Virus record (IMG/VR): IMGVR_UViG_3300032579_000010
Coordinates: 31,016-95,015 of that record
DNA length: 64,000 bases
DNA from: a virus
Direction: 5' to 3' (one strand)
In this document: positions 1 through 64,000 of the stretch, piece by piece
How positions within the stretch are numbered: position 1 is the stretch's first letter
How the letters are laid out: every line of letters begins with the position of its first letter
Program-made: the position numbers and the translations under genes
Notes under the pieces: generated by a model
The model's database searches: none
Told to the model about the DNA's origin: nothing
Seen by the model: the letters and a program-made list of their open reading frames with translations, nothing else

Positions 1-1164
1 GGTCAGCGAAGCGTTGAGGACGTTACCCAGTGTCGTAAACAACTTACCCAACGGACCAGTTGTATCAACAAACTTTCCGAACAGTTCGCTCAACGGTGTA
101 AGAACACTGGAAACCATTTTTGTTAATGGCTCAATGACCAGTTGCAAAGCAGGGAGAAGGTCTTGGGTCAGGAGTGTAAAGAATGGCTTAAACATGGTAA
201 AGATTTCACCTAATGTCTGTCCGATTGACGAACCCATACTTTGCATACTGATGCTTAGTTGTTCCAAGACTGGCTCAAGAGCCTGAACCAGTGTTCCAAG
301 AGTTGTTGCCAACGTGTCAAGAATAGGCAGGAACAACTTACCGAAGTCTTGGTACAAGATTTGGAAGTCGTTTTGTAGGCGCTCAACTGGCGACATAGCG
401 GCTTGGGCTGCTCCACCAATGTGCTTCTCGATGTCCTTCATAGTCAGTTCACGAGCGGCGTACAAACCGTTCGTCTTTTCCACTGACTTAATCTGGTTTT
501 GCTCAGCGTCAGAAAGGGTTACACCAAAGCGTGTCATGGCGCTCAAGTGCTTGGCAGGGTCGGTAAGCAATCGGTTGAGTGCTTTGGCCGCACCAGCCAT
601 ACTTCCCGAACCACCGCCACCGCCTTGGCTCATAACGGCTGATAAGTCACCAGCAGTTTGCGTTGCCAATAAAAGGTTGGCGTTCATACCCTTAAATGCA
701 CCACTTTGTACTTTCGCACCAGTGGTGAACATCTTTGCCATGTCCTGATTGGTCAGGAGCAGGGTTTGTGCCGAGGTGATTTGCTGGCGGTTAATACCAG
801 TCTGCAACGAGTACATCGTTGCCATACTCGCTAAGGTTGCTGAATAGTTTTCGTGCGTGATTGCGTCACGCTGGATGTCAAGAGATTGCAGTACCTTGGC
901 GTTTTTTACTTGGTCGCTAAGGATTGTCGCTTGAACGTTTTGCGCTGAAGCAAGTTTGGAGGCGGAATCAACAGCGCCTTCGATAGCGCCTACAAAACCA
1001 ATAAAACCAATGGTTTTGGTAAGAAACGAACCTACGTTTTTGAAGGCACCAAGAACTCTATCGGCGGAGTCGTTGGCGATTTGCTCAACCTGCGACATGG
1101 CACCTTTGAAGTTAGTAACGTCAGCACCGACGATATAACTGATTCTGTTAGTTTCTTCTGCCAT
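1..1164 (-). CDS. Tape measure protein, N-terminal part (runs off window)
   Basis: Not in ORF track. Open frame from ATG at 1164 (MAEETNRISYIVGADVTNFKGAMSQVEQ...) to the window edge; amphipathic Ala/Leu-rich helical sequence directly after the tail assembly chaperone. Confidence 0.85.
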   Translation of the reverse strand, partial: MAEETNRISYIVGADVTNFKGAMSQVEQIANDSADRVLGAFKNVGSFLTKTIGFIGFVGAIEGAVDSASKLASAQNVQATILSDQVKNAKVLQSLDIQRDAITHENYSATLASMATMYSLQTGINRQQITSAQTLLLTNQDMAKMFTTGAKVQSGAFKGMNANLLLATQTAGDLSAVMSQGGGGGSGSMAGAAKALNRLLTDPAKHLSAMTRFGVTLSDAEQNQIKSVEKTNGLYAARELTMKDIEKHIGGAAQAAMSPVERLQNDFQILYQDFGKLFLPILDTLATTLGTLVQALEPVLEQLSISMQSMGSSIGQTLGEIFTMFKPFFTLLTQDLLPALQLVIEPLTKMVSSVLTPLSELFGKFVDTTGPLGKLFTTLGNVLNASLT

Positions 1165-1188
1165 TTTTCACCGCCTCTCTCTGTGTTG

Positions 1189-1383
1189 CTAGTTGCTTCC
1201 CTTCATCGCTTGTTCTTGCTCGTATGCCCGTAACTTCCAAACCGCTTGCCACTCGACATACTCGCTAGACGAGAGAGGTCGGTGTGCTGGGGAGCCTTCT
1301 AATAACTCGCCAACCGTGCGCCCCAACTTCTCCGCTAGTTCGTAGATGAATCGTCTGTCTGGGTTGGCGATGAGTCTTTTCCC
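1189..1383 (-). CDS. Tail assembly chaperone GT extension (-1 frameshift frame)
   Basis: Slippery G GGA AAA at 1383-1377; -1 frame reads GKRLIANPDRRFIYELAEKLGRTVGELL...EYVEWQAVWKLRAYEQEQAMKGSN* to 1189. Confidence 0.85.
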   Translation of the reverse strand, partial: GKRLIANPDRRFIYELAEKLGRTVGELLEGSPAHRPLSSSEYVEWQAVWKLRAYEQEQAMKGSN

Positions 1384-1721
1384 GCTGCGTCAACAGCCCC
1401 CTCGCTCATACCCGACAGGTCCATAGCAACGTTGGCGATTTGCTCAATAGGAGCCGCCGACTTTGCCATAAGTGCCTCACGGTCACTCTCAAGGAAAACA
1501 CGCTCGCCTGTCTCAGGGTCGTAGGTGCATTGAATCACCAAATCGGGCAACGCTTGGCTTAGGTTTAACTTGCCGTCGTTTTCGATTGCGTCAGCAAGCA
1601 TCTGTGAGCGAGCCTTGGCGGTGAGTGCTTTCACTAGGACTTCAACGCCCCACGCATCTACGGTAATAGTGCGAGTAGCGATGTCGTCGGTAGCAAAAAT
1701 CTGCTGTGACAGGTTTGACAT
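1335..1721 (-). CDS. Tail assembly chaperone (G-like)
   Basis: 128 aa acidic protein between tail tube and tape measure genes; ends AGKD at a slippery site. Confidence 0.85.
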   Translation of the reverse strand: MSNLSQQIFATDDIATRTITVDAWGVEVLVKALTAKARSQMLADAIENDGKLNLSQALPDLVIQCTYDPETGERVFLESDREALMAKSAAPIEQIANVAMDLSGMSEGAVDAAGKDSSPTQTDDSSTN

Positions 1722-1752
1722 TAGGTGTCGGTTCTCCTTAGTTGGTTATTTC

Positions 1753-2442
1753 CTAGAGTGTAGTACGAGTGACGATGCCAGTGACTTGGATTTCACCATC
1801 GAACGTGATAACGCCATTGACACTGCTCTTGAGGTCATACTTGGTCGAGATACCCTGACCTAAGTACTTGATTGACGGGGTGACACCAGCAAAAGCGCCG
1901 GGGGTGGCAGGTCCGTAGCAGAACTGAATGAACGCACCAGTGTTTTGGAAGGCGTACAGGTCGTTCATAATCTGGTCAATACCACCAGAAGCGCCGTCCG
2001 AACCGCCGTAAGCGCTTGGGTCGTACATACCTGAGAACGTTAGGCTGTAGCCCTTCAGACCAACGATGTAGGACTTAACACCAGCGGCGTTAAACGTCGT
2101 GGTTTCCTGAGGCTCAACGTCCTGTGGAAAGCCAATGTCATTGATGTAGGGCGAAATGTTAATCATTGGCAGAACAACCGAACCGCTAGGTGCCGATGCT
2201 GAAACGCCCAGAGTGGTCGTCGTGCTTGGCGCAGAAGCCGAGTAGTTCGGTACGCCGTTGATAAACAGACCGTAGACCGAGCCACCAGCAACGATTGGCT
2301 CTTCAGTGTTCAGGATTGTGCCTGAACCCAGAGTGATAGAAGCCGAAGTGCCCGACAAAGTAGACGAGAGCGTCGAAGCAGTCGTTCCAATGTCGTACCC
2401 AAGGGCGAGAAATGCGTTCTTACCGTGCTGAAAAGTAGGCAT
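1753..2442 (-). CDS. Tail tube (major tail) protein paralog A
   Basis: ETTTFNAAGVKSYIVGLKGYSLTFSGMYD and YDLKSSVNGVITFDGEIQVTG motifs; lies just before the chaperone gene. Confidence 0.75.
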   Translation of the reverse strand: MPTFQHGKNAFLALGYDIGTTASTLSSTLSGTSASITLGSGTILNTEEPIVAGGSVYGLFINGVPNYSASAPSTTTTLGVSASAPSGSVVLPMINISPYINDIGFPQDVEPQETTTFNAAGVKSYIVGLKGYSLTFSGMYDPSAYGGSDGASGGIDQIMNDLYAFQNTGAFIQFCYGPATPGAFAGVTPSIKYLGQGISTKYDLKSSVNGVITFDGEIQVTGIVTRTTL

Positions 2443-2454
2443 GGTTGTTCCTTT

Positions 2455-3186
2455 CTAAAAACGGGCGAACCCGTAATAAATGTTGGCTGAGGCTCCTGAA
2501 CCGCTCAAAGTCCAGTTAAGACGTGTGTAGCGGTACAAGGTGGTTGGCAGTGATGCCGTGTTCACGATTTCAGTACCCACTGTGGTCAGGGCAGACGTGG
2601 CATTTACCCAAGTCGAGCCGTCCTGTGAGTGTTGCAATGTGACACTAAACGTTCCCGTCAAAGAGAGAACGCCGATGACGACCAACCCACCACGAGTGGT
2701 TGAGCCAAAGCCGTCAAGCGAAGTCGTACTTCCGTTGCCAGAAGTGGTGATTACCTGACCACGAGCACTCCAAACGCCATGGTCTGCCTGAACTTCTGCG
2801 TCTACGGCGACTACGCCAGACACAGGTGATTTCAAGTCGTACTTGGTTTGGATTCCCTGAGCGACGTAGCAACGTTCGTTCTGGGTGTTGCCACCTTGGG
2901 GGAATACAAGGATTGCCTCGTCAGCAGTGTTGCCAATGGCAGTGGTCAAGATTGCGTCAACACCGCTTGAGGTGCCGTCGTAGAAGCCAGACAAGGTGAA
3001 GTTGCCGTCACGCAAGCCGGGGATGTAGGACTTAACGCCAGCCTGATTGAAGGTTGTTACTTCCGTCGCCTCAACGTCGTTGGTGATTGACACGTCGTTA
3101 AAGAAAGGTGAGAGGTCGTAGCAGGCATTTGCCGTGGGGTTAGTAAAGAGGACTTTAGTATTCTTACCATGTACAAAACTAACCAT
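2455..3186 (-). CDS. Tail tube protein paralog B with C-terminal extra domain
   Basis: EVTTFNQAGVKSYIPGLRDGNFTLSGFYD and YDLKSPVSGVVAVDAEVQ motifs match paralog A; about 100 aa beta-rich C-terminal extension. Confidence 0.7.
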   Translation of the reverse strand: MVSFVHGKNTKVLFTNPTANACYDLSPFFNDVSITNDVEATEVTTFNQAGVKSYIPGLRDGNFTLSGFYDGTSSGVDAILTTAIGNTADEAILVFPQGGNTQNERCYVAQGIQTKYDLKSPVSGVVAVDAEVQADHGVWSARGQVITTSGNGSTTSLDGFGSTTRGGLVVIGVLSLTGTFSVTLQHSQDGSTWVNATSALTTVGTEIVNTASLPTTLYRYTRLNWTLSGSGASANIYYGFARF

Positions 3187-3416
3187 TAGTTACCCCCGTT
3201 AGTTTCGTCAGAGACAGGCTCAGAAGGCGTTTCTGAGGCTTCTGGGGCGTTTTCAGTAGGCGTGTTAGGCGCTGGAGCGATAAAGCCGTCAGCAAGCAAC
3301 CAAGTGATTGACTCACCGGGCAAGTCCGTAACAGTTTCACCACGAGCAGCGGTTTTCCCGTTGTAGTGCAAATCTGACTTTTTCGTGATGATGTACGCCA
3401 CTTTGGACTTCGCCAT
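3186..3416 (-). CDS. Small virion-associated hypothetical protein
   Basis: Likely start MAKSK at 3416 after GAAAGG RBS; GETVTDLP...WLLADGFI short domain plus acidic tail. Confidence 0.55.
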   Translation of the reverse strand: MAKSKVAYIITKKSDLHYNGKTAARGETVTDLPGESITWLLADGFIAPAPNTPTENAPEASETPSEPVSDETNGGN

Positions 3417-3446
3417 TGTCTGCCTTTCGGGAGTCGCCTTACCGCA

Positions 3447-3456
3447 AAATGCTACC
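3447..3456 (-). promoter_or_regulatory. GGTAGCATTT putative -10 promoter element
   Basis: Same motif lies upstream of genes at 52847, 54103 and 57640. Confidence 0.55.
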
Positions 3457-3487
3457 ACCGAAAATCAAAATCTCCCTTGGTGGGGGT

Positions 3488-3778
3488 CTAGTCCTCGTCC
3501 TCGTCCTTGGTGCGACGCTTGCGCTTGGTCTTGGGAACAATCTTGGTCACACGGTCAGGGTAAAACGCCCTAAATGTGGTGTTTCCGTTGGTTCCGCCAT
3601 AGACAATGACAGCGATTACCTCTTCGTCCTTGACGTGAGTGTGCTTAAACACGAAAGCGCCAAGTTGCCCCTTGACCTTTACTGGGTCGTCAGGGTTGAT
3701 TTCGCCCCAAACTTCCTCTTTGTGCCAAGAAGGTGTGTAGTTGGGTTCAATAACCGACGACACATTGCGTCTTGCCAT
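3488..3778 (-). CDS. Hypothetical protein (SH3-like small beta domain, basic/acidic tail)
   Basis: ORF with AGGAGA RBS and its own TGcTAAACT promoter-like element. Confidence 0.6.
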   Translation of the reverse strand: MARRNVSSVIEPNYTPSWHKEEVWGEINPDDPVKVKGQLGAFVFKHTHVKDEEVIAVIVYGGTNGNTTFRAFYPDRVTKIVPKTKRKRRTKDEDED

Positions 3779-3847
3779 GTTGTATCTCCTAGTCAGTTGG
3801 CGCTAAATGGCAGTTTAGCATAAGCCAGTAGCGCAAACAGGGATACA

Positions 3848-4042
3848 TTACTTCGTTATTACAACTCCGCAGTCACAGACAAGCGAAGTGCCAGTCATTG
3901 TCGTTACTTCGACGGTGTTTTCGTGCTTACAAGCATCTGGTGGCGACAGTAGTTTCTCTACTGCGTTCAGCGCCTCAAGAGAAGCCTCGTTACTGCGCTT
4001 GGCTGCTCGTATGCACTCTAAGACAAGTTCTAGTTCGCTCAC
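3848..4042 (-). CDS. Small hypothetical protein with CxH..CxC putative Zn site
   Basis: Overlaps upstream gene by 4 nt; CKHEN...VCDCG. Confidence 0.55.
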   Translation of the reverse strand: MSELELVLECIRAAKRSNEASLEALNAVEKLLSPPDACKHENTVEVTTMTGTSLVCDCGVVITK

Positions 4043-4467
4043 TGCTGAACCATAACTCGAAAGTTTGTTACAAAGCGAGGACGGTTTACTTCGTCATACG
4101 CCAAGAGGTTTGGTGTTCCCGTCGGCTCGAAGCGCAGGATGTCAATACCGTCAATCACGGTTTCCTGAGTGATTCCACCAAGTATCTGGCGAATCTGCTC
4201 GGCTAGGTCGTAAGCGCCGGGGTAGTCCTCAGGGTTGCCACGAACAAGGATTTGGACACGAGGGTGCTCAATCGCACTGACAGCGGTACCCATTGTGAAA
4301 GAAGGCGGTGTTCCCAAGTACTGCTGAACAAGGACAACTTGATTTGGTGCCTCGGCAGGAAGGCGACCAAGAAACAAGTTAACGCCAAGGGTGAGTTGTT
4401 GATTGGACGGCAATGAAGCGGTTTGGGCTGGCAGGTATTGTCCGATTGCGTCAAGAAGTGTTGTCAT
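4039..4467 (-). CDS. Tail terminator / tail completion protein
   Basis: NLFLGRLP...EHPRVQILVRG...YDEVNRPRFVTNF motifs; neck gene position. Confidence 0.75.
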   Translation of the reverse strand: MTTLLDAIGQYLPAQTASLPSNQQLTLGVNLFLGRLPAEAPNQVVLVQQYLGTPPSFTMGTAVSAIEHPRVQILVRGNPEDYPGAYDLAEQIRQILGGITQETVIDGIDILRFEPTGTPNLLAYDEVNRPRFVTNFRVMVQQ

Positions 4468-4973
4468 TATTCGCCCGTCATTTCACTAGAAGTTGTATCC
4501 ATAAAGTCGTCATTGGGTTCCGTCAGGTCGTTACTAATGCTACCTGAGCCACCTTTGGTGCCAAATCCGTGAGAACTCAGTACTTGGGCAATACGGGATT
4601 TTATTTCAGCAAAGAGGTTGTTTTCATTTTGCGCCATTGGCGTTTCTAGGTATTTTGCCTGAGTTGGAGCGGCGTGAGCGTTCTGTAGTTCCTCGTGGAC
4701 ATAAACGGCATAATCAACAATGTCATTGCCGTACTGTATAGAAACTTGTTCTTTGTTTTGCCCAGCAACTTCGTTAGTAATCAACTGACCAGAATCACGC
4801 AAAGCACCAGTTTTCACTGGAACTAACTCTTGGCTTTCCTCAAAAATCTTTGTCATTACCTTCATAGAACCCTGCCTGAACGCCGAGAGTGCCTCTTTGT
4901 GAAGGTTATTTTTGTTGTACTTGAGCGCCTGAACGCTTTTGTCGTCCAGTTTGATGCTTATGTCCTTAGCCAC
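4467..4973 (-). CDS. HK97 gp10-like neck/tail completion protein
   Basis: SQELVPVKTGALRDSG...YAVYVHE...QAKYLETP. Confidence 0.8.
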   Translation of the reverse strand: MAKDISIKLDDKSVQALKYNKNNLHKEALSAFRQGSMKVMTKIFEESQELVPVKTGALRDSGQLITNEVAGQNKEQVSIQYGNDIVDYAVYVHEELQNAHAAPTQAKYLETPMAQNENNLFAEIKSRIAQVLSSHGFGTKGGSGSISNDLTEPNDDFMDTTSSEMTGE

Positions 4974-4983
4974 TTTCCACCAC

Positions 4984-5397
4984 CTACTCGAAGTGGAGGA
5001 CTGTGTTGTATCCCATCAAGCCTGTTTCGTCGTAGTTGTTCTCGACGTACATAAGGATTGGGTTTCGTAGGGCTGGCTGTGTTTGGCTGGGAACCGTTAC
5101 TCGTGCTTCAGTGGTGATTTGCGGATAAAACCCGTCAAGATACGCACGTCCGCTACTTACACGGTCACGTCCGTCCACCGTGGCAAGAACCTTGATTTCG
5201 TACTCAAGGCGGCACTTAATAATGTGACTTGAGCCGTATTCCACCAAAGAGTCGCTAGTCCCGTCAGATTCGATGTAGTGACGACCATACCCGTCAAGAA
5301 CCGCAGGGGCACTTTGACCCGTTGCGTTAGGGGTCGCCACGATGATTTCCACCATAATCTCTTGGGTCATCATGGCGAGAAGGTCTTGGTCAATCAT
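4984..5397 (-). CDS. Head closure / stopper protein
   Basis: DGYG motif, size and position between adaptor and gp10-like gene. Confidence 0.6.
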   Translation of the reverse strand: MIDQDLLAMMTQEIMVEIIVATPNATGQSAPAVLDGYGRHYIESDGTSDSLVEYGSSHIIKCRLEYEIKVLATVDGRDRVSSGRAYLDGFYPQITTEARVTVPSQTQPALRNPILMYVENNYDETGLMGYNTVLHFE

Positions 5398-5900
5398 TAC
5401 AGGTCGCTATCTATAGTCATACCGATTCCTTCACCCTCGTATTCGGGGTTGGAACCAGTGCCATACGTCGTTGATACACCCAAAGCCGAGTCGCTGGGCC
5501 ATGAGTTCGGCATGAGCCAGTAAGGGTCAAGACCACCAACAACCAGTTCAGCACCAAGAGCGCTAGGATTGGCGTTGGGCATTGGCGTATTGACACGGCG
5601 TGAGCGTTGTAGCAGTTCCATGCTGAGCGCCTTGTAGCGAGAAGCACGGTCACCATAGGACTTGCTCAGGTCAAGACCACCAACCGTCTTGCTCTCACTC
5701 TGGGCAAGACCTACAAAGGTAGCGGCGATGTTGGAGCAGGCGTTGGCGGCGGCTCGATACGGCTCGTTATTCACCTCAGCCAAGCACCAAGCGATTTCCT
5801 CGTCCTGAAGCAACTGCTCGCCAGCGTTTGTATCGCCAATCAGAAAGCGAACAGCGTCCTTAGGCGAGTTGGTTGGGTCTTCTGAGTAAGTCCAAGACAT
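5397..5900 (-). CDS. Head-tail adaptor protein
   Basis: Likely start MSWTYSEDP; DAVRFLIGDT...LLQDEEI...VGGLDLSKSY motif. Confidence 0.75.
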   Translation of the reverse strand: MSWTYSEDPTNSPKDAVRFLIGDTNAGEQLLQDEEIAWCLAEVNNEPYRAAANACSNIAATFVGLAQSESKTVGGLDLSKSYGDRASRYKALSMELLQRSRRVNTPMPNANPSALGAELVVGGLDPYWLMPNSWPSDSALGVSTTYGTGSNPEYEGEGIGMTIDSDL

Positions 5901-5904
5901 TTCA

Positions 5905-6231
5905 CTACTCCAATACTGAGGCATCTATGCGCATTGTGCCGGTCATAATGCGTGAGTGCCCCGTGTTGTTCGTTGCTGTTAGTTGGATGTACCACATACC
6001 GGGTGTGAGTACGGCAAGTTCGTTGGGTGCCCATTCGACAAACAAGTTGGGGTTGGTCGAGAGTCCAACGAATCCAGTTGTCTTGGTTATTTTGGCAAGA
6101 GAAGGCGGTTGCCCCACGGTCATCTTGAACGTCCAGCCTTGGCTGAGGTCAATGGTGTTGCCGTTTGTATCAACCCAATGGAACTGGGCGGCTGGGAGGC
6201 TGGCGGCGTTGGTGGGGTAGTGGATTGTCAT
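5905..6231 (-). CDS. Virion structural protein (BppU-N-like Ig fold)
   Basis: DTNGNTIDLSQGWTFKMTV...LTPGMWYIQLTAT...GTMRI pattern. Confidence 0.5.
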   Translation of the reverse strand: MTIHYPTNAASLPAAQFHWVDTNGNTIDLSQGWTFKMTVGQPPSLAKITKTTGFVGLSTNPNLFVEWAPNELAVLTPGMWYIQLTATNNTGHSRIMTGTMRIDASVLE

Positions 6232-6950
6232 TAGTAACCTTCTTGAGTCTTTCCTGTCTCAAAGTATGCGATTGAACCCTTGTTAGGCAGGTCTTCTGGG
6301 TAAGAAGTTTCGTCGTCATTGAATGAGGCTGTAATACTATCCTCACCGCTGATAGTTAGCGCCTCGCTCAACTGCTCGTAGTCATTGAGCGTCGGCAACA
6401 ACATTATTTCAGCAATGTCGGAACTACGCAGGTAGTTGACTTGCTTTTCATCTTGGGCGTATTGAGTCTCTACCGCCGTGCCGACCATTTCACCACGAAC
6501 AATGTTGGTAAGTCGGTATTCGCTCTGGTTGCTGAGTTTCTCGGTGACAACCTCGAAGGCAAGTAGGTTTGCTCGCTTGGTGACGGCGGTGACCAGTTTG
6601 GCTTTCGCCTCGCTGAACTCCTTGAGGGCAACTTTGCGCACTGATTCTGACGCTAGTTTTCCCCTAAGTTCCGAACCGGCTACGAACACGGCTTTCTTGG
6701 CGGTTTGAACGCTCTCTCGCTGGGCGTTTTCAGTACGACGCAAGTAGGACAGACGGCGTGAAGTAGAAATGTCCTGCTTCTGGTGTGACGATGAGCCAGC
6801 GAAGTAGGTGTGGTAGGTACGCCCGTAGCCCAAAGCGGAACCGTTAAGGAACGAGTCGCTGATTTGCAATGTGTAACGGTAGGCAAAACCGTCAAAATAG
6901 AAGGTATCCACGCCACCGAAGGGTCGGGTGATTGCGTAGTTTGAAGCCAT
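6231..6950 (-). CDS. Hypothetical protein, probably structural
   Basis: 239 aa ORF with RBS, coupled to the next gene. Confidence 0.55.
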   Translation of the reverse strand: MASNYAITRPFGGVDTFYFDGFAYRYTLQISDSFLNGSALGYGRTYHTYFAGSSSHQKQDISTSRRLSYLRRTENAQRESVQTAKKAVFVAGSELRGKLASESVRKVALKEFSEAKAKLVTAVTKRANLLAFEVVTEKLSNQSEYRLTNIVRGEMVGTAVETQYAQDEKQVNYLRSSDIAEIMLLPTLNDYEQLSEALTISGEDSITASFNDDETSYPEDLPNKGSIAYFETGKTQEGY

Positions 6951-7021
6951 GTAGCACCGTTCCTTCTAGTGGGGATTTCACCACCAGTTTAGAACAGGTT
7001 TGCTTTTACGCCGTTGTGAGA

Positions 7022-7804
7022 TTATGCCTCTACATCCTCTGGTTTGTTCCTGCCAACGGCTATTTGATGTTCAGGAAACGGGTTTCCCCAAGCGTCCAAA
7101 CCACGGAAATAAAGGCGACCTGCTTCGTGGGGTTTTGTTTTGTCTTCGTTGCCACGAAGCCGTGAGAACTCACGAACCGTAGCCGCCTCGGCGGTGATTT
7201 GTTCCTCGCTAAACATTTCGTCGGCATAGACCATTGAGAACTCGTCAGCGAAGTGACGTGGAACCATTACAAAAGCACCGATTGGCTCACCTTTGCGGAA
7301 GTGGATGTCAAGGTTCGGCTCCGTGATTTTGAGGTTGAACGTGAAGTCTCGCCTTAGGTTGTCAGTTTCCACCACCCCCGTCATATGGGTAATGCCACGC
7401 TTAAAGAAGTTGGGTGGGTTGATAGTCATAATGTTCACGCCAATGGGGGTGCGAATGTGCCAGTTGTTTTGTACCGTAAAAATGCCAGAACCAAAGTGTC
7501 CCTCGTAGTTCTGAATGGGGTTTTCCACCTTTTGCCAGTCAACGGTTACGTCCGTATTTGCGTCGCCCCCGTTCCAACGAACAGTCAAGTCAGTTTCAGC
7601 ACGGACGACAAACCCGTACTGGTTGCCAATGGCTAGCGGTAGGCAGTAATAGAAGTGCGAGTTAAACCAATCACGACGACGCTGACCAGCCAACGGCTCT
7701 AACAACTTGCTGATGCGTTCTTTGCTCTTGCCGTATTCGGGCAAGACGACCATTGTTTTCTCTGGGATTTCAGCACCAGACTCGTTGATGGCAGTCTCGT
7801 TCAT
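7022..7804 (-). CDS. DUF6065-like protein (paralog 1)
   Basis: RRDWF..HFYYCLPLAIGNQYGFVV, PPNFFKRG...GVVETD, FTFNLKIT, KGEPI motifs. Confidence 0.7.
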   Translation of the reverse strand: MNETAINESGAEIPEKTMVVLPEYGKSKERISKLLEPLAGQRRRDWFNSHFYYCLPLAIGNQYGFVVRAETDLTVRWNGGDANTDVTVDWQKVENPIQNYEGHFGSGIFTVQNNWHIRTPIGVNIMTINPPNFFKRGITHMTGVVETDNLRRDFTFNLKITEPNLDIHFRKGEPIGAFVMVPRHFADEFSMVYADEMFSEEQITAEAATVREFSRLRGNEDKTKPHEAGRLYFRGLDAWGNPFPEHQIAVGRNKPEDVEA

Positions 7805-8559
7805 TTTTTGGGCTTTCTTATGAATACTTGGTGGTCGCTAAAAGGGTTTTCAAATGCGTCAACCCCACGTCGGTAATGGTTTTCAGGACTACCGGGGATA
7901 GAGCGCAGTCTGTCGTGTTCGTCTCCCGATGACAACTCGGTGGCGATTTCATCAGGCGTGTAAAACTCGTCCGCAAAGTGTAGCGAGAAACTATCTACAA
8001 AGTACCTAGGAATCAGTATGAACGAGGCTATCGGCTCACCCTTTTTGAAGTGAATAAGCAAATCTGGCTCGGTGATTTTTAGATTAAAAATGAAGTTCCG
8101 ACGCAGATTGTCCGTCTCTATTACCCCAGTCATGTGGTGAACGCCACGCTTGAACCAGTTGGGTGGCTGTACGGTCATAAGGTTCACGCCGAGTGGTGTC
8201 CGTAGCAACCAGCGATGCTCGATAGTTACTGTAGCCCAGCCAAAATGTGATTTGTATTCTTGTACGTCATTCCACTGTTGGTCATGTAACACCTCTACGT
8301 CGTCTGGCGTGTTTCCACCATTCCATAGTACGGAGAAGTCGTTTTCCGCCCTTATGACAAAGCCGTATTGGTTGCCAATAAGCATTGGAAGGCAACGAAA
8401 CATAGAGCCTGACATCCAATCACGTTTCTTTTCACCAACCAAAGGCTGTAGAAGTTCCAAACAACGTTGCTTCTCCTCTTCGCCCGTCAAGTAGGGAATA
8501 AGCAACAAAGTATTTTCGGGAATCTCTTTGCCCTCTGAGTTGATAATGGGCTGGCTCAT
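7801..8559 (-). CDS. DUF6065-like protein (paralog 2)
   Basis: KRDWM...RCLPMLIGNQYGFVI; closely similar to 7022..7804 over its whole length. Confidence 0.7.
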   Translation of the reverse strand: MSQPIINSEGKEIPENTLLLIPYLTGEEEKQRCLELLQPLVGEKKRDWMSGSMFRCLPMLIGNQYGFVIRAENDFSVLWNGGNTPDDVEVLHDQQWNDVQEYKSHFGWATVTIEHRWLLRTPLGVNLMTVQPPNWFKRGVHHMTGVIETDNLRRNFIFNLKITEPDLLIHFKKGEPIASFILIPRYFVDSFSLHFADEFYTPDEIATELSSGDEHDRLRSIPGSPENHYRRGVDAFENPFSDHQVFIRKPKK

Positions 8560-9152
8560 TTGGAAAGGGAATCCGCCATTGTTGGGTCAAAGCACCAGAA
8601 ACCAGCGCAGGTATAGCGAGTGGCGTTTTTCACCTGACGAACCCCGTGCAACCACTCGGTTGTGCCGGGGAAACTCACCATCATTCCCGGCTCGCCAATG
8701 ACTTCCATATCTTGATTGGGGAAGTAAGTTCCACCACCCTCGTAATCGTCGTTCAAATAAATGATTGAGGCGTACCTGCGCCAAGGGTAGGGGTTTGGTG
8801 AACCGTCAGGTTCCTCTGCGTCAGCGTGGGGTGGCTGTTCCGTACCTTCGGGCCAACGAACCAGTTGAAAGGTGTCGGTGTACAAGGGTAGTGTGAGTTG
8901 CCGTGTTACCGTAATGTGGTCACGGATTCGTTTGTGAATGTCAACAAGGGTTTCGTAGACCTTTATTGAACGTTGGTCATTTTTTATTTCACCAAAACGA
9001 CCAATCGTGTTGGCGAACATCGCCCTGCCGTTCCAAAAAGGCTGGTCTGGTGAAGACCAATCCCACTGGTCGTGAGAGTACTCGCTCTTAGCGTGGTCGA
9101 GAAGGATTTTCACCTCGTCCTCGCTAATGAAGTTTGGGTTGACAGAAATCAT
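8556..9152 (-). CDS. 2OG-Fe(II) oxygenase (prolyl 4-hydroxylase-like)
   Basis: HAD...ASIIYLNDDYEGGGTYF...HGVRQV...RY: HxD..H iron triad plus Arg. Confidence 0.9.
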   Translation of the reverse strand: MISVNPNFISEDEVKILLDHAKSEYSHDQWDWSSPDQPFWNGRAMFANTIGRFGEIKNDQRSIKVYETLVDIHKRIRDHITVTRQLTLPLYTDTFQLVRWPEGTEQPPHADAEEPDGSPNPYPWRRYASIIYLNDDYEGGGTYFPNQDMEVIGEPGMMVSFPGTTEWLHGVRQVKNATRYTCAGFWCFDPTMADSLSK

Positions 9153-9898
9153 TTATTTCCCCTTACTAGGCGGTAAAACTTTTTTGAATAACTGTTTTTG
9201 CGGTAAGTGTTCTTTTGGTTTCGCCACTCTTCGTCGTATCCTTGAGCGTTGGAGTTCATTTCACTATACCCCTCACGAGTAGCCAGCAAAAGACCGGGGC
9301 GATACTCAAGGGAGTAATCCTCTCGCTTGAACGGGATTATTTGTACGAATGGTGTTCCAGCAGGAATAACGCCCTCAAAGTCATTGCGCAAGTAAAACGC
9401 AATCTTGCCCGTTGGCATTTTGTAGTACCCGTCCATTACGGCAGACAGGGTGATAAACGGCACGTCAAACCTGTTGAGGGGCTGTGTGAACAAGCAACTG
9501 TAGCCTTCGGGGATTTCCAGCGAAAGCCTGTTATCCCAAGAGAACGATACGGGGCTGTAACCGTGGGGGGCTGGCATCATTCCTACGTCGTTGGCTTGAC
9601 GCTCACCCATTACCTCAGAGGCGGAACTCATCCGCAACACTCCGTTTTCTTTGGTGACTATGTATTCCTCAGGGGTGAGAAGCAAATACCCGATAGTAAG
9701 TGCCTCAATAAAGGGTAGGCAGTGTTTGACCGAAGGCATTTCACCACCGTCGACGCTTTTGAAAACAAGGGGGATTTTCTTGTACCAGTCAGGAACAAGT
9801 TGTGAGGTTGATTCGATTATTGGGTTGTCGCCGCAATGGTCAAGGTCGTAATAAAAAGTGACCTTTTCACCGCTACCAGTACTTGTCGAAGTTTCCAT
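9149..9898 (-). CDS. DUF6065-related protein (divergent)
   Basis: VPDWYK...VKHCLPFIEALTIGYLL...PEGYSCLFTQPLNR...IPAGTPFVQIIPFKRE. Confidence 0.6.
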   Translation of the reverse strand: METSTSTGSGEKVTFYYDLDHCGDNPIIESTSQLVPDWYKKIPLVFKSVDGGEMPSVKHCLPFIEALTIGYLLLTPEEYIVTKENGVLRMSSASEVMGERQANDVGMMPAPHGYSPVSFSWDNRLSLEIPEGYSCLFTQPLNRFDVPFITLSAVMDGYYKMPTGKIAFYLRNDFEGVIPAGTPFVQIIPFKREDYSLEYRPGLLLATREGYSEMNSNAQGYDEEWRNQKNTYRKNSYSKKFYRLVRGNK

Positions 9899-10601
9899 TT
9901 AAGTGTGCATCACCAAGATATTTGGGCGTTACGTTACGGCACCAGAAGGCTGTATTAACGTAACGAACTCCATTGGCAATAGGGTTAATGCCGTGCGGAT
10001 TCTCCACCGTTCCCTCAAAAATGACTAATAAACCCGGCTTGGGCTTAATCATAAAGTTATTGTGTCGAGGGAAGTAGATTTCACCACCATCAAAGTCGCC
10101 GCTGAGATACAACATACTGGTGTAGTGCTTTTGAGTGTTGTAAATGCGGTAGATTTCCTCGGCGGCAGGTGGGAACCACATTTCGTTGTAATCAGCAGGC
10201 AGGTCAGTTTCACGGTTGAAGTCAGGATTTATGTAGTCAATGTGTGGTTGTTGCCAGAATGGTTCGTGCCACCGCACGATTTCCCACGACTCAAGGAAGA
10301 TGCTGTCGTGAGTCCTCTCAAAGAAGTTTTCCACCTCAATGCGTGAGCGTTCCTTAACGTCCCAAGCGAGAGAAAGCAGTTCGGGGCAAAGGCGAAGCGA
10401 GGCAATCTGGTGAAGGTCAATAACCCTGTCGTTCCACTGCGTGTTGAACTGAGCACGGTGCTCTTCCTTTATGTCGCTATCTACGCCAATGTTGGCGATT
10501 GACCATAAATCCGATTTCTTGGACTCTTCAATCAGGAACTCACAGTTTTCAGTACTAATGAAGTTCTCAATAATCCTTACTTTGGGCGATTCGTAGTCCA
10601 T
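9873..10601 (-). CDS. 2OG-Fe(II) oxygenase
   Basis: QPHID...TSMLYLSGDFDGGEIYF...HGINPIANGVRY. Confidence 0.9.
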   Translation of the reverse strand: MDYESPKVRIIENFISTENCEFLIEESKKSDLWSIANIGVDSDIKEEHRAQFNTQWNDRVIDLHQIASLRLCPELLSLAWDVKERSRIEVENFFERTHDSIFLESWEIVRWHEPFWQQPHIDYINPDFNRETDLPADYNEMWFPPAAEEIYRIYNTQKHYTSMLYLSGDFDGGEIYFPRHNNFMIKPKPGLLVIFEGTVENPHGINPIANGVRYVNTAFWCRNVTPKYLGDAHLNGNFDKYW

Positions 10602-11164
10602 TGTTCCTCCGTAACTTGACCACGGATTACATCAATGTAATCTGGTCCTTTTGTGTAAAACCAGTGGTCAGGCTCTACAAAATGAAAAAACACCATGCCA
10701 ACAATCTGGTTCTCTGGGTCGGGTATTGCCTCACGCCAGTGCTCCTGTTCATTCCCGTAGTAGGCAAGGGCTTGGTTGGGCATAAGTGTGTAGGACTTGC
10801 CTTCGACAAACAAGTCCCAAGGACGGTTTTGATACAGGCACATATCTAGCGTGTAGGTGCAAGCGTTATCGTCTTTGTGGTGGAAAAGGTTGGGTATTGC
10901 GTTGCCATTTTTTTGGTATTGGGCAAAAAAAGCGTAACTGGGCAGTAGGGAGTGACTATTGAATACCCTGCGAGCCTTCCAAACCGAGCGAGTAAAAGCC
11001 TCACGCAATAGTGGGTTTCTCGTGTCGCTTAGGCAGTACCGACCAAATCCCTCGTCGTAAGAGTTCTCCTGAACAATGACGGATTTCAGTGCCTCAGAAA
11101 TGTACTCGTAGTAGTGAGGCTCAAATAGATTATCAACGATTACGGGTTCTCTCATTTTACCCAC
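10577..11164 (-). CDS. 2OG-Fe(II) oxygenase (divergent subfamily)
   Basis: LFHHKDDNACTYTLDMCL...YYGNEQEHWRE...FFHFV. Confidence 0.75.
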   Translation of the reverse strand: MGKMREPVIVDNLFEPHYYEYISEALKSVIVQENSYDEGFGRYCLSDTRNPLLREAFTRSVWKARRVFNSHSLLPSYAFFAQYQKNGNAIPNLFHHKDDNACTYTLDMCLYQNRPWDLFVEGKSYTLMPNQALAYYGNEQEHWREAIPDPENQIVGMVFFHFVEPDHWFYTKGPDYIDVIRGQVTEEQWTTNRPK

Positions 11165-11760
11165 TGCACTATTGCGTATCGGGTGCCACGCATAACGGGC
11201 ATCACCTCGTGTGTGTACATAAAGTTTGATGGAAAAATAATCAACTGCTTGGCTTGTGGCTTAATGCTTAATCCAAAGTTGTCAAACAGGATTTCACCAC
11301 CCTCGTAATCATCATTGACGTAGTAGCAAAGCGAGACACGACGAAGGAGCGCACTACCGTCGTCGCAGTGGTCACGGAAACGCTGTCCAAACCCATATCG
11401 AAGGATTGAAAAGTCCTCGTACACATTCTCTAGGTCAACATTGTATTTTTGCTTGTACTGGTCGTAGTAAGGGGCAAAGGCTTCGTAAAGTTTTTGAGAC
11501 ACAAACACCTTCAACCAATCAGGTGATTCTTTCAGAGGCATTGGCTCGTCTTTGATTGGCTGAGGCGCTGTATAAACAAAGCAGTTTCGTGATTTCGTAT
11601 TAACAAAACCTTCACCGTTTTCACCAATGACCATAGACGGTTCCCAAAGGCTCACAAGACCCTGAGATTCCTGCTCAATCAAGTCAATAATGCTATTGCT
11701 TGTTGGAAAGACGTTGTATGCGGTGACAATGCCGGGGGCGATTTCTGTAAACTGTTCCAC
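11152..11760 (-). CDS. 2OG-Fe(II) oxygenase (prolyl 4-hydroxylase-like)
   Basis: ILRYGFGQRFRDHCD...YYVNDDYEGGEILF...FPSNFMYTHEVMPVMRGTRY. Confidence 0.9.
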   Translation of the reverse strand: MEQFTEIAPGIVTAYNVFPTSNSIIDLIEQESQGLVSLWEPSMVIGENGEGFVNTKSRNCFVYTAPQPIKDEPMPLKESPDWLKVFVSQKLYEAFAPYYDQYKQKYNVDLENVYEDFSILRYGFGQRFRDHCDDGSALLRRVSLCYYVNDDYEGGEILFDNFGLSIKPQAKQLIIFPSNFMYTHEVMPVMRGTRYAIVQWVK

Positions 11761-11788
11761 ATCACCACACTACAGCATAAACCACCCT

Positions 11789-12334
11789 CTACGCCGAGGG
11801 CATAAAGTCACCAAAAACGACGGCAGCCCTTTGTCTTGTAAGACTTTTCACCTCGTGGTCTACGCCACTGGGCATAAAGAGGATGTCGCCGGGTTCTAAT
11901 ACAAACTCGTAGTTTTCACCATGACCTTTTCGAGTGTCCCATAGTTGCCACGAGGAACGACCAACGCAGTTCAAGTGGAACATATTGCTATGGTCGGCGT
12001 GTCTAGTTACGCCCGTTAAGGCATCGCCTTCATTGGACTCGGAAATAAACATATACATAGAAACACCAAAGGTTTCGTCACGGATACTGTCTAGTTCGTT
12101 CCAAACAAACCTCAGTCCGTTTAGTTGGTCGAGGTGTTTCTCAAACTCTATACCGTCGAAATACACGGCACAAAATGTTCCTTCGGGGTAAGCAACTGCC
12201 CACGGTGGTGGGTTATCCCGAAGAGGAACAAGTTGCTTCCAATCAGGCATTTCAGTAACTAGACCACGAATAACAACGGGTTTGGATAGGTCTAGTGATG
12301 AAATGTGCTCGGAAAAGGTAGCCATAGAACCCAC
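11789..12334 (-). CDS. JmjC/cupin-type oxygenase
   Basis: KPVVIRG...HADHSNMFHLNCVGRSSWQLW...LEPGDILFMPSGVDHEV. Confidence 0.8.
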   Translation of the reverse strand: MGSMATFSEHISSLDLSKPVVIRGLVTEMPDWKQLVPLRDNPPPWAVAYPEGTFCAVYFDGIEFEKHLDQLNGLRFVWNELDSIRDETFGVSMYMFISESNEGDALTGVTRHADHSNMFHLNCVGRSSWQLWDTRKGHGENYEFVLEPGDILFMPSGVDHEVKSLTRQRAAVVFGDFMPSA

Positions 12335-12340
12335 CCCCGA

Positions 12341-13438
12341 TTATTGCGGAGTGGGTTCTATGTACTGATAGCCCGATGCGACCTTTATGTTGTGCGTCAA
12401 GATTCCAGCACCAAAAAACAGGTCATTTGGACCAACGGTCAGTTTTGACACCAAAACGTTTGCCGAAACAATCTCGACAGAGGTAATCGGTATCGCCTGA
12501 AGTTCCTCGTTCATCAAGAGGTCGCCAATCTGCATTGACCACGCCCTCATGAACTGCCAAACGCCAGCACGATTCACGAACACAAAGTGGTCACCCGTCA
12601 AACTGATTTGGTCGTTGAAGGTGTAGTAGCCAGAAGCGCCAATGTCGGTGTTTGCCTGAACAATAGTGGTTTCGTAGGTTGTTTGACCTATTTGCGAATC
12701 CGGTACCGACCAAACCGACGCTGGGTACCAAAGGTTAACTATTTCACCATTTGGATACGTCGGAATAACCGCTGTCTTTAGCACGTCGCCAACTTGAACG
12801 TCCTCAATGTTTTTGAGCGTACCGTCAGCCATGAGAATCGGAGTTCCGTGGATAAAGCATCCACCCCTAGGTGGCGGCACTGGCGGCGGAACTGGTGGCG
12901 GAACGTATGGCGGAACGTATGGCGGCTTTGGTGGCGGAACGTAGGGCGGAACGTAGGGCGCAATGTAGGGTGGCGTATAAGGCGGCGGAACGGGCGGCGG
13001 AACGTAGGGCGGCGGAACGGGTGGCGGAACGTAGGGCGGCGTATAAGGTGGCGGAACGTAGGGCGGCGTATAAGGCGGCGGAACGTAGTTAGGGACATCT
13101 GAACCGCTATACGCAGAATACCCACTGCTTCCAGCATTATTCACGGCCGCTACGGCGTATTCGTATGTGTAGTTAGCAGAAAAACCGTAACTAACTAGCG
13201 CAGGACTTGAGGTGAAACCTGCCTGATACGAAACAACGGTTCCCGTATTGACGCAGTAAATCGCAACAGTAAATGTCTTTGCTTTGGAGCCGTTTGGGTT
13301 TGGCGTGAAGTAAACATTCACCTGAGTTCCACTTACAACGGACGGTGAGCCAATAGTGGGCGTATTAGGAGGCTTGATTAGAAAGTCGCCAGAGTCATCT
13401 GCCGACATACTCCCTCGTGCGCCAATAATAGGACTCAT
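12341..13438 (-). CDS. Fibre-tip-type protein: FN3 domain + extensin-like Pro-rich repeat + Hint (BIL-type) domain
   Basis: MSPIIGARG N-terminus; FN3 pattern (YEYAVAAVNNAGSSGYS); PPY(V/T)P repeats; CFIHGTPILMADG...IEDVQVGD...ILTHN. Confidence 0.8.
   Translation of the reverse strand: MSPIIGARGSMSADDSGDFLIKPPNTPTIGSPSVVSGTQVNVYFTPNPNGSKAKTFTVAIYCVNTGTVVSYQAGFTSSPALVSYGFSANYTYEYAVAAVNNAGSSGYSAYSGSDVPNYVPPPYTPPYVPPPYTPPYVPPPVPPPYVPPPVPPPYTPPYIAPYVPPYVPPPKPPYVPPYVPPPVPPPVPPPRGGCFIHGTPILMADGTLKNIEDVQVGDVLKTAVIPTYPNGEIVNLWYPASVWSVPDSQIGQTTYETTIVQANTDIGASGYYTFNDQISLTGDHFVFVNRAGVWQFMRAWSMQIGDLLMNEELQAIPITSVEIVSANVLVSKLTVGPNDLFFGAGILTHNIKVASGYQYIEPTPQ
12389..12859 (-). other. Hint domain (bacterial intein-like)
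   Basis: Cys1 (CFIHG), TGDH block B, terminal HN followed by Ile rather than C/S/T. Confidence 0.85.
12871..13088 (-). repeat. Pro-rich tandem coding repeat (PPYVP/PPYTP/PPPVP)
   Basis: Repeated ggcggaacgtagggcggc / ggcggcgtataagg units. Confidence 0.9.
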
Positions 13439-13452
13439 AACCCTACTTTACA

Positions 13453-16400
13453 CTAAAACTGGGTAAGTGAGGCAAAGATAACATACGTTGCGTTTGCTGT
13501 CTTGGTAATAGTGAAGTTGTAAGCGTCATACCCGTTGGCGTATCCGTTGGTTGGGTAACCCAGACCACCAGCCCAGTAAATCGAGGACTGCGAACCGTCA
13601 ATGTAGACCGTATTACAGTAGTACGAAGCACCAGAACCACCCTGAAGCACCATTACGGCAACCGTCACACTTTGACCAACTGAAAGAAGGCTGTTGAGTG
13701 TTGAGCCACCCGAAGTTCCTGTGAAGTTGAACTGGAAGGTGTTGGTTGCCTGTGAGGTGAACAACACAAGCGAGCCTTGACCCGTCAAGTAGATGGTTTG
13801 TACACCGTTCGGGCTGTTGCTGTTGAGGTACGTCGTTTCGATTGGCGAGGTGAATACCGTGTTAATGGTCGTCGCTGGTGTACCTTGGTAGCCCTGATTT
13901 CCCTGATAACCTTGATTTCCTTGGTATCCTTGCGGTCCTTGAGCACCAGTCGAGCCAGTGATACCTTGGTATCCCTGAACACCCTGCGCACCAGTTGAAC
14001 CCTGAGCACCAGTAAATCCTTGGAATCCTTGGTTTCCTTGAGTACCTTGATAGCCCTGCGAACCAGTCGCACCTTGGTAGCCCTGAGGTCCGGTGGCACC
14101 AGTGTTGCCCTGATACCCCTGATACCCCTGCGCACCCTTTTGACCGTCAACATTTACCGTCCAAGTAGAACTTGTGCCTGAGCCAGTTACCGTGGCGACA
14201 TTGACCACCAGAGCGCCTGTAGAGGCGTTGTATGAGGCGACCAGACCGACCATTGTTCCAACGGTAGAGACGAGCGATACGCCCTGTCCTGCCGTGTAAG
14301 CCAGACCAGTTCCTACGGTGAGGGTTTGAGAACCAGTACCAATGGTGAGCGAGGTTGTACTTGTCGTGGCGAATGAAGCGCCTTGGTACCCTTGGTATCC
14401 CTGATAGCCCTGAGTACCCTGCGGACCAGTTTGTCCTTGAGCACCCTGAGGACCGTAGCCACCAGTAGAACCTGTTGAACCTTGATAACCCTGAGTACCT
14501 TGCGTTCCTTGGTAGCCCTGAACACCTTGGCTACCCGTTGCGCCTTGCGCACCCGTGTACCCTTGTAATCCTTGAGCGCCCTGAACACCTTGATAACCGA
14601 TAGCGCCCTGAACACCCTGTGCTCCTTGGTTACCAGTCGCACCAGTAGAACCCTGATAGCCCTGCGCTCCTTGAGCACCTTGCAGACCAGTTACACCTTG
14701 AACACCCTGCGTACCCTGAGCACCAGTGCTACCTTGGGCACCAGTTAGACCCTGCGTACCTTGCGGACCATAGCCACCAGTAGAACCAGTGTTTCCTTGG
14801 AAGCCTTGGTTACCCTGACTTCCTTGAAAGCCTTGGAAACCCTGCGCACCAGTCGTACCCTGAGCACCTGTGTATCCCTGATAACCCTGTGGTCCTTGTG
14901 CTCCCTGAGCACCTGTAGCGCCCGTGGCACCTTGAACACCTTGGTTACCAGTTGCACCCGTGTAGCCTTGCGTACCTTGCGTACCTTGGGCACCAGTAGC
15001 ACCCGTCAGACCTTGCGAGCCTTGTGGTCCAATGCCACCAGTGGCACCAACGTTACCTTGGTAGCCTTGATAACCTTGTGCGCCCTGATACCCTTGAACA
15101 CCTTGAGCGCCAGTTGAACCTTGCGCACCAGTCGTTCCTTGGTATCCCTGAGCACCCTGAGAACCAGTGGCTCCCGTGGAACCTTGAACACCCTGAGTAC
15201 CCTGTGCCCCAGTAAAGCCTTGGTAGCCCTGTGCACCTTGCGTTCCTGTAGCACCAGTAGCACCTTGTACACCTTGAGTACCTTGCGCACCAGTAAAGCC
15301 CTGATAACCCTGACTTCCCTGCGCACCAGTAGACCCTTGGTATCCTTGGTAACCCTGATAACCACGAGTACCTTGGTTACCCTGCGAACCCTGCGGACCT
15401 GTGAAGCCTCGGAATCCTTGGTAACCCTGAACTCCCTGAATACCAGAGAGCGAGAAGTACCAGTTGCTGATTGTGCCAGTGGCACCTTCGCCTGAGTAGC
15501 CAGTCAGCGAGATGGTGAACTCGAAGCCCGAACCACCAGCATTGACAACGCTGTAGATAAAGCCTGTGTAGAAAACCGCTACACCGTCAGTGTCGTTTCC
15601 AGCAAGCGTTACTGCTTGACCCGTGTAGTACGAGTCGGTAGTTGCGTTGTAGAACACTGCCGTTGAGCCAACATCTGCGCCAGTTGCGTCAAGGGCAGAA
15701 ACAGTGGTGATTGCGTAGGCTGGGAAGTCTGCGCCCTGAACACCCTGAACACCTTGGTGTCCTTGCGTACCCTGACTACCCTGAACACCTTGGTATCCCT
15801 GAAGTCCTTGGTAACCCTGAGCACCTTGGCTACCTGTGTAGCCCTGATACCCTTGAGCACCCTGAACTCCTTGGTAACCAATGGCTCCTTGGTAGCCTTG
15901 AGCACCCTGCGAACCTGTCGCACCTGTGTATCCTTGGCTACCTTGTGCACCAGTCGAGCCTTGGTAACCCTGCGTACCTTGTGCGCCTTGGTAACCCTGA
16001 GCACCGCTGGCACCCTGATTACCTTGCGGACCTTGGACGGTACCAACGCTAATCCACTGGCTTTCAGCAGTAGACCAAACATAAACGTCTGGACCAACAA
16101 TGTACGCCGTGCCCGGTACGTCTGGACCAGTGGGCCAAGCCGCTTCCAGTGCTGATTCGGACGAGTAGGTTCCTTGAATGTTGAACGCCGTACCAGCGTT
16201 ACCTTGGTAGCCTTGCGTACCTTGGTAACCCTGCGGACCGAGAATGTCAGCAACTTCCTGCCACTCGTTTAGTTCAGCGTTCCACGCATAGACCTGACCA
16301 ACAATGACATAGACCTGACCAGTAATGGCTGGACCACTTGGGTGGGCAGAAGTGAGGTCTTCGATAGTGTCGTAGGAACCAGCGATAGTTACGGAGTAAC

Positions 16401-19400
16401 CAGAATCACCTTGGTAACCTTGGGCACCCTGCGGACCAAACTCACGCCACGGCATATCGTCAGTGCCAAGAGCGTTGGTTGACTTGAATGACGTGACCCA
16501 GACGGTTCCACCATTTGTCGTTCCCTTTAGAACCTGAACAATAGAGGCGGCAATCTTGCCTGCCGTGTCAATGTCGTTGTCTCGAACTGCCGAGAAACCA
16601 GATGAAGAGCCGTCACTAGTGACGACATAGACACCGTTCTGTGAAGCCGTTGTCTGGTCTTTCAGCAAGAAGCGGTCATCCACACTCAGGACATAGCCGT
16701 CGAGAGACAAGGTGCCTGAGATGTTGAGGTTGATAACGTCAGCCGTTACTGGGTAGTCATTTGACGTGTTGTTGTTGGCGACGTAGGTAACATCAACGTT
16801 TCCTGTAGAAGCAAGTTCTACAGGCTCGTGGACGTTGTACTGAACGTACTGTGGAGGCCCGTTCAGACCCAAGTTGCCGTAAGACATGAGCAACTGCCCA
16901 GCCTCACCGTAGCCACCTGCGAAGGTGGGAATGTAGGCAAAGACAATGGGGTCAGAACCGAGCGTTGTGCCAGTCTTGAGTTGGCACTGCCACGATGTAC
17001 CACCGTTTTCAGAACCAGAACTGACCTGAATAATCGAAGCGGCTAGTTTGTCAACGGTATCTACGTCGTTGTCACGAACCGCCTCAAATGCGCTTTCACC
17101 ATCGGTTCCGTCAACCAGAACAACATACACACCGTTTTGTGCTGAGTTGGTCTGGTCTTTTAGCAAGAACCTGTCGTTAGAAGCAAGTTGGTATCCGTCA
17201 ATGGTGACGGTTCCAACGCCCGTTGCGGTGAAAGTGTCAGCGGCAACGGGCCAGTCGTTGGTCAGGTTTGCGCCGACTGCGTATGTCCAATCCCAGTTTT
17301 CACCAGTCGTAGCAACTACAACAGGCTCGTGGATTTGGTATTGGATGTACTGTGGCGGACCATTGTGACCAATGTTTCCGTAACTCATCAAGAGTTGTCC
17401 AGCGTTACCGTATGAACCAGTGTTTGCGTTCGCAATGAAGGTGATTGGGTCAGTGCCCATTACCGCCAGAGCCGAGGTCGCACACTGCCAAGTGGTACCA
17501 CCGTTTTCAGTACCTTCGGAGACTTGGATAAGTGAAGCCGCAATCTTTTCGATGCGGTCAACGTCGTTGTCACGAATGAGGTGAATCTTTCCGTTGTCGT
17601 CGTTGAGAGACGATACGACATACACACCATTTTCGGCGGCGTTGGTCTGGTCTTTCACCAAAATACGGTCATCAACCTGAACGGTGTAGCCGTCAATCCT
17701 CCACGTTCCTGAAACAGGAATGTCGAGGGTGTCTACCCAGAGGGGGTGGTCATTGGTGTTATCGCCAGCAGAAGTGTCAGCGTCGCCAACTGTGTAGGTT
17801 CCTGCGAGGTTTTCACCAGTAGTCGCTACACGAACAGGCTCGTGGACACCGTAAGTAATGAACTCCGGCCCGCCGTTGGCAATGTCGCCATACGACATGA
17901 GAAGTTGTCCTGCGTTTCCAGCACTTGACCAAGTAGCAGAGCCGTCTGTGGCACCGAACATAACGCCACCAGAGGTGATGCCGTAGGCAATCGGTCCTTG
18001 TGTACCTTGCTGACCAAAGTACCCCTGATAACCCTGTGTTCCCTGATAACCCTGCGGACCTTGATAGCCCTGATTACCTTGGAATCCTTGGAATCCTTGG
18101 AAACCTTGTGTGCCTTGAGCACCCGTATCACCTTGGAAGCCCTGATTACCTTGAGCACCAGTTTCTCCTTGGTTACCCTGATAGCCCTGAAGCCCTTGGT
18201 GACCCTGAACACCTTGAGCGCCTGTAGCGCCTTGGTATCCTTGGTTACCCTGAAAGCCTTGACTTCCTTGAGCACCAGTGGCACCTTGAACGCCTTGTGC
18301 GCCCGTAGAGCCTTGGAAGCCTTGATTGCCTTGGAATCCTTGAGAACCCTGAGCGCCAGTCGTGCCTTGGTAGCCTTGGTAGCCTTGGTTACCTTGGTAA
18401 CCCTGCGGTCCGGTGAGGTTGCCCGTGCCGTACCACGTTTGCGTATTTGCGCCATACACCCAAGTCGAACCGTCAGTTACCTTGAGGTACTGGTCGCCGT
18501 CCTTAATGCCGGGAATGGTTGAGAGTGGGTTTTCAGTACCCTCGAACCAACCAGTTCCTCGGTTTCCTTGGTATCCCTGATTTCCTTGGTACCCTTGATT
18601 TCCTTGGAAACCTTGATTACCTTGGAAGCCCTGATAACCCTGCGGACCAAAGGCTTGCCAAATAACGGGGTCGGTACCCAGCGTGTCGGTTGCCTTGAAC
18701 GTTGTCGTCCAAACAGAACCACCGTAGGTGTCACCCTGCTTGACCTGAACGATAGAAGCCGCCAACTTGTCGGCTGTGTCAATGTCGTTGTCACGGACTG
18801 CGCTAAAGGCGTTTTCAGTACCGTCAGAGGTGCAGACATACACACCGTTCTGGTACGCATCGTCTTGGTGAAGTAGCAAGAAACGGTCACCCACTTGGAC
18901 GGTGTATCCGTCGAGTGTTACCGTTCCTGAGCGGTTGCTGGTGATTGTGTCAGCGGCTACTGGGTAGTCGTTCGTGGTATCTCCACCGCTGGTGTAGGTA
19001 ACGTCCAGCGATGTGCCGTCTGACGAGACAGTAACTGGCTCGTGGATGTTGAGCGAGATGTACTGAGGCGAGCCATTGGTACCGATTTCACCATAACTCA
19101 TCAAGAACTGACCAGCAGTACCGTATCCGCCAGCCACCGTTGGGATGTAGGCAAAGACGATTGGTTCGGTTCCTAGGGTTGCGGTTGAGGAAGTCTGACA
19201 TTGCCACGACGTTCCACCATTCTGGGTACCTTGAAGCACCTGAATGATAGAGGCTGACAACTTTCCAATGGTATCTACGTCGTTGTCACGAACGGCTTGG
19301 AATACTTCGGTTGAGCCGTCGCTTAGGACTACATACACACCATTTTGGTTTGCGTCCTCTTCGTCCTTGACGAGGAATCGGTCATTGACCTGAAGCGTGT

Positions 19401-22400
19401 AACCGTCAATGGTGTAAGTACCAAGGTCGGTGGCAGTCAGTGTGTCGGCAGCGTGGGGCCAGTCATTCGTGAGGTTGGAACCGATTGCGTATTCCCAGTC
19501 GTTGATGCTGTCATCGTCGCCTGTGGTTGCCACAACAACGGGTTCGTGGATTTGGTACTGAATGAACTCAGGCGGACCGTTGTATCCAATGTTGCCGTAA
19601 GACATCAGCAACTGACCTGCTTCACCGTAACCACCCGTGTTGGCGTTAGCGATAAAGGTAATGTGGTCAGTACCTAGAACTGCAAGAGACGAAGCGGCAC
19701 ACTGCCAAGTCGTTCCACCATTTTGGATACCGTCAGAAATCTGAACAAGTGAAGCAGCGATTTTCTCAATGCGGTCTGCGTCGTTGTCACGGCAAAGAAT
19801 CCAGTTATTGCTTTCGTCGCCTACTTGAATAACAACCCAGATACCGTTTTCAGCAGGATTGGTCTGGTCTTTTAGAAGGAGTCGGTTGTCAAGGGCGACT
19901 GTCCAGCCGTCCATCACCCACGGGCCGGTGTAAGGGAACTCAAGAGTATCAACCCAAAGTGGATAGTCATTGGTGTTGTTTCCTGCCGAAGTGTCGGCAT
20001 CGCCAATCGTGTATGTACCGGCAATGTTTTCACCAGTGGTAGCGGCGATTACTGGCTCGTGAACACCGTAAGTAACCCATTCTGGTCCGCCATTAGTAAT
20101 GTCGCCGTAAGACATAAGCAGTTGACCAGCGGTGCCTGAGTTGGCAGTCCAAGTAGCAGTTCCGTCGTCAGCACCAAAGAGGACTGCGCCAGAGGTGATA
20201 CCAAAGGCGATTGGTCCTTGGTTACCCTGCGTACCGAGTTGTCCTTGGTAGCCCTGATTTCCTTGGTACCCTTGTGCTCCTTGGAAACCTTGGTACCCCT
20301 GCGTTCCTTGCGGACCTTCGAGGCGACCAACATTTTGCCAGACGTTACCCTCATCGTTCCAGACATAGAGGTCACCAGCGACAATGTAGGAGTCGCCTTC
20401 CTCGTCTGGACCGCTTGGATATGCCGACGTAAGGGCTTCTAAGGTGTCGTATGAGCCGTCAATCATTAAAGGCGTACCAGTGGCACCCTGATAACCTTGA
20501 TAGCCCTGCGGACCGAACTGGCTGAACGGGATTGGGTCGGTACCTAGGGTGTCGGTAGCCTTTGAGCCAGATACCCATACGGTTCCACCAAGAGTGGCAC
20601 CTTGTACGACCTGAACGATTGAAGCCGCCAACTTAAAGGCGGTGTCAATGTCATTATCACGGCAAGCAGAGAAGGCGTTAGATGTACCGTCTGACAAAAC
20701 CACATAAACGCCGTTTTCGTAAGCGTTGTTCTGGTGTTTCAGTAGGAAGCGGTCACTGACTTGCAGTGTGTATCCGTCAAGTACAAGAGTTCCTGACGAG
20801 TTGAGTGCGATTACGTCAGCGTTAGTCGGAGCATCGTTCGTGGTGTTTCCACCAACCGTGTAAGTAACGTCAACGTTTTCTGTTGAGGCAACAACGACGG
20901 GTTCGTGAACGTTCAGCGAAATGTACTGAGGTGCACCATTGGTGCCAAGGTTTCCGTAAGACATTAGGAACTGTCCTGCTGTTCCATAGCCACCGGCAAC
21001 TGTAGGAATGTAAGCGAAAATAATGTCGTCGCTACCAAGAGTCATCGTTGAGGTGGCTTGACACTGCCAAGAGGTTCCACCATTAGTCGTACCCTGAACA
21101 ACTTGGATAATCGAAGCCGCTAACTTACCAATCGTGTCAATGTCATTGTCTCGGCAGGATTGGAACGGAGTGCTTGAGCCGTCGTTTAGTACGACATAAA
21201 CACCGTTTTGGTTGGCATTTTCTTCGTCCTTGACCAAGAAGCGGTCACCAACCTGAAGTTGGTATCCGTCAATAATGTATGTACCAACCGACACACCAGT
21301 CAAGGTGTCTGCGCCTACGGGCCAGTCGTTCGTGGTGTTTCCACCAACTTCGTAGTTCCACTCAATAATGTCGTCATCGCCCGTAGTAGCAACAACTACT
21401 GGCTCGTGAATCTGGTAACTAATGAACTGCGGAGCACCGTTGTAGCCAAGGTTTCCGTAGGACATAAGAAGTTGTCCAGCCTCACCGTAGTTAGCGGTGT
21501 TGGCGTTTGCGTAGAAAACAATCGGGTGAGTACCCATTGTTGCGAGGGAAGAAGTACCACACTGCCACGTCGTTCCGCCGTTTTCATTACCTTCCGATAC
21601 CTGAATAAGCGACGCACCCAACTTTTGCATGGTGTCAACGTCATTGTCACGTATAAGAAGCCAGTTGTTCTCTGAATCACCAGCGGTACCGACTACATAC
21701 ACACCGTTTGACGCTGGGTTAGTCTGGTCTTTGAGCAGAAGACGGTCATCTTCACCAACCGTCCAGCCGTCCATTACCCAAGCGCCCGTGTAGGGGAACT
21801 CGATGGTGTCTACCCACAACGGGTAGTCGTTGGTGTTGTCGCCCGATTCCGTTTCGGCGTTTCCGACGGTGTAAGTACCTTCATCTCCAATGCTTTCACC
21901 AGTCGTAGCGGCTCGCACGGGTTCGTGGATTGCGTAGTTGACAAACTCCGGTCCGCCGTTTGCGCCATCACCATAAGACATAAGCAGGGAGCCAGCCGAG
22001 CCAGAACCTGAAGTCCAAGTGGCACTACCGTCTTGCGCACCAAAAAGAACACCAGCAGGAGCAATACCAAAAGCAATCGGCCCTTGCGAACCCTGAGTAC
22101 CAAAGTATCCTTGGAAACCTTGCGGACCTTGCGGACCTTGTTCGCCCATAGGAACGAACGTCGCCCAGTAAGTGTTAAGACCAGTTACAGGGTCAGTGGT
22201 TGGTGATTCTGATGCAGGGTTGCCGTTGTAGTTAGCGAGGTACAAGCCACCTTCGTAAAGAACTACGTCAGTCGGGTTGTATGAAGTGCCAGAAACCCAA
22301 GCACCCTTGTATTGGAAGCCTGAACCTTGGTAACCTTGATTTCCCTGAAAGCCTTGGAATCCTTGGTGACCTTGCGCACCTTGATACCCTTGATTTCCTT

Positions 22401-24783
22401 GAAGTCCGAAGCGTGTCCAAATCTGGTCGGTTTCACCAAGTGAGTCGGTGGATTTGAAGTTAGTAGTCCAAACGGTTCCACCATACGCAGAGCCTTGGAA
22501 TACTTGAACGATTGAGGCGGCAATCTTGCCTGAAGTGTCTACGTCATTGTCACGAACACCAGAAAAAGCGGTTACTGAACCGTCGCTAGTGACAACGTAA
22601 ACACCGTTATAGGCGGCGTTGTCTTGACCAGCGAGAAGGATTCGGTCATCCAACTGAACGCCGTAACCGTCAATAGTGACAGTTCCTTCAGCGTTGAGAG
22701 TAATGGTGTCGGCGGCTACTGGGTAGTCGTTCGTCGTGTCGCCACCGATTGTGTACGTTACGTCAATGTTTTCAGTAGATACAACCTGTACGGGTTCGTG
22801 AACGTTTAGTTGGATGTACTGCGGAGAACCATTGGAACCAATGTCACCGTAGGACATAAGGAACTGACCGGCTTCACCATAACCACCAGCGACGGTGGGG
22901 ATGTAGGCGAAAATGATTGGGTCAGAACCAAGGTTGGAGGTAGAACTAACCTGACACTGCCAAGAGGTACCGCCGTTAGTTGCACCCTGATAGACCTGAA
23001 CAATAGACGAGGCGAGTTTTCTGATTGTGTCTACGTCATTGTCTCGACAAGCCTGAAATGCGCTGTCTGTTCCGTCGTTGATGACGACATACACACCGTT
23101 CTGCGCAGGGTCAGTTTGGTCTTTCAGCAGGAAACGGTCATCCATTTGTAGTTGGTAACCGTCAATAACAACGTTGCCAGTAGTGCTGGCGGTCATTTGG
23201 TCTACACCACGGGGCCAGTCATTTGTCGTGTTCGCACCGACGGCAAAAACCCAGTCCCAGTTTTCACCACTCGTGGCGACTTGGACGGGTTCGTGAACGT
23301 TGTACTGGACGAACTCAGGCGGACCGTTGTAGCCGATGTTTCCATACGACATCAGCAGTTGACCTGCCTCGCCATACCCGCCAGTGTTAGCGTTGGCAAC
23401 GAAAACGATTGGGTCGGTGCCAAGTTGAGAGAGTGCTGAAGCGTTGCACTGCCAAGTAGTTCCGCCGTTCTGAACACCGTCAGAGATTTGGAACAATGAA
23501 GCCGCCAACTTCTGAATCGTGTTTGTGTCATTGTCACGGACGAGGTACCAGTCGTTTCCGGCACTACCAACGGTTGCTACGAGGTAGACACCGTTCTGCG
23601 CCTTTACTGTCTGGTCTTTTACAAGGATGCGGTCATTGGCGTGAACCGTCCAACCGTCTACTACCCAGTCGCCCGTGTAGGCGAAAGTAAGGGTGTCTGA
23701 AGCCACGCCAACGTCATTGGTCGTGTCTGCGCCGACGGTGTAAGTTCCTTCAATGTTTTCACCAGTCGTGGCGGCAGTAATGAACTCGTGAATACCGAAT
23801 GTCGTCCACTCTGGTCCGCCGTTGGCGATTTCTCCGTAGGACATAAGGATTTGTCCTGAGTTTCCAGCATTGGTCGTCCAAGTTGCCGAACCATCTTCGG
23901 CACCAAAAAGAACGCCACCCGAAGTAATACCAAAAGCAACGGGGCCTTGGTTACCTTGCGTACCAAGATTTCCCTGAAATCCCTGATGACCTTGTGCACC
24001 TTGGGAACCAGTAGAGCCTTGAGCGCCCTGAAATCCTTGGTTTCCTTGGTAGCCCTGAAGTCCAGCGGTTCCCTTTTCACCTTGAGGTCCGGTAAAGCCC
24101 TGCGGACCTTGCGAGCCACTTGCGCCCTGCGGACCTTCAGCACCTTGATAGCCACTTGCGCCGTCCATACCGTTGGCACCTTGGTATCCCTGCATACCCA
24201 TAGCGCCTTGAGCGCCTTGTGGTCCGGCAGAACCCTGCGTACCAGTTAAACCTTGCGCACCCTGAGGGGCAAAAAGTGTCCACGAGTCTAAACTAACGTC
24301 AGGCTGTTGGTCAGTGTTTCCAGAAAGGGCAATGTAAGTGTTGCCACTGTATTCAACGAGGTTGTATGTCTGGTAGTCAATCGAAGGGTTCCAACCACCA
24401 GCGTAGAAAACGCCTTGACCCGGCGCCCCCTGCGGACCGGCTGGACCAGTGGTGTACAAACCAAGGTCAGTGCTGGAAATGGTGCCAAAGATTTGGGTAA
24501 TAAAGACCGAGACTGTCTTGCTTCCGTTGTCCTCGTAAGGTAAATCCGTGATTTCAGAAATCACACCAGTCATGTAGTCGGTGTTGTCTTGGTAAATCAA
24601 GACGTTCATGTTGACGGCAAAAGCATCAGCGTTTTGAGCGCCGAAGGGAATGGTCGCACCTTGAGTAACGGTGTCGCTTAGGTTGTGCCAAATAGGGGTG
24701 TAAGTACTAGCGCCTTGGGCACCTTGAGCACCGACAATCGCTGGTACCCATTCTGAGCCGTTCCAATACTTCAACTGTGCCAT
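13453..24783 (-). CDS. Giant collagen-like fibre protein (3776 aa) with 12 copies of a globular fibre domain
   Basis: Long G-X-Q tracts separating four modules, each with three HEPV..ATTG..DR(I/F)LxKDQT..NGVY..RDND domains; C-terminal trimer-type domain ending ASLTQFSV. Confidence 0.9.
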
Positions 24784-24874
24784 TAAAGACCCTTGCTGCT
24801 AGAGGGGCGTAATCCCAACGTTTTCTAGACCAAATCTTACAACGGATTTTGGGAAACCCACGTTTAAGATTTCA

Positions 24875-27800
24875 CTAGTTCACTGGCACTGCAAAACCAG
24901 AAAGCCACGTTGATGACTGGTTTGGCGTTACGTTTCCGCTTGTGTCAATCGTAACGTAGGTCATGTTGGCGGTTCCGTACTGCTGTGCAACATAAGTCGC
25001 TTGGTATGCTGGGCGGTATCCAGAAGGCAGGGTAAAGGCGGTCTGACCGGCTGTTCCACCAGAAATAGCGCCAACCATGTAAACAACGTTGTTTATCCGC
25101 CTATAGTAAACCGAGTCACCGCTGACCGCCGAGAAGCCATTGCTGAACGAAGTAACCTGAATCCAGCCCGTATCGCCCAAGGAAACGCCATTGTGCGTAC
25201 CAGCGACATTGAGGTTTCCGCTGTCGTCAAGCGAGAAAATGGTGGTGTTGTAGGCGTTATTGACGATTTCCAGCCCACCGTTATTGTTCATACGGATTGA
25301 CTTTTGAGGGTTGGAAGCACCTGAGTTTGTGTTCGTCAAGGTCATTAGACCTGCGTAGTTAGAACCACCGTGACCGTTGGATGACTGAATCGTCAGTGGG
25401 TCGGTATTGGTTGTGGTGGAAATGGCTAGGTCAAGAGGCGCTGTAGGCGTTGCACCTTGGCTTCCTTGCGAACCCTGAAAGCCTTGGGCACCCTGAGCGC
25501 CGATAGTGGCGTAGGTTAAGGCAGTTCCACTTGAGTTGACTACCAGAGCCTGACCTTGCGTACCAAGGGTCGTTAAACCAGTTCCACCGTGGGCGATTGG
25601 CAACGTGTTCACAAGGTCATCAGCGTCAGCCGACGTAATCATGTACCAGTTTCCACCATTGTAGTTAATGAACTGGTACGCTCCATTAACGGGAACTGTG
25701 TATGACGTTACGGGCGAAGAAGAGCCAATGTCGTACATAGCATTACTGGTGAATCCAAGATTGACCGTTACGGAGGCACGGTTAATAACACGCCACGTTG
25801 CGTTTGCTGTGGCTGGTGGCGCAGTAATGGTCTGACCAGAAGTTGAGCCAGTAAAGAGGGTGGCTTCGTTAACATTTGCGGTTGCTGATGATGAACGTAA
25901 GGTTACAACCTGCGAACCAGCATTTCCTTGGTAGCCCTGATACCCCTGATTTCCTTGTGTGCCTTGGCTTCCAGCGACACCTTGGTGACCCTGTGTTCCT
26001 TGGTAACCTTGCGTACCCTGAGCGCCTGTGTAACCTTGCGTTCCGTTAGCACCTTGGTTCCCTTGCGTACCAGTTGAGCCTTGTGCTCCTACAGAGCCTT
26101 GAGCGCCAGTAGCACCCTGCGCACCTTGAGCACCCTGCGCTCCGTCAGCACCGCTAGTGCCTTGGTAGCCCTGTGCTCCTTGAGAGCCAGTAGCACCCTG
26201 CGGACCAGTATCACCACGGAAACCAGTCGTTCCCTGTGCGCCCTGAACACCAGTCGGTCCTTGTGAACCTGTCGTGCCTTGTACGCCCTGTGAACCTTGT
26301 GAGCCTTGTGACCCAGTGATTCCTTGGGTTCCCTGAACCCCCTGCGTTCCTTGTACGCCTTGGGTACCCTGTGAACCTTGGTAACCTTGCGTACCTTGTA
26401 CGCCGGGGATTCCACTTAGGTTGATGTTCCAAGAACTGACGGGGTTGCTGTAGGGCGAAACCTGCGTCGCTTTCAACTCAAGGGTGCCGTCGCTTGACGT
26501 GTAGCCAATGACGGATGCGGTCATAAAGATTGTTGCGTCAGAACTGTCGCAAATGACAACCGATTCGCCGTTTGTGTATGAAAGGTTTTCACCAACCGTG
26601 ATTACAAATACGTCATTGAGCGAAATGGTCGAGAGGGTCAGCGTGTTGGTCGAAGTGGTCTGATAAACAGCACCTTGGTAGCCTTGGACACCTTGTGTTC
26701 CCTGAACGCCTTGGTAGCCTTGCGAGCCTTGATACCCCTGCGCACCTTGTACGCCCTGAACTCCTTGTGAGCCTTGGGTTCCGATTCCACCTTGGGCACC
26801 CTGAGCACCTTGTAGTGCGGTAGCAGGAGTTGTTTCGTCCAGCCAGAGAACTGATGTGTCGCTCGGCGGCACTCCGTCGTCTGAATCGTAGATACCACGG
26901 TCACCGATTTCACCTTGGTAACCTTGCGTCCCCTGATAACCCTGATAACCCTGAGGTCCAATAATGTTCGCAACGGCGACCCACACCATTGTGTTGATTT
27001 CCCAGACGTAGAGTTGCCCCTGAACAACGTATGAGTTGCTTTGGTCAACTGGTCCGGTTGGAAAGGCGGCTTCTAGGTCAGCGAGTGTGTCGTATTCACC
27101 TTGAATGTTGGTGGCTTGACCAGCCGTTCCCTGATAACCCTGATTACCTTGGTAACCCTGCGAGCCAGTAGAGCCTTGTGGTCCTTGATACCCTTGAGCA
27201 CCAGTCTGACCTTGGTTGCCTTGATAACCTTGATAGCCCTGATTTCCTTGAAATCCCTGAACACCTTGGTTGCCTTGATAACCTTGATATCCTTGATTTC
27301 CTTGAAATCCCTGAACACCTTGAGAACCTTGTACGCCTTGATTTCCCTGCGTACCTTGGAATCCTTGATTACCTTGGCTACCTGTTGCACCCTGACTTCC
27401 TTGTGAACCAGTGGTACCTTGAGCACCTTGGTACCCCTGAGCGCCCTGTGCTCCCGTCGAACCTTGCGAGCCTTGGCTACCAGTAGAACCTTGGAACCCT
27501 TGGTTGCCTTGGAACCCTTGATTTCCTTTCGAGCCTTGTACGCCTTGGCTACCCTGAGAGCCTTGCTGACCCTGATAACCCTGAAAACCCTGCGGACCAA
27601 CGGCACCGTCAAGGTTTACCGTCCAAGACGAACCCGATGGTGAACCAATAATGTCGTCAGAGGAGGCGATGTTATAAGTCAGTGAGCCAGTTGAAGGGTT
27701 GTACGAAAGAACGGTGGCGTTGAAGTAGTTGTTTGAGTCAACGGCGACAACAATCGTTTGTGGTGATGAGTAGGCAAGACCAGTGCCGACAACGAGTGAC

Positions 27801-29923
27801 GAGTTTCCAACAGTGACACTCGGAATGTTTGTTGTACTTGACGTTGAGTAAACATCACCAGCAATACCTTGATAACCCTGCGTTCCTTGATAACCCTGAT
27901 TACCTTGTGGTCCGTAACCACCTGTGGAACCAGTGACACCTTGATACCCTTGGTGACCTTGCGTACCTTGGTTTCCTTGATAGCCTTGCGGTCCTTGTGA
28001 ACCTGTAGAACCCTGTGAACCTGTAGAACCCTGCGCACCTGTCGAACCTTGGGTACCTTGATTACCTGTTACACCAATAACACCTTGGGTACCTTGGTAA
28101 CCTTGAAAACCTTGGTATCCCTGCGCACCCTGCGAGCCAGTTGCACCAGTTGAGCCTTGTACACCTTGGGTACCTTGTACGCCCTGTGTTCCTTGATAGC
28201 CCTGAAAACCTTGATTTCCTTGCGAACCTGTAGCACCAGTTGTTCCTTGTGCACCTGTTACACCCTGACTACCTTGGTAGCCTTGAGCACCTTGCGACCC
28301 AGTAGCGCCTTGAACGCCTTGCGAACCAGTCGAACCTTGACTTCCCTGTACGCCTGTGGCACCTTGTGAACCCGTGGAACCTTGGTATCCCTGTACGCCT
28401 TGATTCCCCTGAGTGCCTTGTGCGCCAGTTAGACCCTGAACACCTTGATTGCCTTGAACACCTTGTGTGCCTTGGTATCCCTGCGGCCCGGTAGCACCAG
28501 TAGCGCCCTGATTTCCTTGGGTACCTTGGTAACCAGTTGAACCCTGCGGTCCGGTAGCACCTTGGCTACCTTGTGAGCCTTGAACACCAGTTTGTCCTTG
28601 CGCACCAGTTTGTCCTTGGTACCCTTGGTTGCCTTGTGCCCCAGTGGAACCCTGAGCGCCTGTTACGCCTTGAGCACCTGTGGCTCCTTGGACACCCTGA
28701 TTACCTTGCGGTCCAGTTGAGCCTGTTGTTCCTTGATAGCCTTGTGCGCCCTGCTGTCCGGTGTCACCCTTGACACCTTGATAGCCCTGAAATCCCTGCG
28801 TACCTTGCAGACCAGTTGCACCTTGAACACCCTGCGCACCAGTGACACCGATTACACCTTGAGTACCTTGTGGCCCTTGCGCTCCTGTAACACCAGTCGC
28901 ACCTTGGTAACCTTGCGCTCCTGTAACACCAGTTACACCTTGATAGCCTTGGCTACCTTGTACACCTTGTAAGCCTTGAGAACCAGTTGAACCTTGAGCA
29001 CCCTGTGGTCCGGTAGCACCCGTTAGACCAGTCGTGCCTTGCGTTCCTTGCGGACCAGTTGCTCCCGTCGAGCCTTGGTAACCCTGATTTCCTTGGGAAC
29101 CAGTGGCACCTGTAGAGCCTTGTACGCCCTGCGTACCTTGATACCCTTGGCTTCCCTGAGCGCCTGTACTTCCTTGCGCTCCTGTACTTCCCTGAGCACC
29201 CGTTACACCTTGGTAACCCTGATGACCCTGCGTTCCTTGCGCACCCGTGCTTCCCGTAGCGCCTTGTGCGCCAGTAACACCTTGCGGACCTTGTGTGCCC
29301 TGCGCACCAGTGGCTCCTGTACTACCTGTAGCGCCTTGCGAACCCTGTTGTCCAGTTGCGCCCGTCGAACCTTGAGTGCCTTGCACTCCTTGGCTACCTT
29401 GAGCACCTTGAACACCCTGATACCCACGAGCACCTGCGGCACTCCAAGCCAACGAGCCGTCTGACTGTATGGTGAGGACTTCGCCCTGCGTACCGACACC
29501 GAGACGAGATAGTTCGTTTTCACCACTACCGACGAGTAAGTCGCCAGATGCTTGGATTTGTCCAATGGTATTGGCAACCGCTTTGTTGGCTTCAGCAAAG
29601 TCAATGGCAGTCGAAACTGGTGCGACAACGGCGTTGACGGGGTGGGTAAGGGCAAGTGTGCCGTCAGCACCACGTTGAACGCCAGTGAGGGTAACGGTGA
29701 GGGCTGTCCAGTTGTATGAACCAGCCGGTACATAAATCTTTTCCTCGTTTTCAGTACCAATACTGATGTCAAGGAAGAAGCCACCGCCTACGCCCAGCCC
29801 AGCCCAGCCACCAGTGGTGTTGGTGAGGACTACTGTGGTCGAGGTGTTGTCAAGGGCGTCATACAGAAATGCGTTTGGTGCGGCACCAACGTAACTATTC
29901 TGTGTGTAAGAAGCCCTTGCCAT
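24875..29923 (-). CDS. Collagen-like fibre protein (1682 aa)
   Basis: N-terminal anchor domain shared with 33043..37215; several hundred G-X-Q triplets; C-terminal DTGW...YRRINNVVY...FTLPSGYRP receptor-binding-type domain. Confidence 0.9.
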
Positions 29924-29998
29924 TATTCCACCACTTCACGACTAGGTTTAGACGATGGCGCTAGTCTGAAGCAATCTTACCCCAGCCTTTGATTTTCT

Positions 29999-31258
29999 CT
30001 AAGCCCCTAACTGACCGCCAAATCGCTCTGAGTCGTCCTTAATGGCAATCAGATTGGCGCAAACATAGGGAATCTGATGGGTCTGGTGCCAAGGGCTTGG
30101 ATAGAACGTCATCATACGGCTCTTTTGGAAATCAGTCTTGATTTCGGGAACGTACTTGCGGTAGTTAGCGTCAATCCAGTACCAAAAACTGTTTTCGTTA
30201 TAGAAAGCGTTGTGGGTTGGGTCTTGGTAAGCGCCTCGCCCGTCAGTACTAGGGGTGAGTGTGAGCAACATTCCACCTTGAGCCAAGACTCGGTACATTT
30301 CGTTCCACAGGCAAACTTTGTCAGGAATGTGCTCTAGGAAGTCAGCAGCACGGATTACACCAACCGTGCCGTCCTCCATGTCGCCCAAAACGTTGAAAAT
30401 GTCGCCAACTAGGTCGGCTGGCTCGTGCATATCCACCGACAAGAAGCCGGGCGCTGGGTTGTGCGCCGCACCGAGGTCAAGTGCTAGCAAGTTGTTGTCT
30501 TTTGCCCATTTCACTGACATTTCCATGATGTTGCGGTCATAGATTTCGACAGTCTTTTGTTGTATTTCGTTGTTTAGTTCCTGCTGAGCCTGACTCTGCT
30601 CGCTGTGGAGGCGCTGTAGGTACAACTTCTTTTGAATGTGGTGAAACTTTGTAACCTTGTAGAAGCGCACCATAATGTCAGCGTCGTCGCAAATGCGTAG
30701 AGACTTGTTGTATCCGCCGATTTTCTTGTACGTTGCAGCACGAAAGGCTCGCAAGTGGTTCGGAGCAAACCAAATGTAGGCGACGTGGTGGGGGTGTGGT
30801 GACTTTCCTTCACAAACGTGGTGTCCGTCCTCGTCGTCGTAGTAAGACCAGCCGTAAGAACGGTCAAACTCACGCTTGCTGGGGTTGCCTTGCTCGTCTA
30901 TTTCAGCAAAGTCTGAATAAACAAATCCGACCTCTGCGTCTGCGTCAAATGCCTTTTGCACTTCCTCTAGCGCCGTCGGCATCAAAAGGTCGTCATGGTC
31001 AAGTTCGATAAGGATTTCACCACTACAAAGGGCGACTGCCTCGTTCTTAAGGGTGCCGATAACGGGCTTTGACTTTGTGGTGTGGACTTTGACACGCTCG
31101 TCGTCTTGGTCGTACCAATCGTTTTCGCCTTCGAGGGCGTTACCGTTCAGTAACACCACCCATTCCCAGTCGGTAACAGTCTGGGCAACAAGGCTTTCGT
31201 AGCAGGTTCGTAACCATTTGGTGTTGTGACTTGGTGTGAAGATAGATAACATTTCCAT
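29999..31258 (-). CDS. GT2 glycosyltransferase fused to class I SAM methyltransferase-like domain
   Basis: SIFTPSHN, AQTVTDWEWVV, ELDHDD (DxD), DDAD; C-terminal LDLGAA...DFLEHIPD...RVLAQGG...QDPTH. Confidence 0.85.
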   Translation of the reverse strand: MEMLSIFTPSHNTKWLRTCYESLVAQTVTDWEWVVLLNGNALEGENDWYDQDDERVKVHTTKSKPVIGTLKNEAVALCSGEILIELDHDDLLMPTALEEVQKAFDADAEVGFVYSDFAEIDEQGNPSKREFDRSYGWSYYDDEDGHHVCEGKSPHPHHVAYIWFAPNHLRAFRAATYKKIGGYNKSLRICDDADIMVRFYKVTKFHHIQKKLYLQRLHSEQSQAQQELNNEIQQKTVEIYDRNIMEMSVKWAKDNNLLALDLGAAHNPAPGFLSVDMHEPADLVGDIFNVLGDMEDGTVGVIRAADFLEHIPDKVCLWNEMYRVLAQGGMLLTLTPSTDGRGAYQDPTHNAFYNENSFWYWIDANYRKYVPEIKTDFQKSRMMTFYPSPWHQTHQIPYVCANLIAIKDDSERFGGQLGA

Positions 31259-31291
31259 ACCCTACATCATTTCAGTAACACTCGTTGGGTT

Positions 31292-33043
31292 TTAGAACTC
31301 GATTGAGATTGAGGCGTTGCCACCACCGCCCACTGAACCTAGCCAATAAACGTAACTGTAAGGACCGATTGTTCCCGTGTAGGCAGGAGGCGTTCCGCCA
31401 ATGGTGGGTGTTAATGAGTAGGCAGAAGTCAGCCAGTATAGCAATACAACGCCACCAGAGCCAGACCAGCCATAGCCATAAGTTGAACCGGGGCCACCAG
31501 CACCGGTGCCGTTTCCACCAGTCCCATTGGCACCTGAGGTGTTGGAACCCGGCCCGCCTTGTCCGGGATAAAAACCAAGAGAGTTAAGGGGCGAAGGGAG
31601 CCACGCAGTTGCGGACGATGCTGAAGCACCGCCATTACCGGGGACTGTGCTGGTCGTCTGCGGCGTTGAACTTCCGCCAGCACCGCCTGTTCCACCGCCA
31701 CCGCCACCGGCGTACTTTGAGCCAGCACCACCGGCGTAACCTTGCGGTGAACCGCTGGCGCCACCTGAACCCTTGTAAGTTCCGACTGACCCGCCACCAG
31801 CACCGCCGTTACCAGAATGAGCGTTGAACGTACTAGTTCCACCATTACCGCCAGTTGAACTGGTACTTGTAGTTCCAGTTCCGCCGTTCCCAACCAAACC
31901 TGAATAGTTGGTGCCAACTGTTGCGGTCATAGCAGCGTTGACATAGCCACCTGCGCCACCCCCCGTGTAAGCGCCTCCGCCTCCGCCTCCGCCTTGAACG
32001 TAGTAGTTGAGAGTAAAGGTAGAAGGTGGGGGTGGTGGGAGTGGTGGGGGTGGTGGGGGTGGTATGACAGGATTAGGTATTACTGAACTAGTTGAACTAC
32101 TAAGCGCAGAGTTTCCAGCGCCGTTAGTTGCATAAACAGAAAAACTGTAAGAGGTTCCCTGAGAAAAGGTTTCAGTAATAGTCAGGGGACTGCTTGTTCC
32201 ATTGACTATCGCACCAGTAACGTTGTCATGAACCGTGTAACTTGTCGGCGCTGAATAGTTTGTTACGTCCCCAACAGAGAATGAGACTTGGACTTGAGTT
32301 GTGCTCACAACTGACGCTGAACCTATTGTGGGTGTCGCTGGCACGGTAAAGAACTGGTAAGTAGTGCTTGAAGCGCTTTGTGACGCTCCTGAGGCGTTAT
32401 ACGCATCAACTACAAACGAGTAGTACTGGTTTGCTGATGCCGAAAAGGTAAAGGAAGTCGAGTTGCTTCCTCCATAAGCAACTGTCGCATAGTTGTTGCC
32501 CAAAGTGTCCATGACGGAATAACCAGTCGGCGTATTTCCATTGGTGATTGTGCCCGGTGTCCAAGAAATAGCAACCGAAGCCGTAGCCGTCGAACCAGAA
32601 GAGGAAACGTGTGGAGAACTGTTGCCAGATATTGTTTGTGGGGTGAAGGCGGAGATGGTTGGAGACGATGGCGGATTGAAAGGTATTACAGAGTTACTCA
32701 CATTCTGAGCGCCCCAAATAGTTGCGTTTTCACCAGCACTGTTTTGAGAAACAACTGCGTAGTAGTAAGGGACATTTGGGGCGTAGACGAATGAACCGGG
32801 GTAAATAAACGCTGTGTTTGTACCAAACGCAACAGTGGTAACCAAGGAATAACTTGATGAACTCGTTCCACAGTAAACCAAGTATTGCGTTGGTTGATTT
32901 TTAGACGTGGACGTAGGCGCTGTCCAAGAAACCGCTACTTCAGTAGTTGTAACAACAGAAGCATTTACCCCTGTTGGGTTGTTTGGAATCGTGACAAGGT
33001 GATTCGTGATAGACGAAGCATCAACACCCGGCAACAGTTCCAT
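31292..33043 (-). CDS. Fibre-tip adhesin: three FN3 domains + polyproline + glycine-rich domain
   Basis: Likely start [10 protein letters not shown] coupled to upstream stop; FN3 patterns; PPPPPPPLPPPPP; GGGGGG-rich C-terminal domain. Confidence 0.75.
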   Translation of the reverse strand: MELLPGVDASSITNHLVTIPNNPTGVNASVVTTTEVAVSWTAPTSTSKNQPTQYLVYCGTSSSSYSLVTTVAFGTNTAFIYPGSFVYAPNVPYYYAVVSQNSAGENATIWGAQNVSNSVIPFNPPSSPTISAFTPQTISGNSSPHVSSSGSTATASVAISWTPGTITNGNTPTGYSVMDTLGNNYATVAYGGSNSTSFTFSASANQYYSFVVDAYNASGASQSASSTTYQFFTVPATPTIGSASVVSTTQVQVSFSVGDVTNYSAPTSYTVHDNVTGAIVNGTSSPLTITETFSQGTSYSFSVYATNGAGNSALSSSTSSVIPNPVIPPPPPPPLPPPPPSTFTLNYYVQGGGGGGGAYTGGGAGGYVNAAMTATVGTNYSGLVGNGGTGTTSTSSTGGNGGTSTFNAHSGNGGAGGGSVGTYKGSGGASGSPQGYAGGAGSKYAGGGGGGTGGAGGSSTPQTTSTVPGNGGASASSATAWLPSPLNSLGFYPGQGGPGSNTSGANGTGGNGTGAGGPGSTYGYGWSGSGGVVLLYWLTSAYSLTPTIGGTPPAYTGTIGPYSYVYWLGSVGGGGNASISIEF

Positions 33044-36000
33044 TAGGCGATGTCTCCTGTCACCAGCCAAGTGGCAGACGAGTAGCCCGTAACGTTACCG
33101 AGGAACATAGCCGTAGCAACTGAACCTGTAGTGCGGAGCGTTGGGGCATAAACAGTTGCGCCAGTGGAAATCACCGAACCAGAGGTGCCTGAGAACGAAC
33201 AGCCTGTTGTAGCCGCCACAACCGTAACGGACTGACCTGCGGTGAAGCCCGAAGTTGGCAGTGTGACCACAGCACTCGCCGTCAAGACAATGACGTTGTT
33301 GTAGTCAGTTGGCGACAGGGTGTACGAGCCAGTTTTCAGTGAAACCGAAGGGGTAGGCAAAGCGCCCTGAGAACCCTGCGGACCTTGTGGGATGTTCAGC
33401 GAAAGAACTGGTGCCGCTTGTGTGCCAGAGATGGTGGCTTGCGCACCTTGCGTGTAAGCAACCGTTCCAACCGTACCGATTGAGAACGAAGGCGTAATAC
33501 CAGTTGCGCCTTGGGCACCTGTTGAACCTTGTGACCCTTGTGCGCCAGTAGAACCCTGTGCGCCAGTTGCACCTTGGGCACCGTTTGAACCCGTAGAACC
33601 CGTAGCACCTTGTGGTCCTTGTGGGATGCCGAAGTTAAAGACCGCCGCTGATTGATTACCAGAGTTAGTAACAACTGCTTGGTTTCCAGCACCCAGAGTG
33701 ACCGTTGCACCCACTGTTATTGAAGCGGCGGAACCCTGCGCACCCGTAGCACCATTTGTACCGTTGGCACCTGTAGAACCTTGAGCGCCCGTCGAGCCTT
33801 GTGCTCCCTGTGCGCCAGTTGCGCCCTGAGAACCTGTTGCTCCTTGTGCTCCCGTTGCTCCTTGAGAACCAGTTACACCCTGAGCACCCGTAGCGCCTTG
33901 ACTACCAGTCGCTCCCTGAGCACCCGTTGAGCCTTGTGCGCCAGTCGAGCCTTGTGGTCCATTTGAACCAGTCGCTCCCTGAGCACCTGTCGCACCGTTG
34001 TATCCTTGCGGGCCAGTTAGACCAGTTGTACCTTGATTGCCTTGCGCCCCCTGCGTACCAGTAAGACCTTGTGCACCTTGCTGTCCAGTAGCACCTGTAA
34101 CACCTTGATATCCCTGTGTACCTTGTGCTCCTGTTGAGCCTTGTGCTCCTGTGTAGCCTTGAAAACCTTGATAGCCCTGATTGCCTTGAGTGCCCTGTGC
34201 TCCTGTTGTGCCTTGGTACCCTTGTGGTCCGTTGGCACCTGAAGCGCCCTGAACGCCTTGGCTTCCTTGTAGACCTTGTGCTCCTTGGGTGCCTTGAACA
34301 CCAAGCCCACCCTGAACACCTTGAGGCCCCTGAACGCTACCGACGCTAATCCACTCAGACTGAGCGACTGACCATACATAGATTTCAGTACCGACGATGT
34401 AGGCGTAGCCAGCCGTCACTGGACCAGTTGGGTAAGCGCCTTCAAGGTTCGAGTAAGTGGCGTATGAACCTTGAACGTTAAATGCTGTTCCAGCGACTCC
34501 TTGGTTACCCTGCGGACCGGCTGAGCCTTGCACACCCGTCGCACCCTGATACCCTTGCGGACCCTGAAGCCCAAACTGCTGAAAACCAACGGGGTCAACG
34601 CCGAGGGTGTCGGTTGACTTGAAGTTGGTAATCCAAACCGAGCCACCAAGAGAGGTGCCACGAAGCACTTGGACAATCGAGGCGGCGAGTTTGTTAGATG
34701 TGTCAATGTCATTGTCACGAACGGCAGAGAAACCTGTGGTGGAACCGTCTTGCATAACGACGTACACGCCGTTTTGTAGAGCAGTGTTTTGACCGACCAA
34801 AAGGAAGCGGTCACCAAGTGAGAGTGTGTAACCGTCAATCGTTAGACGACCAGCGTTGTTGTAGTTGATTACGTCTGCGTCAGTGGGATAGTCGTTGGTG
34901 TCGTCCTCGCCACGAACGTAGGTGAAGTTAAGGTTTGTATTGGAAACAACCTGAACTGGCTCGTGAATGTTGAACTGTGTGTATTGAGGTGAACCGTTCT
35001 CTCCGAGGTCGCCATACGACATAAGGAGTTGCCCAGCAGTGCCGTAACCACCAGCGATAGTCGGTACATACGCCACAGTGATTGGCGTTGTGCCAAGGGT
35101 GTCGGTTAACTTGGACTGAACCTGCCACGTTGTGCCACCATTTTCAGTGCCCTGATAGACCTGAATCAACGAGGCGGAAATCTTTTTCATTGTGTCGGCA
35201 TCGTTGTCACGACAGGCTTGGAACTTATTTACACCGTCGGTACCGTCGTGTATTACAACGTACAAACCATTTTGTTGAGCGTCAATCTGGTCTTTGAGAA
35301 GGAAGCGGTCATCTACCGCCAACTGGTGACCGTCAATAGTGATAGCGCCAGTAGTTGCCTCGGAAACCGTATCTACGCCGTGGGGCCAGTCATTCGTGGT
35401 GTTGTTGCCGACGGTGTAGGTAAGTTGGACGTTTCTAGTAGAGGCGACGATAACGGGTTCGTGAATGTTGTATTGAACAAACTGGGGCGGACCGTTGTAA
35501 CCGATATTGCCGTAGGACATGAGCAGTTGTCCTGCTTCGCCGTAGTTGGCGGTGTTCGCATTGGCGTAGAAGGGGATTTGGGTGGTTCCCAGCGTTCCTA
35601 GAGCAGACGCTCCGCATTGCCAAGTAGTTCCACCATTTTGTAAGCCTTCGTACACCTGAATAAGAGCGGCACCAATCTTGCCAATCGTGTCCATGTCGTT
35701 GTCACGGCACAGCACCCACTGATGGCTTGGTGAACCTTGAGCAAGGACAACATAAACACCGTTTTGAGTCGAGTCTGTTTGGTCTTTCAGCAACAAACGG
35801 TTGTCTGCCTGAACAGTCCAGCCGTCCACCAGCCAAGTGCCCGTGTAAGGGAAGGTCAGCGTGTCGGCGTAAGTAGGAATGTCATTGTTTGAGTTACCGC
35901 CGAGTACGAACGTACCTGCGATGTTTTCACCAGTGGTCGCCGCCATAACTGGTTCGTGAACGGCTGAGTTAATCCACTCTGGACCGCCGTTCTCGATGTC

Positions 36001-37215
36001 ACCGTATGACATAAGCAACTGTCCAGCAACACCAGCCGAGGTAACCCACGTTGCGCTACCGTCAGAAGCACCAAAAAGAACACCGCCGGGCGTAATGCCG
36101 AACGCTACTGGTCCTTGGTTACCTTGGTTACCGATTTGACCAGTCGTTCCTTGACTACCTTGAAGTCCTTGGAATCCTCGTACGCCCTGAAGTCCTTGTA
36201 CACCTTGTGCGCCCGTTACGCCTTGGATTCCTTGCGCACCCTGCACACCCTGTGTACCCTGTGCGCCCATTGTGCCTTGCGCACCAGTAACGCCCTGCGT
36301 ACCCTGTGGTCCTTGAGCACCTTGATAGCCCTGTACGCCTTGTGTTCCTGCGTTTCCAGTAACTCCTTGATACCCTTGGTTCCCTTGGTACCCCTGTGAG
36401 CCTTGTACTCCTTGTAGACCAGTCGTACCTTGTGGTCCGGTTGAGCCTTGCGCACCTACGGTACCCGTAGCGCCTGTAGCACCTTGGACTCCTTGAACAC
36501 CTTGAGCACCAACAAATCCTTGGTTGCCCTGTGCTCCCTGTGGTCCAGCAGAACCTTGGTTACCCTGAAATCCTTGATTTCCTTGAGCACCGATATACCC
36601 TTGGTAACCAGTCGCTCCTTGACTGCCTTGCGCACCTGTAGAGCCAGTTGAACCTTGGCTTCCTTGTGCCCCTTGGCTTCCTTGAGCGCCTGTCGTGCCA
36701 GTAGCGCCTTGTGGTCCTTGGATAAGTGAAGGTGAAGTCCAAGCAGGAGTGCCACTTTCGACGACGAGAACCTCGCCGTTTGTACCGATTGGCAGACGAG
36801 CAAACTGGTTTCCACCACTTGCGTAGAGGATGTCACCCTGTTCTTGAGCCAAAGCAACGGTATTAACGACAGCCTTGTTTGCTTCACGCAAGTCCTCGGC
36901 GGTGAACACGGGAATAACCGTTGAGCCAAGGGCGTGGGATTGGGCGCTGGTGTCGTCTTGACCACGAACAACGTTATTGATGACAAGTGCGCCAACAGAC
37001 CAGTTGTACGTTCCCTGTGGAACCCAAATCTTTTCCTGAGAGACAGTTCCGTAGTCGAGGCTTAAGTAGAAGCCAGCGATTTCACCAAGTGTGCCCCACG
37101 TTGCGTCCGTCCCGTTAATGAGGATGGTCGTGTCAGTGGGCAGGACGGCTGAAGCGAGCGTCGCTCCAATCGCACCACCAATGTAATCAACTTGCGAGTA
37201 AGCAATCCTTGACAT
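33043..37215 (-). CDS. Collagen-like fibre protein (1390 aa)
   Basis: Same N-terminal anchor as 24875..29923; one three-domain module shared with the 3776 aa protein; ends WLVTGDIA. Confidence 0.9.
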
Positions 37216-37244
37216 GAATCCCCTTCTATGGGGTCACCCGTCTA

Positions 37245-37919
37245 TTAGTTGCTCAACAACCAAGTAGGCGTGACCTGTAGCGTGTCGTTAGCACCAAGCG
37301 TCGGGCTTGAGCCGTCCGCAAAGTTGCTGAAGTAGTAAATGTTGCCTGAGTTGCCAGAGGCAGAGTCCGTAATGAAGTAGCCCGTGGCGGCAGTCCAAGT
37401 TCCCGTAGCAAGGAACGTCACTGGCTGACCAGCAGCACGTTTGCCCGATACAGCATCACCAGCGGTCACGGTTGCGCCACTTGACTGGTTGGAAGCCAGA
37501 GGTGAAGTGAGGATTACTTCGGTTCCCGTGGTAGCGGCAATAACCTTGGGGTCTTCAGTGCCAATAACAATGGTCATTCCAGCAAGCAAGCCAGTGGCTG
37601 AGGTGAGATTGACGTACCAGTTTCCTTCGGAAGCGTTGGCAGACAGAGTGGTCGTCAGAAGTGGCGACGAAGCGTTGTACGCAGTGGCAATCGTCGGGCT
37701 GTTGAAAGTAACGGCGATACGCTCGTAGCCAGAGCCGTTCATTTCAGCAAAACCAGAGTCAAAGTTTCCCAAAGTCGCAGTAGAGGCTGGTGTGCTCGTG
37801 GTGTTACCACCCGTTAAAAGACCAACGTAGTAGGAGACAGTAGAGGATGAGGGCATAGAACCAATGCTCAACTGGTTAAAGATTTTGGTTAAGCCTTGGT
37901 TGGTGAATACTTGCGCCAT
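37245..37919 (-). CDS. Virion structural protein (fibre-associated)
   Basis: YYVGLLT...EMNGSGYERIAVTF...ATGTWTAATGYFITD...GDTLQV-like pattern typical of small phage fibre-associated proteins. Confidence 0.6.
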   Translation of the reverse strand: MAQVFTNQGLTKIFNQLSIGSMPSSSTVSYYVGLLTGGNTTSTPASTATLGNFDSGFAEMNGSGYERIAVTFNSPTIATAYNASSPLLTTTLSANASEGNWYVNLTSATGLLAGMTIVIGTEDPKVIAATTGTEVILTSPLASNQSSGATVTAGDAVSGKRAAGQPVTFLATGTWTAATGYFITDSASGNSGNIYYFSNFADGSSPTLGANDTLQVTPTWLLSN

Positions 37920-37973
37920 AATGCTCCTAGAAGGTCGAGATTACTGCTTCTAGTCTGCCACAGATTTTACGAT

Positions 37974-38417
37974 TTATTGCCCTGCCCCACAGACGCAGTT
38001 TCCACCACAACCACCGCAGTTTTCCTCTTGTGAGGCGACCCATTCCTTATAAGTGATGAGTCCAATGACGGCGTAGTTGGCAAGGTCAATCCAACTGTCC
38101 TCGACTGATTCGTTTGCCATCTTTGCGCCCTTAGCGGCGTTACAAAGCCTTTTCACCTTGTCCATTGAGCGAACGAGTACGCCCTTCCACGCAGGAATAC
38201 CCAGTTCCTCACTGCCACGAACGTTGGCAAAAATGTCTACGTTGGTTCCGTAGTCTTTGCCCTTCTTAATGTGCAAGGCAAGCATTTCAGCAAGGATGGC
38301 ACGAAAACGTGGGTCGCCACCTTCGGGAAACTCGACTTTTTGCTTAGGGGTGATTTGACCAGCCTGTGTCACAGACACCCACGGAGGAAGGGGAAGGTTT
38401 TTCTTGTTCGTCGTCAT
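37974..38417 (-). CDS. Nucleotide-modification-associated (DUF1599-like) protein
   Basis: LHIKKGKDYG...FANVR...VRSMDKVKRL...ESVEDSWIDLANYAVI. Confidence 0.7.
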   Translation of the reverse strand: MTTNKKNLPLPPWVSVTQAGQITPKQKVEFPEGGDPRFRAILAEMLALHIKKGKDYGTNVDIFANVRGSEELGIPAWKGVLVRSMDKVKRLCNAAKGAKMANESVEDSWIDLANYAVIGLITYKEWVASQEENCGGCGGNCVCGAGQ

Positions 38418-38444
38418 AGTTTTTAACTATAACGGATTTCACCT

Positions 38445-38921
38445 TTACTTGCCAGACTTCTCCAAGTCAATAACAAGGCGGTGTATGTACTCGGTCATCT
38501 CTGTATTCTTGGCGAGTTCCGCCTTCAGTTCGTGGATTATTTCACTACTGGTACGAGAAATGGTCAAGTGAGAAAGTGCCTGTTCGGCAGAAACGGCATC
38601 GGCTCGCTTGGCGGCAATCAGCAGGATTGCGCCTTGTAAACCAGCCAGCATTGAAAGGAAAAGGTTTAGGAGAATGAAGGGATACGGGTCAAAACCCCTG
38701 TTTTTCAACCAGTAGACATTGACCAAAGCCCACAAAACCATGAAAAACAAGAACAAACCCACAAAGCCCCACGAACCCATACGGTTGCGCACAGCGTCAG
38801 CGGCTCTTTCACCACGAGTTAGTTCAGAACCAGTGCGAACGCCCGGTAGCGGATGCCACGGGTGTTTTGGGTCGTCCCACTCGCCGTCATCAAATCCGTC
38901 ATATTGGTTTAAGTGGCTCAT
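38445..38921 (-). CDS. DUF1003-family membrane protein
   Basis: LTRGERAADAV...GSWGF...FDPYPFILLNLFLSMLAGLQGAILLI. Confidence 0.85.
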   Translation of the reverse strand: MSHLNQYDGFDDGEWDDPKHPWHPLPGVRTGSELTRGERAADAVRNRMGSWGFVGLFLFFMVLWALVNVYWLKNRGFDPYPFILLNLFLSMLAGLQGAILLIAAKRADAVSAEQALSHLTISRTSSEIIHELKAELAKNTEMTEYIHRLVIDLEKSGK

Positions 38922-39283
38922 TTTGCCAACATTTCAGCACGAGTAATAATCTTGGCGTTTGCCAAAGTCTTTAGGGGTTTTGTGGCGTGTATGTCGAAGT
39001 AGTAAATCGGCTTGCCAAGGCTTAGGGCAATGGCGACCTCAATACGCACCTCGTGGTTGCTTCCCCACCAAGGTAGAACAATCATTGCGTCTGATTTCAG
39101 TAGTTCGCTCAGGTTGGCTTCTATTTGCCTTTTCTGGGCTTCCAAATCATCAGTCGCTGGGTGAGCCTCAACGTGACAATAAACGTCCAGTTCGTCCTTA
39201 CGAAGGCGCTTGAGTGCTTCAGCAAAGTTGCTGGCATTTCGGTCAGGCACACCCCAAGAGGGTCCTGACAAGTAGTACCTCAT
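38918..39283 (-). CDS. DUF4406 / nucleoside 2-deoxyribosyltransferase-like protein
   Basis: YYLSGPSWG...LLKSDAMIVLPWW...EVAIALSLGKPI. Confidence 0.7.
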   Translation of the reverse strand: MRYYLSGPSWGVPDRNASNFAEALKRLRKDELDVYCHVEAHPATDDLEAQKRQIEANLSELLKSDAMIVLPWWGSNHEVRIEVAIALSLGKPIYYFDIHATKPLKTLANAKIITRAEMLAK

Positions 39284-39291
39284 AAAAGGGG

Positions 39292-39648
39292 CTACTTAGC
39301 CTCGTCGGGCTTAACGTCGGACTTAGCACGACGTGGCTTTTCGGCAACAACGGTTGCCTTAGTGTCGGTGTCGGCTGACTTTTCAGCAGTTGCCTTCTTA
39401 GAGGCTGTTGCTGGCTTTGTTGCCGCTTCCTTTTCCGCTTGCTTCTTGGCTTCTTGAGCCTCGTGCTCAGCGGTAAGTGTGGCGATTTCCTTGCCACTCA
39501 AGGGCTTAACCCAGCCCTTTGTTTCAACGTACTGCTGACCCTGCCACGACCAGTTTTGGTTCGAGCAAAGTTCGCCAGCCTTCACCACCGAGCCGTCACT
39601 GTCTGTGAAGTCAATAACGGCTCGGTGGGAAAAGGTGGGCTTAGACAT
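39292..39648 (-). CDS. Small head-associated protein with Lys/Ala-rich tail
   Basis: Coupled to the capsid gene stop. Confidence 0.55.
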   Translation of the reverse strand: MSKPTFSHRAVIDFTDSDGSVVKAGELCSNQNWSWQGQQYVETKGWVKPLSGKEIATLTAEHEAQEAKKQAEKEAATKPATASKKATAEKSADTDTKATVVAEKPRRAKSDVKPDEAK

Positions 39649-40655
39649 TAGTTGTTGGTAATGCCTGACCAGAAGTAACCGAGGTCAGCAGCAACGACCT
39701 TGTTGTCGAAGGCGATTTCACCTTCAACACGGTCAGCCTTCAACTCTTCCATACGGAAGCGTGAAACACCGACAGTCGTTCCAAGACCACCCGAAACGCC
39801 AGTCCACATGAAGGTGTAACCAGCCGAAGGGGTCATAAGACCGGGGTTCGGAGCGGTGTAGCACAGAAGCGCAGAGTTACCAGCAACGAAGTTCATGTTT
39901 TCGTTACCGGGGGCGTTGTTGCCCTCAGCGCCAGTGTTAACCACTGCCTTTGCGACCAGCACACGGTCAACACCGAAGAGTTGCGCAAGCAAGTCCTCAG
40001 TGACGATTGCACCGGCTTGGGTGTACTTGTAACGGTCAACCAAGAGAGGGTGGTTCTTCAGGGTCTGGAATACCTTGTAGCCCAACACGAAGGTGTTTGG
40101 CTCGTAACCAGTGGTCTGAAGGATGGTCGCCTTAGCGATTTCCACCTCAGCGATTGGGTCAGAAGTGTACGAAGTCGGGCTAAGAACGTAGTCGTTCCAA
40201 ATCGTACCAATGTTGTTTGCGGTGGTCGTACCAGTTACGGTAGTACCCCAAACACCAGAGGTGAAGTAGTCCGAAGCCCACTGAACTTCACGACGGAGCA
40301 AGAGACGCTGAGTAACAAACTGCGTCGCTTCCATGTCGGGGTTCAAGGGGTTGTCTGCGTTAGCACGAGTCTGGTCACCGATGTCCTTGTGGAAGGCGTA
40401 CACGTCAGCCGTGTAGTTGTCGGTGGTCAGTCCGTAGCCTGAACCAGAAGATGCAGTTCCGTCAGCACGGCGTTGAGCCTCGTCACGGAACCAGTCATCC
40501 TTGGTGTACTTGAAGTACAGGTTGCTCTTCTTGTCAACCGGAACCGTTGGGAACACTTGGTCGGCAATGAAGTTGGCGGTGTTCTGAATGTACGCAACCG
40601 AGATGTTAGTCAAGATTGCGTCAATGTGAACATTATTTACGTTTGGCTGTGGCAT
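39648..40655 (-). CDS. Major capsid protein (HK97 fold, lambda-E-like family)
   Basis: HIDAILTNISVAY...FIADQVFPTVPVDK...PSAGYTF...KVVAADLGYF; follows decoration gene. Confidence 0.9.
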   Translation of the reverse strand: MPQPNVNNVHIDAILTNISVAYIQNTANFIADQVFPTVPVDKKSNLYFKYTKDDWFRDEAQRRADGTASSGSGYGLTTDNYTADVYAFHKDIGDQTRANADNPLNPDMEATQFVTQRLLLRREVQWASDYFTSGVWGTTVTGTTTANNIGTIWNDYVLSPTSYTSDPIAEVEIAKATILQTTGYEPNTFVLGYKVFQTLKNHPLLVDRYKYTQAGAIVTEDLLAQLFGVDRVLVAKAVVNTGAEGNNAPGNENMNFVAGNSALLCYTAPNPGLMTPSAGYTFMWTGVSGGLGTTVGVSRFRMEELKADRVEGEIAFDNKVVAADLGYFWSGITNN

Positions 40656-40673
40656 GGATTAGTCCTTTCTACC

Positions 40674-41093
40674 TTAAGCCGCACGGCTTGCGCTTGCGCA
40701 GTTGATAACAGCGGTAACGTAGTCGCCGCTGACACCAGCCGTAAGAGCAGTGCCGAGAATGTACTTAGTGGTGTCCGTACCGGGAACAATGGCAACAGCC
40801 TGACCCGAAGCGTTAATGCCCAAAACGGAACCAATGGAAATGTTGCCACCAGCAACAACCTTGGTCACACCCGAAACGGTAACTTCCGCTTCTGAGTAGC
40901 CAGAGTTGTACAACTTGGGGGCGTTCTGAAGAACACCAACAGGACGCTGGGTGGCGGCTGTAACAGCCGATGCCGATGTCGTGCCAGTGAGGGGGTTGCC
41001 AGCGACTACGAACTGAAACTGGTTCGACGACGAAAGCGACGAGTCAGCAATAAGCGTAATCTTGATGGCATATGGATTCTGTTCGTAAGCCAT
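40674..41093 (-). CDS. Capsid decoration/cement protein
   Basis: VGVLQNAP...AEVTVSGVTKVVAGGNI..G...ASGQAV...GTAL pattern. Confidence 0.8.
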   Translation of the reverse strand: MAYEQNPYAIKITLIADSSLSSSNQFQFVVAGNPLTGTTSASAVTAATQRPVGVLQNAPKLYNSGYSEAEVTVSGVTKVVAGGNISIGSVLGINASGQAVAIVPGTDTTKYILGTALTAGVSGDYVTAVINCASASRAA

Positions 41094-41095
41094 GA

Positions 41096-41989
41096 CTATC
41101 GAGCCTTCTCGCTAAGGTAAGCGGTGTAGAGGTCAGGGTTGCTCTGAGCAACTGACAACAGCGCAGACTCAAACGAAGGTGACGTACCGTTGGCAACAGC
41201 GGCCTTGGCAAGGTTTTCCATCTTCGAGAAAGCGTCGTCGGCGGCAACAGGAGCGTCTGAACCAACTTCGGTGAATACAGCGTTCGTCTCAGCAACAGCG
41301 TTAGCGCTGTCGAGAGCCTTAACTACTTCTGTAGCAAGAGTGCTGTCAGTCTCAGAAAGACGACGGAGAGCAGGTCCCACGATTGAAGGGTCAAGGTTTA
41401 GGTGTGACCACTGTGCTGCTTTGATTACTGCGGCTTCATCGGCACGGGCTTCACGCTCTGCGATGAGTGCTTGCTCTGAAGCGGCGGCCTTGCGGAGCGC
41501 TGCTTCTGAGTTTGCGGTTGCCTCGTCCAGCATCTTGCGGATGGCGGCGGGCATAGCCTTAATAATGTCAGCCTCACTAGCAGCCTCAGGAATAATAACT
41601 ACCTCTGGGGCAGTTACGTCTGAAGTGTTAGACATAGTTTCCTCCTTGGAAACAAAGGTTGTGAATACTTCCTCGGCGGTTGCCGATTCAGTTGCCTCGA
41701 TTTCAGTAGCCTTGTCCACTGCCGTTTCGTCAGAAACTTCTGGGACTTCTTCGGCTTCCTCAACAACCTCAACTTCAGGTGCTGATTCGGCAATGACCAG
41801 TTCCTCAGACTTTTCCAAGTCCTCAACGGGGGCTTCCACTGCTACTTCTTCGGGGCGCAGTTCGTCAAGAACCGCAGTCACATCGGTTGGGTTAGCAGAC
41901 TTCATGACGACCCAGCCTTCAGTGAGGTGAGCAGGGTGGTCTACACCGCTCGTCTCCTGAATGTTGAGGCGCACTAACTTTCGTGCCAT
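41096..41989 (-). CDS. Scaffold protein with N-terminal protease-strand motif
   Basis: Start MARKLV at 41989 (AAGGAG RBS); LNIQETSGVDHPAH...VMKS; acidic and helical; ends NPDLYTAYLSEK. Confidence 0.75.
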   Translation of the reverse strand: MARKLVRLNIQETSGVDHPAHLTEGWVVMKSANPTDVTAVLDELRPEEVAVEAPVEDLEKSEELVIAESAPEVEVVEEAEEVPEVSDETAVDKATEIEATESATAEEVFTTFVSKEETMSNTSDVTAPEVVIIPEAASEADIIKAMPAAIRKMLDEATANSEAALRKAAASEQALIAEREARADEAAVIKAAQWSHLNLDPSIVGPALRRLSETDSTLATEVVKALDSANAVAETNAVFTEVGSDAPVAADDAFSKMENLAKAAVANGTSPSFESALLSVAQSNPDLYTAYLSEKAR

Positions 41990-42046
41990 GCCTTCTCCTT
42001 TACGACTTCTTGCCAATGGATAATCCCATTGGTCTTGACTATCAGA

Positions 42047-42074
42047 AGCCTAAGAGAGGTTTTTTATTTGTCAA
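42047..42074 (-). promoter_or_regulatory. Putative sigma-A promoter of the scaffold/capsid operon
   Basis: TTGACA-16 nt-TAGGCT; -35 is one arm of a TGTCAAG-N8-CTTGACA inverted repeat. Confidence 0.55.
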
Positions 42075-42095
42075 GGGTTGTTGCTTGACAGGCGA

Positions 42096-42911
42096 CTACC
42101 AAGGGTAGTTTTCCTCAACTTGGAACAGAGGGCAAATGTCCTTAAACGAACACCACTTGTCACAGAGGTTGTTCTTGTAGGCAGGAAAGTACTGTGCGTC
42201 GTACCACTGCTCAATCTTTTCCCAAGCGTCACGGACACGCTGTTCGGCGTATCGAACGTGCTCGTCGGTAACCTCGACAATGATTTCCTTGCCAAACTGG
42301 ACATACATAAGGCGGATTCGGGTCGGGCGCTCGCCCAGTACCCTTTCGCAGAGGTAGGCGTAGATTTTGGCTGGCAGGATTGCTGAATCCTTGTAGCGGT
42401 CTTGTGGAACCTTGCCAGTCTTGTAGTCCACGATTTCCAAATCACCATTGGGCATACGGTCAAGGCGGTCAAGGATTCCTCGCAGAATCCACCCACCCAT
42501 ATCCACGTCCATCGATATTTCGATACCCTCGCTGGTGATTTCCGTGGGGTTTTCCATAGCGAAGTAGGTGCGTATGTACTTGGCAACGTCGGCGGCGAGT
42601 GACTGAACACCAAGGCTGTCAAGTTCCATTTCCTCAGCGATTTCGTCGGTGACGAGGATTGGGAACTTCTCTCGCATTATCTCCATTGTCAGGTCAATAG
42701 TGCGGTCTTGTGGTGTTCCTTGCGTCAAAAGGAACATTTCCTCAAGGATTTCGTGGAAGATGGTTCCTCGGTACGTTGCCATTTTCTTTTTCTCAGGCAA
42801 ACGCTGTACCGTGGTGTATTGGTACTGCCGTGGGCACGTCTCAATCTGATTGACACGGCTTGGTGATACGCCGTAGGGCTTTTCTCCTAAGGTAACGGGA
42901 GTACTGGACAT
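42096..42911 (-). CDS. RecB/Cas4-like PD-(D/E)XK exonuclease
   Basis: SPSRVNQIETCPRQY, RGTIFHEILE, LRGILDRLD...IVDYKTGK, LCDKWCSFKDICP. Confidence 0.9.
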   Translation of the reverse strand: MSSTPVTLGEKPYGVSPSRVNQIETCPRQYQYTTVQRLPEKKKMATYRGTIFHEILEEMFLLTQGTPQDRTIDLTMEIMREKFPILVTDEIAEEMELDSLGVQSLAADVAKYIRTYFAMENPTEITSEGIEISMDVDMGGWILRGILDRLDRMPNGDLEIVDYKTGKVPQDRYKDSAILPAKIYAYLCERVLGERPTRIRLMYVQFGKEIIVEVTDEHVRYAEQRVRDAWEKIEQWYDAQYFPAYKNNLCDKWCSFKDICPLFQVEENYPW

Positions 42912-42955
42912 AGTTCTACACTCTAGTAGATAGGTGTGACAATAACAAGGTTCGT

Positions 42956-43222
42956 TTAGAACAATGTTTGGAACTTGTTGTATTCCCGTGACTTGCGCAA
43001 CAACTTGTTGATTTTCTCGGCAAGGTCAGTAGCCGAGTCTGCGTCACGAGTGAATACGCTGAAGTCCTGCATTGGGGCAATCAATCCACCGACGTTCTCA
43101 CGGCGGATAATGCGCAGTTCAGCACTGTCCTTGTCAGCAAAAACAACGTACTCATACGAGTCGTCTCTTGCTTCGAGGATACCCAGTTCCTTGGCTACCC
43201 ACTTAAGGCGACGGCGAAACAT
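42956..43222 (-). CDS. Hypothetical protein
   Basis: Coupled ORF. Confidence 0.55.
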   Translation of the reverse strand: MFRRRLKWVAKELGILEARDDSYEYVVFADKDSAELRIIRRENVGGLIAPMQDFSVFTRDADSATDLAEKINKLLRKSREYNKFQTLF

Positions 43223-43461
43223 TAGTTAGTGCCGTCAGCGTACTGAACTAGGTGGCTAAAAGGCTCAAGAGACTCAACCTTCGCCTTTAGTTCGGCGTTG
43301 TCCTTGGTCAGCGTTTCGTTCTCGTTAGCCAGTTGGCGCAAAGTGTCACGCTGTTGAAGGGCAATGCTGATTAAGGCTTGAACGTCACTAGAACTAGGCT
43401 CTGCGCCTTGTCCAACTTCCATCCAAATCTTTTCCGATAACTCATCAAGTGTTTTGGTCAT
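43222..43461 (-). CDS. Hypothetical coiled-coil protein
   Basis: TAGGAG RBS; heptad pattern. Confidence 0.6.
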   Translation of the reverse strand: MTKTLDELSEKIWMEVGQGAEPSSSDVQALISIALQQRDTLRQLANENETLTKDNAELKAKVESLEPFSHLVQYADGTN

Positions 43462-43525
43462 GGTGAACTCCTACGGTAGTGGGGTTACTATCCACAAGTT
43501 TAGCATACCCCTGTAAATAACTCAA

Positions 43526-43903
43526 CTATTCGTAGAACCTAAGCCAAGTTTCGGGATTTTCAGGGTCTGGCTTGTATTCCTTTTCGGTCTTATGCTCGCA
43601 AAAAACGCAGATAACACTGAGGATTGAACCGTTATTGCTTGAAACTCGCCAGTCGTGGGAGCAAAGGTGTGGTAAAGCGCCCTTCACCACTTGTACGGTG
43701 CGGTGAGAGGCAGGGTCTTTGGTCAGATAGCCCTGATAGACCATTCGGTCTAGGTGCTCTTGGACAGTGGCTGGCGAACTGAGGTTAACGGCTTTAGCAA
43801 TCTCACGGACAGTCGGCCCACGCTGGTAGGTTTCCCAACACCACTGAATGTAGCGGTAAATGTTCTCGTATGTCTTTTGGCTGGTGCCTATCCGATAACG
43901 CAT
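43526..43903 (-). CDS. LexA-type winged-HTH protein with C-terminal Zn-finger-like domain (no S24 peptidase)
   Basis: GPTVREIAKAVNLSSPATVQEHLDRMVYQGYLTKDPASHRTV; CSHDW...CVFC. Confidence 0.8.
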   Translation of the reverse strand: MRYRIGTSQKTYENIYRYIQWCWETYQRGPTVREIAKAVNLSSPATVQEHLDRMVYQGYLTKDPASHRTVQVVKGALPHLCSHDWRVSSNNGSILSVICVFCEHKTEKEYKPDPENPETWLRFYE

Positions 43904-43921
43904 AAACCCCAGTATAGCAGG

Positions 43922-44446
43922 TTAGACTTCCATTACCCCGACGGTTCCGTCGCTACCGTCAAAGAACTGACCGCCAGTTCCCGTGGCATTGGTGGTCGAA
44001 GCGAAGGTGAAGGTGCTCGGACCAGTCACAGTGACAGCAAAGTCGCCGTTGAAGTTAGAGTTGCTGTTCCCGATAATCTGAACTATGTCGCCGTTCTCAA
44101 CGTTTTGGAATGGCGTAGAGGCGGTCACCGTAGCAGTCGTACCGTTGCCGACAATGTTGGTAATCCACACTGGATAGATTTCGCAGTAGGCGTTAATGGC
44201 ACCTGTGTACGTCTGAGTGGTGAAGGTGTCGCCCGGAAGCAGAAGTACGCCTGAGTCGTCGGTGGCAGTTCCGCCAAGCGACAGGTAAATGCGTGAAGCG
44301 TCCGAAGTGTTGCTGACCCAAGCCTGAAGGCGGTTGGGATTAGAGGCAAGTACGTTCGTGCTGGTGTTGGTGACCGTAGTCATCGAGTTTGTGACGTTGG
44401 CTACCGAGGCTTGGAAGTTTTCAGTGCGCTCTACATAACTTGCCAT
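43922..44446 (-). CDS. Beta-rich virion-type protein
   Basis: LASNPNRLQAWVSN...IYLSLG...GVLLLPG plus GDIVQIIG...FNGDFAVTVTGPSTFTF insert; own promoter and RBS. Confidence 0.55.
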   Translation of the reverse strand: MASYVERTENFQASVANVTNSMTTVTNTSTNVLASNPNRLQAWVSNTSDASRIYLSLGGTATDDSGVLLLPGDTFTTQTYTGAINAYCEIYPVWITNIVGNGTTATVTASTPFQNVENGDIVQIIGNSNSNFNGDFAVTVTGPSTFTFASTTNATGTGGQFFDGSDGTVGVMEV

Positions 44447-44510
44447 TGTGTTCTCCTTGTCGGGATTTAGAACTGAACCAATCCTACCCCACTATTTTTT
44501 CACTAGACGC

Positions 44511-44539
44511 TTGACAAGGGTTTTGTTTCCCACTAGACT
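44511..44539 (+). promoter_or_regulatory. Plus-strand sigma-A promoter
   Basis: TTGACA-17 nt-TAGACT, opposite to all genes. Confidence 0.65.
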
Positions 44540-44544
44540 CACGC

Positions 44545-44623
44545 TCGTTCTTGGGATTTGCTGGACACAACGCCTAGAACTCCTAAATCCCGTTCGCTGG
44601 AAGGCGGCGGGATTTAGTCTTTT
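44545..44623 (+). ncRNA. Candidate ~80 nt antisense small RNA
   Basis: Lies between the plus-strand promoter and a terminator; stem-loop displays an 18-mer complementary to the mRNA at 47677-47694. Confidence 0.5.
44583..44623 (+). terminator. Intrinsic terminator
   Basis: CTAAATCCCG...CGGGATTTAG stem followed by TCTTTT on the plus strand. Confidence 0.65.
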
Positions 44624-45104
44624 ACAGGTGAGCCTTGATTCGTTCCTTTTTGGGCAAGTGGTCGAGGATAGTCCTACCGTCTAGGTGGTCAATCTCGTGT
44701 TGGAAGATACAGGCTTCTATGCCTGTCGCTTCTTTTTCCACCACATTACCTTTTAGGTCAAGCCCTAAAAGGTGGACGGTTTCGTGACGGGTGATGTTAA
44801 ATCCCTTGCCCGGTATGGATAGGCAACCTTCGTGACCGACCTGAGCACCAGACCAGCCAACAATGCGTGGGTTAATAACAGCACGAAGCACTTTGTCGTT
44901 CATTTCATAGACAAAAATGCGCTGGCTGATGCCGACCTGATTAGCCGCTAAGCCAACTCCACCGAGGCGGTACATAACTTCGCCCATACGGGCAACAAGA
45001 GAAACCGTCTCGCCGTTGATTTCACCAATGTCCTTCGTTGGGATAGAAAGGCACGGGTCGGGGATAGTGCGTATGTCAAGCAAAATCGCTGAAGGTGTTG
45101 TCAT
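44622..45104 (-). CDS. def: Peptide deformylase
   Basis: GVGLAANQVG, EGCLSIP and QHEIDHLDG motifs; likely start MTTPS. Confidence 0.95.
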   Translation of the reverse strand: MTTPSAILLDIRTIPDPCLSIPTKDIGEINGETVSLVARMGEVMYRLGGVGLAANQVGISQRIFVYEMNDKVLRAVINPRIVGWSGAQVGHEGCLSIPGKGFNITRHETVHLLGLDLKGNVVEKEATGIEACIFQHEIDHLDGRTILDHLPKKERIKAHL

Positions 45105-45378
45105 AGTCTGAACGTATTTCCGCAAACAACGCTTCGACAAAATCGTTCAAGTCGGGGATTTCACTCTGGTGAGCAAAGAGGCGACCAGCGGCAGTGGCGA
45201 AGGCAAAAGAGAAAAGACTGCGTTCTAACTTCAGTTCGTCAATGGCGTTCTTTTGTTCCTTAGCGCCGATAGTCAGTAAGTCTTGCATTTTCACCATTGA
45301 GTTGAGCGAGGTTTGCGTCAACTCCAACTTCTCTTTCGTTGTAGCGAGTTCTTGCTTCAAATCTGATTTACGAGTCAT
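45076..45378 (-). CDS. Hypothetical coiled-coil protein
   Basis: Coupled ORF. Confidence 0.55.
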   Translation of the reverse strand: MTRKSDLKQELATTKEKLELTQTSLNSMVKMQDLLTIGAKEQKNAIDELKLERSLFSFAFATAAGRLFAHQSEIPDLNDFVEALFAEIRSDYDNTFSDFA

Positions 45379-45533
45379 TGGTCACGGTACTTTTCTGGCA
45401 CTTGCCCCTTATAGGGTGTGCCGTTGTATTCGGAAGTAAAAGGAAACTTTGCACCACAACTTGCGCAATACACAAAGGTCTTTGCCCCAGCGTTCATTAG
45501 CGTCCAGTTGTGGCGTGGGCACTTGCTAGCCAT
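45375..45533 (-). CDS. 52 aa Zn-ribbon-like microprotein (below ORF-track cutoff)
   Basis: MASKCPRHNW...YCASCGAKF; overlaps both neighbours. Confidence 0.55.
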   Translation of the reverse strand: MASKCPRHNWTLMNAGAKTFVYCASCGAKFPFTSEYNGTPYKGQVPEKYRDQ

Positions 45534-45723
45534 TTTCACTACTTTCTTCATCACTCAAAATGTGATTAACGATTGTATCCGCTAGGCGACGCAGTTGGTC
45601 TTTGGTGTCAAGGTCGGGCGTAATGAATACGCCGTAGTAACTACCGTCGTCGTCTTGATACCCCTTGTAGTACCACCCGTTGTGGTTCCAAAGGTCTACC
45701 AGTGTCTTTTGGTGATTATCCAC
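45526..45723 (-). CDS. Hypothetical protein
   Basis: Coupled ORF. Confidence 0.5.
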   Translation of the reverse strand: MDNHQKTLVDLWNHNGWYYKGYQDDDGSYYGVFITPDLDTKDQLRRLADTIVNHILSDEESSENG

Positions 45724-45877
45724 GACGGAATAGTTTGCGCTGTGCTGGCTCTGGCTTGGTCGTCTCTGCCTTTTCGTAAGCCTGTAGTTCGGGCGAGTTG
45801 TTACCTGCCGTTACTGGCTTATGGGCTTTGGCTTGCTCTTGTGCCTTCTGACGAAGGGCTGGTACACGCTTGGGCAT
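45716..45877 (-). CDS. 53 aa basic microprotein (below cutoff)
   Basis: TAATG-coupled to the methylase stop: MPKRVPALRQK...RKLFRRG*. Confidence 0.5.
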   Translation of the reverse strand: MPKRVPALRQKAQEQAKAHKPVTAGNNSPELQAYEKAETTKPEPAQRKLFRRG

Positions 45878-46956
45878 TACATAACCTCCACTTGGTTAAA
45901 CATTGGTGCGTCATCGCTAATCCTACACCGTGCGATTTCACCATACTCAGGGTTGAGTTCGGTTCCGATGTAGTTTCTCCCGTGACGCAAGGCGACAACG
46001 GCGACTGTTCCACTGCCCGTAAATGGGTCGAGAACAGTATCGCCTTCTGCTGAACCTGACAGGACGCTGGGTTCAACCAATGCTTCTGGCATCACGGCGA
46101 AGTGAGCGCCCTTAAACGGCTTGGTGGCGATAGTCCATACGTCACGCTTGTTGCGCTTCTCGTAAGACTTCTCAAGACCTGAGTGTGGCTGTAGTCCTGA
46201 GCCTTCATTGTGGTACTTTCCACCACTTCGGTCACGAGTTCCCCAGTCTTGCGCTGGTTCCTTGATTGCCTCGTTGTCGAAGTAATAGTGCTGAGACTTG
46301 CTTAACAAGAAAACGTATTCGTGGCTCTTGGTGCAACGGTCACGAACGCTCTCTGGCATTGGATTTGGCTTTGCCCAGATAATGTCTTGGCGCAAGTACC
46401 AACCGTCGGCTCGTAGGGCAAAGGCGAGCATCCATGGAATACCCATTAGGTCTTTTGGCTTCAGTCCTTGCGGTACTTTGCCTGAGGCGCTGGTGTGTTC
46501 CATATTGCGCTCGTCGTTTTCAGCACCCAAGTTTCCTGCCGGACCTTTTCCCGACCCTGAGTAACTGTCGCCAATGTTCAGCCAGACTGTTCCGTCGTCA
46601 GTAAGGATTCGGCGGATTTCCCTAAAGACCTCGACCATACTTTCGACATACTGCTCTGGTGATTCCTCTAAGCCGAGTTGCTCGTCAATGCGGACTGCGC
46701 CACACTTTGGACACTCAGACTTGTAGATAGCGTCACCAACGGTCAGCAATGGATTCTTGTGACCAGTAATGGTTGCGTCGCTTTTCTTGCTGTCTCGCTT
46801 GTGCGAACACTCTGGGTCACCACCTTCCCAATCGCCAGTTCCGTAGTCACGGAGTCCGTAATACGGCGGTGAGGTGATACACGTCCTTGCGGTTCCGTCG
46901 GGGATTTCGGCTAACCGTTTCCTAACGTCACCAATCAGTATCTTTGCTTCGGGCAT
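45877..46956 (-). CDS. Orphan N4-C/N6-A DNA methyltransferase (beta class)
   Basis: TSPPYY precedes VLDPFTGSGT; IIWAKPNPMPESV; no cognate endonuclease seen. Confidence 0.92.
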   Translation of the reverse strand: MPEAKILIGDVRKRLAEIPDGTARTCITSPPYYGLRDYGTGDWEGGDPECSHKRDSKKSDATITGHKNPLLTVGDAIYKSECPKCGAVRIDEQLGLEESPEQYVESMVEVFREIRRILTDDGTVWLNIGDSYSGSGKGPAGNLGAENDERNMEHTSASGKVPQGLKPKDLMGIPWMLAFALRADGWYLRQDIIWAKPNPMPESVRDRCTKSHEYVFLLSKSQHYYFDNEAIKEPAQDWGTRDRSGGKYHNEGSGLQPHSGLEKSYEKRNKRDVWTIATKPFKGAHFAVMPEALVEPSVLSGSAEGDTVLDPFTGSGTVAVVALRHGRNYIGTELNPEYGEIARCRISDDAPMFNQVEVM

Positions 46957-46992
46957 AAACCCTACGTTAGCAAAAATGGAAGGGCGAGTGTT

Positions 46993-47628
46993 TTATTCTC
47001 CTACACAACCGTCTTGCCACTCAGGGGCGAAACCGTGGTTGTAGTTGTAGAACCAAACTGCCACTGCTGATTGTTGCTGTGGCGTGGCTAAGTTCGCACT
47101 GGTCGTCTCAATACCAACGTGACTTGCGCCAAATGCCCATAGGTAAGGCAAGAACTGGTACAGACCCTGCGCACCTGAGTACTGGTTGGTGTCGTTGGGG
47201 TGATTTCGACTTTCCGCATAGCGAATACAGGCAAACGTGCTCTGAACGGACAACGGCAACGTGTGGGTTGGGTCGTCTGATGTTGGCTCATATGCCGTTG
47301 GGTCATACGTCCACGTCCACCAAAGAGGCTCACCGATTTGGTAAGTGCTCGTGGTGACCGAGTGTGGGCGGATAGTCTCACTAACCACAGGGCGACCCTT
47401 AATAGTCTCAGGCAGGTGCGCCAGCGTGGTCGTGGTTACCGACGAAGCAAACGGCATTGAGTCTGAGTAGGACGTTAGAAGTGCCTTTTGGTTAGCCGTC
47501 AAAACGGTAGTCGTCGTCGTTGGTGATACGACGGAACTCGCTATGGTCGAGGCTGGGGATACGGCGTGGGAAACCAAGCCGACTGTTGTGGCGAGGGCTA
47601 ATGTTGCCCCTCGCACTAGACCCCTCAC
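46993..47628 (-). CDS. Secreted Rpf/lysozyme-like lytic transglycosylase
   Basis: Signal peptide, Thr-rich linker, CIRYAESR...GAQGLYQF...W...ATPQQQSAVA...W..C. Confidence 0.85.
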   Translation of the reverse strand: MRGLVRGATLALATTVGLVSHAVSPASTIASSVVSPTTTTTVLTANQKALLTSYSDSMPFASSVTTTTLAHLPETIKGRPVVSETIRPHSVTTSTYQIGEPLWWTWTYDPTAYEPTSDDPTHTLPLSVQSTFACIRYAESRNHPNDTNQYSGAQGLYQFLPYLWAFGASHVGIETTSANLATPQQQSAVAVWFYNYNHGFAPEWQDGCVGE

Positions 47629-47687
47629 TGACCGTCCTTTAACGAGGGATAGGACGTACTGCTCTTAATGCTGACATTGCTGGACAC
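47625..47687 (-). CDS. Putative 20 aa leader peptide coupled to the Rpf-like gene
   Basis: AAAGGAGG RBS, GTG start, MSSNVSIKSSTSYPSLKDGQ*; stop overlaps the next GTG (GTGA). Confidence 0.45.
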   Translation of the reverse strand: MSSNVSIKSSTSYPSLKDGQ

Positions 47688-47722
47688 AACGCCTCCTTTG
47701 GTTACCCATTGGGGGATACAAA

Positions 47723-47752
47723 AGGTTACCCGAAGGTGACACCTAAAGCAAG
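47723..47752 (-). promoter_or_regulatory. Putative promoter of the leader/Rpf-like transcript
   Basis: TTGCTT-17 nt-TAACCT. Confidence 0.5.
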
Positions 47753-47754
47753 TG

Positions 47755-50700
47755 TTAGGCTGTTTCGCCTGATGAGGCTTTATTTTTGAGGTTTTCCTTC
47801 CCCATAACCAGCCATAAGAAATCGTCAGGCTCGGAACTGTCCACGTCGTGCCAGTTGCCGTCAGTGTCCATCCACTTGTCACCCTGAATCCACTGCGGAC
47901 CAAACATACCGTCAGCCCAGTAGCCGTCGGTAACGTTCTTTGGTGCTTCGTCTTGAGCCTTACTCATAAACCCTAGTTTAGCAGACTTAGTAACCTTTGT
48001 CCAACCTAGTGCTTCGGCAATGTTGGTAACCAAAGGCGTGTCAGGAACGAGTGGTGATTGGAAGGCGGCGTAGGACTCGGCAACAGTCTCCTGAAGGGTC
48101 GTCGAGCCGTATCTAGTGCTACCCAAAGAGTTAATGACACTCTGGGTAGAGGGAAGTAATGGGGTGTTTCCCCAGCCTTTACTAGATAGATACGAAGGAA
48201 GGTCGGCTCTAAGAATGTTTCCATCAGGCGTTGACATTCCGTAAGGAACATTTCTGCTGACGTAAAGTTTTATAGAAGAGTCTGTGACCTTATTCCAGTC
48301 TGGTGTTGTCACACCTAGTTCTTGACCTGTCTTGTCGAGGGCGGAATAAATCTGGTCAATGTGGTCTCCAGCAGCAAAGAAGTTGGAGTGACCTAGTTCG
48401 TGGATAACCGTGGACGCAATGCTTTGTTCGGGGTTGGCAATGAGGTCAGAAACCGACCATTCCTTTTGTAGGTCGCCTTCGGTCAAGTCCTTTTGGGTGC
48501 CGTCAGGGAAACCCTGCGACATATTGTTGGTAAAGAAATCTCTTACTTCGTCCGAAGCATTTTGCATACCTGCGATTTCACCAGAACGCCAGTAAACATC
48601 GCTAGCGACGGTAGACCATTTGCCCATTTGGATTGTGTTGGGGTTGGCAGGATTGACCCAAGCGCCAGTTGAGCGGTCAGCATCGTTGGCATGGGTGAAG
48701 TCAAGAGTCTTACCTTCACCGTACTTGTCAATAGCGTTCATAGCGGCTGTAGAAAGTCGTTCACCGGGTGCCCAACCTCGTGCACCCTTGGCGAAAATGA
48801 CGGTGTTGGTTCCCTTTGTGAAGTAAATCTTTCCACCAGACTCGCTCTTAGACCAGCCCTTTGGAACGGGTGCCTTCATGCGAGGCAAGGTCTTACGGGC
48901 TAACAGTGTTTTGGCTTCTTTGTAGCCTTCGCTCGTCCCCTTCCACGTTGCGTTGGAGTTTGGTACGCCACCGATTCCACCAGTCCATTGGTTTCCGTGG
49001 AACGAGTGACCAGAAACATCGCCTTTTGCTACGGGTTTTTCAGCATCAGCCTTGAACTGCAAGTCCATTGCTCGGTAGTACAACTCGGAAGCCTTGTCCT
49101 CGTCTCCTGCGAGTCGTGCTTCCTTGCTGGCTTGTCGCAGTTCCTCAGCCTTTTCAGCATTGGACTTCTCTGACTTTTCCTTTTTTGCTACGTCGAGGAC
49201 TGCTTTGATAACGGCAGTAACTAGTTCTACGGAGTTTTTCACCACAGACTTATTGACACCTGCGGAAGCAATAAGGGTATTGGCGTAGTCTTTTGCCTCA
49301 GCGTCAGTACAGGTGGCGATAGAGCCGAACTTGCTGATTAACTCAGGCGTGGCTGAGACAACTTGCCAGTATTTCGTAAGACTAAATGAGTGGGAGTCTG
49401 AGTAGTCCTTTAGTTCCTGAAGGGTTTGTTCGCCGTTTGCGTCAACGAACTTGTCATCACCGATTTGGAGTGCGTAGTGCTGAACAAAAACGGGTGGATA
49501 GTTCTTACCTTCTTCAGGAGTTATGGGGTCGCCAAGGGCGACAGGCTTACCGTTGGGGTAGATGTTCTGTAGAGCCTTCATAACCACGCCACAACCACCG
49601 AACAGTGGGCTGTTGTTGGGATAGCCAAGATACCCCTGCTTTGTCATAATCCTATTGAACGCATTAATGCTCTCAGACGACATAAAGGCGGATTTCACCT
49701 GTTCGCCTGTAAGCAATGCGCCTTCTGCCGAGCCGTTACCGCCTGTCCACTGATTGCCGTGGAACTCATGTCCTGCCACGTCACCCTTTTTCACCTCTTG
49801 GCTATTGAAGTGGGCGACCATTTTTTTTGCCCACGAGTAGCCAGCATCGCCACCCCAAGCGTCCCAAGCGACACGACCCGGCGACGGGTAACCGTTTTCA
49901 CCAGAACTAAAGCCTTCTGCCTTCTTGTCTGGTTGGTGGCGGTCAAAGTACGCCTTCATACGACGCAGCGTGTCCTCTGAGACACTGTGAGCGCTGGCTA
50001 GGTCGCTGGCTCGCTTGCGTCCAACGGCGGTGAATCCGTCTCCTGCCTTGCCGTCCTTTATCCAGTCCAGCGCACGTTGAGCGGCTTGTTGGACACCCTG
50101 CGGTGGTGTGAATGATTCTGAACTCTTAGCAACGTCTGAGACAGATTTCACTACTGAGGCAACCGAGTCAAGCGCACGGAACGCCTCAATCAACCTGTCA
50201 AGATTGTCAATGAGGTTTTGGAACTTGTCGTCCATTCCCAACTGGGCAAAGTGTGGTTCGAGGGTCGCCAGTTTGGGCTTCATAATCAGCAAAGCCTCTA
50301 GCGTCAAACCACGGTTCCAAAGGTATGCAATGAAGTCTGGCTGTGGCACTCGTGGGCGGAAGTTGCAAAGAGCGTGGTCAATACCGACAATGCGGTTTTC
50401 ACCTGTGTAAATCAAGTTCTTGGGTCGGCGGTCAGCGTTGGCTACGAGGTAGTCAAAAAGACGCAGATTGTCTCCCTGAGCCGTTTCTGGGTAGTATTCC
50501 TCGATTCCCAGTTCCTCGCCTGTCTTGCCCTCAATGAAGGGCATAATGACCGTTTTAGCCCCGTCTGAGGTGAATAGGCAGTCACGGATAGGTGCGTTAA
50601 TAACTTCGCCTACACGGGCAGACAGGTACTCCTGAGCGGAAAGTAGCGGAGCAGGATACAACCTGTGGGTTTTATTTCCGACCCAATCCTTCAGTTCCTT

Positions 50701-50835
50701 TTGGATTCCACCACTACCGTCGGCAAATGTGACAAAAGTGAAGCCGTTGTTTTGGTTTCCCTTGAACTTGCCGTCGAGTAGGTTGCGCTCAACAATGTCA
50801 ATGTTGGTGAAGGTGACAAAGTTGGGTTGGAACAT
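47755..50835 (-). CDS. Polyvalent head-associated protein: PI3/4K/HipA-like kinase + phage head domain + papain-like domain + zincin metallopeptidase
   Basis: FDYLVANADRRPKN...GIDHAL; GRVAWDAWGGDAG; GGCG...QHY...FVDANG; VIHELGH...RYG...ETVAESY; two KGDVxGHxFHGNQW tags. Confidence 0.75.
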   Translation of the reverse strand: MFQPNFVTFTNIDIVERNLLDGKFKGNQNNGFTFVTFADGSGGIQKELKDWVGNKTHRLYPAPLLSAQEYLSARVGEVINAPIRDCLFTSDGAKTVIMPFIEGKTGEELGIEEYYPETAQGDNLRLFDYLVANADRRPKNLIYTGENRIVGIDHALCNFRPRVPQPDFIAYLWNRGLTLEALLIMKPKLATLEPHFAQLGMDDKFQNLIDNLDRLIEAFRALDSVASVVKSVSDVAKSSESFTPPQGVQQAAQRALDWIKDGKAGDGFTAVGRKRASDLASAHSVSEDTLRRMKAYFDRHQPDKKAEGFSSGENGYPSPGRVAWDAWGGDAGYSWAKKMVAHFNSQEVKKGDVAGHEFHGNQWTGGNGSAEGALLTGEQVKSAFMSSESINAFNRIMTKQGYLGYPNNSPLFGGCGVVMKALQNIYPNGKPVALGDPITPEEGKNYPPVFVQHYALQIGDDKFVDANGEQTLQELKDYSDSHSFSLTKYWQVVSATPELISKFGSIATCTDAEAKDYANTLIASAGVNKSVVKNSVELVTAVIKAVLDVAKKEKSEKSNAEKAEELRQASKEARLAGDEDKASELYYRAMDLQFKADAEKPVAKGDVSGHSFHGNQWTGGIGGVPNSNATWKGTSEGYKEAKTLLARKTLPRMKAPVPKGWSKSESGGKIYFTKGTNTVIFAKGARGWAPGERLSTAAMNAIDKYGEGKTLDFTHANDADRSTGAWVNPANPNTIQMGKWSTVASDVYWRSGEIAGMQNASDEVRDFFTNNMSQGFPDGTQKDLTEGDLQKEWSVSDLIANPEQSIASTVIHELGHSNFFAAGDHIDQIYSALDKTGQELGVTTPDWNKVTDSSIKLYVSRNVPYGMSTPDGNILRADLPSYLSSKGWGNTPLLPSTQSVINSLGSTRYGSTTLQETVAESYAAFQSPLVPDTPLVTNIAEALGWTKVTKSAKLGFMSKAQDEAPKNVTDGYWADGMFGPQWIQGDKWMDTDGNWHDVDSSEPDDFLWLVMGKENLKNKASSGETA

Positions 50836-50872
50836 AGGGCATCCTCTCTGAAACCCAAGCCTACTTTAGGAT

Positions 50873-50962
50873 TTAAGCCTTTTGGATTTCGCCAGAAGCG
50901 TGTCCAGCAGGTTCTCCTGTTGCATCAATGTGACGTAGTTGGCAGAAGCCCTCTGGGTTGTC
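50873..50962 (-). pseudogene. Orphan duplicate of an internal segment of the upstream gene
   Basis: Reads DNPEGFCQLRHIDATGEPAGHASGEIQKA*, 26/28 aa identical to 51345-51428; has no start codon. Confidence 0.8.
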
Positions 50963-51597
50963 AAAGCGGAACCCCAGCAGCAACCCGTGAGGCGGCTGAA
51001 GCCGTGCTTGCGTTTGCGGCTATGTTGGTTCGGTTTCCCGAACGGGCGAAATCCCCTGCTTGCTTTGAGGCACTATCATGCGCCAACGCTGCTTGGAAAT
51101 GAAGTTGGCTTACCAATCCGTTTGTTTTATCCGCCAAATCAAAGTGCGCCCTTGCAAGTTCAGCGTGTTTACTGGCTATGTCTTGCAAGTTGTGTACTTT
51201 ATTGGGGTCTGCGTCAGGCGTATTTTGGACTTTTGACGCAAAGTTAGCAAGGTCTTTTGCTTTGGAAGCAACGTCTTTGGCTTGTTCGTAATCTTCTTGT
51301 TTGGCGTACTGGTTTCCCCGAAATGGGTGACCTGAAAAGTCGCCCTTAGCGATTTCACCACTTGCCTTGCCTGCAGGCTCACCCGTAGCGTCAATGTGGC
51401 GGAGTTGGCAGAACCCTTCTGGGTTGTCTATGTGCTTTCCAGCAATGGCAACACAAGCGTCAAAGTCACCGGGGCTACCCCAGTCAATCTGACCGTCAGC
51501 GCCGTTGTTGTACCAGTCAATCAAGCCTTGGGCATTTCCCGCCTTGTGGATTTCCACCTCACGGGCGTACTTGACCCAAGACAGAATGTCAGACATG
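50961..51597 (-). CDS. Head-associated cargo protein (WGSPGDF..C domain + tag + His/Ala helical domain)
   Basis: Likely start MSDILSW; IDWGSPGDFDACV...PEGFCQLRH; IAKGDFSGHPFRGNQY. Confidence 0.7.
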
Positions 51598-51606
51598 ACG
51601 AACCGA

Positions 51607-52818
51607 CTAGCCGTTAGCAACCATTGGGCTTTGTAGTGCGTCAGCCTGAGCGTTTAGGCGACCAGCGTAAGCACGTTGAACTGCGGCAAGTCCACGTTGT
51701 TCTGAACGTGCATCATCATCGCCAGTTTCCTTTGCGTGGAGTCCAGCAATACCTTCGTGGCTTCCTGCGGCTTGCATACGCAACTTCGCAGCAGTACGGA
51801 GTTCTTCCGCAGCCTTTTCAGTACGACCTACAGCGAGGTGTCCCTGAGCAAGTGCTTCGTGAGCATCTGCGGCAGACTTCGAGGCTTCAGCAGACTTGGC
51901 GTAACGAGACATTGTTTGCTTCCAACCTTCACGAATACCTAGGCGTGGGAAGTTACGAGCACCACCAGTCCATTGGTTGCCGTTGAATGAGTGTCCGGGT
52001 TGAGCACCTGAACCAGCACCGCCCTTGGCGATGTAGTCCTGATAAGCCTCTGACTTTTGGAAGTCCTTAGTAAGAAGTTCGTCTGTGTCAAATGGGTTGT
52101 TTTCAGCACTCTTGCTCAAAGCACCAATAAATACTGCGAGTGGGATAAATCCAGTTCCACATCCGTCACAACCTTCGCCCATGCAAGCAGGGCAGGTTAC
52201 GTCTGGGTTTTCTGGGTAGTCCGATGAGTCATCGTCGTCTGAACTGTCGTCAGGTTGACCGCTAGCGTCAAGCATTACAGCAGGGCCGTCAGAAAAAGAC
52301 TTGGTGAGCGAGAAGTCAGGAACCATAACACCATTTTGGTTCATAATCAACTTAGGAGCAACCTCAACTACGTCATCTTCCTTTTCGGTTTCTTGGTCTT
52401 CAGGCTGGTCTGGACCGTCCTGAACCATTTGACCGTAGCGGTTAGGGATTTCACCCTTAGCCACAGCACGGATACCCTCAAGAGCAGACTTAGCAAGGTC
52501 GAGTTGCTCGTTAGCCTCAGTCGAAGCCTTGTCAGCGTCACGGAAACCAGCGAGAGCGTTGTTGTAAGCCTTGCGCAGTTCCTCACGGTTCCACGACGAC
52601 TTGGCTACAGAATCGAAGTAAGCGATTTCAGTAGCCTTGAGGGTGGCGGTTGCCTTCTCAAGACGGAAGTTGGCGTTATCCACTGCGGACAAAGCCACTA
52701 CCTCAGCCTGTGCGGCCTTAAGGATTTGCTCGCCAGCAACACGCTGGGCGTTCTTCTCGTCAATGCCCTTTTGTACAAACGCAAGGGTGCTGGGAGTTGT
52801 GGTCGTGGTTTTAATCAT
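51607..52818 (-). CDS. Head-associated cargo protein (coiled coil, CxxC Zn site, tag, His/Ala domain)
   Basis: Many hydrophobic-x-K-[SAG] sites; CPACMGEGCDGC; IAKGGAGSGAQPGHSFNGNQW. Confidence 0.7.
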   Translation of the reverse strand: MIKTTTTTPSTLAFVQKGIDEKNAQRVAGEQILKAAQAEVVALSAVDNANFRLEKATATLKATEIAYFDSVAKSSWNREELRKAYNNALAGFRDADKASTEANEQLDLAKSALEGIRAVAKGEIPNRYGQMVQDGPDQPEDQETEKEDDVVEVAPKLIMNQNGVMVPDFSLTKSFSDGPAVMLDASGQPDDSSDDDDSSDYPENPDVTCPACMGEGCDGCGTGFIPLAVFIGALSKSAENNPFDTDELLTKDFQKSEAYQDYIAKGGAGSGAQPGHSFNGNQWTGGARNFPRLGIREGWKQTMSRYAKSAEASKSAADAHEALAQGHLAVGRTEKAAEELRTAAKLRMQAAGSHEGIAGLHAKETGDDDARSEQRGLAAVQRAYAGRLNAQADALQSPMVANG

Positions 52819-52897
52819 AGGGATTTTGCCTTTCGCTCTATGGTGAAAATGCTACACCGTGTTTCGTAAATCCTTGTTCCTAAAGGTTTTTTATTGC

Positions 52898-53362
52898 TTA
52901 AAACTTTGCGTGAAGTGGGTGACTTTCATCAAGCCCATTGTCGTTGCGAGCACTCACACCGTTAGGTACAAATAGTGGGTGGCTTGGGTCAAGACTGTTC
53001 ATAGACTTTTCCACCTCGTCAGACTCAACCTCAACCTCAGGCTCAACCTCAGGCTCAACCTCGACTTCGGCAGACTTCTTAATCCACTGCTCAGGAATCA
53101 TGTCCTCGGCACCGAGAGCCTTGGCTTGCTCGATAATGTGAGCGTGAACAGCGTCTTGGTCTTTGGCACGACCAGCCGACTGAATAGCGTTGGCGAGGTC
53201 TTCCTTGTTAGCAATCGGGAAAGAACCGTCAGGCATAGCCTTGCCCTTTTCAGCAAGTGCTTGGCGCTCGTCTTGCGAAACTTCACGCTTCGAGACAACC
53301 TTGTGACCAAGTGACTTGGCTACCCACTCTGCGATTTCTGCGTCTGTGATTTGTTCTGACAT
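52898..53362 (-). CDS. Head-associated protein with PDGSFPI domain
   Basis: DAEIAEW leader; ERQALAEKGKAMPDGSFPIANKEDLANAIQSAGRA...HII..AKALG..IPEQW. Confidence 0.7.
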   Translation of the reverse strand: MSEQITDAEIAEWVAKSLGHKVVSKREVSQDERQALAEKGKAMPDGSFPIANKEDLANAIQSAGRAKDQDAVHAHIIEQAKALGAEDMIPEQWIKKSAEVEVEPEVEPEVEVESDEVEKSMNSLDPSHPLFVPNGVSARNDNGLDESHPLHAKF

Positions 53363-53380
53363 TTCAGTACGTTCTTTCTA

Positions 53381-54061
53381 TTAGGCGGTTGCTGGGAGGC
53401 GGTTAGCGTTACCTGCGCTCTGAACACCAGCGGTCAGGCTTTGTACGGTGTTAGAGGCGGTCTGCGCTGCGTCCTGAGCGATTTGTGCTCGCATACCAGC
53501 CATCGAAGCGCCAGCAGGGTCAGCCTGTCCGTCAATACGACCAGCGTCATTCGTCGCCTTAGAAGCGATTTCAGCAAGGTCGCCAGCGTGGTGGGCTGAG
53601 GCGTAGAGAGCCTTTGCCTGTTGGTGACCAGTAGTGCCCGTGTCTTGCTTACGAGCGGCCCAAGCGGCGTGGCGAGCGGCTTCGTTGAAGTGACGCATCG
53701 CATCGCCGTGTTGCCCAGCACGAAGGCTTGCCTGTGCTGCGTCGGCTTCTTGCTTAGCAAGGGCGAGGTGGGTGTTGCCTGAAAGGTATTCGTCACCACG
53801 GGCATTGTGAGCGGTGGCTTGGAATGAGGCAGAGGTGTGACCGTTTCCACGGAAAGGGTGACCATCGTGTTCACCTGAACCCGGTCCGCCCTTTTCTACG
53901 TTCTGTACGCAGTCGGGGCAATCTACGTTGCCGTCCTTAATGGTGCCAGTACCACCACAAGTCTCACAGTCGGGGTTAGGCGACTTCGCCTTTTCCACCT
54001 CACGGTAGGCAGGGATGTTCATCTCTTCGATGACTTCGTTAGTTTCAACGGCTTCAGACAT
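53381..54061 (-). CDS. Head-associated cargo protein (DnaJ-type Zn finger, tag, His/Ala domain)
   Basis: CETCGGTG...CPDC; VEKGGPGSGEHDGHPFRGNGH. Confidence 0.7.
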   Translation of the reverse strand: MSEAVETNEVIEEMNIPAYREVEKAKSPNPDCETCGGTGTIKDGNVDCPDCVQNVEKGGPGSGEHDGHPFRGNGHTSASFQATAHNARGDEYLSGNTHLALAKQEADAAQASLRAGQHGDAMRHFNEAARHAAWAARKQDTGTTGHQQAKALYASAHHAGDLAEIASKATNDAGRIDGQADPAGASMAGMRAQIAQDAAQTASNTVQSLTAGVQSAGNANRLPATA

Positions 54062-54150
54062 AGGGGTTCCTTTCGGACGGATTAAGTAGTGTCTACTGCC
54101 TTAAATGCTACCCCTAGTTTTAGAAATCTTGGTTTAGATACCCGATTTCA

Positions 54151-54609
54151 CTACTGCGCTAGGTCTGGGCGCTGGCTTAAGATGTAGCGAACCGACGAGT
54201 GGAAGTTGTTGTCCGTCAGGGCGTTAATGTCGGCTGGGGTCGCCTGATTCACAAGCCACTTCGGGATTGCGTCTGCTGAACGCTCGTCGTTGCTCATTTT
54301 GGGAGTTCCCTTAATGGCTTCTGCCATGTCGGGGTGACGGTCTTCCGCTTCCATAATCTTGGCGGCGGTGTCAGTCATTGGGACTTGGTTCCAGTCAGAG
54401 GCGTAATCGCTGGCTTTTACCGAGGAAAGTGCTTCGGGCGTATTGTTCTTGTCGCCCCAGTTTCCACCACCAGACGTGTACTGGTTACCGTGGAAAGCGT
54501 GTCCCGGCACGTCTCCTTTGGCTACGAGGTCTGGCTGAGTAGCCTCGCCCATAGAGGCTTGTAGCCAAGCCGTGATTTCAGCATCGCTTGTGTCTTCCCA
54601 GTTGGTCAT
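54151..54609 (-). CDS. Tagged cargo protein
   Basis: DAEITAW leader; VAKGDVPGHAFHGNQY. Confidence 0.7.
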   Translation of the reverse strand: MTNWEDTSDAEITAWLQASMGEATQPDLVAKGDVPGHAFHGNQYTSGGGNWGDKNNTPEALSSVKASDYASDWNQVPMTDTAAKIMEAEDRHPDMAEAIKGTPKMSNDERSADAIPKWLVNQATPADINALTDNNFHSSVRYILSQRPDLAQ

Positions 54610-54611
54610 TG

Positions 54612-55046
54612 TTAGCCCCTTGCGGCTCGGCTCATAGCATCGGCTGTTTTTGATGCGTCAGAGGCGTTAATAAGAGAATCTTGTAGGTTGCTGTTTGCTT
54701 CGTTGTACATATCACGCATTTCTGGCGTTGCGTCTGTTGCGCCAGCCATTCCAGCAGCGTCTTCGACGTTTTCCTTGGCTTCCTTAGCGTCTTGGTAAGC
54801 CTTTACAGCGTTGATGTGAGCCGTGACTGCCTTGTCGTTCAAAAGAGCAGTCTTTGTGTCGCCTAGGGCATCTGCCTTGTCACGAGCGATTGAGTGCGCC
54901 GTTGCTTGTCCGAGGTGATAAGAAATAGCCTCGTTAATGGCACCCCCAACGCCAGCGCCCCATTGGTTGCCATGAAAAGCGTGTCCAGCAACGTCGCCCT
55001 TGGCAAAACGTACCCAGTTAATGATTTCAGCGTTGAGTTCAGTCAT
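54612..55046 (-). CDS. Tagged cargo protein
   Basis: NAEIINW leader; FAKGDVAGHAFHGNQW. Confidence 0.7.
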   Translation of the reverse strand: MTELNAEIINWVRFAKGDVAGHAFHGNQWGAGVGGAINEAISYHLGQATAHSIARDKADALGDTKTALLNDKAVTAHINAVKAYQDAKEAKENVEDAAGMAGATDATPEMRDMYNEANSNLQDSLINASDASKTADAMSRAARG

Positions 55047-55049
55047 TAT

Positions 55050-55532
55050 TTATCCAACCATTGAGTTAAAAGAAGCGCTTAGAGCGTCGTTGCTTGCTTG
55101 GTGAGCGTCACTAGGAAGGTCGCTAAACGTAGGCAAATAGGCTTTGCCTTCACCGTTGTTTTCACCAAGAGCCTTTATGTACGCTTGGTGAGCAACGTCT
55201 GAGGCGTGGAGATTTGCTTCTGCTTCCTTAAGGTCGCCACGGTCGGCGTGAATACCCGCTAAGGCTGAGTGAAGAAGCGATAGGCGGTTGAGGTCATTAA
55301 CCTTTGTGCCTGTAGTGAGCATACGATTACGCAATGCAGAAATCTTTTGCGAAGCGTCACGCACCGCTAGGTTGCTGTGTTCACGGTCTGCCCCAGCGTG
55401 TGTCCCGCCAGACATTTGACCTGCCGACCACTGGTTTCCGTGGAAAGCGTGTCCGGGTACGTCACCCTTTGCTATTTCACCAACCTTCGCCCAAGTAGGT
55501 GCGAGGTTGTCTGTGGAAAAAGGATTATTCAT
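55050..55532 (-). CDS. Tagged cargo protein
   Basis: Start 55532 after AAAGGA RBS (in-frame upstream ATG at 55580); NPFSTDNLAPTW leader; IAKGDVPGHAFHGNQW. Confidence 0.7.
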   Translation of the reverse strand: MNNPFSTDNLAPTWAKVGEIAKGDVPGHAFHGNQWSAGQMSGGTHAGADREHSNLAVRDASQKISALRNRMLTTGTKVNDLNRLSLLHSALAGIHADRGDLKEAEANLHASDVAHQAYIKALGENNGEGKAYLPTFSDLPSDAHQASNDALSASFNSMVG

Positions 55533-55579
55533 TGTTATTCCTTTAGGCGAGTTGATTATTTCAGCATCTATGTCAGTCA

Positions 55580-56077
55580 TTAGCGATACTCATCGAATGG
55601 TGCTAGCAAAGAAGTTTTAAGATTGGCATTTACAGTTGCGTTAAATGCTTTTGAGGTAGCGTCTGACGCTGACCTTGCCTCTGGTTGGTTTGCCGAGTAT
55701 GGCTCTGCATCGTATTGCGCATTTTTAGCACCTAAGTGCGCCTCTGCTGCGTCAAGGTGCGCCTGATATGCGTCACCTGCTCTACCCCATCTTTGTGGTG
55801 GGATTTGACCACTTTGAACGGCATCTAGAATGTCTCTTGCAAGTTGAACGTGACCACTAGCAATAGTCCCGTGTTGGAAAGCCATTGCACTTCCGTTTTC
55901 ACCACGGTTTGAACGATTAACAACAGACCTAGAAGCAGTAGTAAGTGCCTTTGACTGCCCTACGGCTGTTGTTGCTTGCCATTGGTTGCCGTGAAAGGCG
56001 TGACCTACGACATCCCCTTTAAGGATTTCACTAGCCTTAGACCAGTTTGGAACGAGGTCGTTTGTATTGAATGACAT
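55580..56077 (-). CDS. Tagged cargo protein
   Basis: FNTNDLVPNW leader; ILKGDVVGHAFHGNQW. Confidence 0.7.
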   Translation of the reverse strand: MSFNTNDLVPNWSKASEILKGDVVGHAFHGNQWQATTAVGQSKALTTASRSVVNRSNRGENGSAMAFQHGTIASGHVQLARDILDAVQSGQIPPQRWGRAGDAYQAHLDAAEAHLGAKNAQYDAEPYSANQPEARSASDATSKAFNATVNANLKTSLLAPFDEYR

Positions 56078-56088
56078 AGTTGCTCTCC

Positions 56089-57609
56089 TTAGCGGTTTGG
56101 GAAGGTTGCTGGGTTGTCGTATTCGGTAGGAAGGTCAACTTCTACGCCAGCGCCGGTGCCACCGATTGAGTAGCCACGGATTTCGCCCTTCTTGACAAGT
56201 TCCCAAGCCCAAGGTTCCCATTGCACACCAAGGAATACGGTGCCAGCAGGGAACTGTTGCTTTGTGATTTCACCAGTGTCGGCTTTCATCATTGGAACTT
56301 CGACTTCGTGGGGCCACGTCAGTGCCTCAACCCACTTACCAGCCACAATGTTTACGTTGTGCTGAAGGCGAATGTCACGGTCACCGTTTTCTACATAACC
56401 CCAAAGAGCCTTTTGTAGTTCTTCTGGGTCTGTCCATTCGCCATGTGCGTCTGCACGGTTTGGAACGTACCAAGGACCAAGGGTGTAGCGAAGTTCTGCG
56501 TTTTTCTTGATTTGGTTAGGGATTTCAGTAATAACTTCTTTGCTCTTTTGCATCAAGTTTGCGTCTTGTACAACTTGTGGGTTCACAACGTCGTCAGACA
56601 GAACAGTCATGTTCTCAGGAACAAACTTAGGCTTGCGACGGCGTGAGCCGACCATTGTGCCAACGGCATCAACGTGAACTTCACTTACGCCCGGACCTTC
56701 TTTTTCCACCACAGTCTCGGCGGTGCGAGTCTTGGCTTCCTTGTACATTTCGTTGGCTTCGCCAGCGGCACGGATAAGGACGGGGACAATGTTGAACTTG
56801 CACCAGCCGTTAGGTGATACCTGCGTGGCAACCCAGTCGCAAGTGCCATTCATGTAGGCAATGCAACCAGAGCAGTTTCCAGCATCGCCAAAGGGCGAGT
56901 TGTCAGTGTATGAAGCGTCAGTCGTAGGGAAACGACCAATGTTGTCAACTACTGCGTCAATGCTTTCAGCAAGTTCGACTTGCCAAGGGTCAAGACCGTC
57001 CTTCCAGTGGTCGCCAAGGTCGCTGTCAAGAGCGGCGCTTGAGGAACTGGAACTGCTGGACGAGGACGAACTGCTGGACGAGGACGAACTGCTGGACGAG
57101 GACGAGGAACTGTCGTCGCTACTGTCCTTGTCATCAACGATTTCCACCACGGCAGGCGTACTCGACGTACTTGAACTGTCGCTTGACGACGAAGACGAGG
57201 AACTGCTTGAGTCGGAACTTGAGGAACTGCTCGAACTTTCGTCCTCACGGCTTTGCTGAACCGCCTGAAGGATAGCGGCGACGGTAGCAGGGTCTAGTTG
57301 TACCTGAACGGTGCCCATAGTTGAGTCGTCGCTGTCGTCAGAACTGTCGTCAGAACTGTCGTCCTGTGGCTCAATGGGAGCGGCGTTGAACGTGAATGGG
57401 AATCCAATCGCCTTGTTTTTTTCACCAACGGGGGCGAGAATAAGTGAGGATTCGCCTGCCTTCTCAACGGCAATCAGGTCGGCAGAAGCGTAGCCCTCGG
57501 TCAAAAGGTCGGCGGCTGACTTACGGAGTTCGTTGTCTAGGTGCTCGCTTACAATGATTTCAGTAAGTGATACGTCCTTGACAACATCGAGGATATTTAG
57601 TTCGTCCAT
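56089..57609 (-). CDS. Prohead maturation protease, XkdF-like, with long Ser/Asp-rich N-terminal region
   Basis: RYTLGPWYVP..DAHGEW...IRLQH...GTVFLGV..W..VKKGEIRGYSIGG; follows portal; CSGC...C...GWC motif. Confidence 0.85.
   Translation of the reverse strand: MDELNILDVVKDVSLTEIIVSEHLDNELRKSAADLLTEGYASADLIAVEKAGESSLILAPVGEKNKAIGFPFTFNAAPIEPQDDSSDDSSDDSDDSTMGTVQVQLDPATVAAILQAVQQSREDESSSSSSSSDSSSSSSSSSSDSSSTSSTPAVVEIVDDKDSSDDSSSSSSSSSSSSSSSSSSSSSSSSSAALDSDLGDHWKDGLDPWQVELAESIDAVVDNIGRFPTTDASYTDNSPFGDAGNCSGCIAYMNGTCDWVATQVSPNGWCKFNIVPVLIRAAGEANEMYKEAKTRTAETVVEKEGPGVSEVHVDAVGTMVGSRRRKPKFVPENMTVLSDDVVNPQVVQDANLMQKSKEVITEIPNQIKKNAELRYTLGPWYVPNRADAHGEWTDPEELQKALWGYVENGDRDIRLQHNVNIVAGKWVEALTWPHEVEVPMMKADTGEITKQQFPAGTVFLGVQWEPWAWELVKKGEIRGYSIGGTGAGVEVDLPTEYDNPATFPNR
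57040..57112. repeat. 18-bp tandem repeat encoding poly-Ser
   Basis: (gaactgctggacgaggac) x3. Confidence 0.85.
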
Positions 57610-57674
57610 AAAGGGTTCTCCTTATTGCCGCTTTGACATAAATGCTACCCCACACTTGGGAAAAGTACGTTTAG

Positions 57675-57788
57675 TTAGCGGAAGTGGCGGCGTGTTGGGG
57701 CAACGCCCTTAAACGGCACCGAACGAGCCTTTATGGTCGTCTGCTTTTTTTTTCCAGCAGAGTTAGTCGGCTTTATTCGGATTTTCAC
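57675..57788 (-). CDS. 37 aa very basic microprotein (below cutoff)
   Basis: GTGA overlap with portal stop; MKIRIKPTNSAGKKKQTTIKARSVPFKGVAPTRRHFR*. Confidence 0.45.
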   Translation of the reverse strand: MKIRIKPTNSAGKKKQTTIKARSVPFKGVAPTRRHFR

Positions 57789-59443
57789 GAAGTTGAGCCT
57801 TGGTTGTTAATAAGTGGGCTATTTGTAACTGGTCCGTTCTGACCTGTGGTGTTTCCCGTAGCGCCCTTGCCTGACGGCGGTGTTTGTCCAGTTTGACCGG
57901 GGTAGCCCTGACTCGAAATGTCAGCCATGATGCCACTGCCACCGCTTTGGTCGTTCTTTCCACCTTGGGGGTTTTGTACGCCACTAGGAGTTGTGTTGGG
58001 CTGTGCCGAAGCACCAGTTACCGCCGAGTTTGCGGCAATAAAGTTCTTTTTGTTGTCGTGGGTTTGCTCGGTCTGACCCGGCTGAGTCATGTTTTCACCA
58101 TAACGAGAGTTGTCGGCAACACCGTTGGCTTCTGGTCTGAAGGCTGGCAATCCAGCCAGTTCACGCAGGAAGTCCTCAAGGTTGTTGTCAGGCGTAAGAA
58201 GTTGCGACTGAGAAAGGTTGGTGAGGAACGTACCAAGTTCCACCAAGTCCACCGCAGAAACCTGACCATATGCCAGTTGGGGCATACGGGAAGTGTCAAA
58301 GCCGTTCAGCGACATTAGGCGTGGCAATGCGTGGCTGTTGAATACCTCACAAATCAGGCGAATCCAAGATTCCACTGCGGCGATAAACAAGTCCACCTTG
58401 GAAGCGCCCAAAGCGAAGGAACCGACGGATTCGTGACCCAACATAATGAAGTCAGCCAGAACCGTCATGGCAATCTGCTGGTTGTAGCGAGTAATGATTT
58501 GGTCAGTGTTGAACTGACGAGCACCGCCAGAGTTCATCAACTTAAAGTCCACTAACTGCTTGCCGTTCTCGTCAAACATCATTGGCAAGATAATGCCTTC
58601 GGCTTCGTTGCGCTTTACGCCTCGTACAATGCGTTCCATAGCGCCCAATGACGCTTTTTCACTAGGTGTGGCAGAGGCACTCATCCACTCGGCAGGAACG
58701 TAACCAACGGGCAGTCCAGCCAAGTCACGCTCAACGCCGACTGCCTCAAACTCTTCGATACGGCGCTTGTAGTACCACGACTTAAACGAGTTACGTAGGA
58801 CTGAGCGACCTTCTGGGTTTCCACGAGCGGTGGTGGTGCGGAACAGCAAAGCCTTTTCGATTGGGATAACGTTCAGGCGACCCGTCGTTGGGTCACGTTG
58901 AATCATTGCCTTGATTCCACCACTCTCGTCAAACTGCCACTGCCACAGACTGTCCTGTGCTCGCATAGCAATCTTGCGCCAGCCGACCTTGTTGTCGCTG
59001 AACTTGGAGCGCATTGACGGGTCTTTTTGTTCCGGTCCCTTGCGTTGCTTGTAGACAATCTCAAAGAAAGACCAGCCGTAAGGTAGAAAACTGAGGATAG
59101 CAATCATCAGTTCGTGCCACGAGTGGCTCATGTCGTCCATACATTCTTGGACAAAGGCGGCGACGGCACGGTCATTGTCCGTTGGCGTTTCACCAGTCTG
59201 GTCGTCGTAAGGGTCTACTCGCCAGTCCACCTGAAGGATTACACGTTCGATAGCAAAGAGGATTGACCCAATAATCGGGTCGTTTTCACTCATGTCACGG
59301 TAAGCGGTTAGTGCTTGTCGTCCTCGAAGTTGAGGCAGGATGTCGTCAATGACGAATCCACCCGTGCGCCAAAGACCCGTAGCACCCAGTTCTGAGAAGT
59401 TATCTACAGGTTGTAGAGGTATTTGTTCCTCGTTATCTGGCAT
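57785..59443 (-). CDS. Portal protein (Mu gp29/DUF935-like)
   Basis: ELGATG, YRDMSENDP, YGWSFFEIVY, GNPEGRSVLR, VERDLAGLP, GSFALG motifs. Confidence 0.9.
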   Translation of the reverse strand: MPDNEEQIPLQPVDNFSELGATGLWRTGGFVIDDILPQLRGRQALTAYRDMSENDPIIGSILFAIERVILQVDWRVDPYDDQTGETPTDNDRAVAAFVQECMDDMSHSWHELMIAILSFLPYGWSFFEIVYKQRKGPEQKDPSMRSKFSDNKVGWRKIAMRAQDSLWQWQFDESGGIKAMIQRDPTTGRLNVIPIEKALLFRTTTARGNPEGRSVLRNSFKSWYYKRRIEEFEAVGVERDLAGLPVGYVPAEWMSASATPSEKASLGAMERIVRGVKRNEAEGIILPMMFDENGKQLVDFKLMNSGGARQFNTDQIITRYNQQIAMTVLADFIMLGHESVGSFALGASKVDLFIAAVESWIRLICEVFNSHALPRLMSLNGFDTSRMPQLAYGQVSAVDLVELGTFLTNLSQSQLLTPDNNLEDFLRELAGLPAFRPEANGVADNSRYGENMTQPGQTEQTHDNKKNFIAANSAVTGASAQPNTTPSGVQNPQGGKNDQSGGSGIMADISSQGYPGQTGQTPPSGKGATGNTTGQNGPVTNSPLINNQGSTS

Positions 59444-59816
59444 CTCGACTCCGTGCGTCTATTGCTTCGCTTGCTTCTATAAGGCTACTACCCTTTTTCA
59501 GCATCGAACTAATCCGTCGTCGCTGACTGGGGCTATGTCCACCCCAGACACCCCACTGTTCGTCCAGTCCAAAGCGCAAGCACTCGTATCGAACGGCGCA
59601 ATCAAGGCACAACTTACGGGCTGGGGCTAAGTGGTTTCCACCATGAGCCGTTGTCTCTGGGTAGAACAAGTCAACGTTCTCTCCTTCGGGGGTTCTACAC
59701 AAAGCCATTTCCGTCCACCAAGGTCGCTGAAGCGCCAAGAACAAGTCAATGGGCATGAAGTCGAACTGGTGAGTTGCTTCCTTAAACTCGCCAAACTCGT
59801 TTTGGTTTTCCACCAT
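59433..59816 (-). CDS. whiB: WhiB-family transcription factor
   Basis: W...ALC...LFYP...ARKLCLDCAVRYECL...GVWGG.SP.QR; likely start MVENQ. Confidence 0.92.
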   Translation of the reverse strand: MVENQNEFGEFKEATHQFDFMPIDLFLALQRPWWTEMALCRTPEGENVDLFYPETTAHGGNHLAPARKLCLDCAVRYECLRFGLDEQWGVWGGHSPSQRRRISSMLKKGSSLIEASEAIDARSRDAR

Positions 59817-60040
59817 TACCTGTCTCCAAGGCAGATAGAGCAAAAGGCGCAATAACGCAGTGCTTGTGCCTCACTAAATCCAGCCTCGACCAGCGCCTCG
59901 AAGGTTTCACGCATTTCTATGAAATACATCACCATGTAGTCGTAGTCCTCTGGTTCAAAAAGTTCGTCGTGAGGCTTAGTGATGTCACGGTCAAAATCGT
60001 CTAAGCCACGCTCGAAGTCGTCGGAGAAAGGGGAGTCCAC
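59816..60040 (-). CDS. Hypothetical acidic protein
   Basis: FEALVEAGFSEAQAL motif; coupled to whiB. Confidence 0.6.
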   Translation of the reverse strand: MDSPFSDDFERGLDDFDRDITKPHDELFEPEDYDYMVMYFIEMRETFEALVEAGFSEAQALRYCAFCSICLGDR

Positions 60041-60111
60041 GGACTTATAGGGTACTAGAGCAAACTACACTGTTGTAGTTTGTGGTTACTTCTGGTAGTA
60101 GTAGCCAGAAA

Positions 60112-60166
60112 GCACAGAAACCGCCCAAGTTGCTATTTCAGGGAAGCAACTCGGACGGTTTCGGTG
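60112..60166 (-). terminator. Long imperfect hairpin, putative terminator after ssb
   Basis: GAAACCG/CGGTTTC and AGTTGCT/AGCAACT nested stems, T-rich tail on the minus strand. Confidence 0.55.
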
Positions 60167-60207
60167 TTACGTTGCCGACCTTAAAGGTTCAGCACGATTT
60201 TGTTTGC

Positions 60208-60669
60208 CTAGAAAGGCTCTTCTTCGGTGAGAAGGGACTGCTTGGGCGCTGGGCGCTGGTACGAGCCGTTGTCGTCGTAGTCGCTGTTGCCCTTGTACTC
60301 AGTCTTGGTTACTGCCAAGGTTGCGTACTTCAGGGTGGCGCCGATTTCGTCAGCAACGAGTTCAACCTTCGAGACGTTCTTGCCCGTCAGGTTGCCGTTC
60401 TCGTCCTTAGCCTCGTAAGTGCGCTGTTGGAGTGAGCCAGTCACGATTACTCGTGCGCCCTTGGTCAGCGAAGAAGCAAAGTTCTCAGCGTTCTCCTTGA
60501 ACGTTACACAGTCGAAGTAAGAAGTTTCCTTCTCCCACTCGCCAGTGGTCTTGTTCTTTTTGTTCTTGTTTACTGCTACGGAAAATGACAACATCGCTAC
60601 TCCGCCTTGGCTGAAGCGCAACTCAGGGTCACGAGTGATGTTTCCGATAATGGTTACTGCTGTAGACAT
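60208..60669 (-). CDS. ssb: Single-stranded DNA-binding protein
   Basis: TIIGNITRDPELRF...KGARVIVTGSLQQRTYE...EEPF tail. Confidence 0.95.
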   Translation of the reverse strand: MSTAVTIIGNITRDPELRFSQGGVAMLSFSVAVNKNKKNKTTGEWEKETSYFDCVTFKENAENFASSLTKGARVIVTGSLQQRTYEAKDENGNLTGKNVSKVELVADEIGATLKYATLAVTKTEYKGNSDYDDNGSYQRPAPKQSLLTEEEPF

Positions 60670-60697
60670 TTCTGTCCTGCTTTCTATTGGTCAGTTG

Positions 60698-60973
60698 TTA
60701 CTGATTGTGTTTTGGGTACTGCTTTAGTTCGTCGTTGCTTTTAAGCACCGAACGCACTGCTTTTATCGTATCAAGGTGACGTGCGACTTGTCTACTCTTT
60801 TCTTGAGCAATCATTCGACGTACATCTAACAACGACAAACCAGTCAAATCACAAATCCAATCAACCGCCTGATTAAGCATTTTTAGGCGCAGTTCATCTA
60901 AGACTTGGGACGAACGAAGCCCCTCTTCAAGGGCGATTAAACGCATTTGTTCTTTGGTGATTATTTCGTTCAT
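60698..60973 (-). CDS. Hypothetical protein
   Basis: GAGG RBS. Confidence 0.55.
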   Translation of the reverse strand: MNEIITKEQMRLIALEEGLRSSQVLDELRLKMLNQAVDWICDLTGLSLLDVRRMIAQEKSRQVARHLDTIKAVRSVLKSNDELKQYPKHNQ

Positions 60974-61032
60974 AGCCTTAGATACCTCTCGGTTATCCTT
61001 AGGCTACACGACGTTTCTTTTACAACTAGGGT

Positions 61033-61230
61033 TTATGGTAGTTGTAGGACTGGTAGTGGTGTGCTGTACAACTCAGGGTGGCATAGCGGACACTTTTCCC
61101 AGCAGTCTTCTCCTATCTCCCAACACGCCTCTATGAGGTGAGGGTCACGGTAAGCGATGGAACACCGCTGACATTTCCGACCCAATGCGTTGAGCGTTGT
61201 TTTGGTGACGCTTTGTTTGTATTTGGACAT
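61033..61230 (-). CDS. Small Cys-rich hypothetical protein
   Basis: CQRC...C...C..CPLCHP. Confidence 0.55.
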   Translation of the reverse strand: MSKYKQSVTKTTLNALGRKCQRCSIAYRDPHLIEACWEIGEDCWEKCPLCHPELYSTPLPVLQLP

Positions 61231-61580
61231 TACGGATTGTTGCGTTGTGAGGCGGCGAGGGTGCGCAGTGCCTCAATCTGCGACTGCTTTACACGGATTG
61301 CCTCACGCAAGGTAGTTAGACGGTTGGAGGTAATCAGGTGATTGTACCTATCGTCCTCTGTGGCGACGGTAGCCAAGTCCTCGGCGGTATCTACGGTGAC
61401 CCTAGAACCTGCCTCTTGACCCTCGGCACGAGCCTTGAGTCGCTCCTTGGCAAAGTTCACCTTGAAGTCTGCTTCGCTCTTGGCGCTCTCGTATGAGGCA
61501 ACACCAAGTTGCTCACTTAGTGAGGAAAGTTCCTCAATGGCGCTCTCGATTGCCTCTTGTATCTCGAACGGTGTGAGCAC
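61230..61580 (-). CDS. Helical protein, possibly UvsY-like recombination mediator
   Basis: All-helical; RVTVD..E...IEALRTL.AS.R pattern; near ssb. Confidence 0.45.
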   Translation of the reverse strand: MLTPFEIQEAIESAIEELSSLSEQLGVASYESAKSEADFKVNFAKERLKARAEGQEAGSRVTVDTAEDLATVATEDDRYNHLITSNRLTTLREAIRVKQSQIEALRTLAASQRNNP

Positions 61581-61912
61581 TACTTGTCCTTCCTAATCAG
61601 CGTTGTTTCAAGCGCTTCCTCAATGTACTCGTGTGTGGCACGGATAGCCAGTTCTATGACCATTTCGTCGGTCATTCCCTCTAGCGCCTGAATCTCGGTC
61701 TGCCCCCACGGAACGCCCTCGTCGGCGCTCATTTCGATAGCCCAGAACTTCCTGCCTGATACTTTGGCTGTGCCACAAAGGACGCTGGTGTACCACTCTT
61801 CGGTAGTGCCGTCAGGCAGTTCGACCTGTGAGTAGAAGGAGCCAGTAATGCGTCCGTCAAAGTAGTGCCAGTCGGCACTGCTCATACGGAACTCAACGGT
61901 GCCTAAAGCCAT
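61580..61912 (-). CDS. Hypothetical protein
   Basis: Likely start MALGTV at 61912, coupled to upstream stop. Confidence 0.55.
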   Translation of the reverse strand: MALGTVEFRMSSADWHYFDGRITGSFYSQVELPDGTTEEWYTSVLCGTAKVSGRKFWAIEMSADEGVPWGQTEIQALEGMTDEMVIELAIRATHEYIEEALETTLIRKDK

Positions 61913-62535
61913 TACGCCACCCCCAAGCGACGAGCGCAGGTAGGTCCAAGACCACGGTGAAGCGAGGTTGGAACGGTGAGCGTGTGGTGGCAAGCAAGGC
62001 ACTTGCCCGAAGCCATTGCGTGAGCCTCAGCGAGGTTCAGAAACTGCTCACGAGCCTCGTCGAGCGAGCCAGTGAGAAGGAACTGAGCCGAAGCGATAAC
62101 ACGCTGGCTGACCTGAGCCGAAGCCCACTTCTTGATACCGCTGGTGGTGACCCAACCGAAGTTCTTGTAGGAACGCTCGTTGTCTGCGCCAACCAGAACG
62201 GCGATAGTGGTCTTGCCGTCAGCCCACGCTGGCGAGTCAACCTTGAAGGTGACCCAACCGTCACCGTCAGCGACGGTGTAGATACCAACAGGGATTTGAC
62301 GGACAGGTGCGTCAAAGGTGATTGTCTCAGCGACAGGCGCTGGGGCAACTGAGGTGTTGCGCTTGTAGGGCAAGTCCTTCAGAATCGAAATGAAGTGGCT
62401 TGCGGTGGCAACGTCGAGGATTGAGTTCTCGACCTCGTTAGCAAGGTTGGGTGATACAACTCGCTTGACGAGCAAGTCCTTGAGGAAGGACACTTGGCGC
62501 TCGGTGGCGCTGGTGATGTTTAGTGTTGCGGTCAT
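61912..62535 (-). CDS. Hypothetical protein with C-terminal DUF6011-like Zn finger
   Basis: ATERQVSFLKDL N-terminus; CLACHHTLTVPTSLHRGLGPTCA. Confidence 0.7.
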   Translation of the reverse strand: MTATLNITSATERQVSFLKDLLVKRVVSPNLANEVENSILDVATASHFISILKDLPYKRNTSVAPAPVAETITFDAPVRQIPVGIYTVADGDGWVTFKVDSPAWADGKTTIAVLVGADNERSYKNFGWVTTSGIKKWASAQVSQRVIASAQFLLTGSLDEAREQFLNLAEAHAMASGKCLACHHTLTVPTSLHRGLGPTCARRLGVA

Positions 62536-62586
62536 TTGCTTCTCCTTGGTCAGTTATTGCTACCTAAATACTATACCACAGTCTAG

Positions 62587-62736
62587 TTACACAAGTGCTG
62601 ATAGTTGTGATAGCAAGTCAGAATCTACCTTTTGACCGCAATCGGCACAATGTAGGTTTTCCCAATACTTGACACCGCAGTAACAGCGCACAATGCCCTC
62701 TAAATCCTCGTCTTGAACACTCCAAAGGTTGCTCAT
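62587..62736 (-). CDS. 49 aa Zn-ribbon microprotein (below cutoff)
   Basis: MSNLWS...RCYCGVKYWENLHCADCG; ATGA overlap. Confidence 0.55.
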   Translation of the reverse strand: MSNLWSVQDEDLEGIVRCYCGVKYWENLHCADCGQKVDSDLLSQLSALV

Positions 62737-63251
62737 AGTGAACCTACCAACTGGCGAGCAGGACGGCTCTCATCAACGGTAGGTGCGTCCTTGAGGACAA
62801 TGCTGAGGTCGTAGCGTGGGAAGTCCACGATTTCGCCGTTTGGCAACTCAAAGGTGAAGTTAATGCCACGCAAGTCTCGCTTGCTGTATCCGTCCATCTT
62901 CAGGATAAAACCGGGCGAGCAAGGGCAGGTACGGCAACCAGCGTTCTGCGAAGCGGTCATTGTGAAGTTGTTGAAGGGAAGGTTCAACTTCTTAATGATG
63001 TTCATTGCGCCCTTGCGGTACACGTCCATTGGACGACGAGTGCGGTTTGCCAAGTCCTCAATGAGCGACTCGCAGTTGCGGTCTGAGCCGACGAACAGAC
63101 GAGGGCGAGCGTAGAACTCGTGGTCAAAGCGACCACTGCGGTAGTCCTCAAAACGCTTTTCGACTCGCAGGGTGCCTTGTGCTGTCTCGAACTCGACAGA
63201 TGAAATCGTGCCATTTGCGAGGCGATTTACTTTGGAAGGGTTAATAATCAT
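62733..63251 (-). CDS. Hypothetical early protein
   Basis: AGGAGA RBS, promoter-like TTGCTT/TAGAGT upstream; SQNAGCRTCPCSPGFIL motif. Confidence 0.65.
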   Translation of the reverse strand: MIINPSKVNRLANGTISSVEFETAQGTLRVEKRFEDYRSGRFDHEFYARPRLFVGSDRNCESLIEDLANRTRRPMDVYRKGAMNIIKKLNLPFNNFTMTASQNAGCRTCPCSPGFILKMDGYSKRDLRGINFTFELPNGEIVDFPRYDLSIVLKDAPTVDESRPARQLVGSL

Positions 63252-63367
63252 TTGCTATCTCCTAGTCAGGTAACTACTACATAAATAACTCTAGCACCCT
63301 CTAGTGACAAAAAGCAAGTATTTCCCAGATTTTTTCTAAAACCCTTTATTTACAAGGAAAAATGAAC

Positions 63368-63751
63368 CTAGTGGTTTTCGTTATTGCCGTGGTGAAGGTC
63401 TACTTCGTCCTCCAACTCAGCCAACGCCTCGTGCGCAAGGTTGAGTGCCGACTCTGCCTCGGCAAGACGGTTTTTCATTTCTACGTCTCCGTGGTCGGTA
63501 ACGAATCGCTCGCCAATCTTCACCCCGATAACGGCACCAAGGAAGTTGCCAGCAAGAAGGGCGACTAGTTCGATTGGGTGGGTGTCAAGGGCATACTTGG
63601 CGGCGTAAATCCAAAACAGGGCGTAGAGAGCCTCAAAGAAACCTGAGGCAACAGCACGGTTGCGTGATTCTGACTGAACCATCAACGTCGAAGCAATGTT
63701 CGACAGAACGAAACAGACGAAGGTGATTCCTGCGATTTGCCACATAGTCAT
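63368..63751 (-). CDS. Membrane protein with three predicted TM segments
   Basis: Hydrophobic segments, GNFLGAVIG, coiled-coil tail. Confidence 0.6.
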   Translation of the reverse strand: MTMWQIAGITFVCFVLSNIASTLMVQSESRNRAVASGFFEALYALFWIYAAKYALDTHPIELVALLAGNFLGAVIGVKIGERFVTDHGDVEMKNRLAEAESALNLAHEALAELEDEVDLHHGNNENH

Positions 63752-63761
63752 TTCTATCCCC

Positions 63762-64000
63762 TTAGATAATCAAGTTATGAACGTACTTCAAGCCTTCATA
63801 GTCTGACGACGAGGCAACATGGATACCGCCGTGACCACGGTGATGGAAGCGACAAAGAACGAGAAGGTTCTCGGCGCTGTTCACCCAAGCACCCAACTTG
63901 TCGGGGTCGTCAATGCCGGGGTATTCGGAGGCGAGCCACTTCAGGTCAACGGCGTTCATAAGGGCGAACTCAATGTGAGCGTGGTGAAGTTCGAGTGGGT
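63762..64000 (-). CDS. HNH-like protein, C-terminal part (enters from window edge)
   Basis: ELHHAHIEF...NLLVLCRFHHRG..GIH. Confidence 0.6.
   Translation of the reverse strand, partial: PLELHHAHIEFALMNAVDLKWLASEYPGIDDPDKLGAWVNSAENLLVLCRFHHRGHGGIHVASSSDYEGLKYVHNLII

What the first reader, a model, noticed from the sequence alone, without database searches (positions are those of the whole stretch)
44511..47700. Candidate trans-acting antisense sRNA targeting a leader ORF of the Rpf-like muralytic gene
Seen: a plus-strand unit among minus-strand genes: TTGACA-17-TAGACT (44511-44539), a stem-loop, then a terminator with T tail (44583-44623). It contains TTGCTGGACACAACGCCT (44558-44575), identical to 47677-47694. 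On the minus-strand mRNA that site reads (AAAGG)AGGCGTTGTGTCCAGCAA, covering the end of the RBS and the GTG of a 20-codon leader whose stop overlaps the transglycosylase start. Established: hok/mok/Sok regulation silences a coupled leader ORF. Inference: the phage holds back a cell-wall hydrolase with a distant sRNA. Alternative: the 18-mer is a duplicated DNA operator or minus-strand leader.
Basis: partly seen in the sequence, partly recalled or inferred. Interest (0 to 1): 0.8.

Follow-up and report, generated by a model that had tools for sequence, protein, structure and literature searches.

The report
Phage antisense sRNA targeting lysin leader
An uncultured lake phage, and at least five related phage lineages, carry a small RNA gene on the otherwise silent strand; its loop is complementary to the ribosome-binding and start region of a short leader ORF that gates translation of a cell-wall-cutting (Rpf-like) enzyme, so this is a well-supported but still unexpressed candidate for RNA control of a phage muralytic gene.

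Summary

The 18-mer occurs exactly twice in the 95-kb phage genome, both times between minus-strand genes. Copy B (47677-47694) covers the end of the Shine-Dalgarno (SD) spacer, the GTG and codons 2-4 of a 20-codon leader. The leader's TGA overlaps the GTG of an Rpf-like transglycosylase. Promoter, 5'UTR, leader and overlap recur in about 12 related lineages.

Copy A (44558-44575) lies in the loop of a plus-strand unit:
- It has the only 10-of-12 sigma-70-like promoter match in the genome's intergenic DNA.
- It has one of only four strong intrinsic terminators.

Homologous units exist in five further lineages, always antisense and 1.4-3.1 kb downstream of the leader. They keep the promoter hexamers, show compensatory stem changes, contain many G.U pairs (so the fold is strand-specific), and have GNRA/UUCG loops. 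Each seed pairs over 12-18 nt with its own leader start. One lineage shows a compensatory C:G to G:C swap.

Against: no RNA evidence; a co-occurring strain changed B but not A; relatives without the unit still keep the leader.

Verdict: a new sRNA family, a variant of the Sok/c4/sar kind. Confidence is about 0.65.

The parts
44511..44539 (+). Promoter of the candidate sRNA: -35 TTGACA (44511-44516), 17-nt spacer, -10 TAGACT (44534-44539)
   Evidence: 10 of 12 matches; the only intergenic match of at least 10 of 12 in the 95-kb genome. Relatives keep TTGACG/TTGATT, a 16-17 nt spacer and TAGACT/TAGAAT/TAGGCT, mostly with an extended TGn, while the spacers diverge. In a co-occurring strain 4 of 5 changes fall outside the hexamers and the -10 becomes TAAACT.
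44546..44623 (+). Predicted sRNA body, about 78 nt. The 5' end is inferred from the -10 position and the 3' end from the T tail.
   Evidence: Fold -30.7 kcal/mol, z = -3.65. Covariance model R1 scores 80.8 bits here and 46-93 bits in five other lineages. BLAST to G004 aligns exactly 44534-44622 at 80% identity while the flanks do not align.
44547..44580 (+). Hairpin 1: stem GTTCTTGG/CCTAGAAC enclosing a large loop that carries the seed
   Evidence: Seven pairs, 95.9% of cells paired across 7 sequences, 2 pairs with compensatory change.
44558..44575 (+). Seed (copy A of the 18-mer), complementary to the leader TIR. The core TGGACACAACGC is invariant in 5 of 6 lineages; G004 has TGCACACAACGC.
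44583..44623 (+). Intrinsic terminator: 15-bp hairpin with a GGAA loop (44583-44617) and a TCTTTT tail. It abuts or overlaps the stop codon of def (44622-44624).
   Evidence: Hairpin energy is -21.1 kcal/mol on the + strand versus -16.8 on the - strand. Three compensatory pairs; loops are GNRA or UUCG in all lineages.
44622..45140 (-). Peptide deformylase gene, last gene of the cassette, convergent with the sRNA gene
   Evidence: Pfam PF01327, E = 3e-42. The same arrangement occurs in G004.
45877..46956 (-). N6/N4 DNA methylase gene inside the cassette. It is absent from the shorter cassette of G004.
   Evidence: Pfam PF01555, E = 5e-51.
46993..47628 (-). Rpf-like (transglycosylase-like) protein, 211 aa: N-terminal signal- or SAR-like segment, Thr/Ser/Pro linker, C-terminal domain with conserved Glu and a Cys pair
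   Evidence: PF06737 E = 0.003, below the curated cut-off. PHROG 3310 'transglycosylase' E = 2.5e-5. Distant homologues P0018-P0020 carry PF06737. Invariant C134, E139 and C208 in alignment A1. No hit to solved structures by sequence.
47625..47687 (-). Leader ORF, 20 codons (MSSNVSIKSSTSYPSLKDGQ). Its stop TGA overlaps the GTG of the Rpf-like gene (GTGA).
   Evidence: Leaders of 19-35 codons with a stop overlapping or just past the main start occur in 11 of 12 lineages; the leader is fused in frame in G003.
47677..47694 (-). Target site (copy B of the 18-mer): positions -7 to +11 relative to the G of the leader GTG
47692..47699 (-). Shine-Dalgarno AAAGGAGG of the leader
   Evidence: conserved in relatives.
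47723..47751 (-). Promoter of the leader/Rpf operon: -35 TTGCTT (47751-47746), 17 nt, -10 TAACCT (47728-47723). It is followed by the short hairpin CCCCCAATGGG.
   Evidence: Read. Relatives have TTGCCN-17-TAAACT with GTCAC in the spacer.

Best explanation
The window carries a small, independently transcribed plus-strand RNA gene: promoter 44511-44539, RNA about 44546-44623, two hairpins, and an intrinsic terminator shared tail-to-tail with the def gene.

The large loop of hairpin 1 is an antisense seed for the translation-initiation region (TIR) of a 20-codon leader ORF 3.1 kb away, at the head of the same minus-strand cassette. The cassette reads: promoter, leader, Rpf-like transglycosylase, methylase, small ORFs, def.

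Proposed mechanism:
- The seed pairs with positions -7 to +11 of the leader in this phage; -5 to +7 is the conserved minimum across lineages.
- Pairing would block 30S binding to the leader.
- The Rpf-like ORF starts at a GTG that overlaps the leader's TGA, and its own SD lies inside the leader. Leader silencing should therefore hold back the muralytic enzyme by loss of translational coupling.
- mRNA decay or polarity on the downstream genes may follow.

Shown: the sequence features, their conservation, structural covariation, strand specificity, and seed/target complementarity in six lineages.

Inferred: transcription of the RNA, the sign of regulation (repression), and dependence of the Rpf-like ORF on leader translation.
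For: 1. The unit's signals are rare in this genome. The promoter is the sole intergenic match of at least 10 of 12 in 190 kb of two-strand sequence. The hairpin is one of four strong terminator-like hairpins, and the other three sit at plausible operon ends.

2. Homologous units were found by BLAST and by covariance model R1 in G004, G005, G006, the L052/L061/G013 type and L058. All lie on the strand opposite to the genes, 1.4-3.1 kb downstream of the leader and convergent with the last cassette gene.

3. Promoter hexamers and 16-17-nt spacing are kept while the spacer sequence diverges. An extended -10 TGn is present in 5 of 6 lineages.

4. Structure on 7 sequences:
- 92.9% of cells are paired.
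- 5 of 16 pairs show compensatory change.
- 0 of 500 shuffles reach the observed covariation score, and the slid controls pair only 36-58%.
- 14 of 112 cells are G.U, which would be A.C on the other strand.
- The MFE is 3.8-8.8 kcal/mol better on the + strand in four units.
- Terminator loops are GGAA, GAAA, GAAA, GCAA, GAAA and UUCG.

5. The seed loop UG(G/C)ACACAACGC is invariant while the stems and linker vary. Contiguous Watson-Crick runs with the phage's own TIR are 18, 12, 13, 14, 14 and 12 nt.

6. Covariation between seed and target:
- G004 has leader codon 2 TGC, and its seed has GCA where all others have TCC and GGA.
- Position +8 is G:C in the window and L052, and A:U in G006.
- G004 adds a second 8-bp block, GGUCGUCC with GGACGACC.
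- The cognate duplex is clearly the best for G004 and for G005/G006.

7. Phylogenetic pattern. All lineages with the unit have a leader beginning GUG-U(C/G)C-A. Lineages where no unit was found have other second codons.

8. Conservation.
- The sRNA body is 80% identical to G004, although the Rpf-like proteins are only about 57% identical.
- In a co-occurring strain the block 44537-44581 is unchanged while flanking DNA is about 85% identical or unalignable.

9. The target gene is plausibly dangerous to express early: it is a secreted or anchored Rpf-like transglycosylase.
Against: - No expression evidence. Two lake metatranscriptome runs, available only as unstranded low-depth contigs, gave contigs over the leader but none over 44445-45073. 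That is uninformative either way.
- Near-strain comparison shows no co-variation. The abundant variant strain has B changed at 47680 (leader Ser3 to Asn), while A is unchanged over 44476-44581. This leaves a C.A mismatch at +8 and 14 contiguous pairs (the L021 sequence is).
- Because A and B are direct repeats in DNA, 'the same change in both copies' is also what gene conversion or a common sequence-specific binding factor would produce.
- Only one clean internal compensatory position exists. Cognate pairing is not the best for the window, L052 or L058 sRNAs.
- The unit is not needed for the leader system. G002, G003 and G009 (56-87% complete contigs) keep the promoter, leader and overlap but gave no unit.
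- The 5' end and the length are predictions only.
- Dependence of the Rpf-like ORF on leader translation is inferred. A consensus anti-SD hairpin was not supported by covariation.
Confidence: 0.65

Rival explanations
1. The plus-strand sRNA gene is real, but silencing the leader is not its main job. It might act on host mRNAs. It might serve chiefly as a convergent transcription unit whose terminator and transcription stop read-through from the Rpf-def cassette into the next module (174-aa gene, LexA-like gene). On this reading the complementarity to the leader is a leftover of its origin by duplication of the TIR.
For: - The unit always sits tail-to-tail with the last cassette gene, and its hairpin overlaps that gene's stop.
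- Copy A resembles TIR sequence beyond what pairing needs. In G004 it reads like GGTCGTCC..GCGTTGTGTGCA with the SD replaced. In the window it matches L011's leader 19 of 21.
- Lineages without the unit keep the leader.
- The near strain tolerates a mismatch.
Against: - The seed, not the rest of the loop, is the invariant part of the RNA.
- The only seed variant (G004) matches the only TIR variant at that position.
- A relic would be expected to decay over the divergence seen, about 50-57% amino-acid identity of neighbouring proteins.
- No other site in the phage genome matches the seed within 4 of 18 mismatches in the antisense sense.
Confidence: 0.15
2. The two copies are binding sites for one sequence-specific protein, and the RNA pairing is incidental. 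The protein could bind DNA, for example the LexA-like winged-helix protein encoded next door. It could instead be an RNA-binding translational repressor acting on the minus-strand transcript at both places.
For: - Both copies have the same orientation and lie in non-coding DNA. Identical changes in both copies (G004) fit a shared recognition site equally well.
- A LexA_DNA_bind protein is encoded immediately downstream of the unit in G004 and one gene further in the window.
Against: - The site is not palindromic; only TTG-N7-CAA is symmetric (read).
- There are only two copies.
- It does not explain the conserved + strand promoter, the terminator with T tail, the G.U-rich strand-specific helices or the GNRA loops around copy A.
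- On the minus strand copy A has no conserved SD, so it is not a TIR.
Confidence: 0.07
3. Copy A is a non-functional scar: a stranded fragment of a duplicated or recombined leader left when the cassette was inserted or exchanged. The promoter-like and terminator-like features would then be fortuitous.
For: - The genome is mosaic, and other notes on it describe relic leaders and insertion scars.
- Divergence from a co-occurring strain jumps from about 95-98% to about 80-87% identity close to both 18-mers.
- On the minus strand copy A opens a mini-ORF whose TGA overlaps a GTG, loosely like copy B.
Against: - Flank similarity between A and B is not significant (p about 0.18).
- The unit is conserved as a structured element with compensatory changes in six lineages, which a scar would not be.
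- The minus-strand mini-ORF varies from 9 to 59 codons.
Confidence: 0.05
4. Copy A belongs to the minus-strand mRNA as a second leader or a decoy TIR upstream of the 174-aa gene. It would share the initiation region of the Rpf leader so that both genes are co-regulated at translation.
For: - On the minus strand copy A reads GGAG-N11-GTG TCC AGC AAA and could start a 9-codon ORF.
- Its continuation resembles the L011 leader.
Against: - The SD is not conserved: G004 and G005 lack it.
- ORF length is not conserved, and in relatives the ORF runs through the promoter and hairpins.
- The downstream gene differs between lineages: 174-aa protein in the window, LexA-like protein in G004.
- The helices carry G.U pairs that become A.C on this strand.
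Confidence: 0.03

Closest known systems
hok/mok/Sok of plasmid R1 (type I toxin-antitoxin). Details are from my own knowledge.
   Same: A small antisense RNA with its own strong promoter pairs with the TIR of a leader ORF. The leader's translation is needed, through overlap and coupling, for translation of the harmful downstream gene.
   Different: - Sok is cis-encoded and overlaps its target; here the RNA gene lies 1.4-3.1 kb from the target.
- mok overlaps most of hok; here only the stop and start overlap.
- The gated product here is a 211-aa secreted Rpf-like transglycosylase, not a small membrane toxin.
- No fbi/tac long-range mRNA fold or 3' processing was looked for.
- There is no sequence or Rfam relationship.
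c4 antisense RNA and the icd-ant operon of phages P1/P7. The review PMC12197685 covers c4/ant; the icd coupling detail is from my own knowledge.
   Same: - A phage-encoded ~77-nt RNA acts at a distance within the phage genome.
- It masks the ribosome-binding site of a small upstream ORF that is translationally coupled to the regulated gene.
- Natural seed/target variants define specificity (P1 versus P7), as the G004 variant might here.
- Two pairing blocks, as in G004.
   Different: - c4 is cut out of the same transcript, on the same strand, upstream of its target; complementarity there comes from inverted repeats.
- Here the RNA has its own promoter on the opposite strand at the far end of the operon, and complementarity comes from direct repeats.
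- The target there is an antirepressor, not a muralytic enzyme.
sar RNA of phage P22 and OOP RNA of lambda (PMC12197685)
   Same: Short (68-77 nt) phage antisense RNAs with their own promoter and intrinsic terminator, lying between co-oriented genes on the opposite strand. sar blocks a TIR.
   Different: Both overlap their targets (cis-antisense); the present RNA does not overlap the gene it matches.
PAK_P4as15, an antisense RNA over the endolysin gene of Pseudomonas phage PAK_P4 (PMC12197685)
   Same: A proposed RNA brake on a phage cell-wall hydrolase.
   Different: It is ~550 nt and cis-encoded, with no leader ORF, and it is not conserved in the sister phage. Here the RNA is ~78 nt, trans-encoded, acts through a leader, and is conserved in six lineages.

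Membership tests
Independently transcribed, base-pairing bacterial/phage sRNA gene (generic class) | Own promoter | tested here: met
   10 of 12 sigma-70-like match, unique among intergenic DNA of the genome. Hexamers and spacing are conserved in 6 lineages while the spacers diverge. This is sequence evidence only.
Independently transcribed, base-pairing bacterial/phage sRNA gene (generic class) | Rho-independent terminator on the same strand | tested here: met
   Hairpin of -21 kcal/mol plus a T tail. Compensatory pairs, G.U pairs and GNRA/UUCG loops are specific to this strand.
Independently transcribed, base-pairing bacterial/phage sRNA gene (generic class) | Conserved, accessible seed complementary to a target TIR | tested here: met
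   An invariant 12-nt core lies in the loop of hairpin 1. Watson-Crick runs with the phage's own leader TIR are 12-18 nt in all 6 lineages.
Independently transcribed, base-pairing bacterial/phage sRNA gene (generic class) | Detectable transcript of the predicted size and strand | tested here: inconclusive
   Only unstranded, low-depth metatranscriptome contigs could be laid, and none covers 44445-45073.
hok/mok/Sok-type regulation | Antisense RNA encoded opposite to, and overlapping, the target 5' region | tested here: not met
   The sRNA gene at 44546-44623 lies 3.1 kb from the target at 47677-47694.
hok/mok/Sok-type regulation | Leader ORF whose translation is coupled to the downstream gene | tested here: inconclusive
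   A stop/start overlap (GTGA, ATGA, TTGA or an 8-nt overlap) with the SD inside the leader occurs in 11 of 12 lineages. Coupling itself was not tested, and the anti-SD hairpin is not supported by covariation.
hok/mok/Sok-type regulation | Gated gene is a small membrane toxin | tested here: not met
   The gated gene is a 211-aa Rpf-like transglycosylase.
P1/P7 c4-icd-ant type | RNA processed from the same transcript, upstream of its target | tested here: not met
   The RNA is on the opposite strand, has its own promoter, and lies downstream of the target operon.
P1/P7 c4-icd-ant type | Pairing masks the RBS of a small ORF coupled to the regulated gene | tested here: met
   Complementarity spans -7 to +11 of the leader. 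It is met at the level of sequence only.
Any described RNA family (Rfam 15) | Match to a curated covariance model | tested here: not met
   No hit at gathering score in the window. No hit at E <= 1 in 44400-44700.
Rpf / transglycosylase-like domain (PF06737), for the target gene | Profile match above the curated threshold | tested here: inconclusive
   18.7 bits against a cut-off of 27. PHROG 3310 gives E = 2.5e-5. Distant homologues carry PF06737. G004's copy also touches the SLT family.
Rpf / transglycosylase-like domain (PF06737), for the target gene | Conserved catalytic Glu and a disulfide Cys pair | tested here: met
   E139, C134 and C208 are invariant in 15 homologues. Their roles are inferred from knowledge of Rpf domains.

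The most novel reading that the evidence does not exclude
The seed/leader pair could work as a specificity ('immunity') code between co-occurring lake phages, as c4 does for P1 and P7. A resident or first-infecting phage would make the sRNA and silence the muralytic cassette of incoming relatives that share its leader type. Variants such as G004 (C:G swapped to G:C) or the hap2 leader (Ser3Asn) would escape. On this reading the whole promoter-leader-Rpf...def-terminator-sRNA block is a self-regulating, exchangeable, moron-like cassette, with the RNA acting as an antitoxin-like brake on a wall-cutting enzyme.
Probability: 0.12. Interest if true: 0.75.

Novelty: new variant of a known kind. Interest (0 to 1): 0.6.

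Why it matters
Few phage sRNAs are known to regulate the phage's own genes, and most of those are cis-antisense RNAs from E. coli or Salmonella model phages (review PMC12197685).

This would be a conserved, trans-encoded sRNA family in uncultured freshwater phages, probably of Actinobacteria, where Hfq-independent RNA regulation is poorly charted. It has a defined single target: the start of a leader ORF that gates a secreted Rpf-like cell-wall enzyme.

The case links three themes: timing of muralytic activity, leader-peptide coupling, and RNA control. It also comes with natural seed/target variants that make a clean compensatory test possible in a surrogate host.

Independently of the sRNA, the conserved promoter-leader-overlap architecture in front of phage Rpf-like genes is a new annotated feature for about 12 lineages.

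Tried and rejected
- **Phage record searches.** Megablast and tblastn of the region and of the Rpf-like protein against the 50,697 phage records gave no match.
- **Relatives of the 174-aa gene.** None were found in viral or metagenome contigs.
- **Exact 18-mer.** It has no match in viral contigs.
- **First look for a second TIR copy in relatives.** A search allowing up to 3 mismatches over 18-24 nt found nothing and wrongly suggested the unit was lineage-specific. BLAST with the whole unit then found it.
- **'A is a decayed copy of leader plus gene start'.** Flank similarity is not significant. The GTGAGTCTAGTG resemblance turned out to be the reverse complement of the sRNA -10 region.
- **A putative second Rpf paralogue in L002.** It is the LexA-like gene, not a paralogue.
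- **Genome-wide motif idea** (CACTAGAC, CTTGACAAG and others). No enrichment was found.
- **Consensus anti-SD hairpin inside the leader.** It has no covariation support.
- **Weak model hits.** The R1 hits in G003 and G007 are an ordinary sense-strand terminator or the trivial antisense of the TIR itself.
- **Metatranscriptome contigs.** There is no cover over the sRNA locus, which is no evidence either way.
- **Last two viral-contig scans.** They gave no further lineages that include a TIR.
- **Holin search.** No holin-like small ORF was seen in the cassette by hydropathy, so 'lysis cassette' is not claimed.

Full report
**Setting.** The window is bases 31016-95015 of a 95,015-bp virus record of about 51% G+C. 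Nearly all genes lie on the minus strand. The one real plus-strand block (AAA_24, Mu Gam-like) lies outside the window. Public runs that hold the sequence are lake-water metagenomes. No phage record resembles it.

**The observation.**
- TTGACA-17-TAGACT lies at 44511-44539.
- A two-hairpin fold follows, with a TCTTTT tail ending at 44623. The fold is -30.7 kcal/mol, z = -3.65.
- The 18-mer TTGCTGGACACAACGCCT occurs at 44558-44575 and 47677-47694 and nowhere else in the genome.
- On the minus strand, copy B reads AAAGGAGG-CGTT-GTG. It opens a 20-codon ORF whose TGA overlaps the GTG of the 211-aa ORF 46993-47628.

That ORF is Rpf-like. It gives weak PF06737 and PHROG 3310 'transglycosylase' hits. 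Its distant homologues carry PF06737. A Glu and a Cys pair are invariant in 15 homologues. It has an N-terminal Ala/Gly/Thr-rich hydrophobic segment.

**Is it chance?** An exact 18-mer repeat alone is not unique here. Two other 18-mers and six 17-mers exist, all direct and all in coding DNA. What sets this pair apart:
- Both copies fall in the 7.5% of the genome that is intergenic.
- The promoter beside copy A is the only intergenic site among four genome-wide matches of at least 10 of 12.
- The hairpin is one of only four terminator-like hairpins at or below -20 kcal/mol. The other three sit at a convergent gene junction and after an early block.

**The target side (B) is a conserved regulatory module.** Relatives were found through the Rpf-like protein and through two DNA patterns from the 5'UTR and TIR. 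They show the following, in about 12 lineages:
- a minus-strand promoter TTGCYN-17-TAAACT (window: TTGCTT-17-TAACCT, 47751-47723);
- a short hairpin (CCCCCAATGGG or CCTCG..CGAGG);
- a strong SD;
- a leader of 19-35 codons, whose stop overlaps or lies just past the start of the Rpf-like ORF (GTGA, ATGA, TTGA or an 8-nt overlap) in 11 lineages; in G003 the leader is fused in frame.

Leader peptides share MSNN..(V/I)SR at the start and S(Y/C)(P/S)S..K(A/D)G at the end. The second patch coincides with the SD of the main ORF. In a closely related strain the leader took 7 non-synonymous changes and 1 synonymous change while keeping frame, length and overlap. The act of translation, rather than the peptide, is therefore probably what matters. 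This is an inference.

**The sRNA side (A) is also conserved.** This is the key new result. My first searches for a second TIR copy in relatives failed. BLAST with the whole unit then hit G004 at 80% identity over exactly 44534-44622. It also gave 20-nt hits in G005 and G006. A covariance model built from four units then found units in the L052/L061/G013 type and in L058. In all six lineages:
- The unit lies on the strand opposite to the genes, 1.4-3.1 kb downstream of the leader.
- It is convergent with the last gene of the cassette. That gene is def in the window and in G004.
- The promoter is TTGACA/TTGACG/TTGATT, 16-17 nt, TAGACT/TAGAAT/TAGGCT. It usually has an extended TGn, and the spacers are unrelated.

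Structure statistics on the 7-sequence alignment:

| Measure | Result |
|---|---|
| Cells paired | 92.9% |
| Pairs with compensatory change | 5 of 16 |
| Shuffles reaching the covariation score | 0 of 500 |
| Pairing in slid controls | 36-58% |
| G.U cells | 14 of 112 |

One pair is U.G in 5 of 7 sequences, and these would be A.C mismatches on the minus strand. The plus-strand fold is 3.8-8.8 kcal/mol more stable in four units. The terminator loops are GNRA or UUCG. The fold therefore belongs to the plus strand. Rfam has nothing like it.

**Seed and target.** The loop core UG(G/C)ACACAACGC is invariant while the rest of the loop, the stems and the linker vary. Contiguous Watson-Crick runs with each phage's own leader:

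| Lineage | Run (nt) |
|---|---|
| window | 18 |
| G004 | 12 (plus one G.U and a second 8-bp block) |
| G005 | 13 |
| G006 | 14 |
| L052/L061 | 14 |
| L058 | 12 |

- The shared minimum is -5 to +7 around the GUG.
- The only variant inside this core is matched. G004's leader has UGC as codon 2, and its seed has GCA where the others have UCC and GGA.
- Position +8 is G:C (window, L052) or A:U (G006), but it is mismatched in four cases.
- Cognate duplexes are clearly the best for G004 and for G005/G006, not for the others.
- Lineages with no unit found (G001-G003, L008, G009, G011) have different second codons. Some of those contigs are incomplete.

**Population data.** Two DNA runs hold the window's strain plus an abundant variant. 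That variant is the strain of contig G008/L021.
- The variant keeps 44537-44581 unchanged, and so the whole of copy A.
- It keeps TTGACA and turns TAGACT into TAAACT.
- Its copy B has 47680 C>T.

So there is no co-variation at this short distance. One terminal mismatch is tolerated, leaving 14 contiguous pairs. Both non-coding islands are far better conserved than the flanking coding DNA.

RNA contigs cover the leader region but not the sRNA locus. They are unstranded and thin, so they decide nothing.

**Rivals.**
- *Non-functional duplication scar.* It is contradicted by conservation with compensatory change and by insignificant flank similarity.
- *Minus-strand leader or decoy TIR.* It lacks a conserved SD and has ORFs of 9 to 59 codons.
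- *Common protein-binding site.* It would explain identical changes in both copies but not the promoter, terminator and strand-specific helices.
- *Real sRNA with another main role* (host targets, or blocking read-through at the cassette end). This cannot be excluded and takes most of the remaining probability.

**Comparison and verdict.** Functionally this resembles hok/mok/Sok and, more closely, P1/P7 c4-icd-ant: an RNA that masks the RBS of a small ORF coupled to the regulated gene. It is not a member of either family. The RNA is neither cis-overlapping nor co-transcribed with its target, and it belongs to no described RNA family.

I rate it a new variant of a known kind. Interest is 0.6. 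Confidence is 0.65 that it is a trans-acting antisense sRNA of the leader.

Noticed in passing
window 47705-47751 (-); L001, L002, L008, L011, L021, L025, L027, L030, L031, L052, L055, L057, L058: A conserved sigma-70-like promoter (TTGCYN-17-TAAACT with GTCAC in the spacer) and a short 5'UTR hairpin precede the leader of the Rpf-like gene in about 12 phage lineages. The cassette therefore has its own host-type promoter, directly after the head-gene block.
   Followed up: partly
L003 5925-6060 (G003): In one relative the leader is fused in frame to the Rpf-like ORF (MTSNPVVMRS...), with no stop/start overlap. No sRNA unit was found in that contig.
   Followed up: partly
window 43900-47900 (read laying): Co-occurring strains are sharply mosaic here. 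Both non-coding islands (44443-44581 and 47681-47900) are 95-98% identical. The coding DNA between and beside them is 80-87% identical or unalignable, as if the cassette were exchanged by recombination at its regulatory ends.
   Followed up: partly
L041 1402-1438 (+) and 1013-1261 (+) (G005; the same in G006): A second strong plus-strand terminator sits immediately upstream of the sRNA promoter, after a possible 82-codon plus-strand ORF. This falls within a ~670-bp stretch without a clear minus-strand gene.
   Followed up: no
whole genome, e.g. window 1071/1430, and genome 5882 / window 52197: All 15 exact repeats of at least 16 nt outside the collagen-like genes are direct and none is inverted. 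Two further exact 18-mers exist in coding DNA and are unexplained.
   Followed up: no
window 43526-43903 (-); L025 7426-7914 (-): A LexA_DNA_bind-type winged-helix protein with a Cys-rich C-terminus is encoded next to the sRNA locus: adjacent in G004, one gene away in the window. No LexA-box-like palindrome was seen nearby.
   Followed up: no
window 44487-44498 (+) and L003 5794-5805: The 12-mer CCCCACTATTTT is shared. In the window it lies just upstream of the sRNA promoter. In G003 it lies in the intergenic region upstream of the Rpf leader, in the opposite orientation relative to the genes. It may be chance (BLAST E about 0.5).
   Followed up: no
L004-L006 (downstream of def in G001-G003): In relatives without the sRNA unit, def is followed after ~50 bp by a gene whose ATG lies 6 nt after a TAGAAT box. 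This suggests a leaderless mRNA, as is common in Actinobacteria. It is a hint to the host group, together with the Rpf-like domain.
   Followed up: no
window 60121 (-) and genome 9554-9597: Canonical strong terminators: one on the minus strand after the first gene block of the window, and one bidirectional at the convergent junction outside the window.
   Followed up: no

Follow-up and report, generated by a model that had tools for sequence, protein, structure and literature searches.

The ways in which phages select proteins for packing into the head and injection into the host are understood for few models, among them T4, P1 and the phiKZ group. In T4, the internal proteins IPI-III and Alt carry a capsid targeting sequence and are processed by the prohead protease gp21. 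Proteases of the gp21 type (S77) cut after Leu/Ile-x-Glu, and the T4 leaders, which lie before the cut, are poorly conserved. The Dar system of P1 (DarA, DarB, DdrB, Hdf and Ulx) is made up of internal head proteins, and DarA is annotated as an internal head protein that is proteolytically processed in head maturation (NC_005856). MuF polymorphic toxins of temperate phages have a head-associated N-terminal part, to which enzyme or toxin modules that vary from protein to protein are joined at the C-terminal side (Jamet et al. 2017, PMC5576092); a search of that paper for the terms motif, linker, cleavage or junction returned nothing. Polyvalent proteins were described by Iyer, Burroughs, Anand, de Souza and Aravind (2017, PMC5512222), and a text search of their paper found no mention of the tag peptide described below, nor of any conserved peptide that heads modules or joins them.

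We analysed a 64,000-nucleotide stretch (the window) of IMG/VR record IMGVR_UViG_3300032579_000010, a 95-kb virus record from an uncultured phage of actinobacteria of about 120 kb. The genes run from the portal to an XkdF-type head protease and then directly into an array (47755-56077, minus strand) in which the short peptide GDVxGHxFHGNQW, here called the tag, is repeated ahead of modules. The features are as follows.

57785-59443, minus strand: portal protein, 552 aa; 50% identity by tblastn to annotated Arthrobacter phage portals.
56089-57609, minus strand: head maturation protease of the XkdF type, 506 aa, with a long acidic, Ser/Asp-rich N-terminal part; PF14550 at aa 368-487 (E 7.5e-13) and PHROG head maturation protease families.
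55580-56077, minus strand: tagged gene g165; 19-aa leader NDLVPNWSKASEILK, tag at 55979-56017 (core match 55979-56005), payload; no Pfam or PHROG match.
55050-55580, minus strand: tagged gene g176; leader NNPFSTDNL, which recurs within g403 just ahead of the g403 tag; tag at 55428-55466 (core match 55428-55454), payload.
54612-55046, minus strand: tagged gene g144; 15-aa leader TELNAEIINWVRFAK, tag at 54960-54998 (core match 54960-54986), helical payload.
54151-54609, minus strand: tagged gene g152; 30-aa leader, tag at 54478-54516 (core match 54478-54504), payload with homologues in relatives.
53381-54061, minus strand: tagged gene g226; N-terminal CxxCxGxG-type Cys motif, tag at 53837-53890 in a long variant, VEK-GGPGSGEHD-GHPFRGNGH (core match 53837-53863), helical payload.
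52898-53362, minus strand: untagged gene g154, 154 aa; leader of the same class, TDAEIAEWVAKS; in relatives its domain forms a segment of a tagged protein of larger size.
51607-52818, minus strand: tagged gene g403; first module of 269 aa with a coiled coil, an acidic tract and a Cys motif; tag of the long variant at 51970-52023 (core match 51970-51996), helical payload.
50961-51620, minus strand: tagged gene g219; a first module that matches phrog_6439 (aa 25-89), then the tag at 51306-51344 (core match 51306-51332), helical payload.
47755-50835, minus strand: polyvalent protein g1026 with two tags; kinase-like module (aa 1-235) and head-associated domain phrog_2859 (aa 241-359), tag 1 at 49747-49785 (core match 49747-49773), module B (aa 364-600), tag 2 at 48985-49023 (core match 48985-49011), gluzincin-like module (aa 620-1026; HELGH...ETVAE).
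41096-42016, minus strand: acidic, helix-rich protein ahead of the capsid genes, a possible scaffold; phrog_13547.
39648-40655, minus strand: major head protein (phrog_1005, E 1.1e-95), with no obvious propeptide in its sequence.

The initial annotation had counted nine copies of the tag in eight open reading frames behind the prohead protease. A six-frame scan for GH.F.GN[QG][WYH] bore this out, with exactly nine matches, all on the minus strand, and the upstream gene was correctly called as an XkdF-type protease, with PF14550 in 56089-57609. A degenerate DNA pattern matched eight times in the whole 95-kb record, always in the array and on a single strand, and a reversed (mirror-image) control pattern matched nowhere in that record. 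Because these eight DNA copies differ at synonymous positions, conservation is at the protein level, as had been claimed. The full pattern is [VILF]-x-K-G-(D-V-x or G-x-G-S-G-x-x-x)-G-H-x-F-x-G-N-Q/G-[WYH]. The hydrophobic-x-Lys site that it noted is present before the Gly in all nine copies (in order, ILK, IAK, FAK, VAK, VEK, IAK, IAK, VKK and VAK), and in four tagged genes leaders of 15-37 aa end in it.

Other parts of the earlier description needed correction. The eight tagged frames are not strictly adjacent; g154 interrupts the series. A single form of the tag holds for seven copies, but two have the longer variant K-GG[PA]GSG-xxx-GH, one of them ending in GNGH. The payloads were called unrelated, and pairwise comparison within the array found no significant similarity; this is true at the sequence level only, since the small ones are for the most part rich in Ala and resemble helices. 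Pfam had no matches in the tagged proteins of the array, and PDB sequence, ESM Atlas and Foldseek searches with the payloads gave nothing significant, the sole lead being weak M1/M60 zincin rows for the HELGH module of g1026. Because most lack enzyme-like features, the small payloads could be structural core proteins rather than effectors.

How widespread is the tag? A profile matched 2,509 protein clusters, and a single protein can hold as many as nine copies. The tag's carriers have MuF, portal, XkdF, DarA-like, ADP-ribosyltransferase (ART), ParB, kinase and zincin modules, as is typical of polyvalent proteins associated with the head, and also include Mu-type portal extensions and DarA_N/DarA_C proteins, and the neighbouring genes encode terminase, portal and capsid proteins. 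These neighbours, together with the portal, MuF, XkdF and DarA-like fusions, support the view that the tag belongs to head-gene modules. In g1026 and its tag-bearing relatives the mix comprises kinase, zincin, ART, ParB, GNAT, topoisomerase, 2H and NUDIX modules. The only cultured carrier that we found was Xanthomonas phage Rb1, with one copy; this was the one true match in a tblastn search of 50,697 cultured phage records with 24-29-aa tag queries, which is too insensitive a method. Actinomycetia phage DSL-LC01 (129 kb) and Arthrobacter phage Laroye have head genes or a domain in common with the window and no tag. Full-text and motif-string searches of the searchable literature found no description of the tag. 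These data suggest that it is a widespread, apparently undescribed label on proteins probably carried in phage heads.

As in T4, the window encodes small proteins and enzymes with the head genes, and these have a short N-terminal leader and a candidate protease site of the hydrophobic-x-charged type; we presume that the proteins are loaded into the procapsid, trimmed and injected. Unlike T4, the protease is of the XkdF type (PF14550) rather than S77, the sites are hydrophobic-x-Lys rather than Leu/Ile-x-Glu, and the presumed cut falls ahead of the conserved element, which hardly varies among thousands of proteins of very different phages. The polyvalent proteins of Iyer et al. (2017, PMC5512222) resemble g1026, which has four modules in one polypeptide and, like its relatives, is encoded beside portal, MuF and protease genes. 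However, most modules of the window are separate small genes, the seven smaller genes holding one or two modules each. Tag carriers of proteobacterial prophages and Rb1 have DarA_N/DarA_C and adjoin DarB-like SNF2 giants, as in the P1 Dar system, but the Dar proteins of P1 itself have no tag copy, and Pfam finds DarA domains only in other tag carriers, with neither these nor DarB-type methylase-helicase domains in the window array. Similarly, several tag-bearing proteins contain MuF, whereas PF04233 was not detected in the nine array proteins of the window. We regard the tag system as a real variation on the theme of T4-type internal proteins and polyvalent proteins.

The position of the tag within proteins is that of a header. 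Among 119 relatives, the first copy lies a median of 28 aa from the protein start (often 13-30 residues), and in 95% the last copy is followed by at least 90 residues (5th percentile 96 aa). These distances support the earlier view that the tag heads the module downstream of it. Homologues of the g1026 modules stand in a different order in the proteins P0015 and P0012, with alignments breaking at the tags, and in another relative (L096) the zincin module stands alone behind a leader and tag. In a complete relative whose portal is 83% identical, the array is wholly rearranged, and split and fused gene forms interchange among relatives. These comparisons show that modules reshuffle between relatives with breakpoints at tags. 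According to AlphaFold, the tag alone is unstructured (134-sequence alignment), and ahead of the zincin module it has a pLDDT below 50 compared to 80-95 for the core. The header is predicted to be an unstructured linear motif.

We propose the following reading, to which we give a probability of roughly 55% as a whole. The proteins of the eight genes after the head protease would probably be loaded into the procapsid. Each cargo module has the conserved header G-D-[VLFY]-x-G-H-x-F-[HR]-G-N-Q-[WYH]-T with a Gly-rich spacer, and in this phage the hydrophobic-x-Lys before each header would be the cutting site of the XkdF-type protease. Cutting before Gly-Asp would remove short leaders or separate first modules and divide the 1026-aa polyprotein into three pieces, so that ten modules would begin with an identical free Gly-Asp header. 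That header would probably be read by a partner other than the protease, common to the carrier phages, and this partner could act in loading, retention, or exit via portal and tail. Roles in packaging, ejection or effector delivery are inferences.

We examined the proposed cut site in 280 distinct tag copies from 120 IMG/VR loci. The conserved block begins sharply at the Gly (position -4 is G in 266/280 and -3 is D in 239/280). Position -5 is K in 187/280, and otherwise mostly L, S, A or F, while -7 is V, I or L in 190/280. The residue ahead of the Gly is uniform inside one phage and varies among phages, the classes being K with V/I/L two positions earlier, L/A directly after R/K, E-F, and V/L-x-E; individual copies agree with the majority of their own lineage or protein in 88% of cases. 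This uniformity could also reflect recent duplication within a phage. Six frames in other phages (in L045, L080 with three, L093 and L102) open with M-G-D-x-x-G-H-x-F-R-G-N-Q-[WY]; four of the six have a stop codon 1-4 codons upstream, and the stretches ahead of the ATGs are purine-rich. Because Met preceding Gly is normally removed, these frames would yield the same Gly-Asp front end without a protease. Together, these observations suggest a cut immediately before Gly-Asp. We also weighed a likeness to eukaryotic-virus 2A peptides (...LK-GDV... against GDVExNPGP) and rejected it, since the tag lacks the NPGP core and such a peptide would make no sense only 15 aa after a start codon.

The XkdF-type protease was found only in phages with Lys before the tag. 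PF14550 was above the cut-off in 14 of 24 Lys-class records (window included) and in none of the 14 records that belong to other classes. When the comparison is limited to records of 90% completeness or more, it was present in four of the Lys class and absent from three of the Leu class; the ten Lys-class records in which it was not above the cut-off include one that is 87% complete. However, 10 of the 14 positive records have portals 68-83% identical to that of the window, and the link amounts to about three independent lineages. Because this is largely one clade, the association could reflect shared ancestry. The initial annotation's claim of an XkdF cut after Lys gains from the comparison as regards a cut before Gly-Asp, but not as a general property of the tag, since in about 37% of 715 copies the preceding residue is L, A, F, S, E or yet another. 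In the Leu-, Phe- and Glu-class phages tested, no S78, S77 or ClpP match exceeded the cut-off, and in one genome (G008) a weak S78-like match adjoins the array. The S77 search shows little, since it was silent in every control genome. The literature that we found on XkdF and PF14550 holds no data on cutting specificity; the cross-phage comparison predicts cutting after Lys for this uncharacterised protease family.

To our knowledge, head proteases require far less than an invariant block of 13 residues on the primed side, so the head protease does not explain the conservation of the tag. The lack of an obvious propeptide in the major head protein of this phage also weighs against our reading. 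Phages with at least four families of portal, with or without XkdF, share a core of extreme conservation; because the header is shared by phages with different portals and proteases, its reader is probably neither of these. When untagged neighbours were screened for a candidate reader family, only SNF2, portal, ParB, terminase and capsid families turned up, none of them universal. The tag could instead be a removable targeting peptide in the style of the T4 capsid targeting sequence, cut off C-terminally or on both sides and absent from mature cargo. Frames starting M-G-D...GNQW do resemble an N-terminal targeting sequence, the tag and its Gly-rich spacer are disordered as propeptides often are, and repeated tags in polyproteins could be relics of the fusion of once-separate genes. 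However, conservation fades into the spacer with no phage-specific conserved site downstream, the phage-specific residues sit upstream of the tag, and each module of a polyprotein keeps its own signal where one would suffice. We consider this explanation unlikely.

Conservation across portal families with or without XkdF would equally fit a tag that is never cut but serves as an interdomain motif that docks onto a common hub, be it the capsid interior, the portal, DNA or a protein of the host, with polyproteins staying whole, and full-length transfer of polyvalent proteins has been noted (Iyer et al. 2017, PMC5512222). This is rather improbable, as it accounts neither for the abrupt onset of conservation at G and the residue ahead of it, which is specific to each phage, nor for the M-G-D starts and the interchange of split and fused genes. 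Processing by a cargo peptidase, either the HELGH gluzincin-like module within g1026 or SprT/M48-like modules in other carriers, seems very doubtful, whether it would take place ahead of injection or later, in both cases without the head protease. Such self-processing was proposed by Iyer et al. (2017, PMC5512222), tag-bearing proteins often contain zincin modules (SprT/M48/Zincin_1 in P0028 and the g1026 module), and a metallopeptidase gene adjoins the tagged gene in Rb1; but homologues of the zincin module occur in only 6/88 lineages (fetched flanks), AlphaFold places the adjoining tag outside the zincin with no docking, and the Lys-XkdF link is left unexplained.

A chemistry intrinsic to the tag, whether it cleaves itself at Asn, binds a metal or forms an isopeptide link via Asn/Gln, is the least credible reading, for although D, H, N and Q are invariant in this short peptide and conservation over very different phages fits an intrinsic constraint, no fold for a catalytic site is predicted, Arg takes the place of the second His in about 40% of copies (141 H, 115 R), which also makes the His-based metal site suggested earlier unlikely as stated, and we know of no self-cleaving module that matches the tag.

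Returning to the protease-exposed header, a bolder extension, which we offer tentatively, is that it might be a near-universal address peptide of tailed-phage head cargo, exposed by any protease and read by a conserved feature of the head or exit channel that would hold, order or thread cargo into the host. If true, it would be a portable code by which any protein could be loaded into capsids and delivered. A 13-residue header common to at least 2,500 protein clusters could provide a simple sequence handle for head cargo in metagenomes, much of it probably anti-defence enzymes. The header also marks module boundaries inside giant polyvalent proteins and makes the existence of a common loading or exit signal directly testable.

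Lastly, the scaffold-like protein (phrog_13547) has GWVVMKS at aa 33-39 and seven more hydrophobic-x-K-[AS] sites, a pattern suggestive of a tie to the tag system.

The window comes from an IMG/VR virus record of 95 kb with 74% completeness, and the genes around the tagged array all lie on the minus strand. In gene order they are:

59433-59852 (-), WhiB-like regulator
57785-59443 (-), portal, about 50% identical to Arthrobacter phage portals
56089-57609 (-), 506-aa protein with an XkdF-type head protease as its C-terminal part (PF14550, E 7.5e-13)
47755-56077 (-), tagged array, after the portal and protease genes
beyond the array (-), in order: Rpf-like transglycosylase, DNA methyltransferase, peptide deformylase, exonuclease
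then (-): acidic scaffold-like protein, small head protein
39648-40655 (-), major head protein (phrog_1005, E 1.1e-95)
last (-): three huge collagen-repeat fibre genes

The presence of WhiB and an Rpf-like lysin suggests that this phage infects actinobacteria. Portals 68-83% identical to that of the window occur in ten other tag-bearing IMG/VR records, one of which is complete, at 121 kb, and has terminal repeats. The collagen-repeat genes (13453-37215 (-); 3776, 1682 and 1390 aa) occupy about 20 kb of the phage in total, with PF01391 at E values down to 1e-142 and tail-fibre PHROG matches. The Rpf-like transglycosylase (46993-47628 (-)), which directly follows the array and has a signal-peptide-like start, could be a virion-associated lysin. 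The deformylase-like ORF (44622-45140 (-)), between the array and the capsid genes, has the motifs GxGxAAxQ, EGCLS and HExDH, read by eye.

A six-frame scan of the window with GH.F.GN[QG][WYH] returned exactly nine matches, all within eight ORFs of the array. Across the whole 95-kb record, a degenerate DNA pattern gave eight matches, all in the array and on a single strand, and the reversed control pattern gave none. Every copy in the window is preceded by hydrophobic-x-Lys-Gly; seven have the form K-GD[VF]x-GHxF[HR]GNQ[WY] and two the longer form K-GG[PA]GSGxxx-GH. At the DNA level the copies vary in synonymous positions, and pairwise comparison found no significant similarity between any two array payloads. 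These data bear out the initial annotation on the nine copies in eight genes behind the prohead protease (PF14550), on the hydrophobic-x-Lys before each tag and on codon divergence indicating conservation at the protein level. DnaJ-like CxxCxGxG Cys motifs (CETCGGTG...CPDC; CPACMGEGCDGCGTG) stand shortly before both long-variant tags, in 53381-54061 and 51607-52818 (-).

Two types of leader precede the Lys: NPF-x-TD-x-L-x-P-x-W-x-K-x-x-EI-x-K in g165, g176 and, internally, g403, and T-D/E-AEI-x-x-W-V/L in g144, g152 and g154. Both are seen again in other records. The ORF at 52898-53362 inside the array (g154) has a matching leader (TDAEIAEWVAKS) and no tag; it has lost its tag. The scaffold-like protein carries GWVVMKS near its start, which is weakly suggestive of a leader common to it and the tagged genes.

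An IUPAC scan of IMG/VR found the tag at no fewer than 120 loci, against roughly a dozen expected by our estimate, with at least 345 copies among the loci listed, often two to seven per protein. When a profile of 134 tag sequences was searched against 1.84 billion cluster representatives, 2,509 proteins matched at E <= 0.001, of which 516 reached E <= 1e-10, and a single protein had as many as nine copies. A stricter pattern occurred at only 59 places in 596 Gb of prokaryote genomes, about half of them chance-like, and the tag is therefore strongly virus-enriched. True copies in bacterial genomes lie either in extensions at the C-terminus of Mu-type portals (Akkermansia, a Bifidobacteriaceae MAG) or in DarA_N or DarA_C proteins adjoining SNF2 giants; the Dar proteins of phage P1 itself have no tag. 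The sole cultured carrier found was Xanthomonas phage Rb1 (PQ569993), where the tag sits near aa 739 of a 1221-aa protein annotated 'internal head protein'. Precomputed Pfam domains of carriers include MuF, portal, XkdF protease, ADP-ribosyltransferases, ParB, PI3/PI4-kinase-like, type IB topoisomerase, 2H phosphoesterase, NUDIX, GNAT, zeta toxin and SprT/M48, and tagged genes neighbour terminase, capsid proteins, SNF2 helicases, ParB and portals of at least four families. The tags thus do not lie mostly outside head modules, a distribution that would have been at odds with the cargo-loading system first proposed. A literature search found no description of the motif, and text searches of the two most relevant papers (PMC5512222, PMC5576092) returned no mention of it.

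Among 280 distinct copies from the listed IMG/VR loci (at least 120), conservation begins sharply at Gly(-4)-Asp(-3) and continues to [WYH]-Thr, after which it gives way gradually to a Gly-rich spacer. On the upstream side, -5 (K, 187/280) and -7 (V/I/L, 190/280) are the only conserved positions. AlphaFold gave the tag alone (134-sequence alignment) no secondary structure at pLDDT 68, and placed tag and spacer below pLDDT 50 before a zincin module whose core reached 80-95 (pTM 0.65). Being without structure in both models, the tag is predicted to be a linear motif. Across 119 relatives, the median distance from the protein start to the first copy is 28 aa (5th percentile 14), and that from the last copy to the C-terminus is 96 aa at the 5th percentile; the tag is therefore the front end of the module after it, in keeping with its earlier placement in front of a payload domain.

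Modules are shuffled at the tags. The 1026-aa array protein g1026 consists of a kinase-like module with a phrog_2859 domain, a tag, module B, a second tag and a gluzincin-like module (HELGH...ETVAE). In two other tag-bearing proteins, P0015 and P0012, homologues of these modules are arranged differently and combined with different partners, including MuF, and the alignments of both proteins with g1026 begin and end at tags. The zincin module stands alone behind leader and tag in one virus record (L096) and lies inside five further polyproteins. The array is wholly rearranged in the complete relative G001 (portal 83% and protease 59% identical to the window's): parts of g403 and g154 lie within one protein, the phrog_2859 domain is fused to the first g219 module, and no pieces are better conserved than the tags. 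Split genes and their fused forms are interchangeable. The phrog_2859 domain of g1026 (aa 241-359; TPPxGV..A..AL.W....G.GFT.VG..RA..L......VS..T..RM..YF.RH) is shared with cyanophage S-CBS1, Roseobacter phages, haloarchaeal tailed viruses and others, where the genes that contain it are annotated as portal, protease or capsid; it may be a head-anchoring domain that lacks a Pfam model. About 25 aa from its start, the first module of g1026, which is untagged, contains G-K-F-K-G-N-Q-N (aa 23-31), retained in P0015 and P0012 as F-[EK]-GNQN; this may be the remnant of a tag that became part of the kinase-like module, or a chance match.

The residue before the Gly is 88% uniform within a phage or protein, which could come partly from local duplication, and varies from phage to phage: K with V/I/L two positions earlier, L or A preceded by R/K, Glu-Phe, or V/L-x-Glu (record L129), which shares the form of T4-type sites. 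PF14550 scored above cut-off in 14 of 24 Lys-class records and in none of 14 records of other classes (Fisher P about 1e-4 by our own estimate; P = 6e-4 on earlier counts of 13/22 and 0/13). Among records at least 90% complete, it is present in four Lys-class and absent from three Leu-class records. Ten of the 14 positives come from the clade of the window's phage, which leaves about three independent lineages behind the link. The sequence M-G-D-x-x-G-H-x-F-R-G-N-Q-[WY] opens six ORFs, spread over four IMG/VR records, with a stop codon 1-4 codons upstream in four of the six and purine-rich stretches before the ATGs. Met preceding Gly is normally removed, so these proteins would begin Gly-Asp without any protease. 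The phage-specific preceding residue, the M-G-D starts, the PF14550-Lys link and the interchangeable split and fused genes together point to a putative cut at the bond directly before Gly-Asp. The initial annotation's cut at this junction is thus backed comparatively; its Lys is not general, other phages having L/A, Phe or Glu.

We favor, at a probability of roughly 0.55, a reading in which the array genes would encode head-cargo modules, the junction before Gly-Asp would be the head protease's site (after Lys in the window's phage, cut by its XkdF protease), and the header would be retained on the modules and then read by some common partner. The M-G-D proteins show that the tag does more than mark a cutting site, and its constancy across different proteases and portals shows that its conservation is not due to the protease. 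That the tag is a removable, T4-like targeting peptide is unlikely. A docking motif on uncut proteins is quite unlikely; the comparative signs of a cut weigh against it. Processing by the cargo zincins, themselves found behind tags, is improbable. Least credible is an intrinsic chemistry of the tag; a two-His metal site is disfavored because Arg replaces the second His in 115 of the 280 distinct copies.

Ahead of its XkdF domain, the protease protein (56089-57609 (-)) has, at aa 82-190, a very long Ser/Asp tract in which Ser runs exceed 25 residues, and a Cys motif (CSGCIAYMNGTCDW...WCKF). Immediately in front of that domain, VVEK-EGPG resembles the long-variant junction K-GGPGSG. The families phrog_14859 and phrog_1530, labelled 'RNA ligase' and 'DNA methyltransferase', match this protein via their C-terminal ~125 residues. 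It therefore seems that several enzyme fusions have the XkdF domain as a C-terminal module, and annotation may be misled by such labels. The 'RNA ligase' gp18 of phage Laroye comes directly after the Laroye protease.

Follow-up and report, generated by a model that had tools for sequence, protein, structure and literature searches.

How does a phage gene come to be followed, immediately behind its own stop codon, by a displaced copy of the end of its conserved part? The question is raised by a gene of an uncultured phage, represented by a 95-kb linear, metagenome-derived IMG/VR virus record that is estimated to be 74% complete and from which we analysed a stretch of 64,000 nucleotides (the window). 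All genes of the window lie on the minus strand. Pfam identifies among them a Mu-type portal (57785-59443), an XkdF-type S78 head protease (56089-57609), an E-type major capsid protein and a DNA methylase. The interval between protease and capsid is occupied by a row of small genes and by a 1026-aa multi-module protein, which share the short peptide G-H-x-F-x-G-N-Q-(W/Y), and the gene discussed here sits between the head protease and this 1026-aa polyvalent protein. Its distant homologues are found only in phages of Gordonia, Mycobacterium, Microbacterium, Arthrobacter and Brevibacterium, so the host is probably an actinobacterium. Pfam gives no match above cut-off for the gene or its neighbours and no MuF domain in them, and a blastn search of the region against 50,697 phage records returned no match. 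Two large open reading frames of 3776 and 1682 aa are also carried by the minus strand downstream of the head genes (13453-24783 and 24875-29923).

The live gene is listed as a frame of 219 aa at 50961-51620, read from a TTG, and consists of three parts: a conserved module, a 13-residue tag and a helical payload of 114 aa. The listed TTG at 51620 overlaps the end of the upstream gene, and the ATG at 51596 (211 aa) is probably the true start, since the relatives begin at the methionine of M-S-D-I-L-S-W. From the start of the gene onwards the locus reads as follows, L001 and L009 being the relatives that represent its two putative parental forms and L035 a metagenome contig similar to L001.

51345-51620, minus strand: conserved module, aa 1-92 of the 219-aa frame, supported by phrog_6439, the family alignment and the structural model.
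51450-51543, minus strand: stretch of the live gene with recipient-type, L009-like sequence; all 17 informative sites agree with L009 against L001.
51345-51428, minus strand: live copy of the repeated segment, that is, the last helix of the module and the linker up to its Lys; donor-type, mostly L001-like.
50989-51359, minus strand: core near-identical to L001 and L035 (358/360 over the middle 360 nt), a patch that appears to have been exchanged recently.
51306-51344, minus strand: linker/tag G-D-F-S-G-H-P-F-R-G-N-Q-Y; the tag is also repeated in neighbouring genes.
50964-51305, minus strand: helical payload of 114 aa ending in A-A-G-V-P-L, modelled as a helical hairpin and known from the L001-like cluster.
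50960-50966, minus strand: joint and stop, CTT TGA C; the last bases of the cassette, CCG CTT T, abut GAC, the first codon of the orphan.
50873-50962, minus strand: orphan of 29 codons and TAA, in the +1 frame relative to the live gene, probably the stranded 3' end of an L009-like short allele.
50836-50872, minus strand: spacer with the ribosome-binding site of the next gene, resembling the spacer behind the short gene of L009.
47755-50835, minus strand: next gene, the 1026-aa polyvalent protein with kinase-like, phrog_2859 and zincin-like modules and two tags; an 81% identical homologue lies on the L009 contig.

The module matches the phrog_6439 profile (E 3.1e-9, aa 25-89 against profile positions 10-78 of 82) and is modelled by AlphaFold as a small helical domain with pLDDT 70-82, whereas the tag is probably disordered, as its low pLDDT suggests. 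Repeats of the tag among the neighbouring genes were recovered as D1-D4 in a direct-repeat search of the window, and in an exhaustive HMMER search it gave many multi-copy matches in giant proteins. The payload is without a Pfam match above cut-off. A Foldseek comparison with viral models produced nothing beyond weak local resemblance to small actinophage proteins and to proteins of capsid maturation or morphogenesis. Among 1.84e9 representatives searched with HMMER the payload is known only from the L001-like cluster, to which a metagenome scan adds three contigs, all of the in-frame L001 type. Of the other matches to tag and payload, all but one are confined to the tag end of the query or fall below 1e-8, giant proteins predominating among them; the remaining one is a match of 46% to residues 1200-1307 of a 1511-aa protein.

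Behind this gene the orphan repeats the last 28 residues of the module. The preliminary description had matched the two segments at 26 of 28 amino acids with many synonymous changes, and coordinates, translations, alignment and codon table all agree with it: 64 of 84 bases are identical over the 28 aligned codons, 15 codons differ synonymously only and two non-synonymously (K/H and A/Q). The same pair emerged independently from the direct-repeat search as an 85-nt repeat (D5) of 76% identity, in which the longest exact match is 11 nt. When the phage's own record was searched at the protein level, the module came up exactly twice, as the full copy at E 2.9e-63 and as the orphan at E 6.3e-14, a result that excludes chance resemblance. 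The copies are spaced 466 nt apart, or 3x155+1, which places the orphan in the +1 frame. The translations bear out that the live copy runs on into tag and payload while the orphan stops just after the Lys site, and that at the junction CTT TGA C the live frame ends (50960-50966) with GAC as orphan codon 1.

Could the orphan be a gene in its own right? All it encodes is the last helix of a small helical domain together with the linker, and one of the two invariant cysteines is missing, so it cannot fold alone. It is out of frame, with no credible start or ribosome-binding site; a start of its own at TTG 50983 was considered and rejected, being inside the payload gene and lacking a ribosome-binding site. 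A search of the coding strand around the orphan found no promoter or terminator, and the next gene begins 37 nt past it. No conserved position of the orphan carries a damaging change, and none of roughly 33 non-synonymous sites in its conserved codons has changed, which bounds its later divergence only below roughly 9%. Its undamaged state fits a young scar and fits selection equally well, and is uninformative between the two.

The nature of the repeat becomes clearer when the whole family is considered. The module is present in 30 viral loci and in dozens of database proteins, and the alignment consists of about 70 strongly conserved residues, with W, Y, two C, R, H and D invariant, followed by a G-E-x-x-K linker beyond which divergence is complete. 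Some alleles stop at or just after the G-E linker (L009 with 86 aa, L020, P0019-P0024 and P0033-P0035), and the neighbours of the module in the Atlas are clusters of viral and actinobacterial proteins of 69-92 aa; others continue into DUF5872, into the tag with payloads of various kinds, or into tails that reach about 720 residues. The variation of the payload at this site, anticipated in the preliminary description, is plain from these continuations beyond the linker. Short alleles without payload, anticipated there as well, do exist, but the exact ending G-E-I-Q-K-A-stop, sought as a degenerate pattern, had no match in viral contigs. P0031 (114 aa) equals P0003 (196 aa) minus residues 104-184, missing in frame directly after the G-H-x-F-H of the tag, and reads as a natural payload-deletion variant in another lineage. 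Among the 37 related loci compared, a second copy of the segment occurs only in the window.

In three relatives (L028, L029 and L030) the module lies inside proteins of 526-1023 aa with 239-720 residues ahead of it, which makes it a shuffled bead of polyvalent proteins that is not always N-terminal. Another shuffled module is the block G-K-A-M-P-D-G-S-(F/Y)-P-I ... A-K-A-L-G, which forms a stand-alone gene of 154 aa at 52898-53362 of the window, lies inside a 514-aa protein of L001 (2424-3968) and stands N-terminal to the phrog_6439 module in P0019-P0021. Literature searches on the letters of the tag and on DUF5872 returned nothing relevant.

Two kinds of relatives account for the two halves of the locus. 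The first comprises L001, whose protein is 93% identical, and the metagenome contigs L035-L037; in these, module, tag and payload are followed in frame by I-S-K and DUF5872. Similarity between the window and L001/L035 changes sharply along the gene: the upstream flank is unrelated, the module is about 88% identical, the core, which begins at the G-E-I-A-K codons and ends 25 nt short of the stop, is identical at 358 of 360 positions, the last ~30 nt of the payload fall to about 79%, and beyond CCG(C/A)TTT there is no homology, so that resemblance to the L001-like genes ends at the joint. Such a near-identical core amid different flanks in another phage indicates exchange by recombination. The I-S-K behind the payload of the L001-like genes (L001:4354-5187, L035-L037) resembles a three-residue echo of the G-E-I-(A/S)-K linker, which suggests that the L001-like cassette itself entered a module-DUF5872 gene at its linker.

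The second kind is represented by L009, which has the same upstream gene (3' end about 98% identical), then the 86-aa short allele and, beyond two extra genes, the 81% homologue of the 1026-aa gene. No relative with exactly the ending of the orphan directly before the 1026-aa gene was found among those compared. The orphan is 82% identical to the L009, L001, L002 and L004 alleles as against 76% to the live copy, and it has a perfect 42-nt run in common with the 3' end of the L009 short allele. Where L009 and L001 differ, informative sites assign 51450-51543 of the live gene to the L009 type (17/17), the middle portion of this tract being identical to L009 at 59 of 60 positions, and the sequence from 51435 to the L001 type, so that the L009-like tract ends 7-22 nt before the start of the repeat. 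The orphan is L009-like at 50906-50924 (8/8), with a short L001-like patch at 50894-50902, and the spacer behind it shares CCTAAAGTA..TTGG with L009 and is L009-like at all seven informative sites of 50863-50870. Joined together, the L009-like part of the live gene and the orphan form a continuous short allele. Besides these tracts the mosaicism extends to a fine scale, as in the L001-like beginning of the live gene and in unique patches, which indicates that these alleles recombine often.

We observe, then, a repeat with a frame offset, both parental forms in relatives (the short allele in L009 and L020, the cassette allele in L001, L035, L036 and L037) and the points at which similarity switches, abruptly in the case of the joint, where L001-like identity stops at CCG(C/A)TTT and L009-like sequence resumes in the orphan. 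These observations are best accommodated, and with good confidence, by a donor patch that entered an L009-like short gene through a homologous crossover on the left and left it through an illegitimate joint on the right, the orphan being a recombination scar without a function of its own. The core amid foreign flanks, together with the match of orphan and spacer to the L009 short allele, upholds the earlier proposal that tag and payload were added by recombination with a related phage.

By what steps might the scar have arisen? We infer the following order of events. The ancestor would have resembled L009 in having a short (~90 aa) stand-alone phrog_6439 gene, which a brief spacer separated from the next gene of the head region. 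Part of an L001-like gene from a related phage would then have been copied in as a patch extending from about the donor's D-N-P-E-G-F codons, via the tag and the helical payload, to G-V-P-L. The preliminary description had spoken of a cassette of tag and payload; these were inserted, but with them the patch would also have brought last helix and linker in the form that they had in the donor, and this would be why the two copies differ at synonymous sites. The left end would be a homologous crossover, lying as it does within the conserved sequence of the module. The right end, CCG CTT T | GAC AAC CC, would have been joined nearly where the patch had entered the recipient, and would be illegitimate, the microhomology there being at most 2-4 nt. 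A double crossover might have produced this outcome, as might a template switch returning close to its point of departure. Either would displace the last 29 codons of the recipient, its stop and its spacer 466 nt downstream and out of frame, and the cassette frame would run straight into the TGA contained in T+GAC. Homogenisation of the cassette's middle with L001-like phages would have come later or simultaneously. The mainly synonymous differences between the copies would reflect their descent from two lineages that each kept the protein, rather than selection on the orphan. Dating of the event from the 358/360 core was considered and rejected, since the last ~30 nt of the payload are far more diverged (~79%); the joint is undatable from the core, and the orphan may be long-lived.

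A junction between two strains can also be an artefact. An assembly chimera of two co-occurring strains would be compatible with a metagenome-derived, linear record of 74% completeness and with the circulation of both parental forms in similar freshwater samples, but we consider it extremely unlikely: there is no shared k-mer at the joint to mislead an assembler, the two copies having no exact match beyond 11 nt, and the joint lies away from any repeat boundary. A subtler error, or a recent frameshift mutation, would be an extra T in a true CTT GAC, in which case the second segment is or recently was in frame and the payload is an internal insert within the module. Dropping one T of the TTT does yield the in-frame fusion V-P-L-D-N-P, and the intact orphan and the metagenomic assembly of the record could be counted on the same side. 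We nevertheless regard this as very unlikely, because the TTT is shared with the donor (CCG ATT T in L001-like genes), which places the joint after it and requires no insertion, because a run of three T is short for a homopolymer error, and because the relatives examined do not include an in-frame internal-insert form.

The heptamer at the joint raises the question of whether the orphan is translated after all. CTT TGA C at 50960-50966 on the minus strand is identical to CUU UGA C of the autoregulatory +1 site of prfB (RF2), with the downstream frame likewise +1, and in E. coli UGA followed by C is a weak stop, as in prfB. A programmed slip from CUU to UUU would append the 29-residue orphan and yield a form of 248 aa in which the last helix of the module and its Lys site recur at the end; its product would read V-P-L-D-N-P-E-G-F, in which L-D-N-P-E-G-F is the natural context in many alleles, and the undamaged orphan could again be counted in its favour. 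The surroundings of the heptamer are nevertheless unlike those of prfB: the only SD-like run is GGGG and ends 5 nt before CUU instead of at the 3-nt spacing of a proper Shine-Dalgarno sequence, the site lies at a recombination joint, and it is not conserved. The arrangement is missing from all 37 related loci and an in-frame second segment from every relative, and the exact 21-nt junction pattern had no match in viral contigs. The heptamer is common in the window and not over-represented there, with 17 copies against 12.2 expected; the caution of the preliminary description that the motif may be due to chance is justified. At a +1 joint, moreover, T+GAC produces TGA-C of itself, the L001-like genes have CCG ATT T in the corresponding position so that CTT-T is cassette sequence, the appended piece would be only part of a domain, and RF2 frameshifting cannot be assumed in the probable actinobacterial host. 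Programmed frameshifting is accordingly quite unlikely, and CTT TGA C is probably a by-product of the joint, given that no relative shares the heptamer and that the SD-like run is weak and misplaced.

Another way for the orphan to matter would be as DNA, if it were maintained as a substrate with which the population flips between short form and payload form, as in Rhs/CdiA loci. The preliminary description held that recombination between the copies would excise the cassette, and this is logically correct, since any crossover within the 84-nt repeat would restore an intact gene of ~93 aa; members of the family differ in whether they have the payload, tags are shared among the neighbouring genes as well, and there is a second small repeat close by. 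Copies of 76% identity whose longest exact match is 11 nt are however a poor recombination substrate, the arrangement is unique to the window genome among the loci examined, and no alternative payload stands behind the orphan, all of which renders a maintained switch highly improbable. Taking the two routes together, we think it unlikely that the orphan is anything but dead, whether appended through an RF2-style +1 shift or kept as a handle for payload swapping. Were it so, the locus would provide two forms of a capsid-carried protein, or tagged head-cargo genes would swap payloads as polymorphic toxin loci do. For the recombination scar, which we prefer, we infer no function.

The closest precedent for such a scar is found in phage mosaicism. 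The illegitimate-recombination model for the mosaic joints of tailed phages is reportedly that of Hendrix and Hatfull. The 'novel joints' of tailed phages are described in mycobacteriophage comparisons (PMC3029335) and in the work on Phamerator (PMC3233612). The window shares with them an abrupt switch between two relatives, a joint free of homology, both parental modules extant, and homologous exchange within a conserved flank; it differs in that surviving joints usually lie at gene boundaries, whereas here the joint is inside a gene and out of frame, with a displaced fragment of 29 codons still legible. On this comparison the putative scar is ordinary phage mosaicism, unusual only as an intragenic event whose displaced end can be read.

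The resemblance to polymorphic toxin loci noted in the preliminary description holds for the conserved region with variable C-termini, but it does not extend to an alternative payload or immunity gene behind the orphan, and it remains an analogy. As in the orphan C-terminal modules of Rhs and CdiA (PMC3967940), a conserved part precedes variable C-terminal payloads, the incoming module brings a conserved piece, and the old end is displaced downstream, where it keeps potentially recombinogenic homology. Unlike in those systems, the orphan of the window is a conserved fragment and a stop, with neither an alternative toxin nor an immunity gene, the surroundings of the locus are phage head genes instead of a secretion locus, and the payload has no known toxin activity. 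Phage polyvalent proteins (PMC5512222) and MuF polymorphic toxins (PMC5576092) are closer in setting, being head-associated, with shuffled modules and variable C-termini behind a conserved part, and the next gene of the window is itself a multi-module protein of 1026 aa with a zincin-like motif. The locus differs from MuF toxins (PMC5576092) in that no MuF domain was found and its module is phrog_6439, a family without an assigned function; the G-H-x-F-x-G-N-Q tag is mentioned in neither PMC5512222 nor PMC5576092.

While the scar in itself leaves known phage biology unchanged, it would be an unusually legible case of domain-level shuffling in phage head-accessory genes, in which recipient, donor, entry and illegitimate exit can be read from extant relatives. 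The near-identical core within different flanks suggests that tag and payload travel between phages as one unit, for which the small conserved module and its Lys-linker would act as a homologous landing pad, and it supports the idea that modules behind the G-H-x-F-x-G-N-Q tag are exchangeable. A smaller direct repeat of 33 nt (D19; 55016-55048 and 55550-55582, 79% identity, spacing 534 nt) spans the beginnings of two neighbouring tagged genes and may be a second recombination scar, in this case in frame.

Follow-up and report, generated by a model that had tools for sequence, protein, structure and literature searches.

Shared N-terminal leaders as probable clip-off address labels for capsid loading in a group of uncultured lake phages

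Introduction

Why would proteins with unrelated bodies, encoded side by side among the head genes of a phage, begin with the same short peptides? The question is raised by a locus within a 64,000-nucleotide stretch of viral DNA (positions 31,016 to 95,015 of IMG/VR record IMGVR_UViG_3300032579_000010; hereafter the window). An array of small genes on its minus strand is flanked by portal and protease genes on one side and by scaffold-like and major head genes on the other. The original prediction, made from the sequence of the window, described two interchangeable types of N-terminal leaders in this array, T1 and T2, which run into a hydrophobic-x-K site (h-x-K, with h for a hydrophobic residue) and are separable from a tag that may follow them. 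It read the leader as a removable prohead-targeting peptide and the tag as a retained signal, a reading that the results below support in part. All features described below lie on the minus strand and are given in window coordinates.

Results

Leaders are conserved in homologous arrays

All the quoted leader strings are present on the minus strand. For T1 these are MTELNAEIINW (144-aa gene), MSEQITDAEIAEW (154 aa), SDAEITAW (152 aa) and the looser MSDILSW (219 aa), and for T2 MNNPFSTDNLAPTW (176/160 aa), an internal ENNPFDTDELL in the 403-aa protein, and MSFNTNDLVPNW (165 aa). Position-specific matrices were trained on related loci only, with the window excluded, and used to scan all six frames of the 64 kb. 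The T1 matrix scored 32.0, 26.9, 20.2 and 12.5 bits at its four N-termini, respectively, with the runner-up at 11.4 bits; the T2 matrix gave 24.7, 18.5 and 18.3 bits at its three sites (runner-up 11.9 bits). These leave-window-out matrices matched array N-termini only, plus one internal site, the T2 of the 403-aa protein. Conservation of the leaders extends beyond the window: both recur in 30 related IMG/VR contigs, which yielded 52 non-redundant T1 and 20 non-redundant T2 leaders, and the portals of the approximately 30 leader-bearing lake-phage contigs are 71-92% identical to that of the window. A count of two leader types proved too low, as further types exist. A sub-clade (L025, L028 and L035) carries T1 only. 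Several array proteins, namely the 403-aa family and a 1026-aa polyprotein, begin with neither T1 nor T2.

T1 is a 16-residue unit, M-[ST]-[DN]-h-[DN]-[AS]-E-I-x-x-W-h-x-h-A-K, with tryptophan at residue 11 in 29 of the 52 examples, and is found on at least 14 sequence-unrelated body families. Its canonical form in the window, MTELNAEIINWVRFAK of the 144-aa gene (54999..55046), leads into the tag. A longer T1 (SDAEITAW ... DLVAK; 54517..54609) precedes the tag and the predicted helical body of the 152-aa protein, and the 154-aa gene carries MSEQITDAEIAEWVAK (53315..53362) and, as claimed, no tag. The N-terminus of the 219-aa gene, MSDILSWVKYAREVEIHK (51543..51596), is T1-derived; its orthologues have either a full T1 (NEIEQW, NEIRNW or DDINAW) or T2 with a T1-like stretch after it. 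Moreover, a degenerate T1 opens the 226-aa gene (ETNEVIEEMNIPAY; 54005..54061), whose orthologues start with NEVQEWVIPFYK and similar sequences and read NEVQEW where the window has NEVIEEM; a CxxCxGxG zinc-ribbon module and a GGPGSG-type tag come after it. For more than half of the T1 leaders, 30 non-redundant ones, no tag lies within 75 residues, and there are likewise many tags without a leader, which bears out the view that leader and tag are separable parts. Several codons are in use at conserved T1 positions, and the mean nucleotide identity of T1 cores is 48%.

T2 reads (N)PF-x-T-[DE]-x-L(L), followed by 5-15 residues and then h-x-K; phenylalanine stands at residue 5 in 11 of 20 cases, and at least seven sequence-unrelated body families carry this leader. 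In the window it is found as MSFNTNDLVPNWSKASEILK in the 165-aa gene (56018..56077), followed by the tag GDVVGHAFHGNQW, and as MNNPFSTDNLAPTWAKVGEIAK in the 176/160-aa gene (55467..55532), again followed by a tag. The internal T2 of the 403-aa protein (NPFDTDELLT ... DYIAK; 52024..52098) lies upstream of a GGAGSG-type tag and is kept in nine orthologues.

Leaders are exchanged between orthologues

The proposed interchangeability of the two types holds in part. Orthologous bodies occur with different leaders, each leader type is found on many unrelated bodies, and two leader swaps between orthologues as well as one recombination scar are visible. However, 16 of 20 T2 leaders are coupled to a GD-type tag, and T2 is internal in one conserved family, whereas T1 is confined to N-termini and does not depend on the tag. 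The scar lies in the 176-aa ORF, where a truncated T1 remnant, MTDIDAEIINSPKGIT (MTDIDAEIINS; 55533..55580), precedes the T2 start in frame and weakly matches positions 1-10 of the T1-plus-tag profile. The remnant starts at an ATG that overlaps the upstream stop codon, and within it lies the canonical ribosome-binding site of the T2 start, AAAGGA, 7 nt ahead of that start. Furthermore, the 152-aa body is a standalone protein with T1 in the window, L032 and L040; in L046 a body of this type is embedded in a protease polyprotein, with the tag kept and T1 absent.

The h-x-K site recurs before the prohead protease domain

The leaders run into h-x-K as originally described: K stands directly before the tag at 98 of 117 sites, and the residue two positions ahead of this one is V, I, F or L at 99. 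At the end of T1 the site is conserved whatever comes next, tagless proteins included, and fused proteins such as P0021 and P0072 have h-x-K on both sides of T1.

The portal gene (57785-59443) is directly followed downstream by the gene for a 506-aa head protein (56089..57609), whose C-terminal domain (~56149-56508) is of the XkdF-type prohead protease family (Pfam PF14550, E 7.5e-13, 49 bits against a cut-off of 24; PHROG head maturation protease). Residues 301-303 of this protein are V-E-K (56701..56709), immediately before a conserved xGPxVxxVHVD stretch, EGPGVSEVHVD in the window, which in turn runs into the protease domain. An h-x-K is kept at this junction in about 20 lineages despite hypervariable flanks, and V-E-K is, judging from this conservation, likely a self-processing site. 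Leader ends, every module junction and the front of the protease domain all show h-x-K. Its conservation right before the protease domain makes it a plausible protease site, and we consider it probably the cut site of the leaders as well.

Near the N-terminus of the protease protein, a conserved G[FY]xTADL[LM]AVxK resembles T2 by eye. The T2 matrix gives it no score in the window, and we treat it as a lead only.

T1 and T2 mark N-terminal tags

The tag, with the consensus GDxxGHxFxGNQ[WY], is far more widespread than the leaders (878 cluster representatives). Nine tags share 49% identity at third codon positions; since synonymous positions vary, in the tags as at the conserved T1 positions, while the residues are kept, selection acts on the peptide. 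Within the clade, 55 of 63 N-terminal tags are preceded by T1 or T2, compared with 10 of 76 internal tags, none of them by T1. In a worldwide set, T1 or T2 stands before 26 of 92 N-terminal and 5 of 425 internal tags. Random 45-residue windows served as the baseline for these counts (10 of 1120). Every N-terminal tag worldwide nevertheless has some leader, at times a mere 6-9 residues.

The position of T1 and T2 bears on what they do. They might be handles for the protease, that is, the upstream half of an extended cleavage site near a free N-terminus, with loading brought about by the tag or something else. The coupling of T2 to the GD-type tag, the T2 before internal tags of the 403-aa family, and the breadth of the tag all fit such a role; moreover, the tags behind 6-9-residue leaders indicate that a leader can be a bare cut-site flank. 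However, both T1 and T2 are absent ahead of 66 of the 76 internal tags from the clade and of 420 among the 425 worldwide, and cutting at internal tags therefore would not need them. A nearby tag is missing for more than half of the T1 leaders, and a 16-residue unit with constant spacing from the initiator Met exceeds what a cut-site flank would need. We thus regard a role as mere handle as unlikely. That the leaders are specific to N-termini is more in keeping with an address label than with a general component of a cut site.

The predicted structure of the 152-aa protein places the leader outside the folded body

In an AlphaFold2 model of the 152-aa protein, body blocks from residue 51 onwards have block-mean pLDDT values of 81-96, mostly above 85, compared with about 50 for a leader helix at residues 5-19 and about 40 for the tag. 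Leader and tag are thus predicted to lie outside the confidently folded body. For the T2 protein the predicted fold was of low confidence throughout. An amphipathic T1 helix was considered and found to be weak, with a mean hydrophobic moment of 0.40 compared with 0.28 +/- 0.14 in shuffles.

Discussion

We propose, with a probability of about 0.5, that T1 and T2 are N-terminal propeptides for loading head cargo which are clipped by the XkdF-type prohead protease. According to this model the leaders would be short flexible propeptides on separately translated head-cargo proteins. During prohead assembly, a leader would dock its cargo to some internal component, and the protease would then cut after the lysine of h-x-K and free the leader. 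Where a tag is present, it would become the new N-terminus. A module inside a polyprotein, we propose, can do without a leader, since it is taken in as part of its chain. In this scheme, the cutting and removal of leaders and the targeting to the capsid are our reading of the motifs and their positions. T1, with its fixed 16 residues, always N-terminal and with or without a tag, would be the clearer address label, while T2 could either serve as a second label or extend the tag site in the upstream direction.

Array proteins that begin with neither leader, the 403-aa family and the 1026-aa polyprotein, count against this proposal. A docking partner did not emerge either among the portal, protease, scaffold-like, decoration and major head proteins, on which the T1 and T2 matrices scored at most 3.8 bits. 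Mimicry of the scaffold by the leaders was rejected on the same scores, since the leaders show no resemblance to the scaffold-like or head proteins.

Alternatively, the leaders could be retained in the mature protein, for example as an oligomerisation helix, to contact DNA or membrane, or to give an ordered exit during infection, with h-x-K left uncut. The low-confidence helix predicted for T1 would be compatible with this, as would the phrog_6439 family, in which a T1-like stretch continues directly into a conserved domain. However, h-x-K ends T1 regardless of what follows and flanks it on both sides in the fused proteins, the bodies are of entirely different kinds, and amphipathicity is weak, so that we find retention more doubtful than a handle for the protease. 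That conservation acts at the nucleic-acid level, through shared 5' gene ends for cassette recombination or translation start with the peptide irrelevant, is highly improbable despite the frequent cassette exchange and the scar inside a T1 leader, since third codon positions are free while residues are kept, T1 cores are divergent in nucleotide sequence, and ribosome-binding sites lie upstream of the leaders.

T1 and T2 might form a two-label sorting code, which directs cargo to separate prohead docking sites or layers or sets copy number or exit order. Together with h-x-K and the widespread GDxxGHxFxGNQ tag, this would amount to a general plug-and-play loading system that serves phages with XkdF- or HK97-type proteases and can be read from sequence across phyla. 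We offer this broader scheme as a speculation with rather low odds. The strictly N-terminal T1 and the tag-coupled T2 pose a concrete question, namely how targeting and cutting are divided among the parts.

The cassette was compared with cultured phages and with several known systems. A nucleotide search matched the region to no cultured phage, and protein searches with a five-tag polyprotein and with the T1-plus-tag peptide found no cultured phage with the cassette. A word-indexed protein search with residues 1-40 of the 144-aa protein returned a single near-identical match only, and literature searches for the tag string and the GNQ motif gave nothing relevant. Among cultured phages the nearest relative is Arthrobacter phage Laroye, in which the head genes are laid out in the same way but tags and leaders are absent. 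Outside phages, encapsulins and microcompartments use short terminal peptides to dock cargo in a protein shell, which in encapsulins has the phage-capsid fold; these peptides are usually not cut.

Polyvalent proteins (Iyer et al. 2017, PMC5512222) resemble the present system in that many effector-like modules are joined per chain, some with a C-terminal assemblin-like peptidase; here, however, most modules are separate small genes. It is the tag-bearing relatives rather than the small leader genes that have polyvalent features: polyproteins with up to nine tags, payload in a protease polyprotein, and, in L073, an LPD3 domain. A Mu-type portal fused to an LPD3 domain carries the tag as well. 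The strings "GNQ" and "GHxF" are absent from the text of the polyvalent-protein paper (PMC5512222), and the tag was therefore apparently not described there.

The prohead protease of SPN3US removes short leaders of head proteins, propeptides of 20-24 residues in gp225 and gp45, during head maturation (PMC10052503). Its motif is A/S/G-x-E and its protease T4-like, in contrast to the system described here, and the leaders are not reported there as a shared, exchangeable motif. Another parallel is the N-terminal signal of P1 DarB, whose first 30 residues or so suffice for capsid loading, even of a foreign protein (PMC9024508). The DarB signal is known for one protein, whereas the motifs found here are common to an array.

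A further parallel is the capsid targeting sequence (CTS) of T4, the sole conserved part of diverse internal proteins (PMC3012670), which is carried by IPI-III and Alt (PMC3012670; Mullaney and Black 1996, as cited in PMC10052503 and PMC9024508). In both systems a short N-terminal peptide alone is common to a variable set of diverse proteins, head-internal in T4 and encoded in the head module here, and ends at a prohead-protease motif or its candidate. The differences are that the protease here is of the PF14550 XkdF type instead of gp21, that the presumed cut follows Lys rather than the Glu of a hydrophobic-x-Glu motif, and that there are at least two leader classes, an additional conserved tag on the retained side, and the same junctions within polyproteins. 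From sequence analysis, the leaders are probably clip-off address labels for capsid loading, which would realise a T4-type principle in a different form. If this is true, the capsid-packed proteins of a large uncultured lake-phage group could be listed from sequence, with delivery together with the DNA probable, and the leaders would provide compact, transferable labels with which chosen proteins could be loaded into a non-T4-like capsid. Moreover, the principle known from T4 and P1 would be extended to another protease family with another cut rule.

Leaders in the head-gene neighbourhood

The window makes up the right-hand part (64 kb) of an IMG/VR virus record of 95 kb, whose completeness CheckV puts at 74%. 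Along the minus strand, a WhiB-like gene comes first, then the portal gene (57785-59443). Next is the gene of a 506-aa protein that has an XkdF-type prohead protease at its C-terminus (PF14550, E 7.5e-13), and after it come eight small genes plus one for a 1026-aa polyprotein; every one of them except the 154-aa gene carries at least one copy of the GHxFxGN tag. Scaffold-like, decoration-like and major head genes lie on the same strand beyond this tag array, with several enzyme genes between. The closest cultured portals (~50% identity) are those of Arthrobacter phages such as Laroye, which shows the same head-gene layout but lacks tags and leaders. The 506-aa protease protein has a long poly-Ser/Asp tract between its N-terminal and Cys-rich domains (57040-57330) and lacks about 70 residues that all relatives keep.

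A portal-based search of viral contigs from lake metagenomes yielded 67 related loci, 30 of which bear tag arrays, on the portal strand in every case. All leader strings quoted in the original prediction are present in the window, and its two leader classes, both running into a hydrophobic-x-K (h-x-K) site, recur at the N-termini of this clade, which sort into types T1 and T2 as in the window. T1 spans 16 residues, M-[ST]-[DN]-[LI]-[DN]-[AS]-E-I-x-x-W-[VLI]-x-h-A-K, and G usually comes next; among 52 non-redundant examples E is conserved in 40 and I in 44, and W is residue 11 in 29. T2 reads M-x-(N)-P-F-x-T-[DE]-x-L-(L) and continues into a spacer from a small set (YPITK, AGQGIYxVxK, xPxWxxAxEILK or DPIGxxxxxILK), each closed by h-x-K. 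The number two, however, is too low, as MSSIQDVRKFLVRERFVVLK and MDFDAIINILK are additional leader types within the clade. In a sub-clade of four loci (L025, L028, L029 and L035), T1 and a third leader type were the only ones seen, and neither T2 nor a gene of the 403-aa family, in the flanking sequence covered, beyond which the arrays may run further.

Matrices trained on the other loci only were scanned over six frames of the whole window. The best T1 matches were the N-termini of the 144-, 154-, 152- and 219-aa genes (32.0, 26.9, 20.2 and 12.5 bits; best background 11.4 bits), and the best T2 matches were the 176/160-aa N-terminus (24.7 bits), an internal site of the 403-aa protein (18.5 bits) and the 165-aa N-terminus (18.3 bits; best background 11.9 bits). 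The leader observation holds and clearly exceeds chance. A stretch conserved in the N-terminal region of the protease protein, G[FY]xTADL[LM]AVxK (57460-57500, residues 37-50; 20 related loci), looks by eye like T2 joined to a Lys site, but the T2 matrix gives it no score in the window and it is no more than a lead.

Third codon positions of the nine window tags are 49% identical where residues are identical, and several codons are used at conserved T1 positions. AlphaFold2 gives the 152-aa protein a body whose blocks, from residue 51 on, reach block-mean pLDDT values of 81-96 (mostly >85), with a low-confidence helix for the leader (residues 5-19, pLDDT ~50) and a disordered tag (pLDDT ~40). 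The predicted model of the T2-led 165-aa protein is of low confidence throughout, and the hydrophobic moment of T1 exceeds that of shuffles only modestly.

Leader position and the candidate cut site

Within the clade, T1 or T2 precedes 55 of 63 N-terminal tags and 10 of 76 internal ones, with T1 ahead of none of the latter; nine of these ten come from the 403-aa family. The corresponding counts among the 150 best worldwide matches are 26/92 and 5/425, and random 45-residue windows contain T1 or T2 in 10 of 1120 cases. Polyprotein junctions thus do without leaders, which go with the free N-terminus of chains made on their own. A comparison of the 152-aa body fits this reading: standing alone it has T1 (window, L032, L040), and inside the protease polyprotein of L046 it has its tag and no T1. 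The rare internal T1 copies are gene fusions (e.g. c181 in L046, and P0042), and in the fused proteins P0021 and P0072 h-x-K lies on either side of T1. A tagged payload is inserted between the Cys-rich and protease domains of the protease polyprotein in three relatives (L046 11790-13868; L038 1527-3851; L030 2360-4444).

Of 117 non-redundant sites, 98 have K directly in front of the tag, and 99 have V, I, F or L two residues ahead of that position. The same h-x-K also occurs independently of the tag: it closes T1 in tagless proteins, flanks zinc-ribbon modules on both sides, is found ahead of the REFSDD module within proteins of the 403-aa family, and in about 20 lineages, amid hypervariable flanks, stands immediately before the conserved stretch xGPxVxxVHVD (in many lineages DSPTVxxVHVD) at the entry to the protease domain. 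We infer that the protease cuts after the Lys of h-x-K, for which this tag-independent recurrence is the best available evidence.

A worldwide search with a T1 + tag profile against 1.84 billion cluster representatives (E 0.001 or better) matched 878 proteins, many of them polyproteins with up to 9 tags. Some leader always precedes a tag near the N-terminus, and its type varies by group: T1 and T2, MDFxxILRxITK, MVRRFYTPFSRILK, MTTAxIEEAVQTK, Arg/Leu-rich leaders with L before GD, and leaders only 6-9 residues long. The tag is also found in contigs binned with other phyla, in one of them next to an HK97-type protease. Another of these contigs, binned as Bifidobacteriaceae (L073 8276-14299), has three tags preceded by Ala, not Lys: two where a Mu-type portal fused to LPD3, a domain of polyvalent proteins, is extended at its C-terminus, and one in the next gene. 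The broad spread of the tag makes it the general element, whereas T1 and T2 arose within a single lineage, as would be expected of a peptide that has to fit a lineage-specific partner. No docking partner was found, T1 and T2 being unlike anything in the portal, protease, scaffold-like, decoration and major head proteins.

Exchange and separability

Among body families, clustered with tags masked, T1 heads at least 14 unrelated ones and T2 at least 7; most keep a single type, so the leader is usually inherited together with the body. Exchanges are nevertheless seen. In the phrog_6439 family (219-aa gene in the window), bodies with 80% identity follow different N-termini: MSDILSW in the window, a full T1 in L016, L022 and L026, and MRNPFETEAL with a T1-like stretch after it in L032, L040 and L046. 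A CxxCxGxG zinc-ribbon module bounded by h-x-K follows T1 in L013 and T2 in L044. Two starts lie in frame in the 176-aa ORF. The second (MNNPF...) carries the ribosome-binding site typical of the array. From the first, which overlaps the preceding stop codon, MTDIDAEIINSPKGIT is read; it is a T1 leader ended after ten residues by the segment bearing that ribosome-binding site. This remnant looks like a scar from a T2-led cassette replacing the rest of a T1-led gene. The N-terminus of the 226-aa protein is a decayed T1, with NEVIEEM in place of NEVQEW, NAIQEW or SQIEEW in orthologues. DnaJ-like CxxCxGxG zinc-ribbon modules, ~25 residues long, lie between leader and tag with an h-x-K site on either side, at 53900-54000 (226-aa gene) and ~52130-52215 (403-aa gene) in the window, at 5796 in L013 and at 11632 in L044.

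Leader and tag are separable parts, as predicted: no tag lies within 75 residues of 30 non-redundant T1 leaders, among them that of the 154-aa gene (52898-53362), and many tags lack a leader. The remaining T1 leaders accompany GD-type (8), GGxGSG-type (12) or other tags (6). T2, in contrast, goes with GD-type tags in 16 cases, with one GGxGSG-type and one other tag, and lacks a nearby tag in two. T1 and T2 are therefore not equivalent, and "interchangeable" overstates their relation. The coupling of T2 to GD-type tags in 16 of 20 cases speaks for the main rival explanation, that leaders are pure substrate handles; we consider it unlikely, since most internal tags, in the clade and worldwide, have neither T1 nor T2.

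Residues 16-95 of the 154-aa protein (AMPDGSFPI...HIIEQAKALGA) share 59-69% identity with a module that lies inside 403-aa family proteins at nine other loci. The window's own 403-aa protein (51607-52818) does not contain this module, so it has moved between these two neighbouring genes. One or two copies of [DES]HPL[HSTQ], which may be an additional short C-terminal signal, end the small T1-led gene immediately upstream of the 403-aa family gene (window 52898-52950; ORF starts L004 17775, L016 7166, L022 14901, L023 7750).

Comparison with known systems

In the most likely reading, to which we give a probability of roughly one half, the leaders would serve as address peptides that are clipped off cargo proteins translated separately. 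T1 would be the clear case, and T2 may be a second label or else may extend the tag site upstream. A literature search by tag string found no mention of the tag, and "GNQ" and "GHxF" are absent from the text of the polyvalent-protein paper. In T4, the capsid targeting sequence is the sole common part of diverse internal proteins and loads them onto the scaffolding core (PMC3012670); as cited in PMC9024508 and PMC10052503, Mullaney and Black (1996) found that it loads foreign proteins and permits their processing. The first 30 residues of P1 DarB are enough for loading (PMC9024508), and propeptides of 20 and 24 residues are removed by the prohead protease of SPN3US (PMC10052503). On sequence evidence, the leader system of the window would work like these examples, although it stands outside the T4 family in the strict sense, with a different protease family and cut rule.
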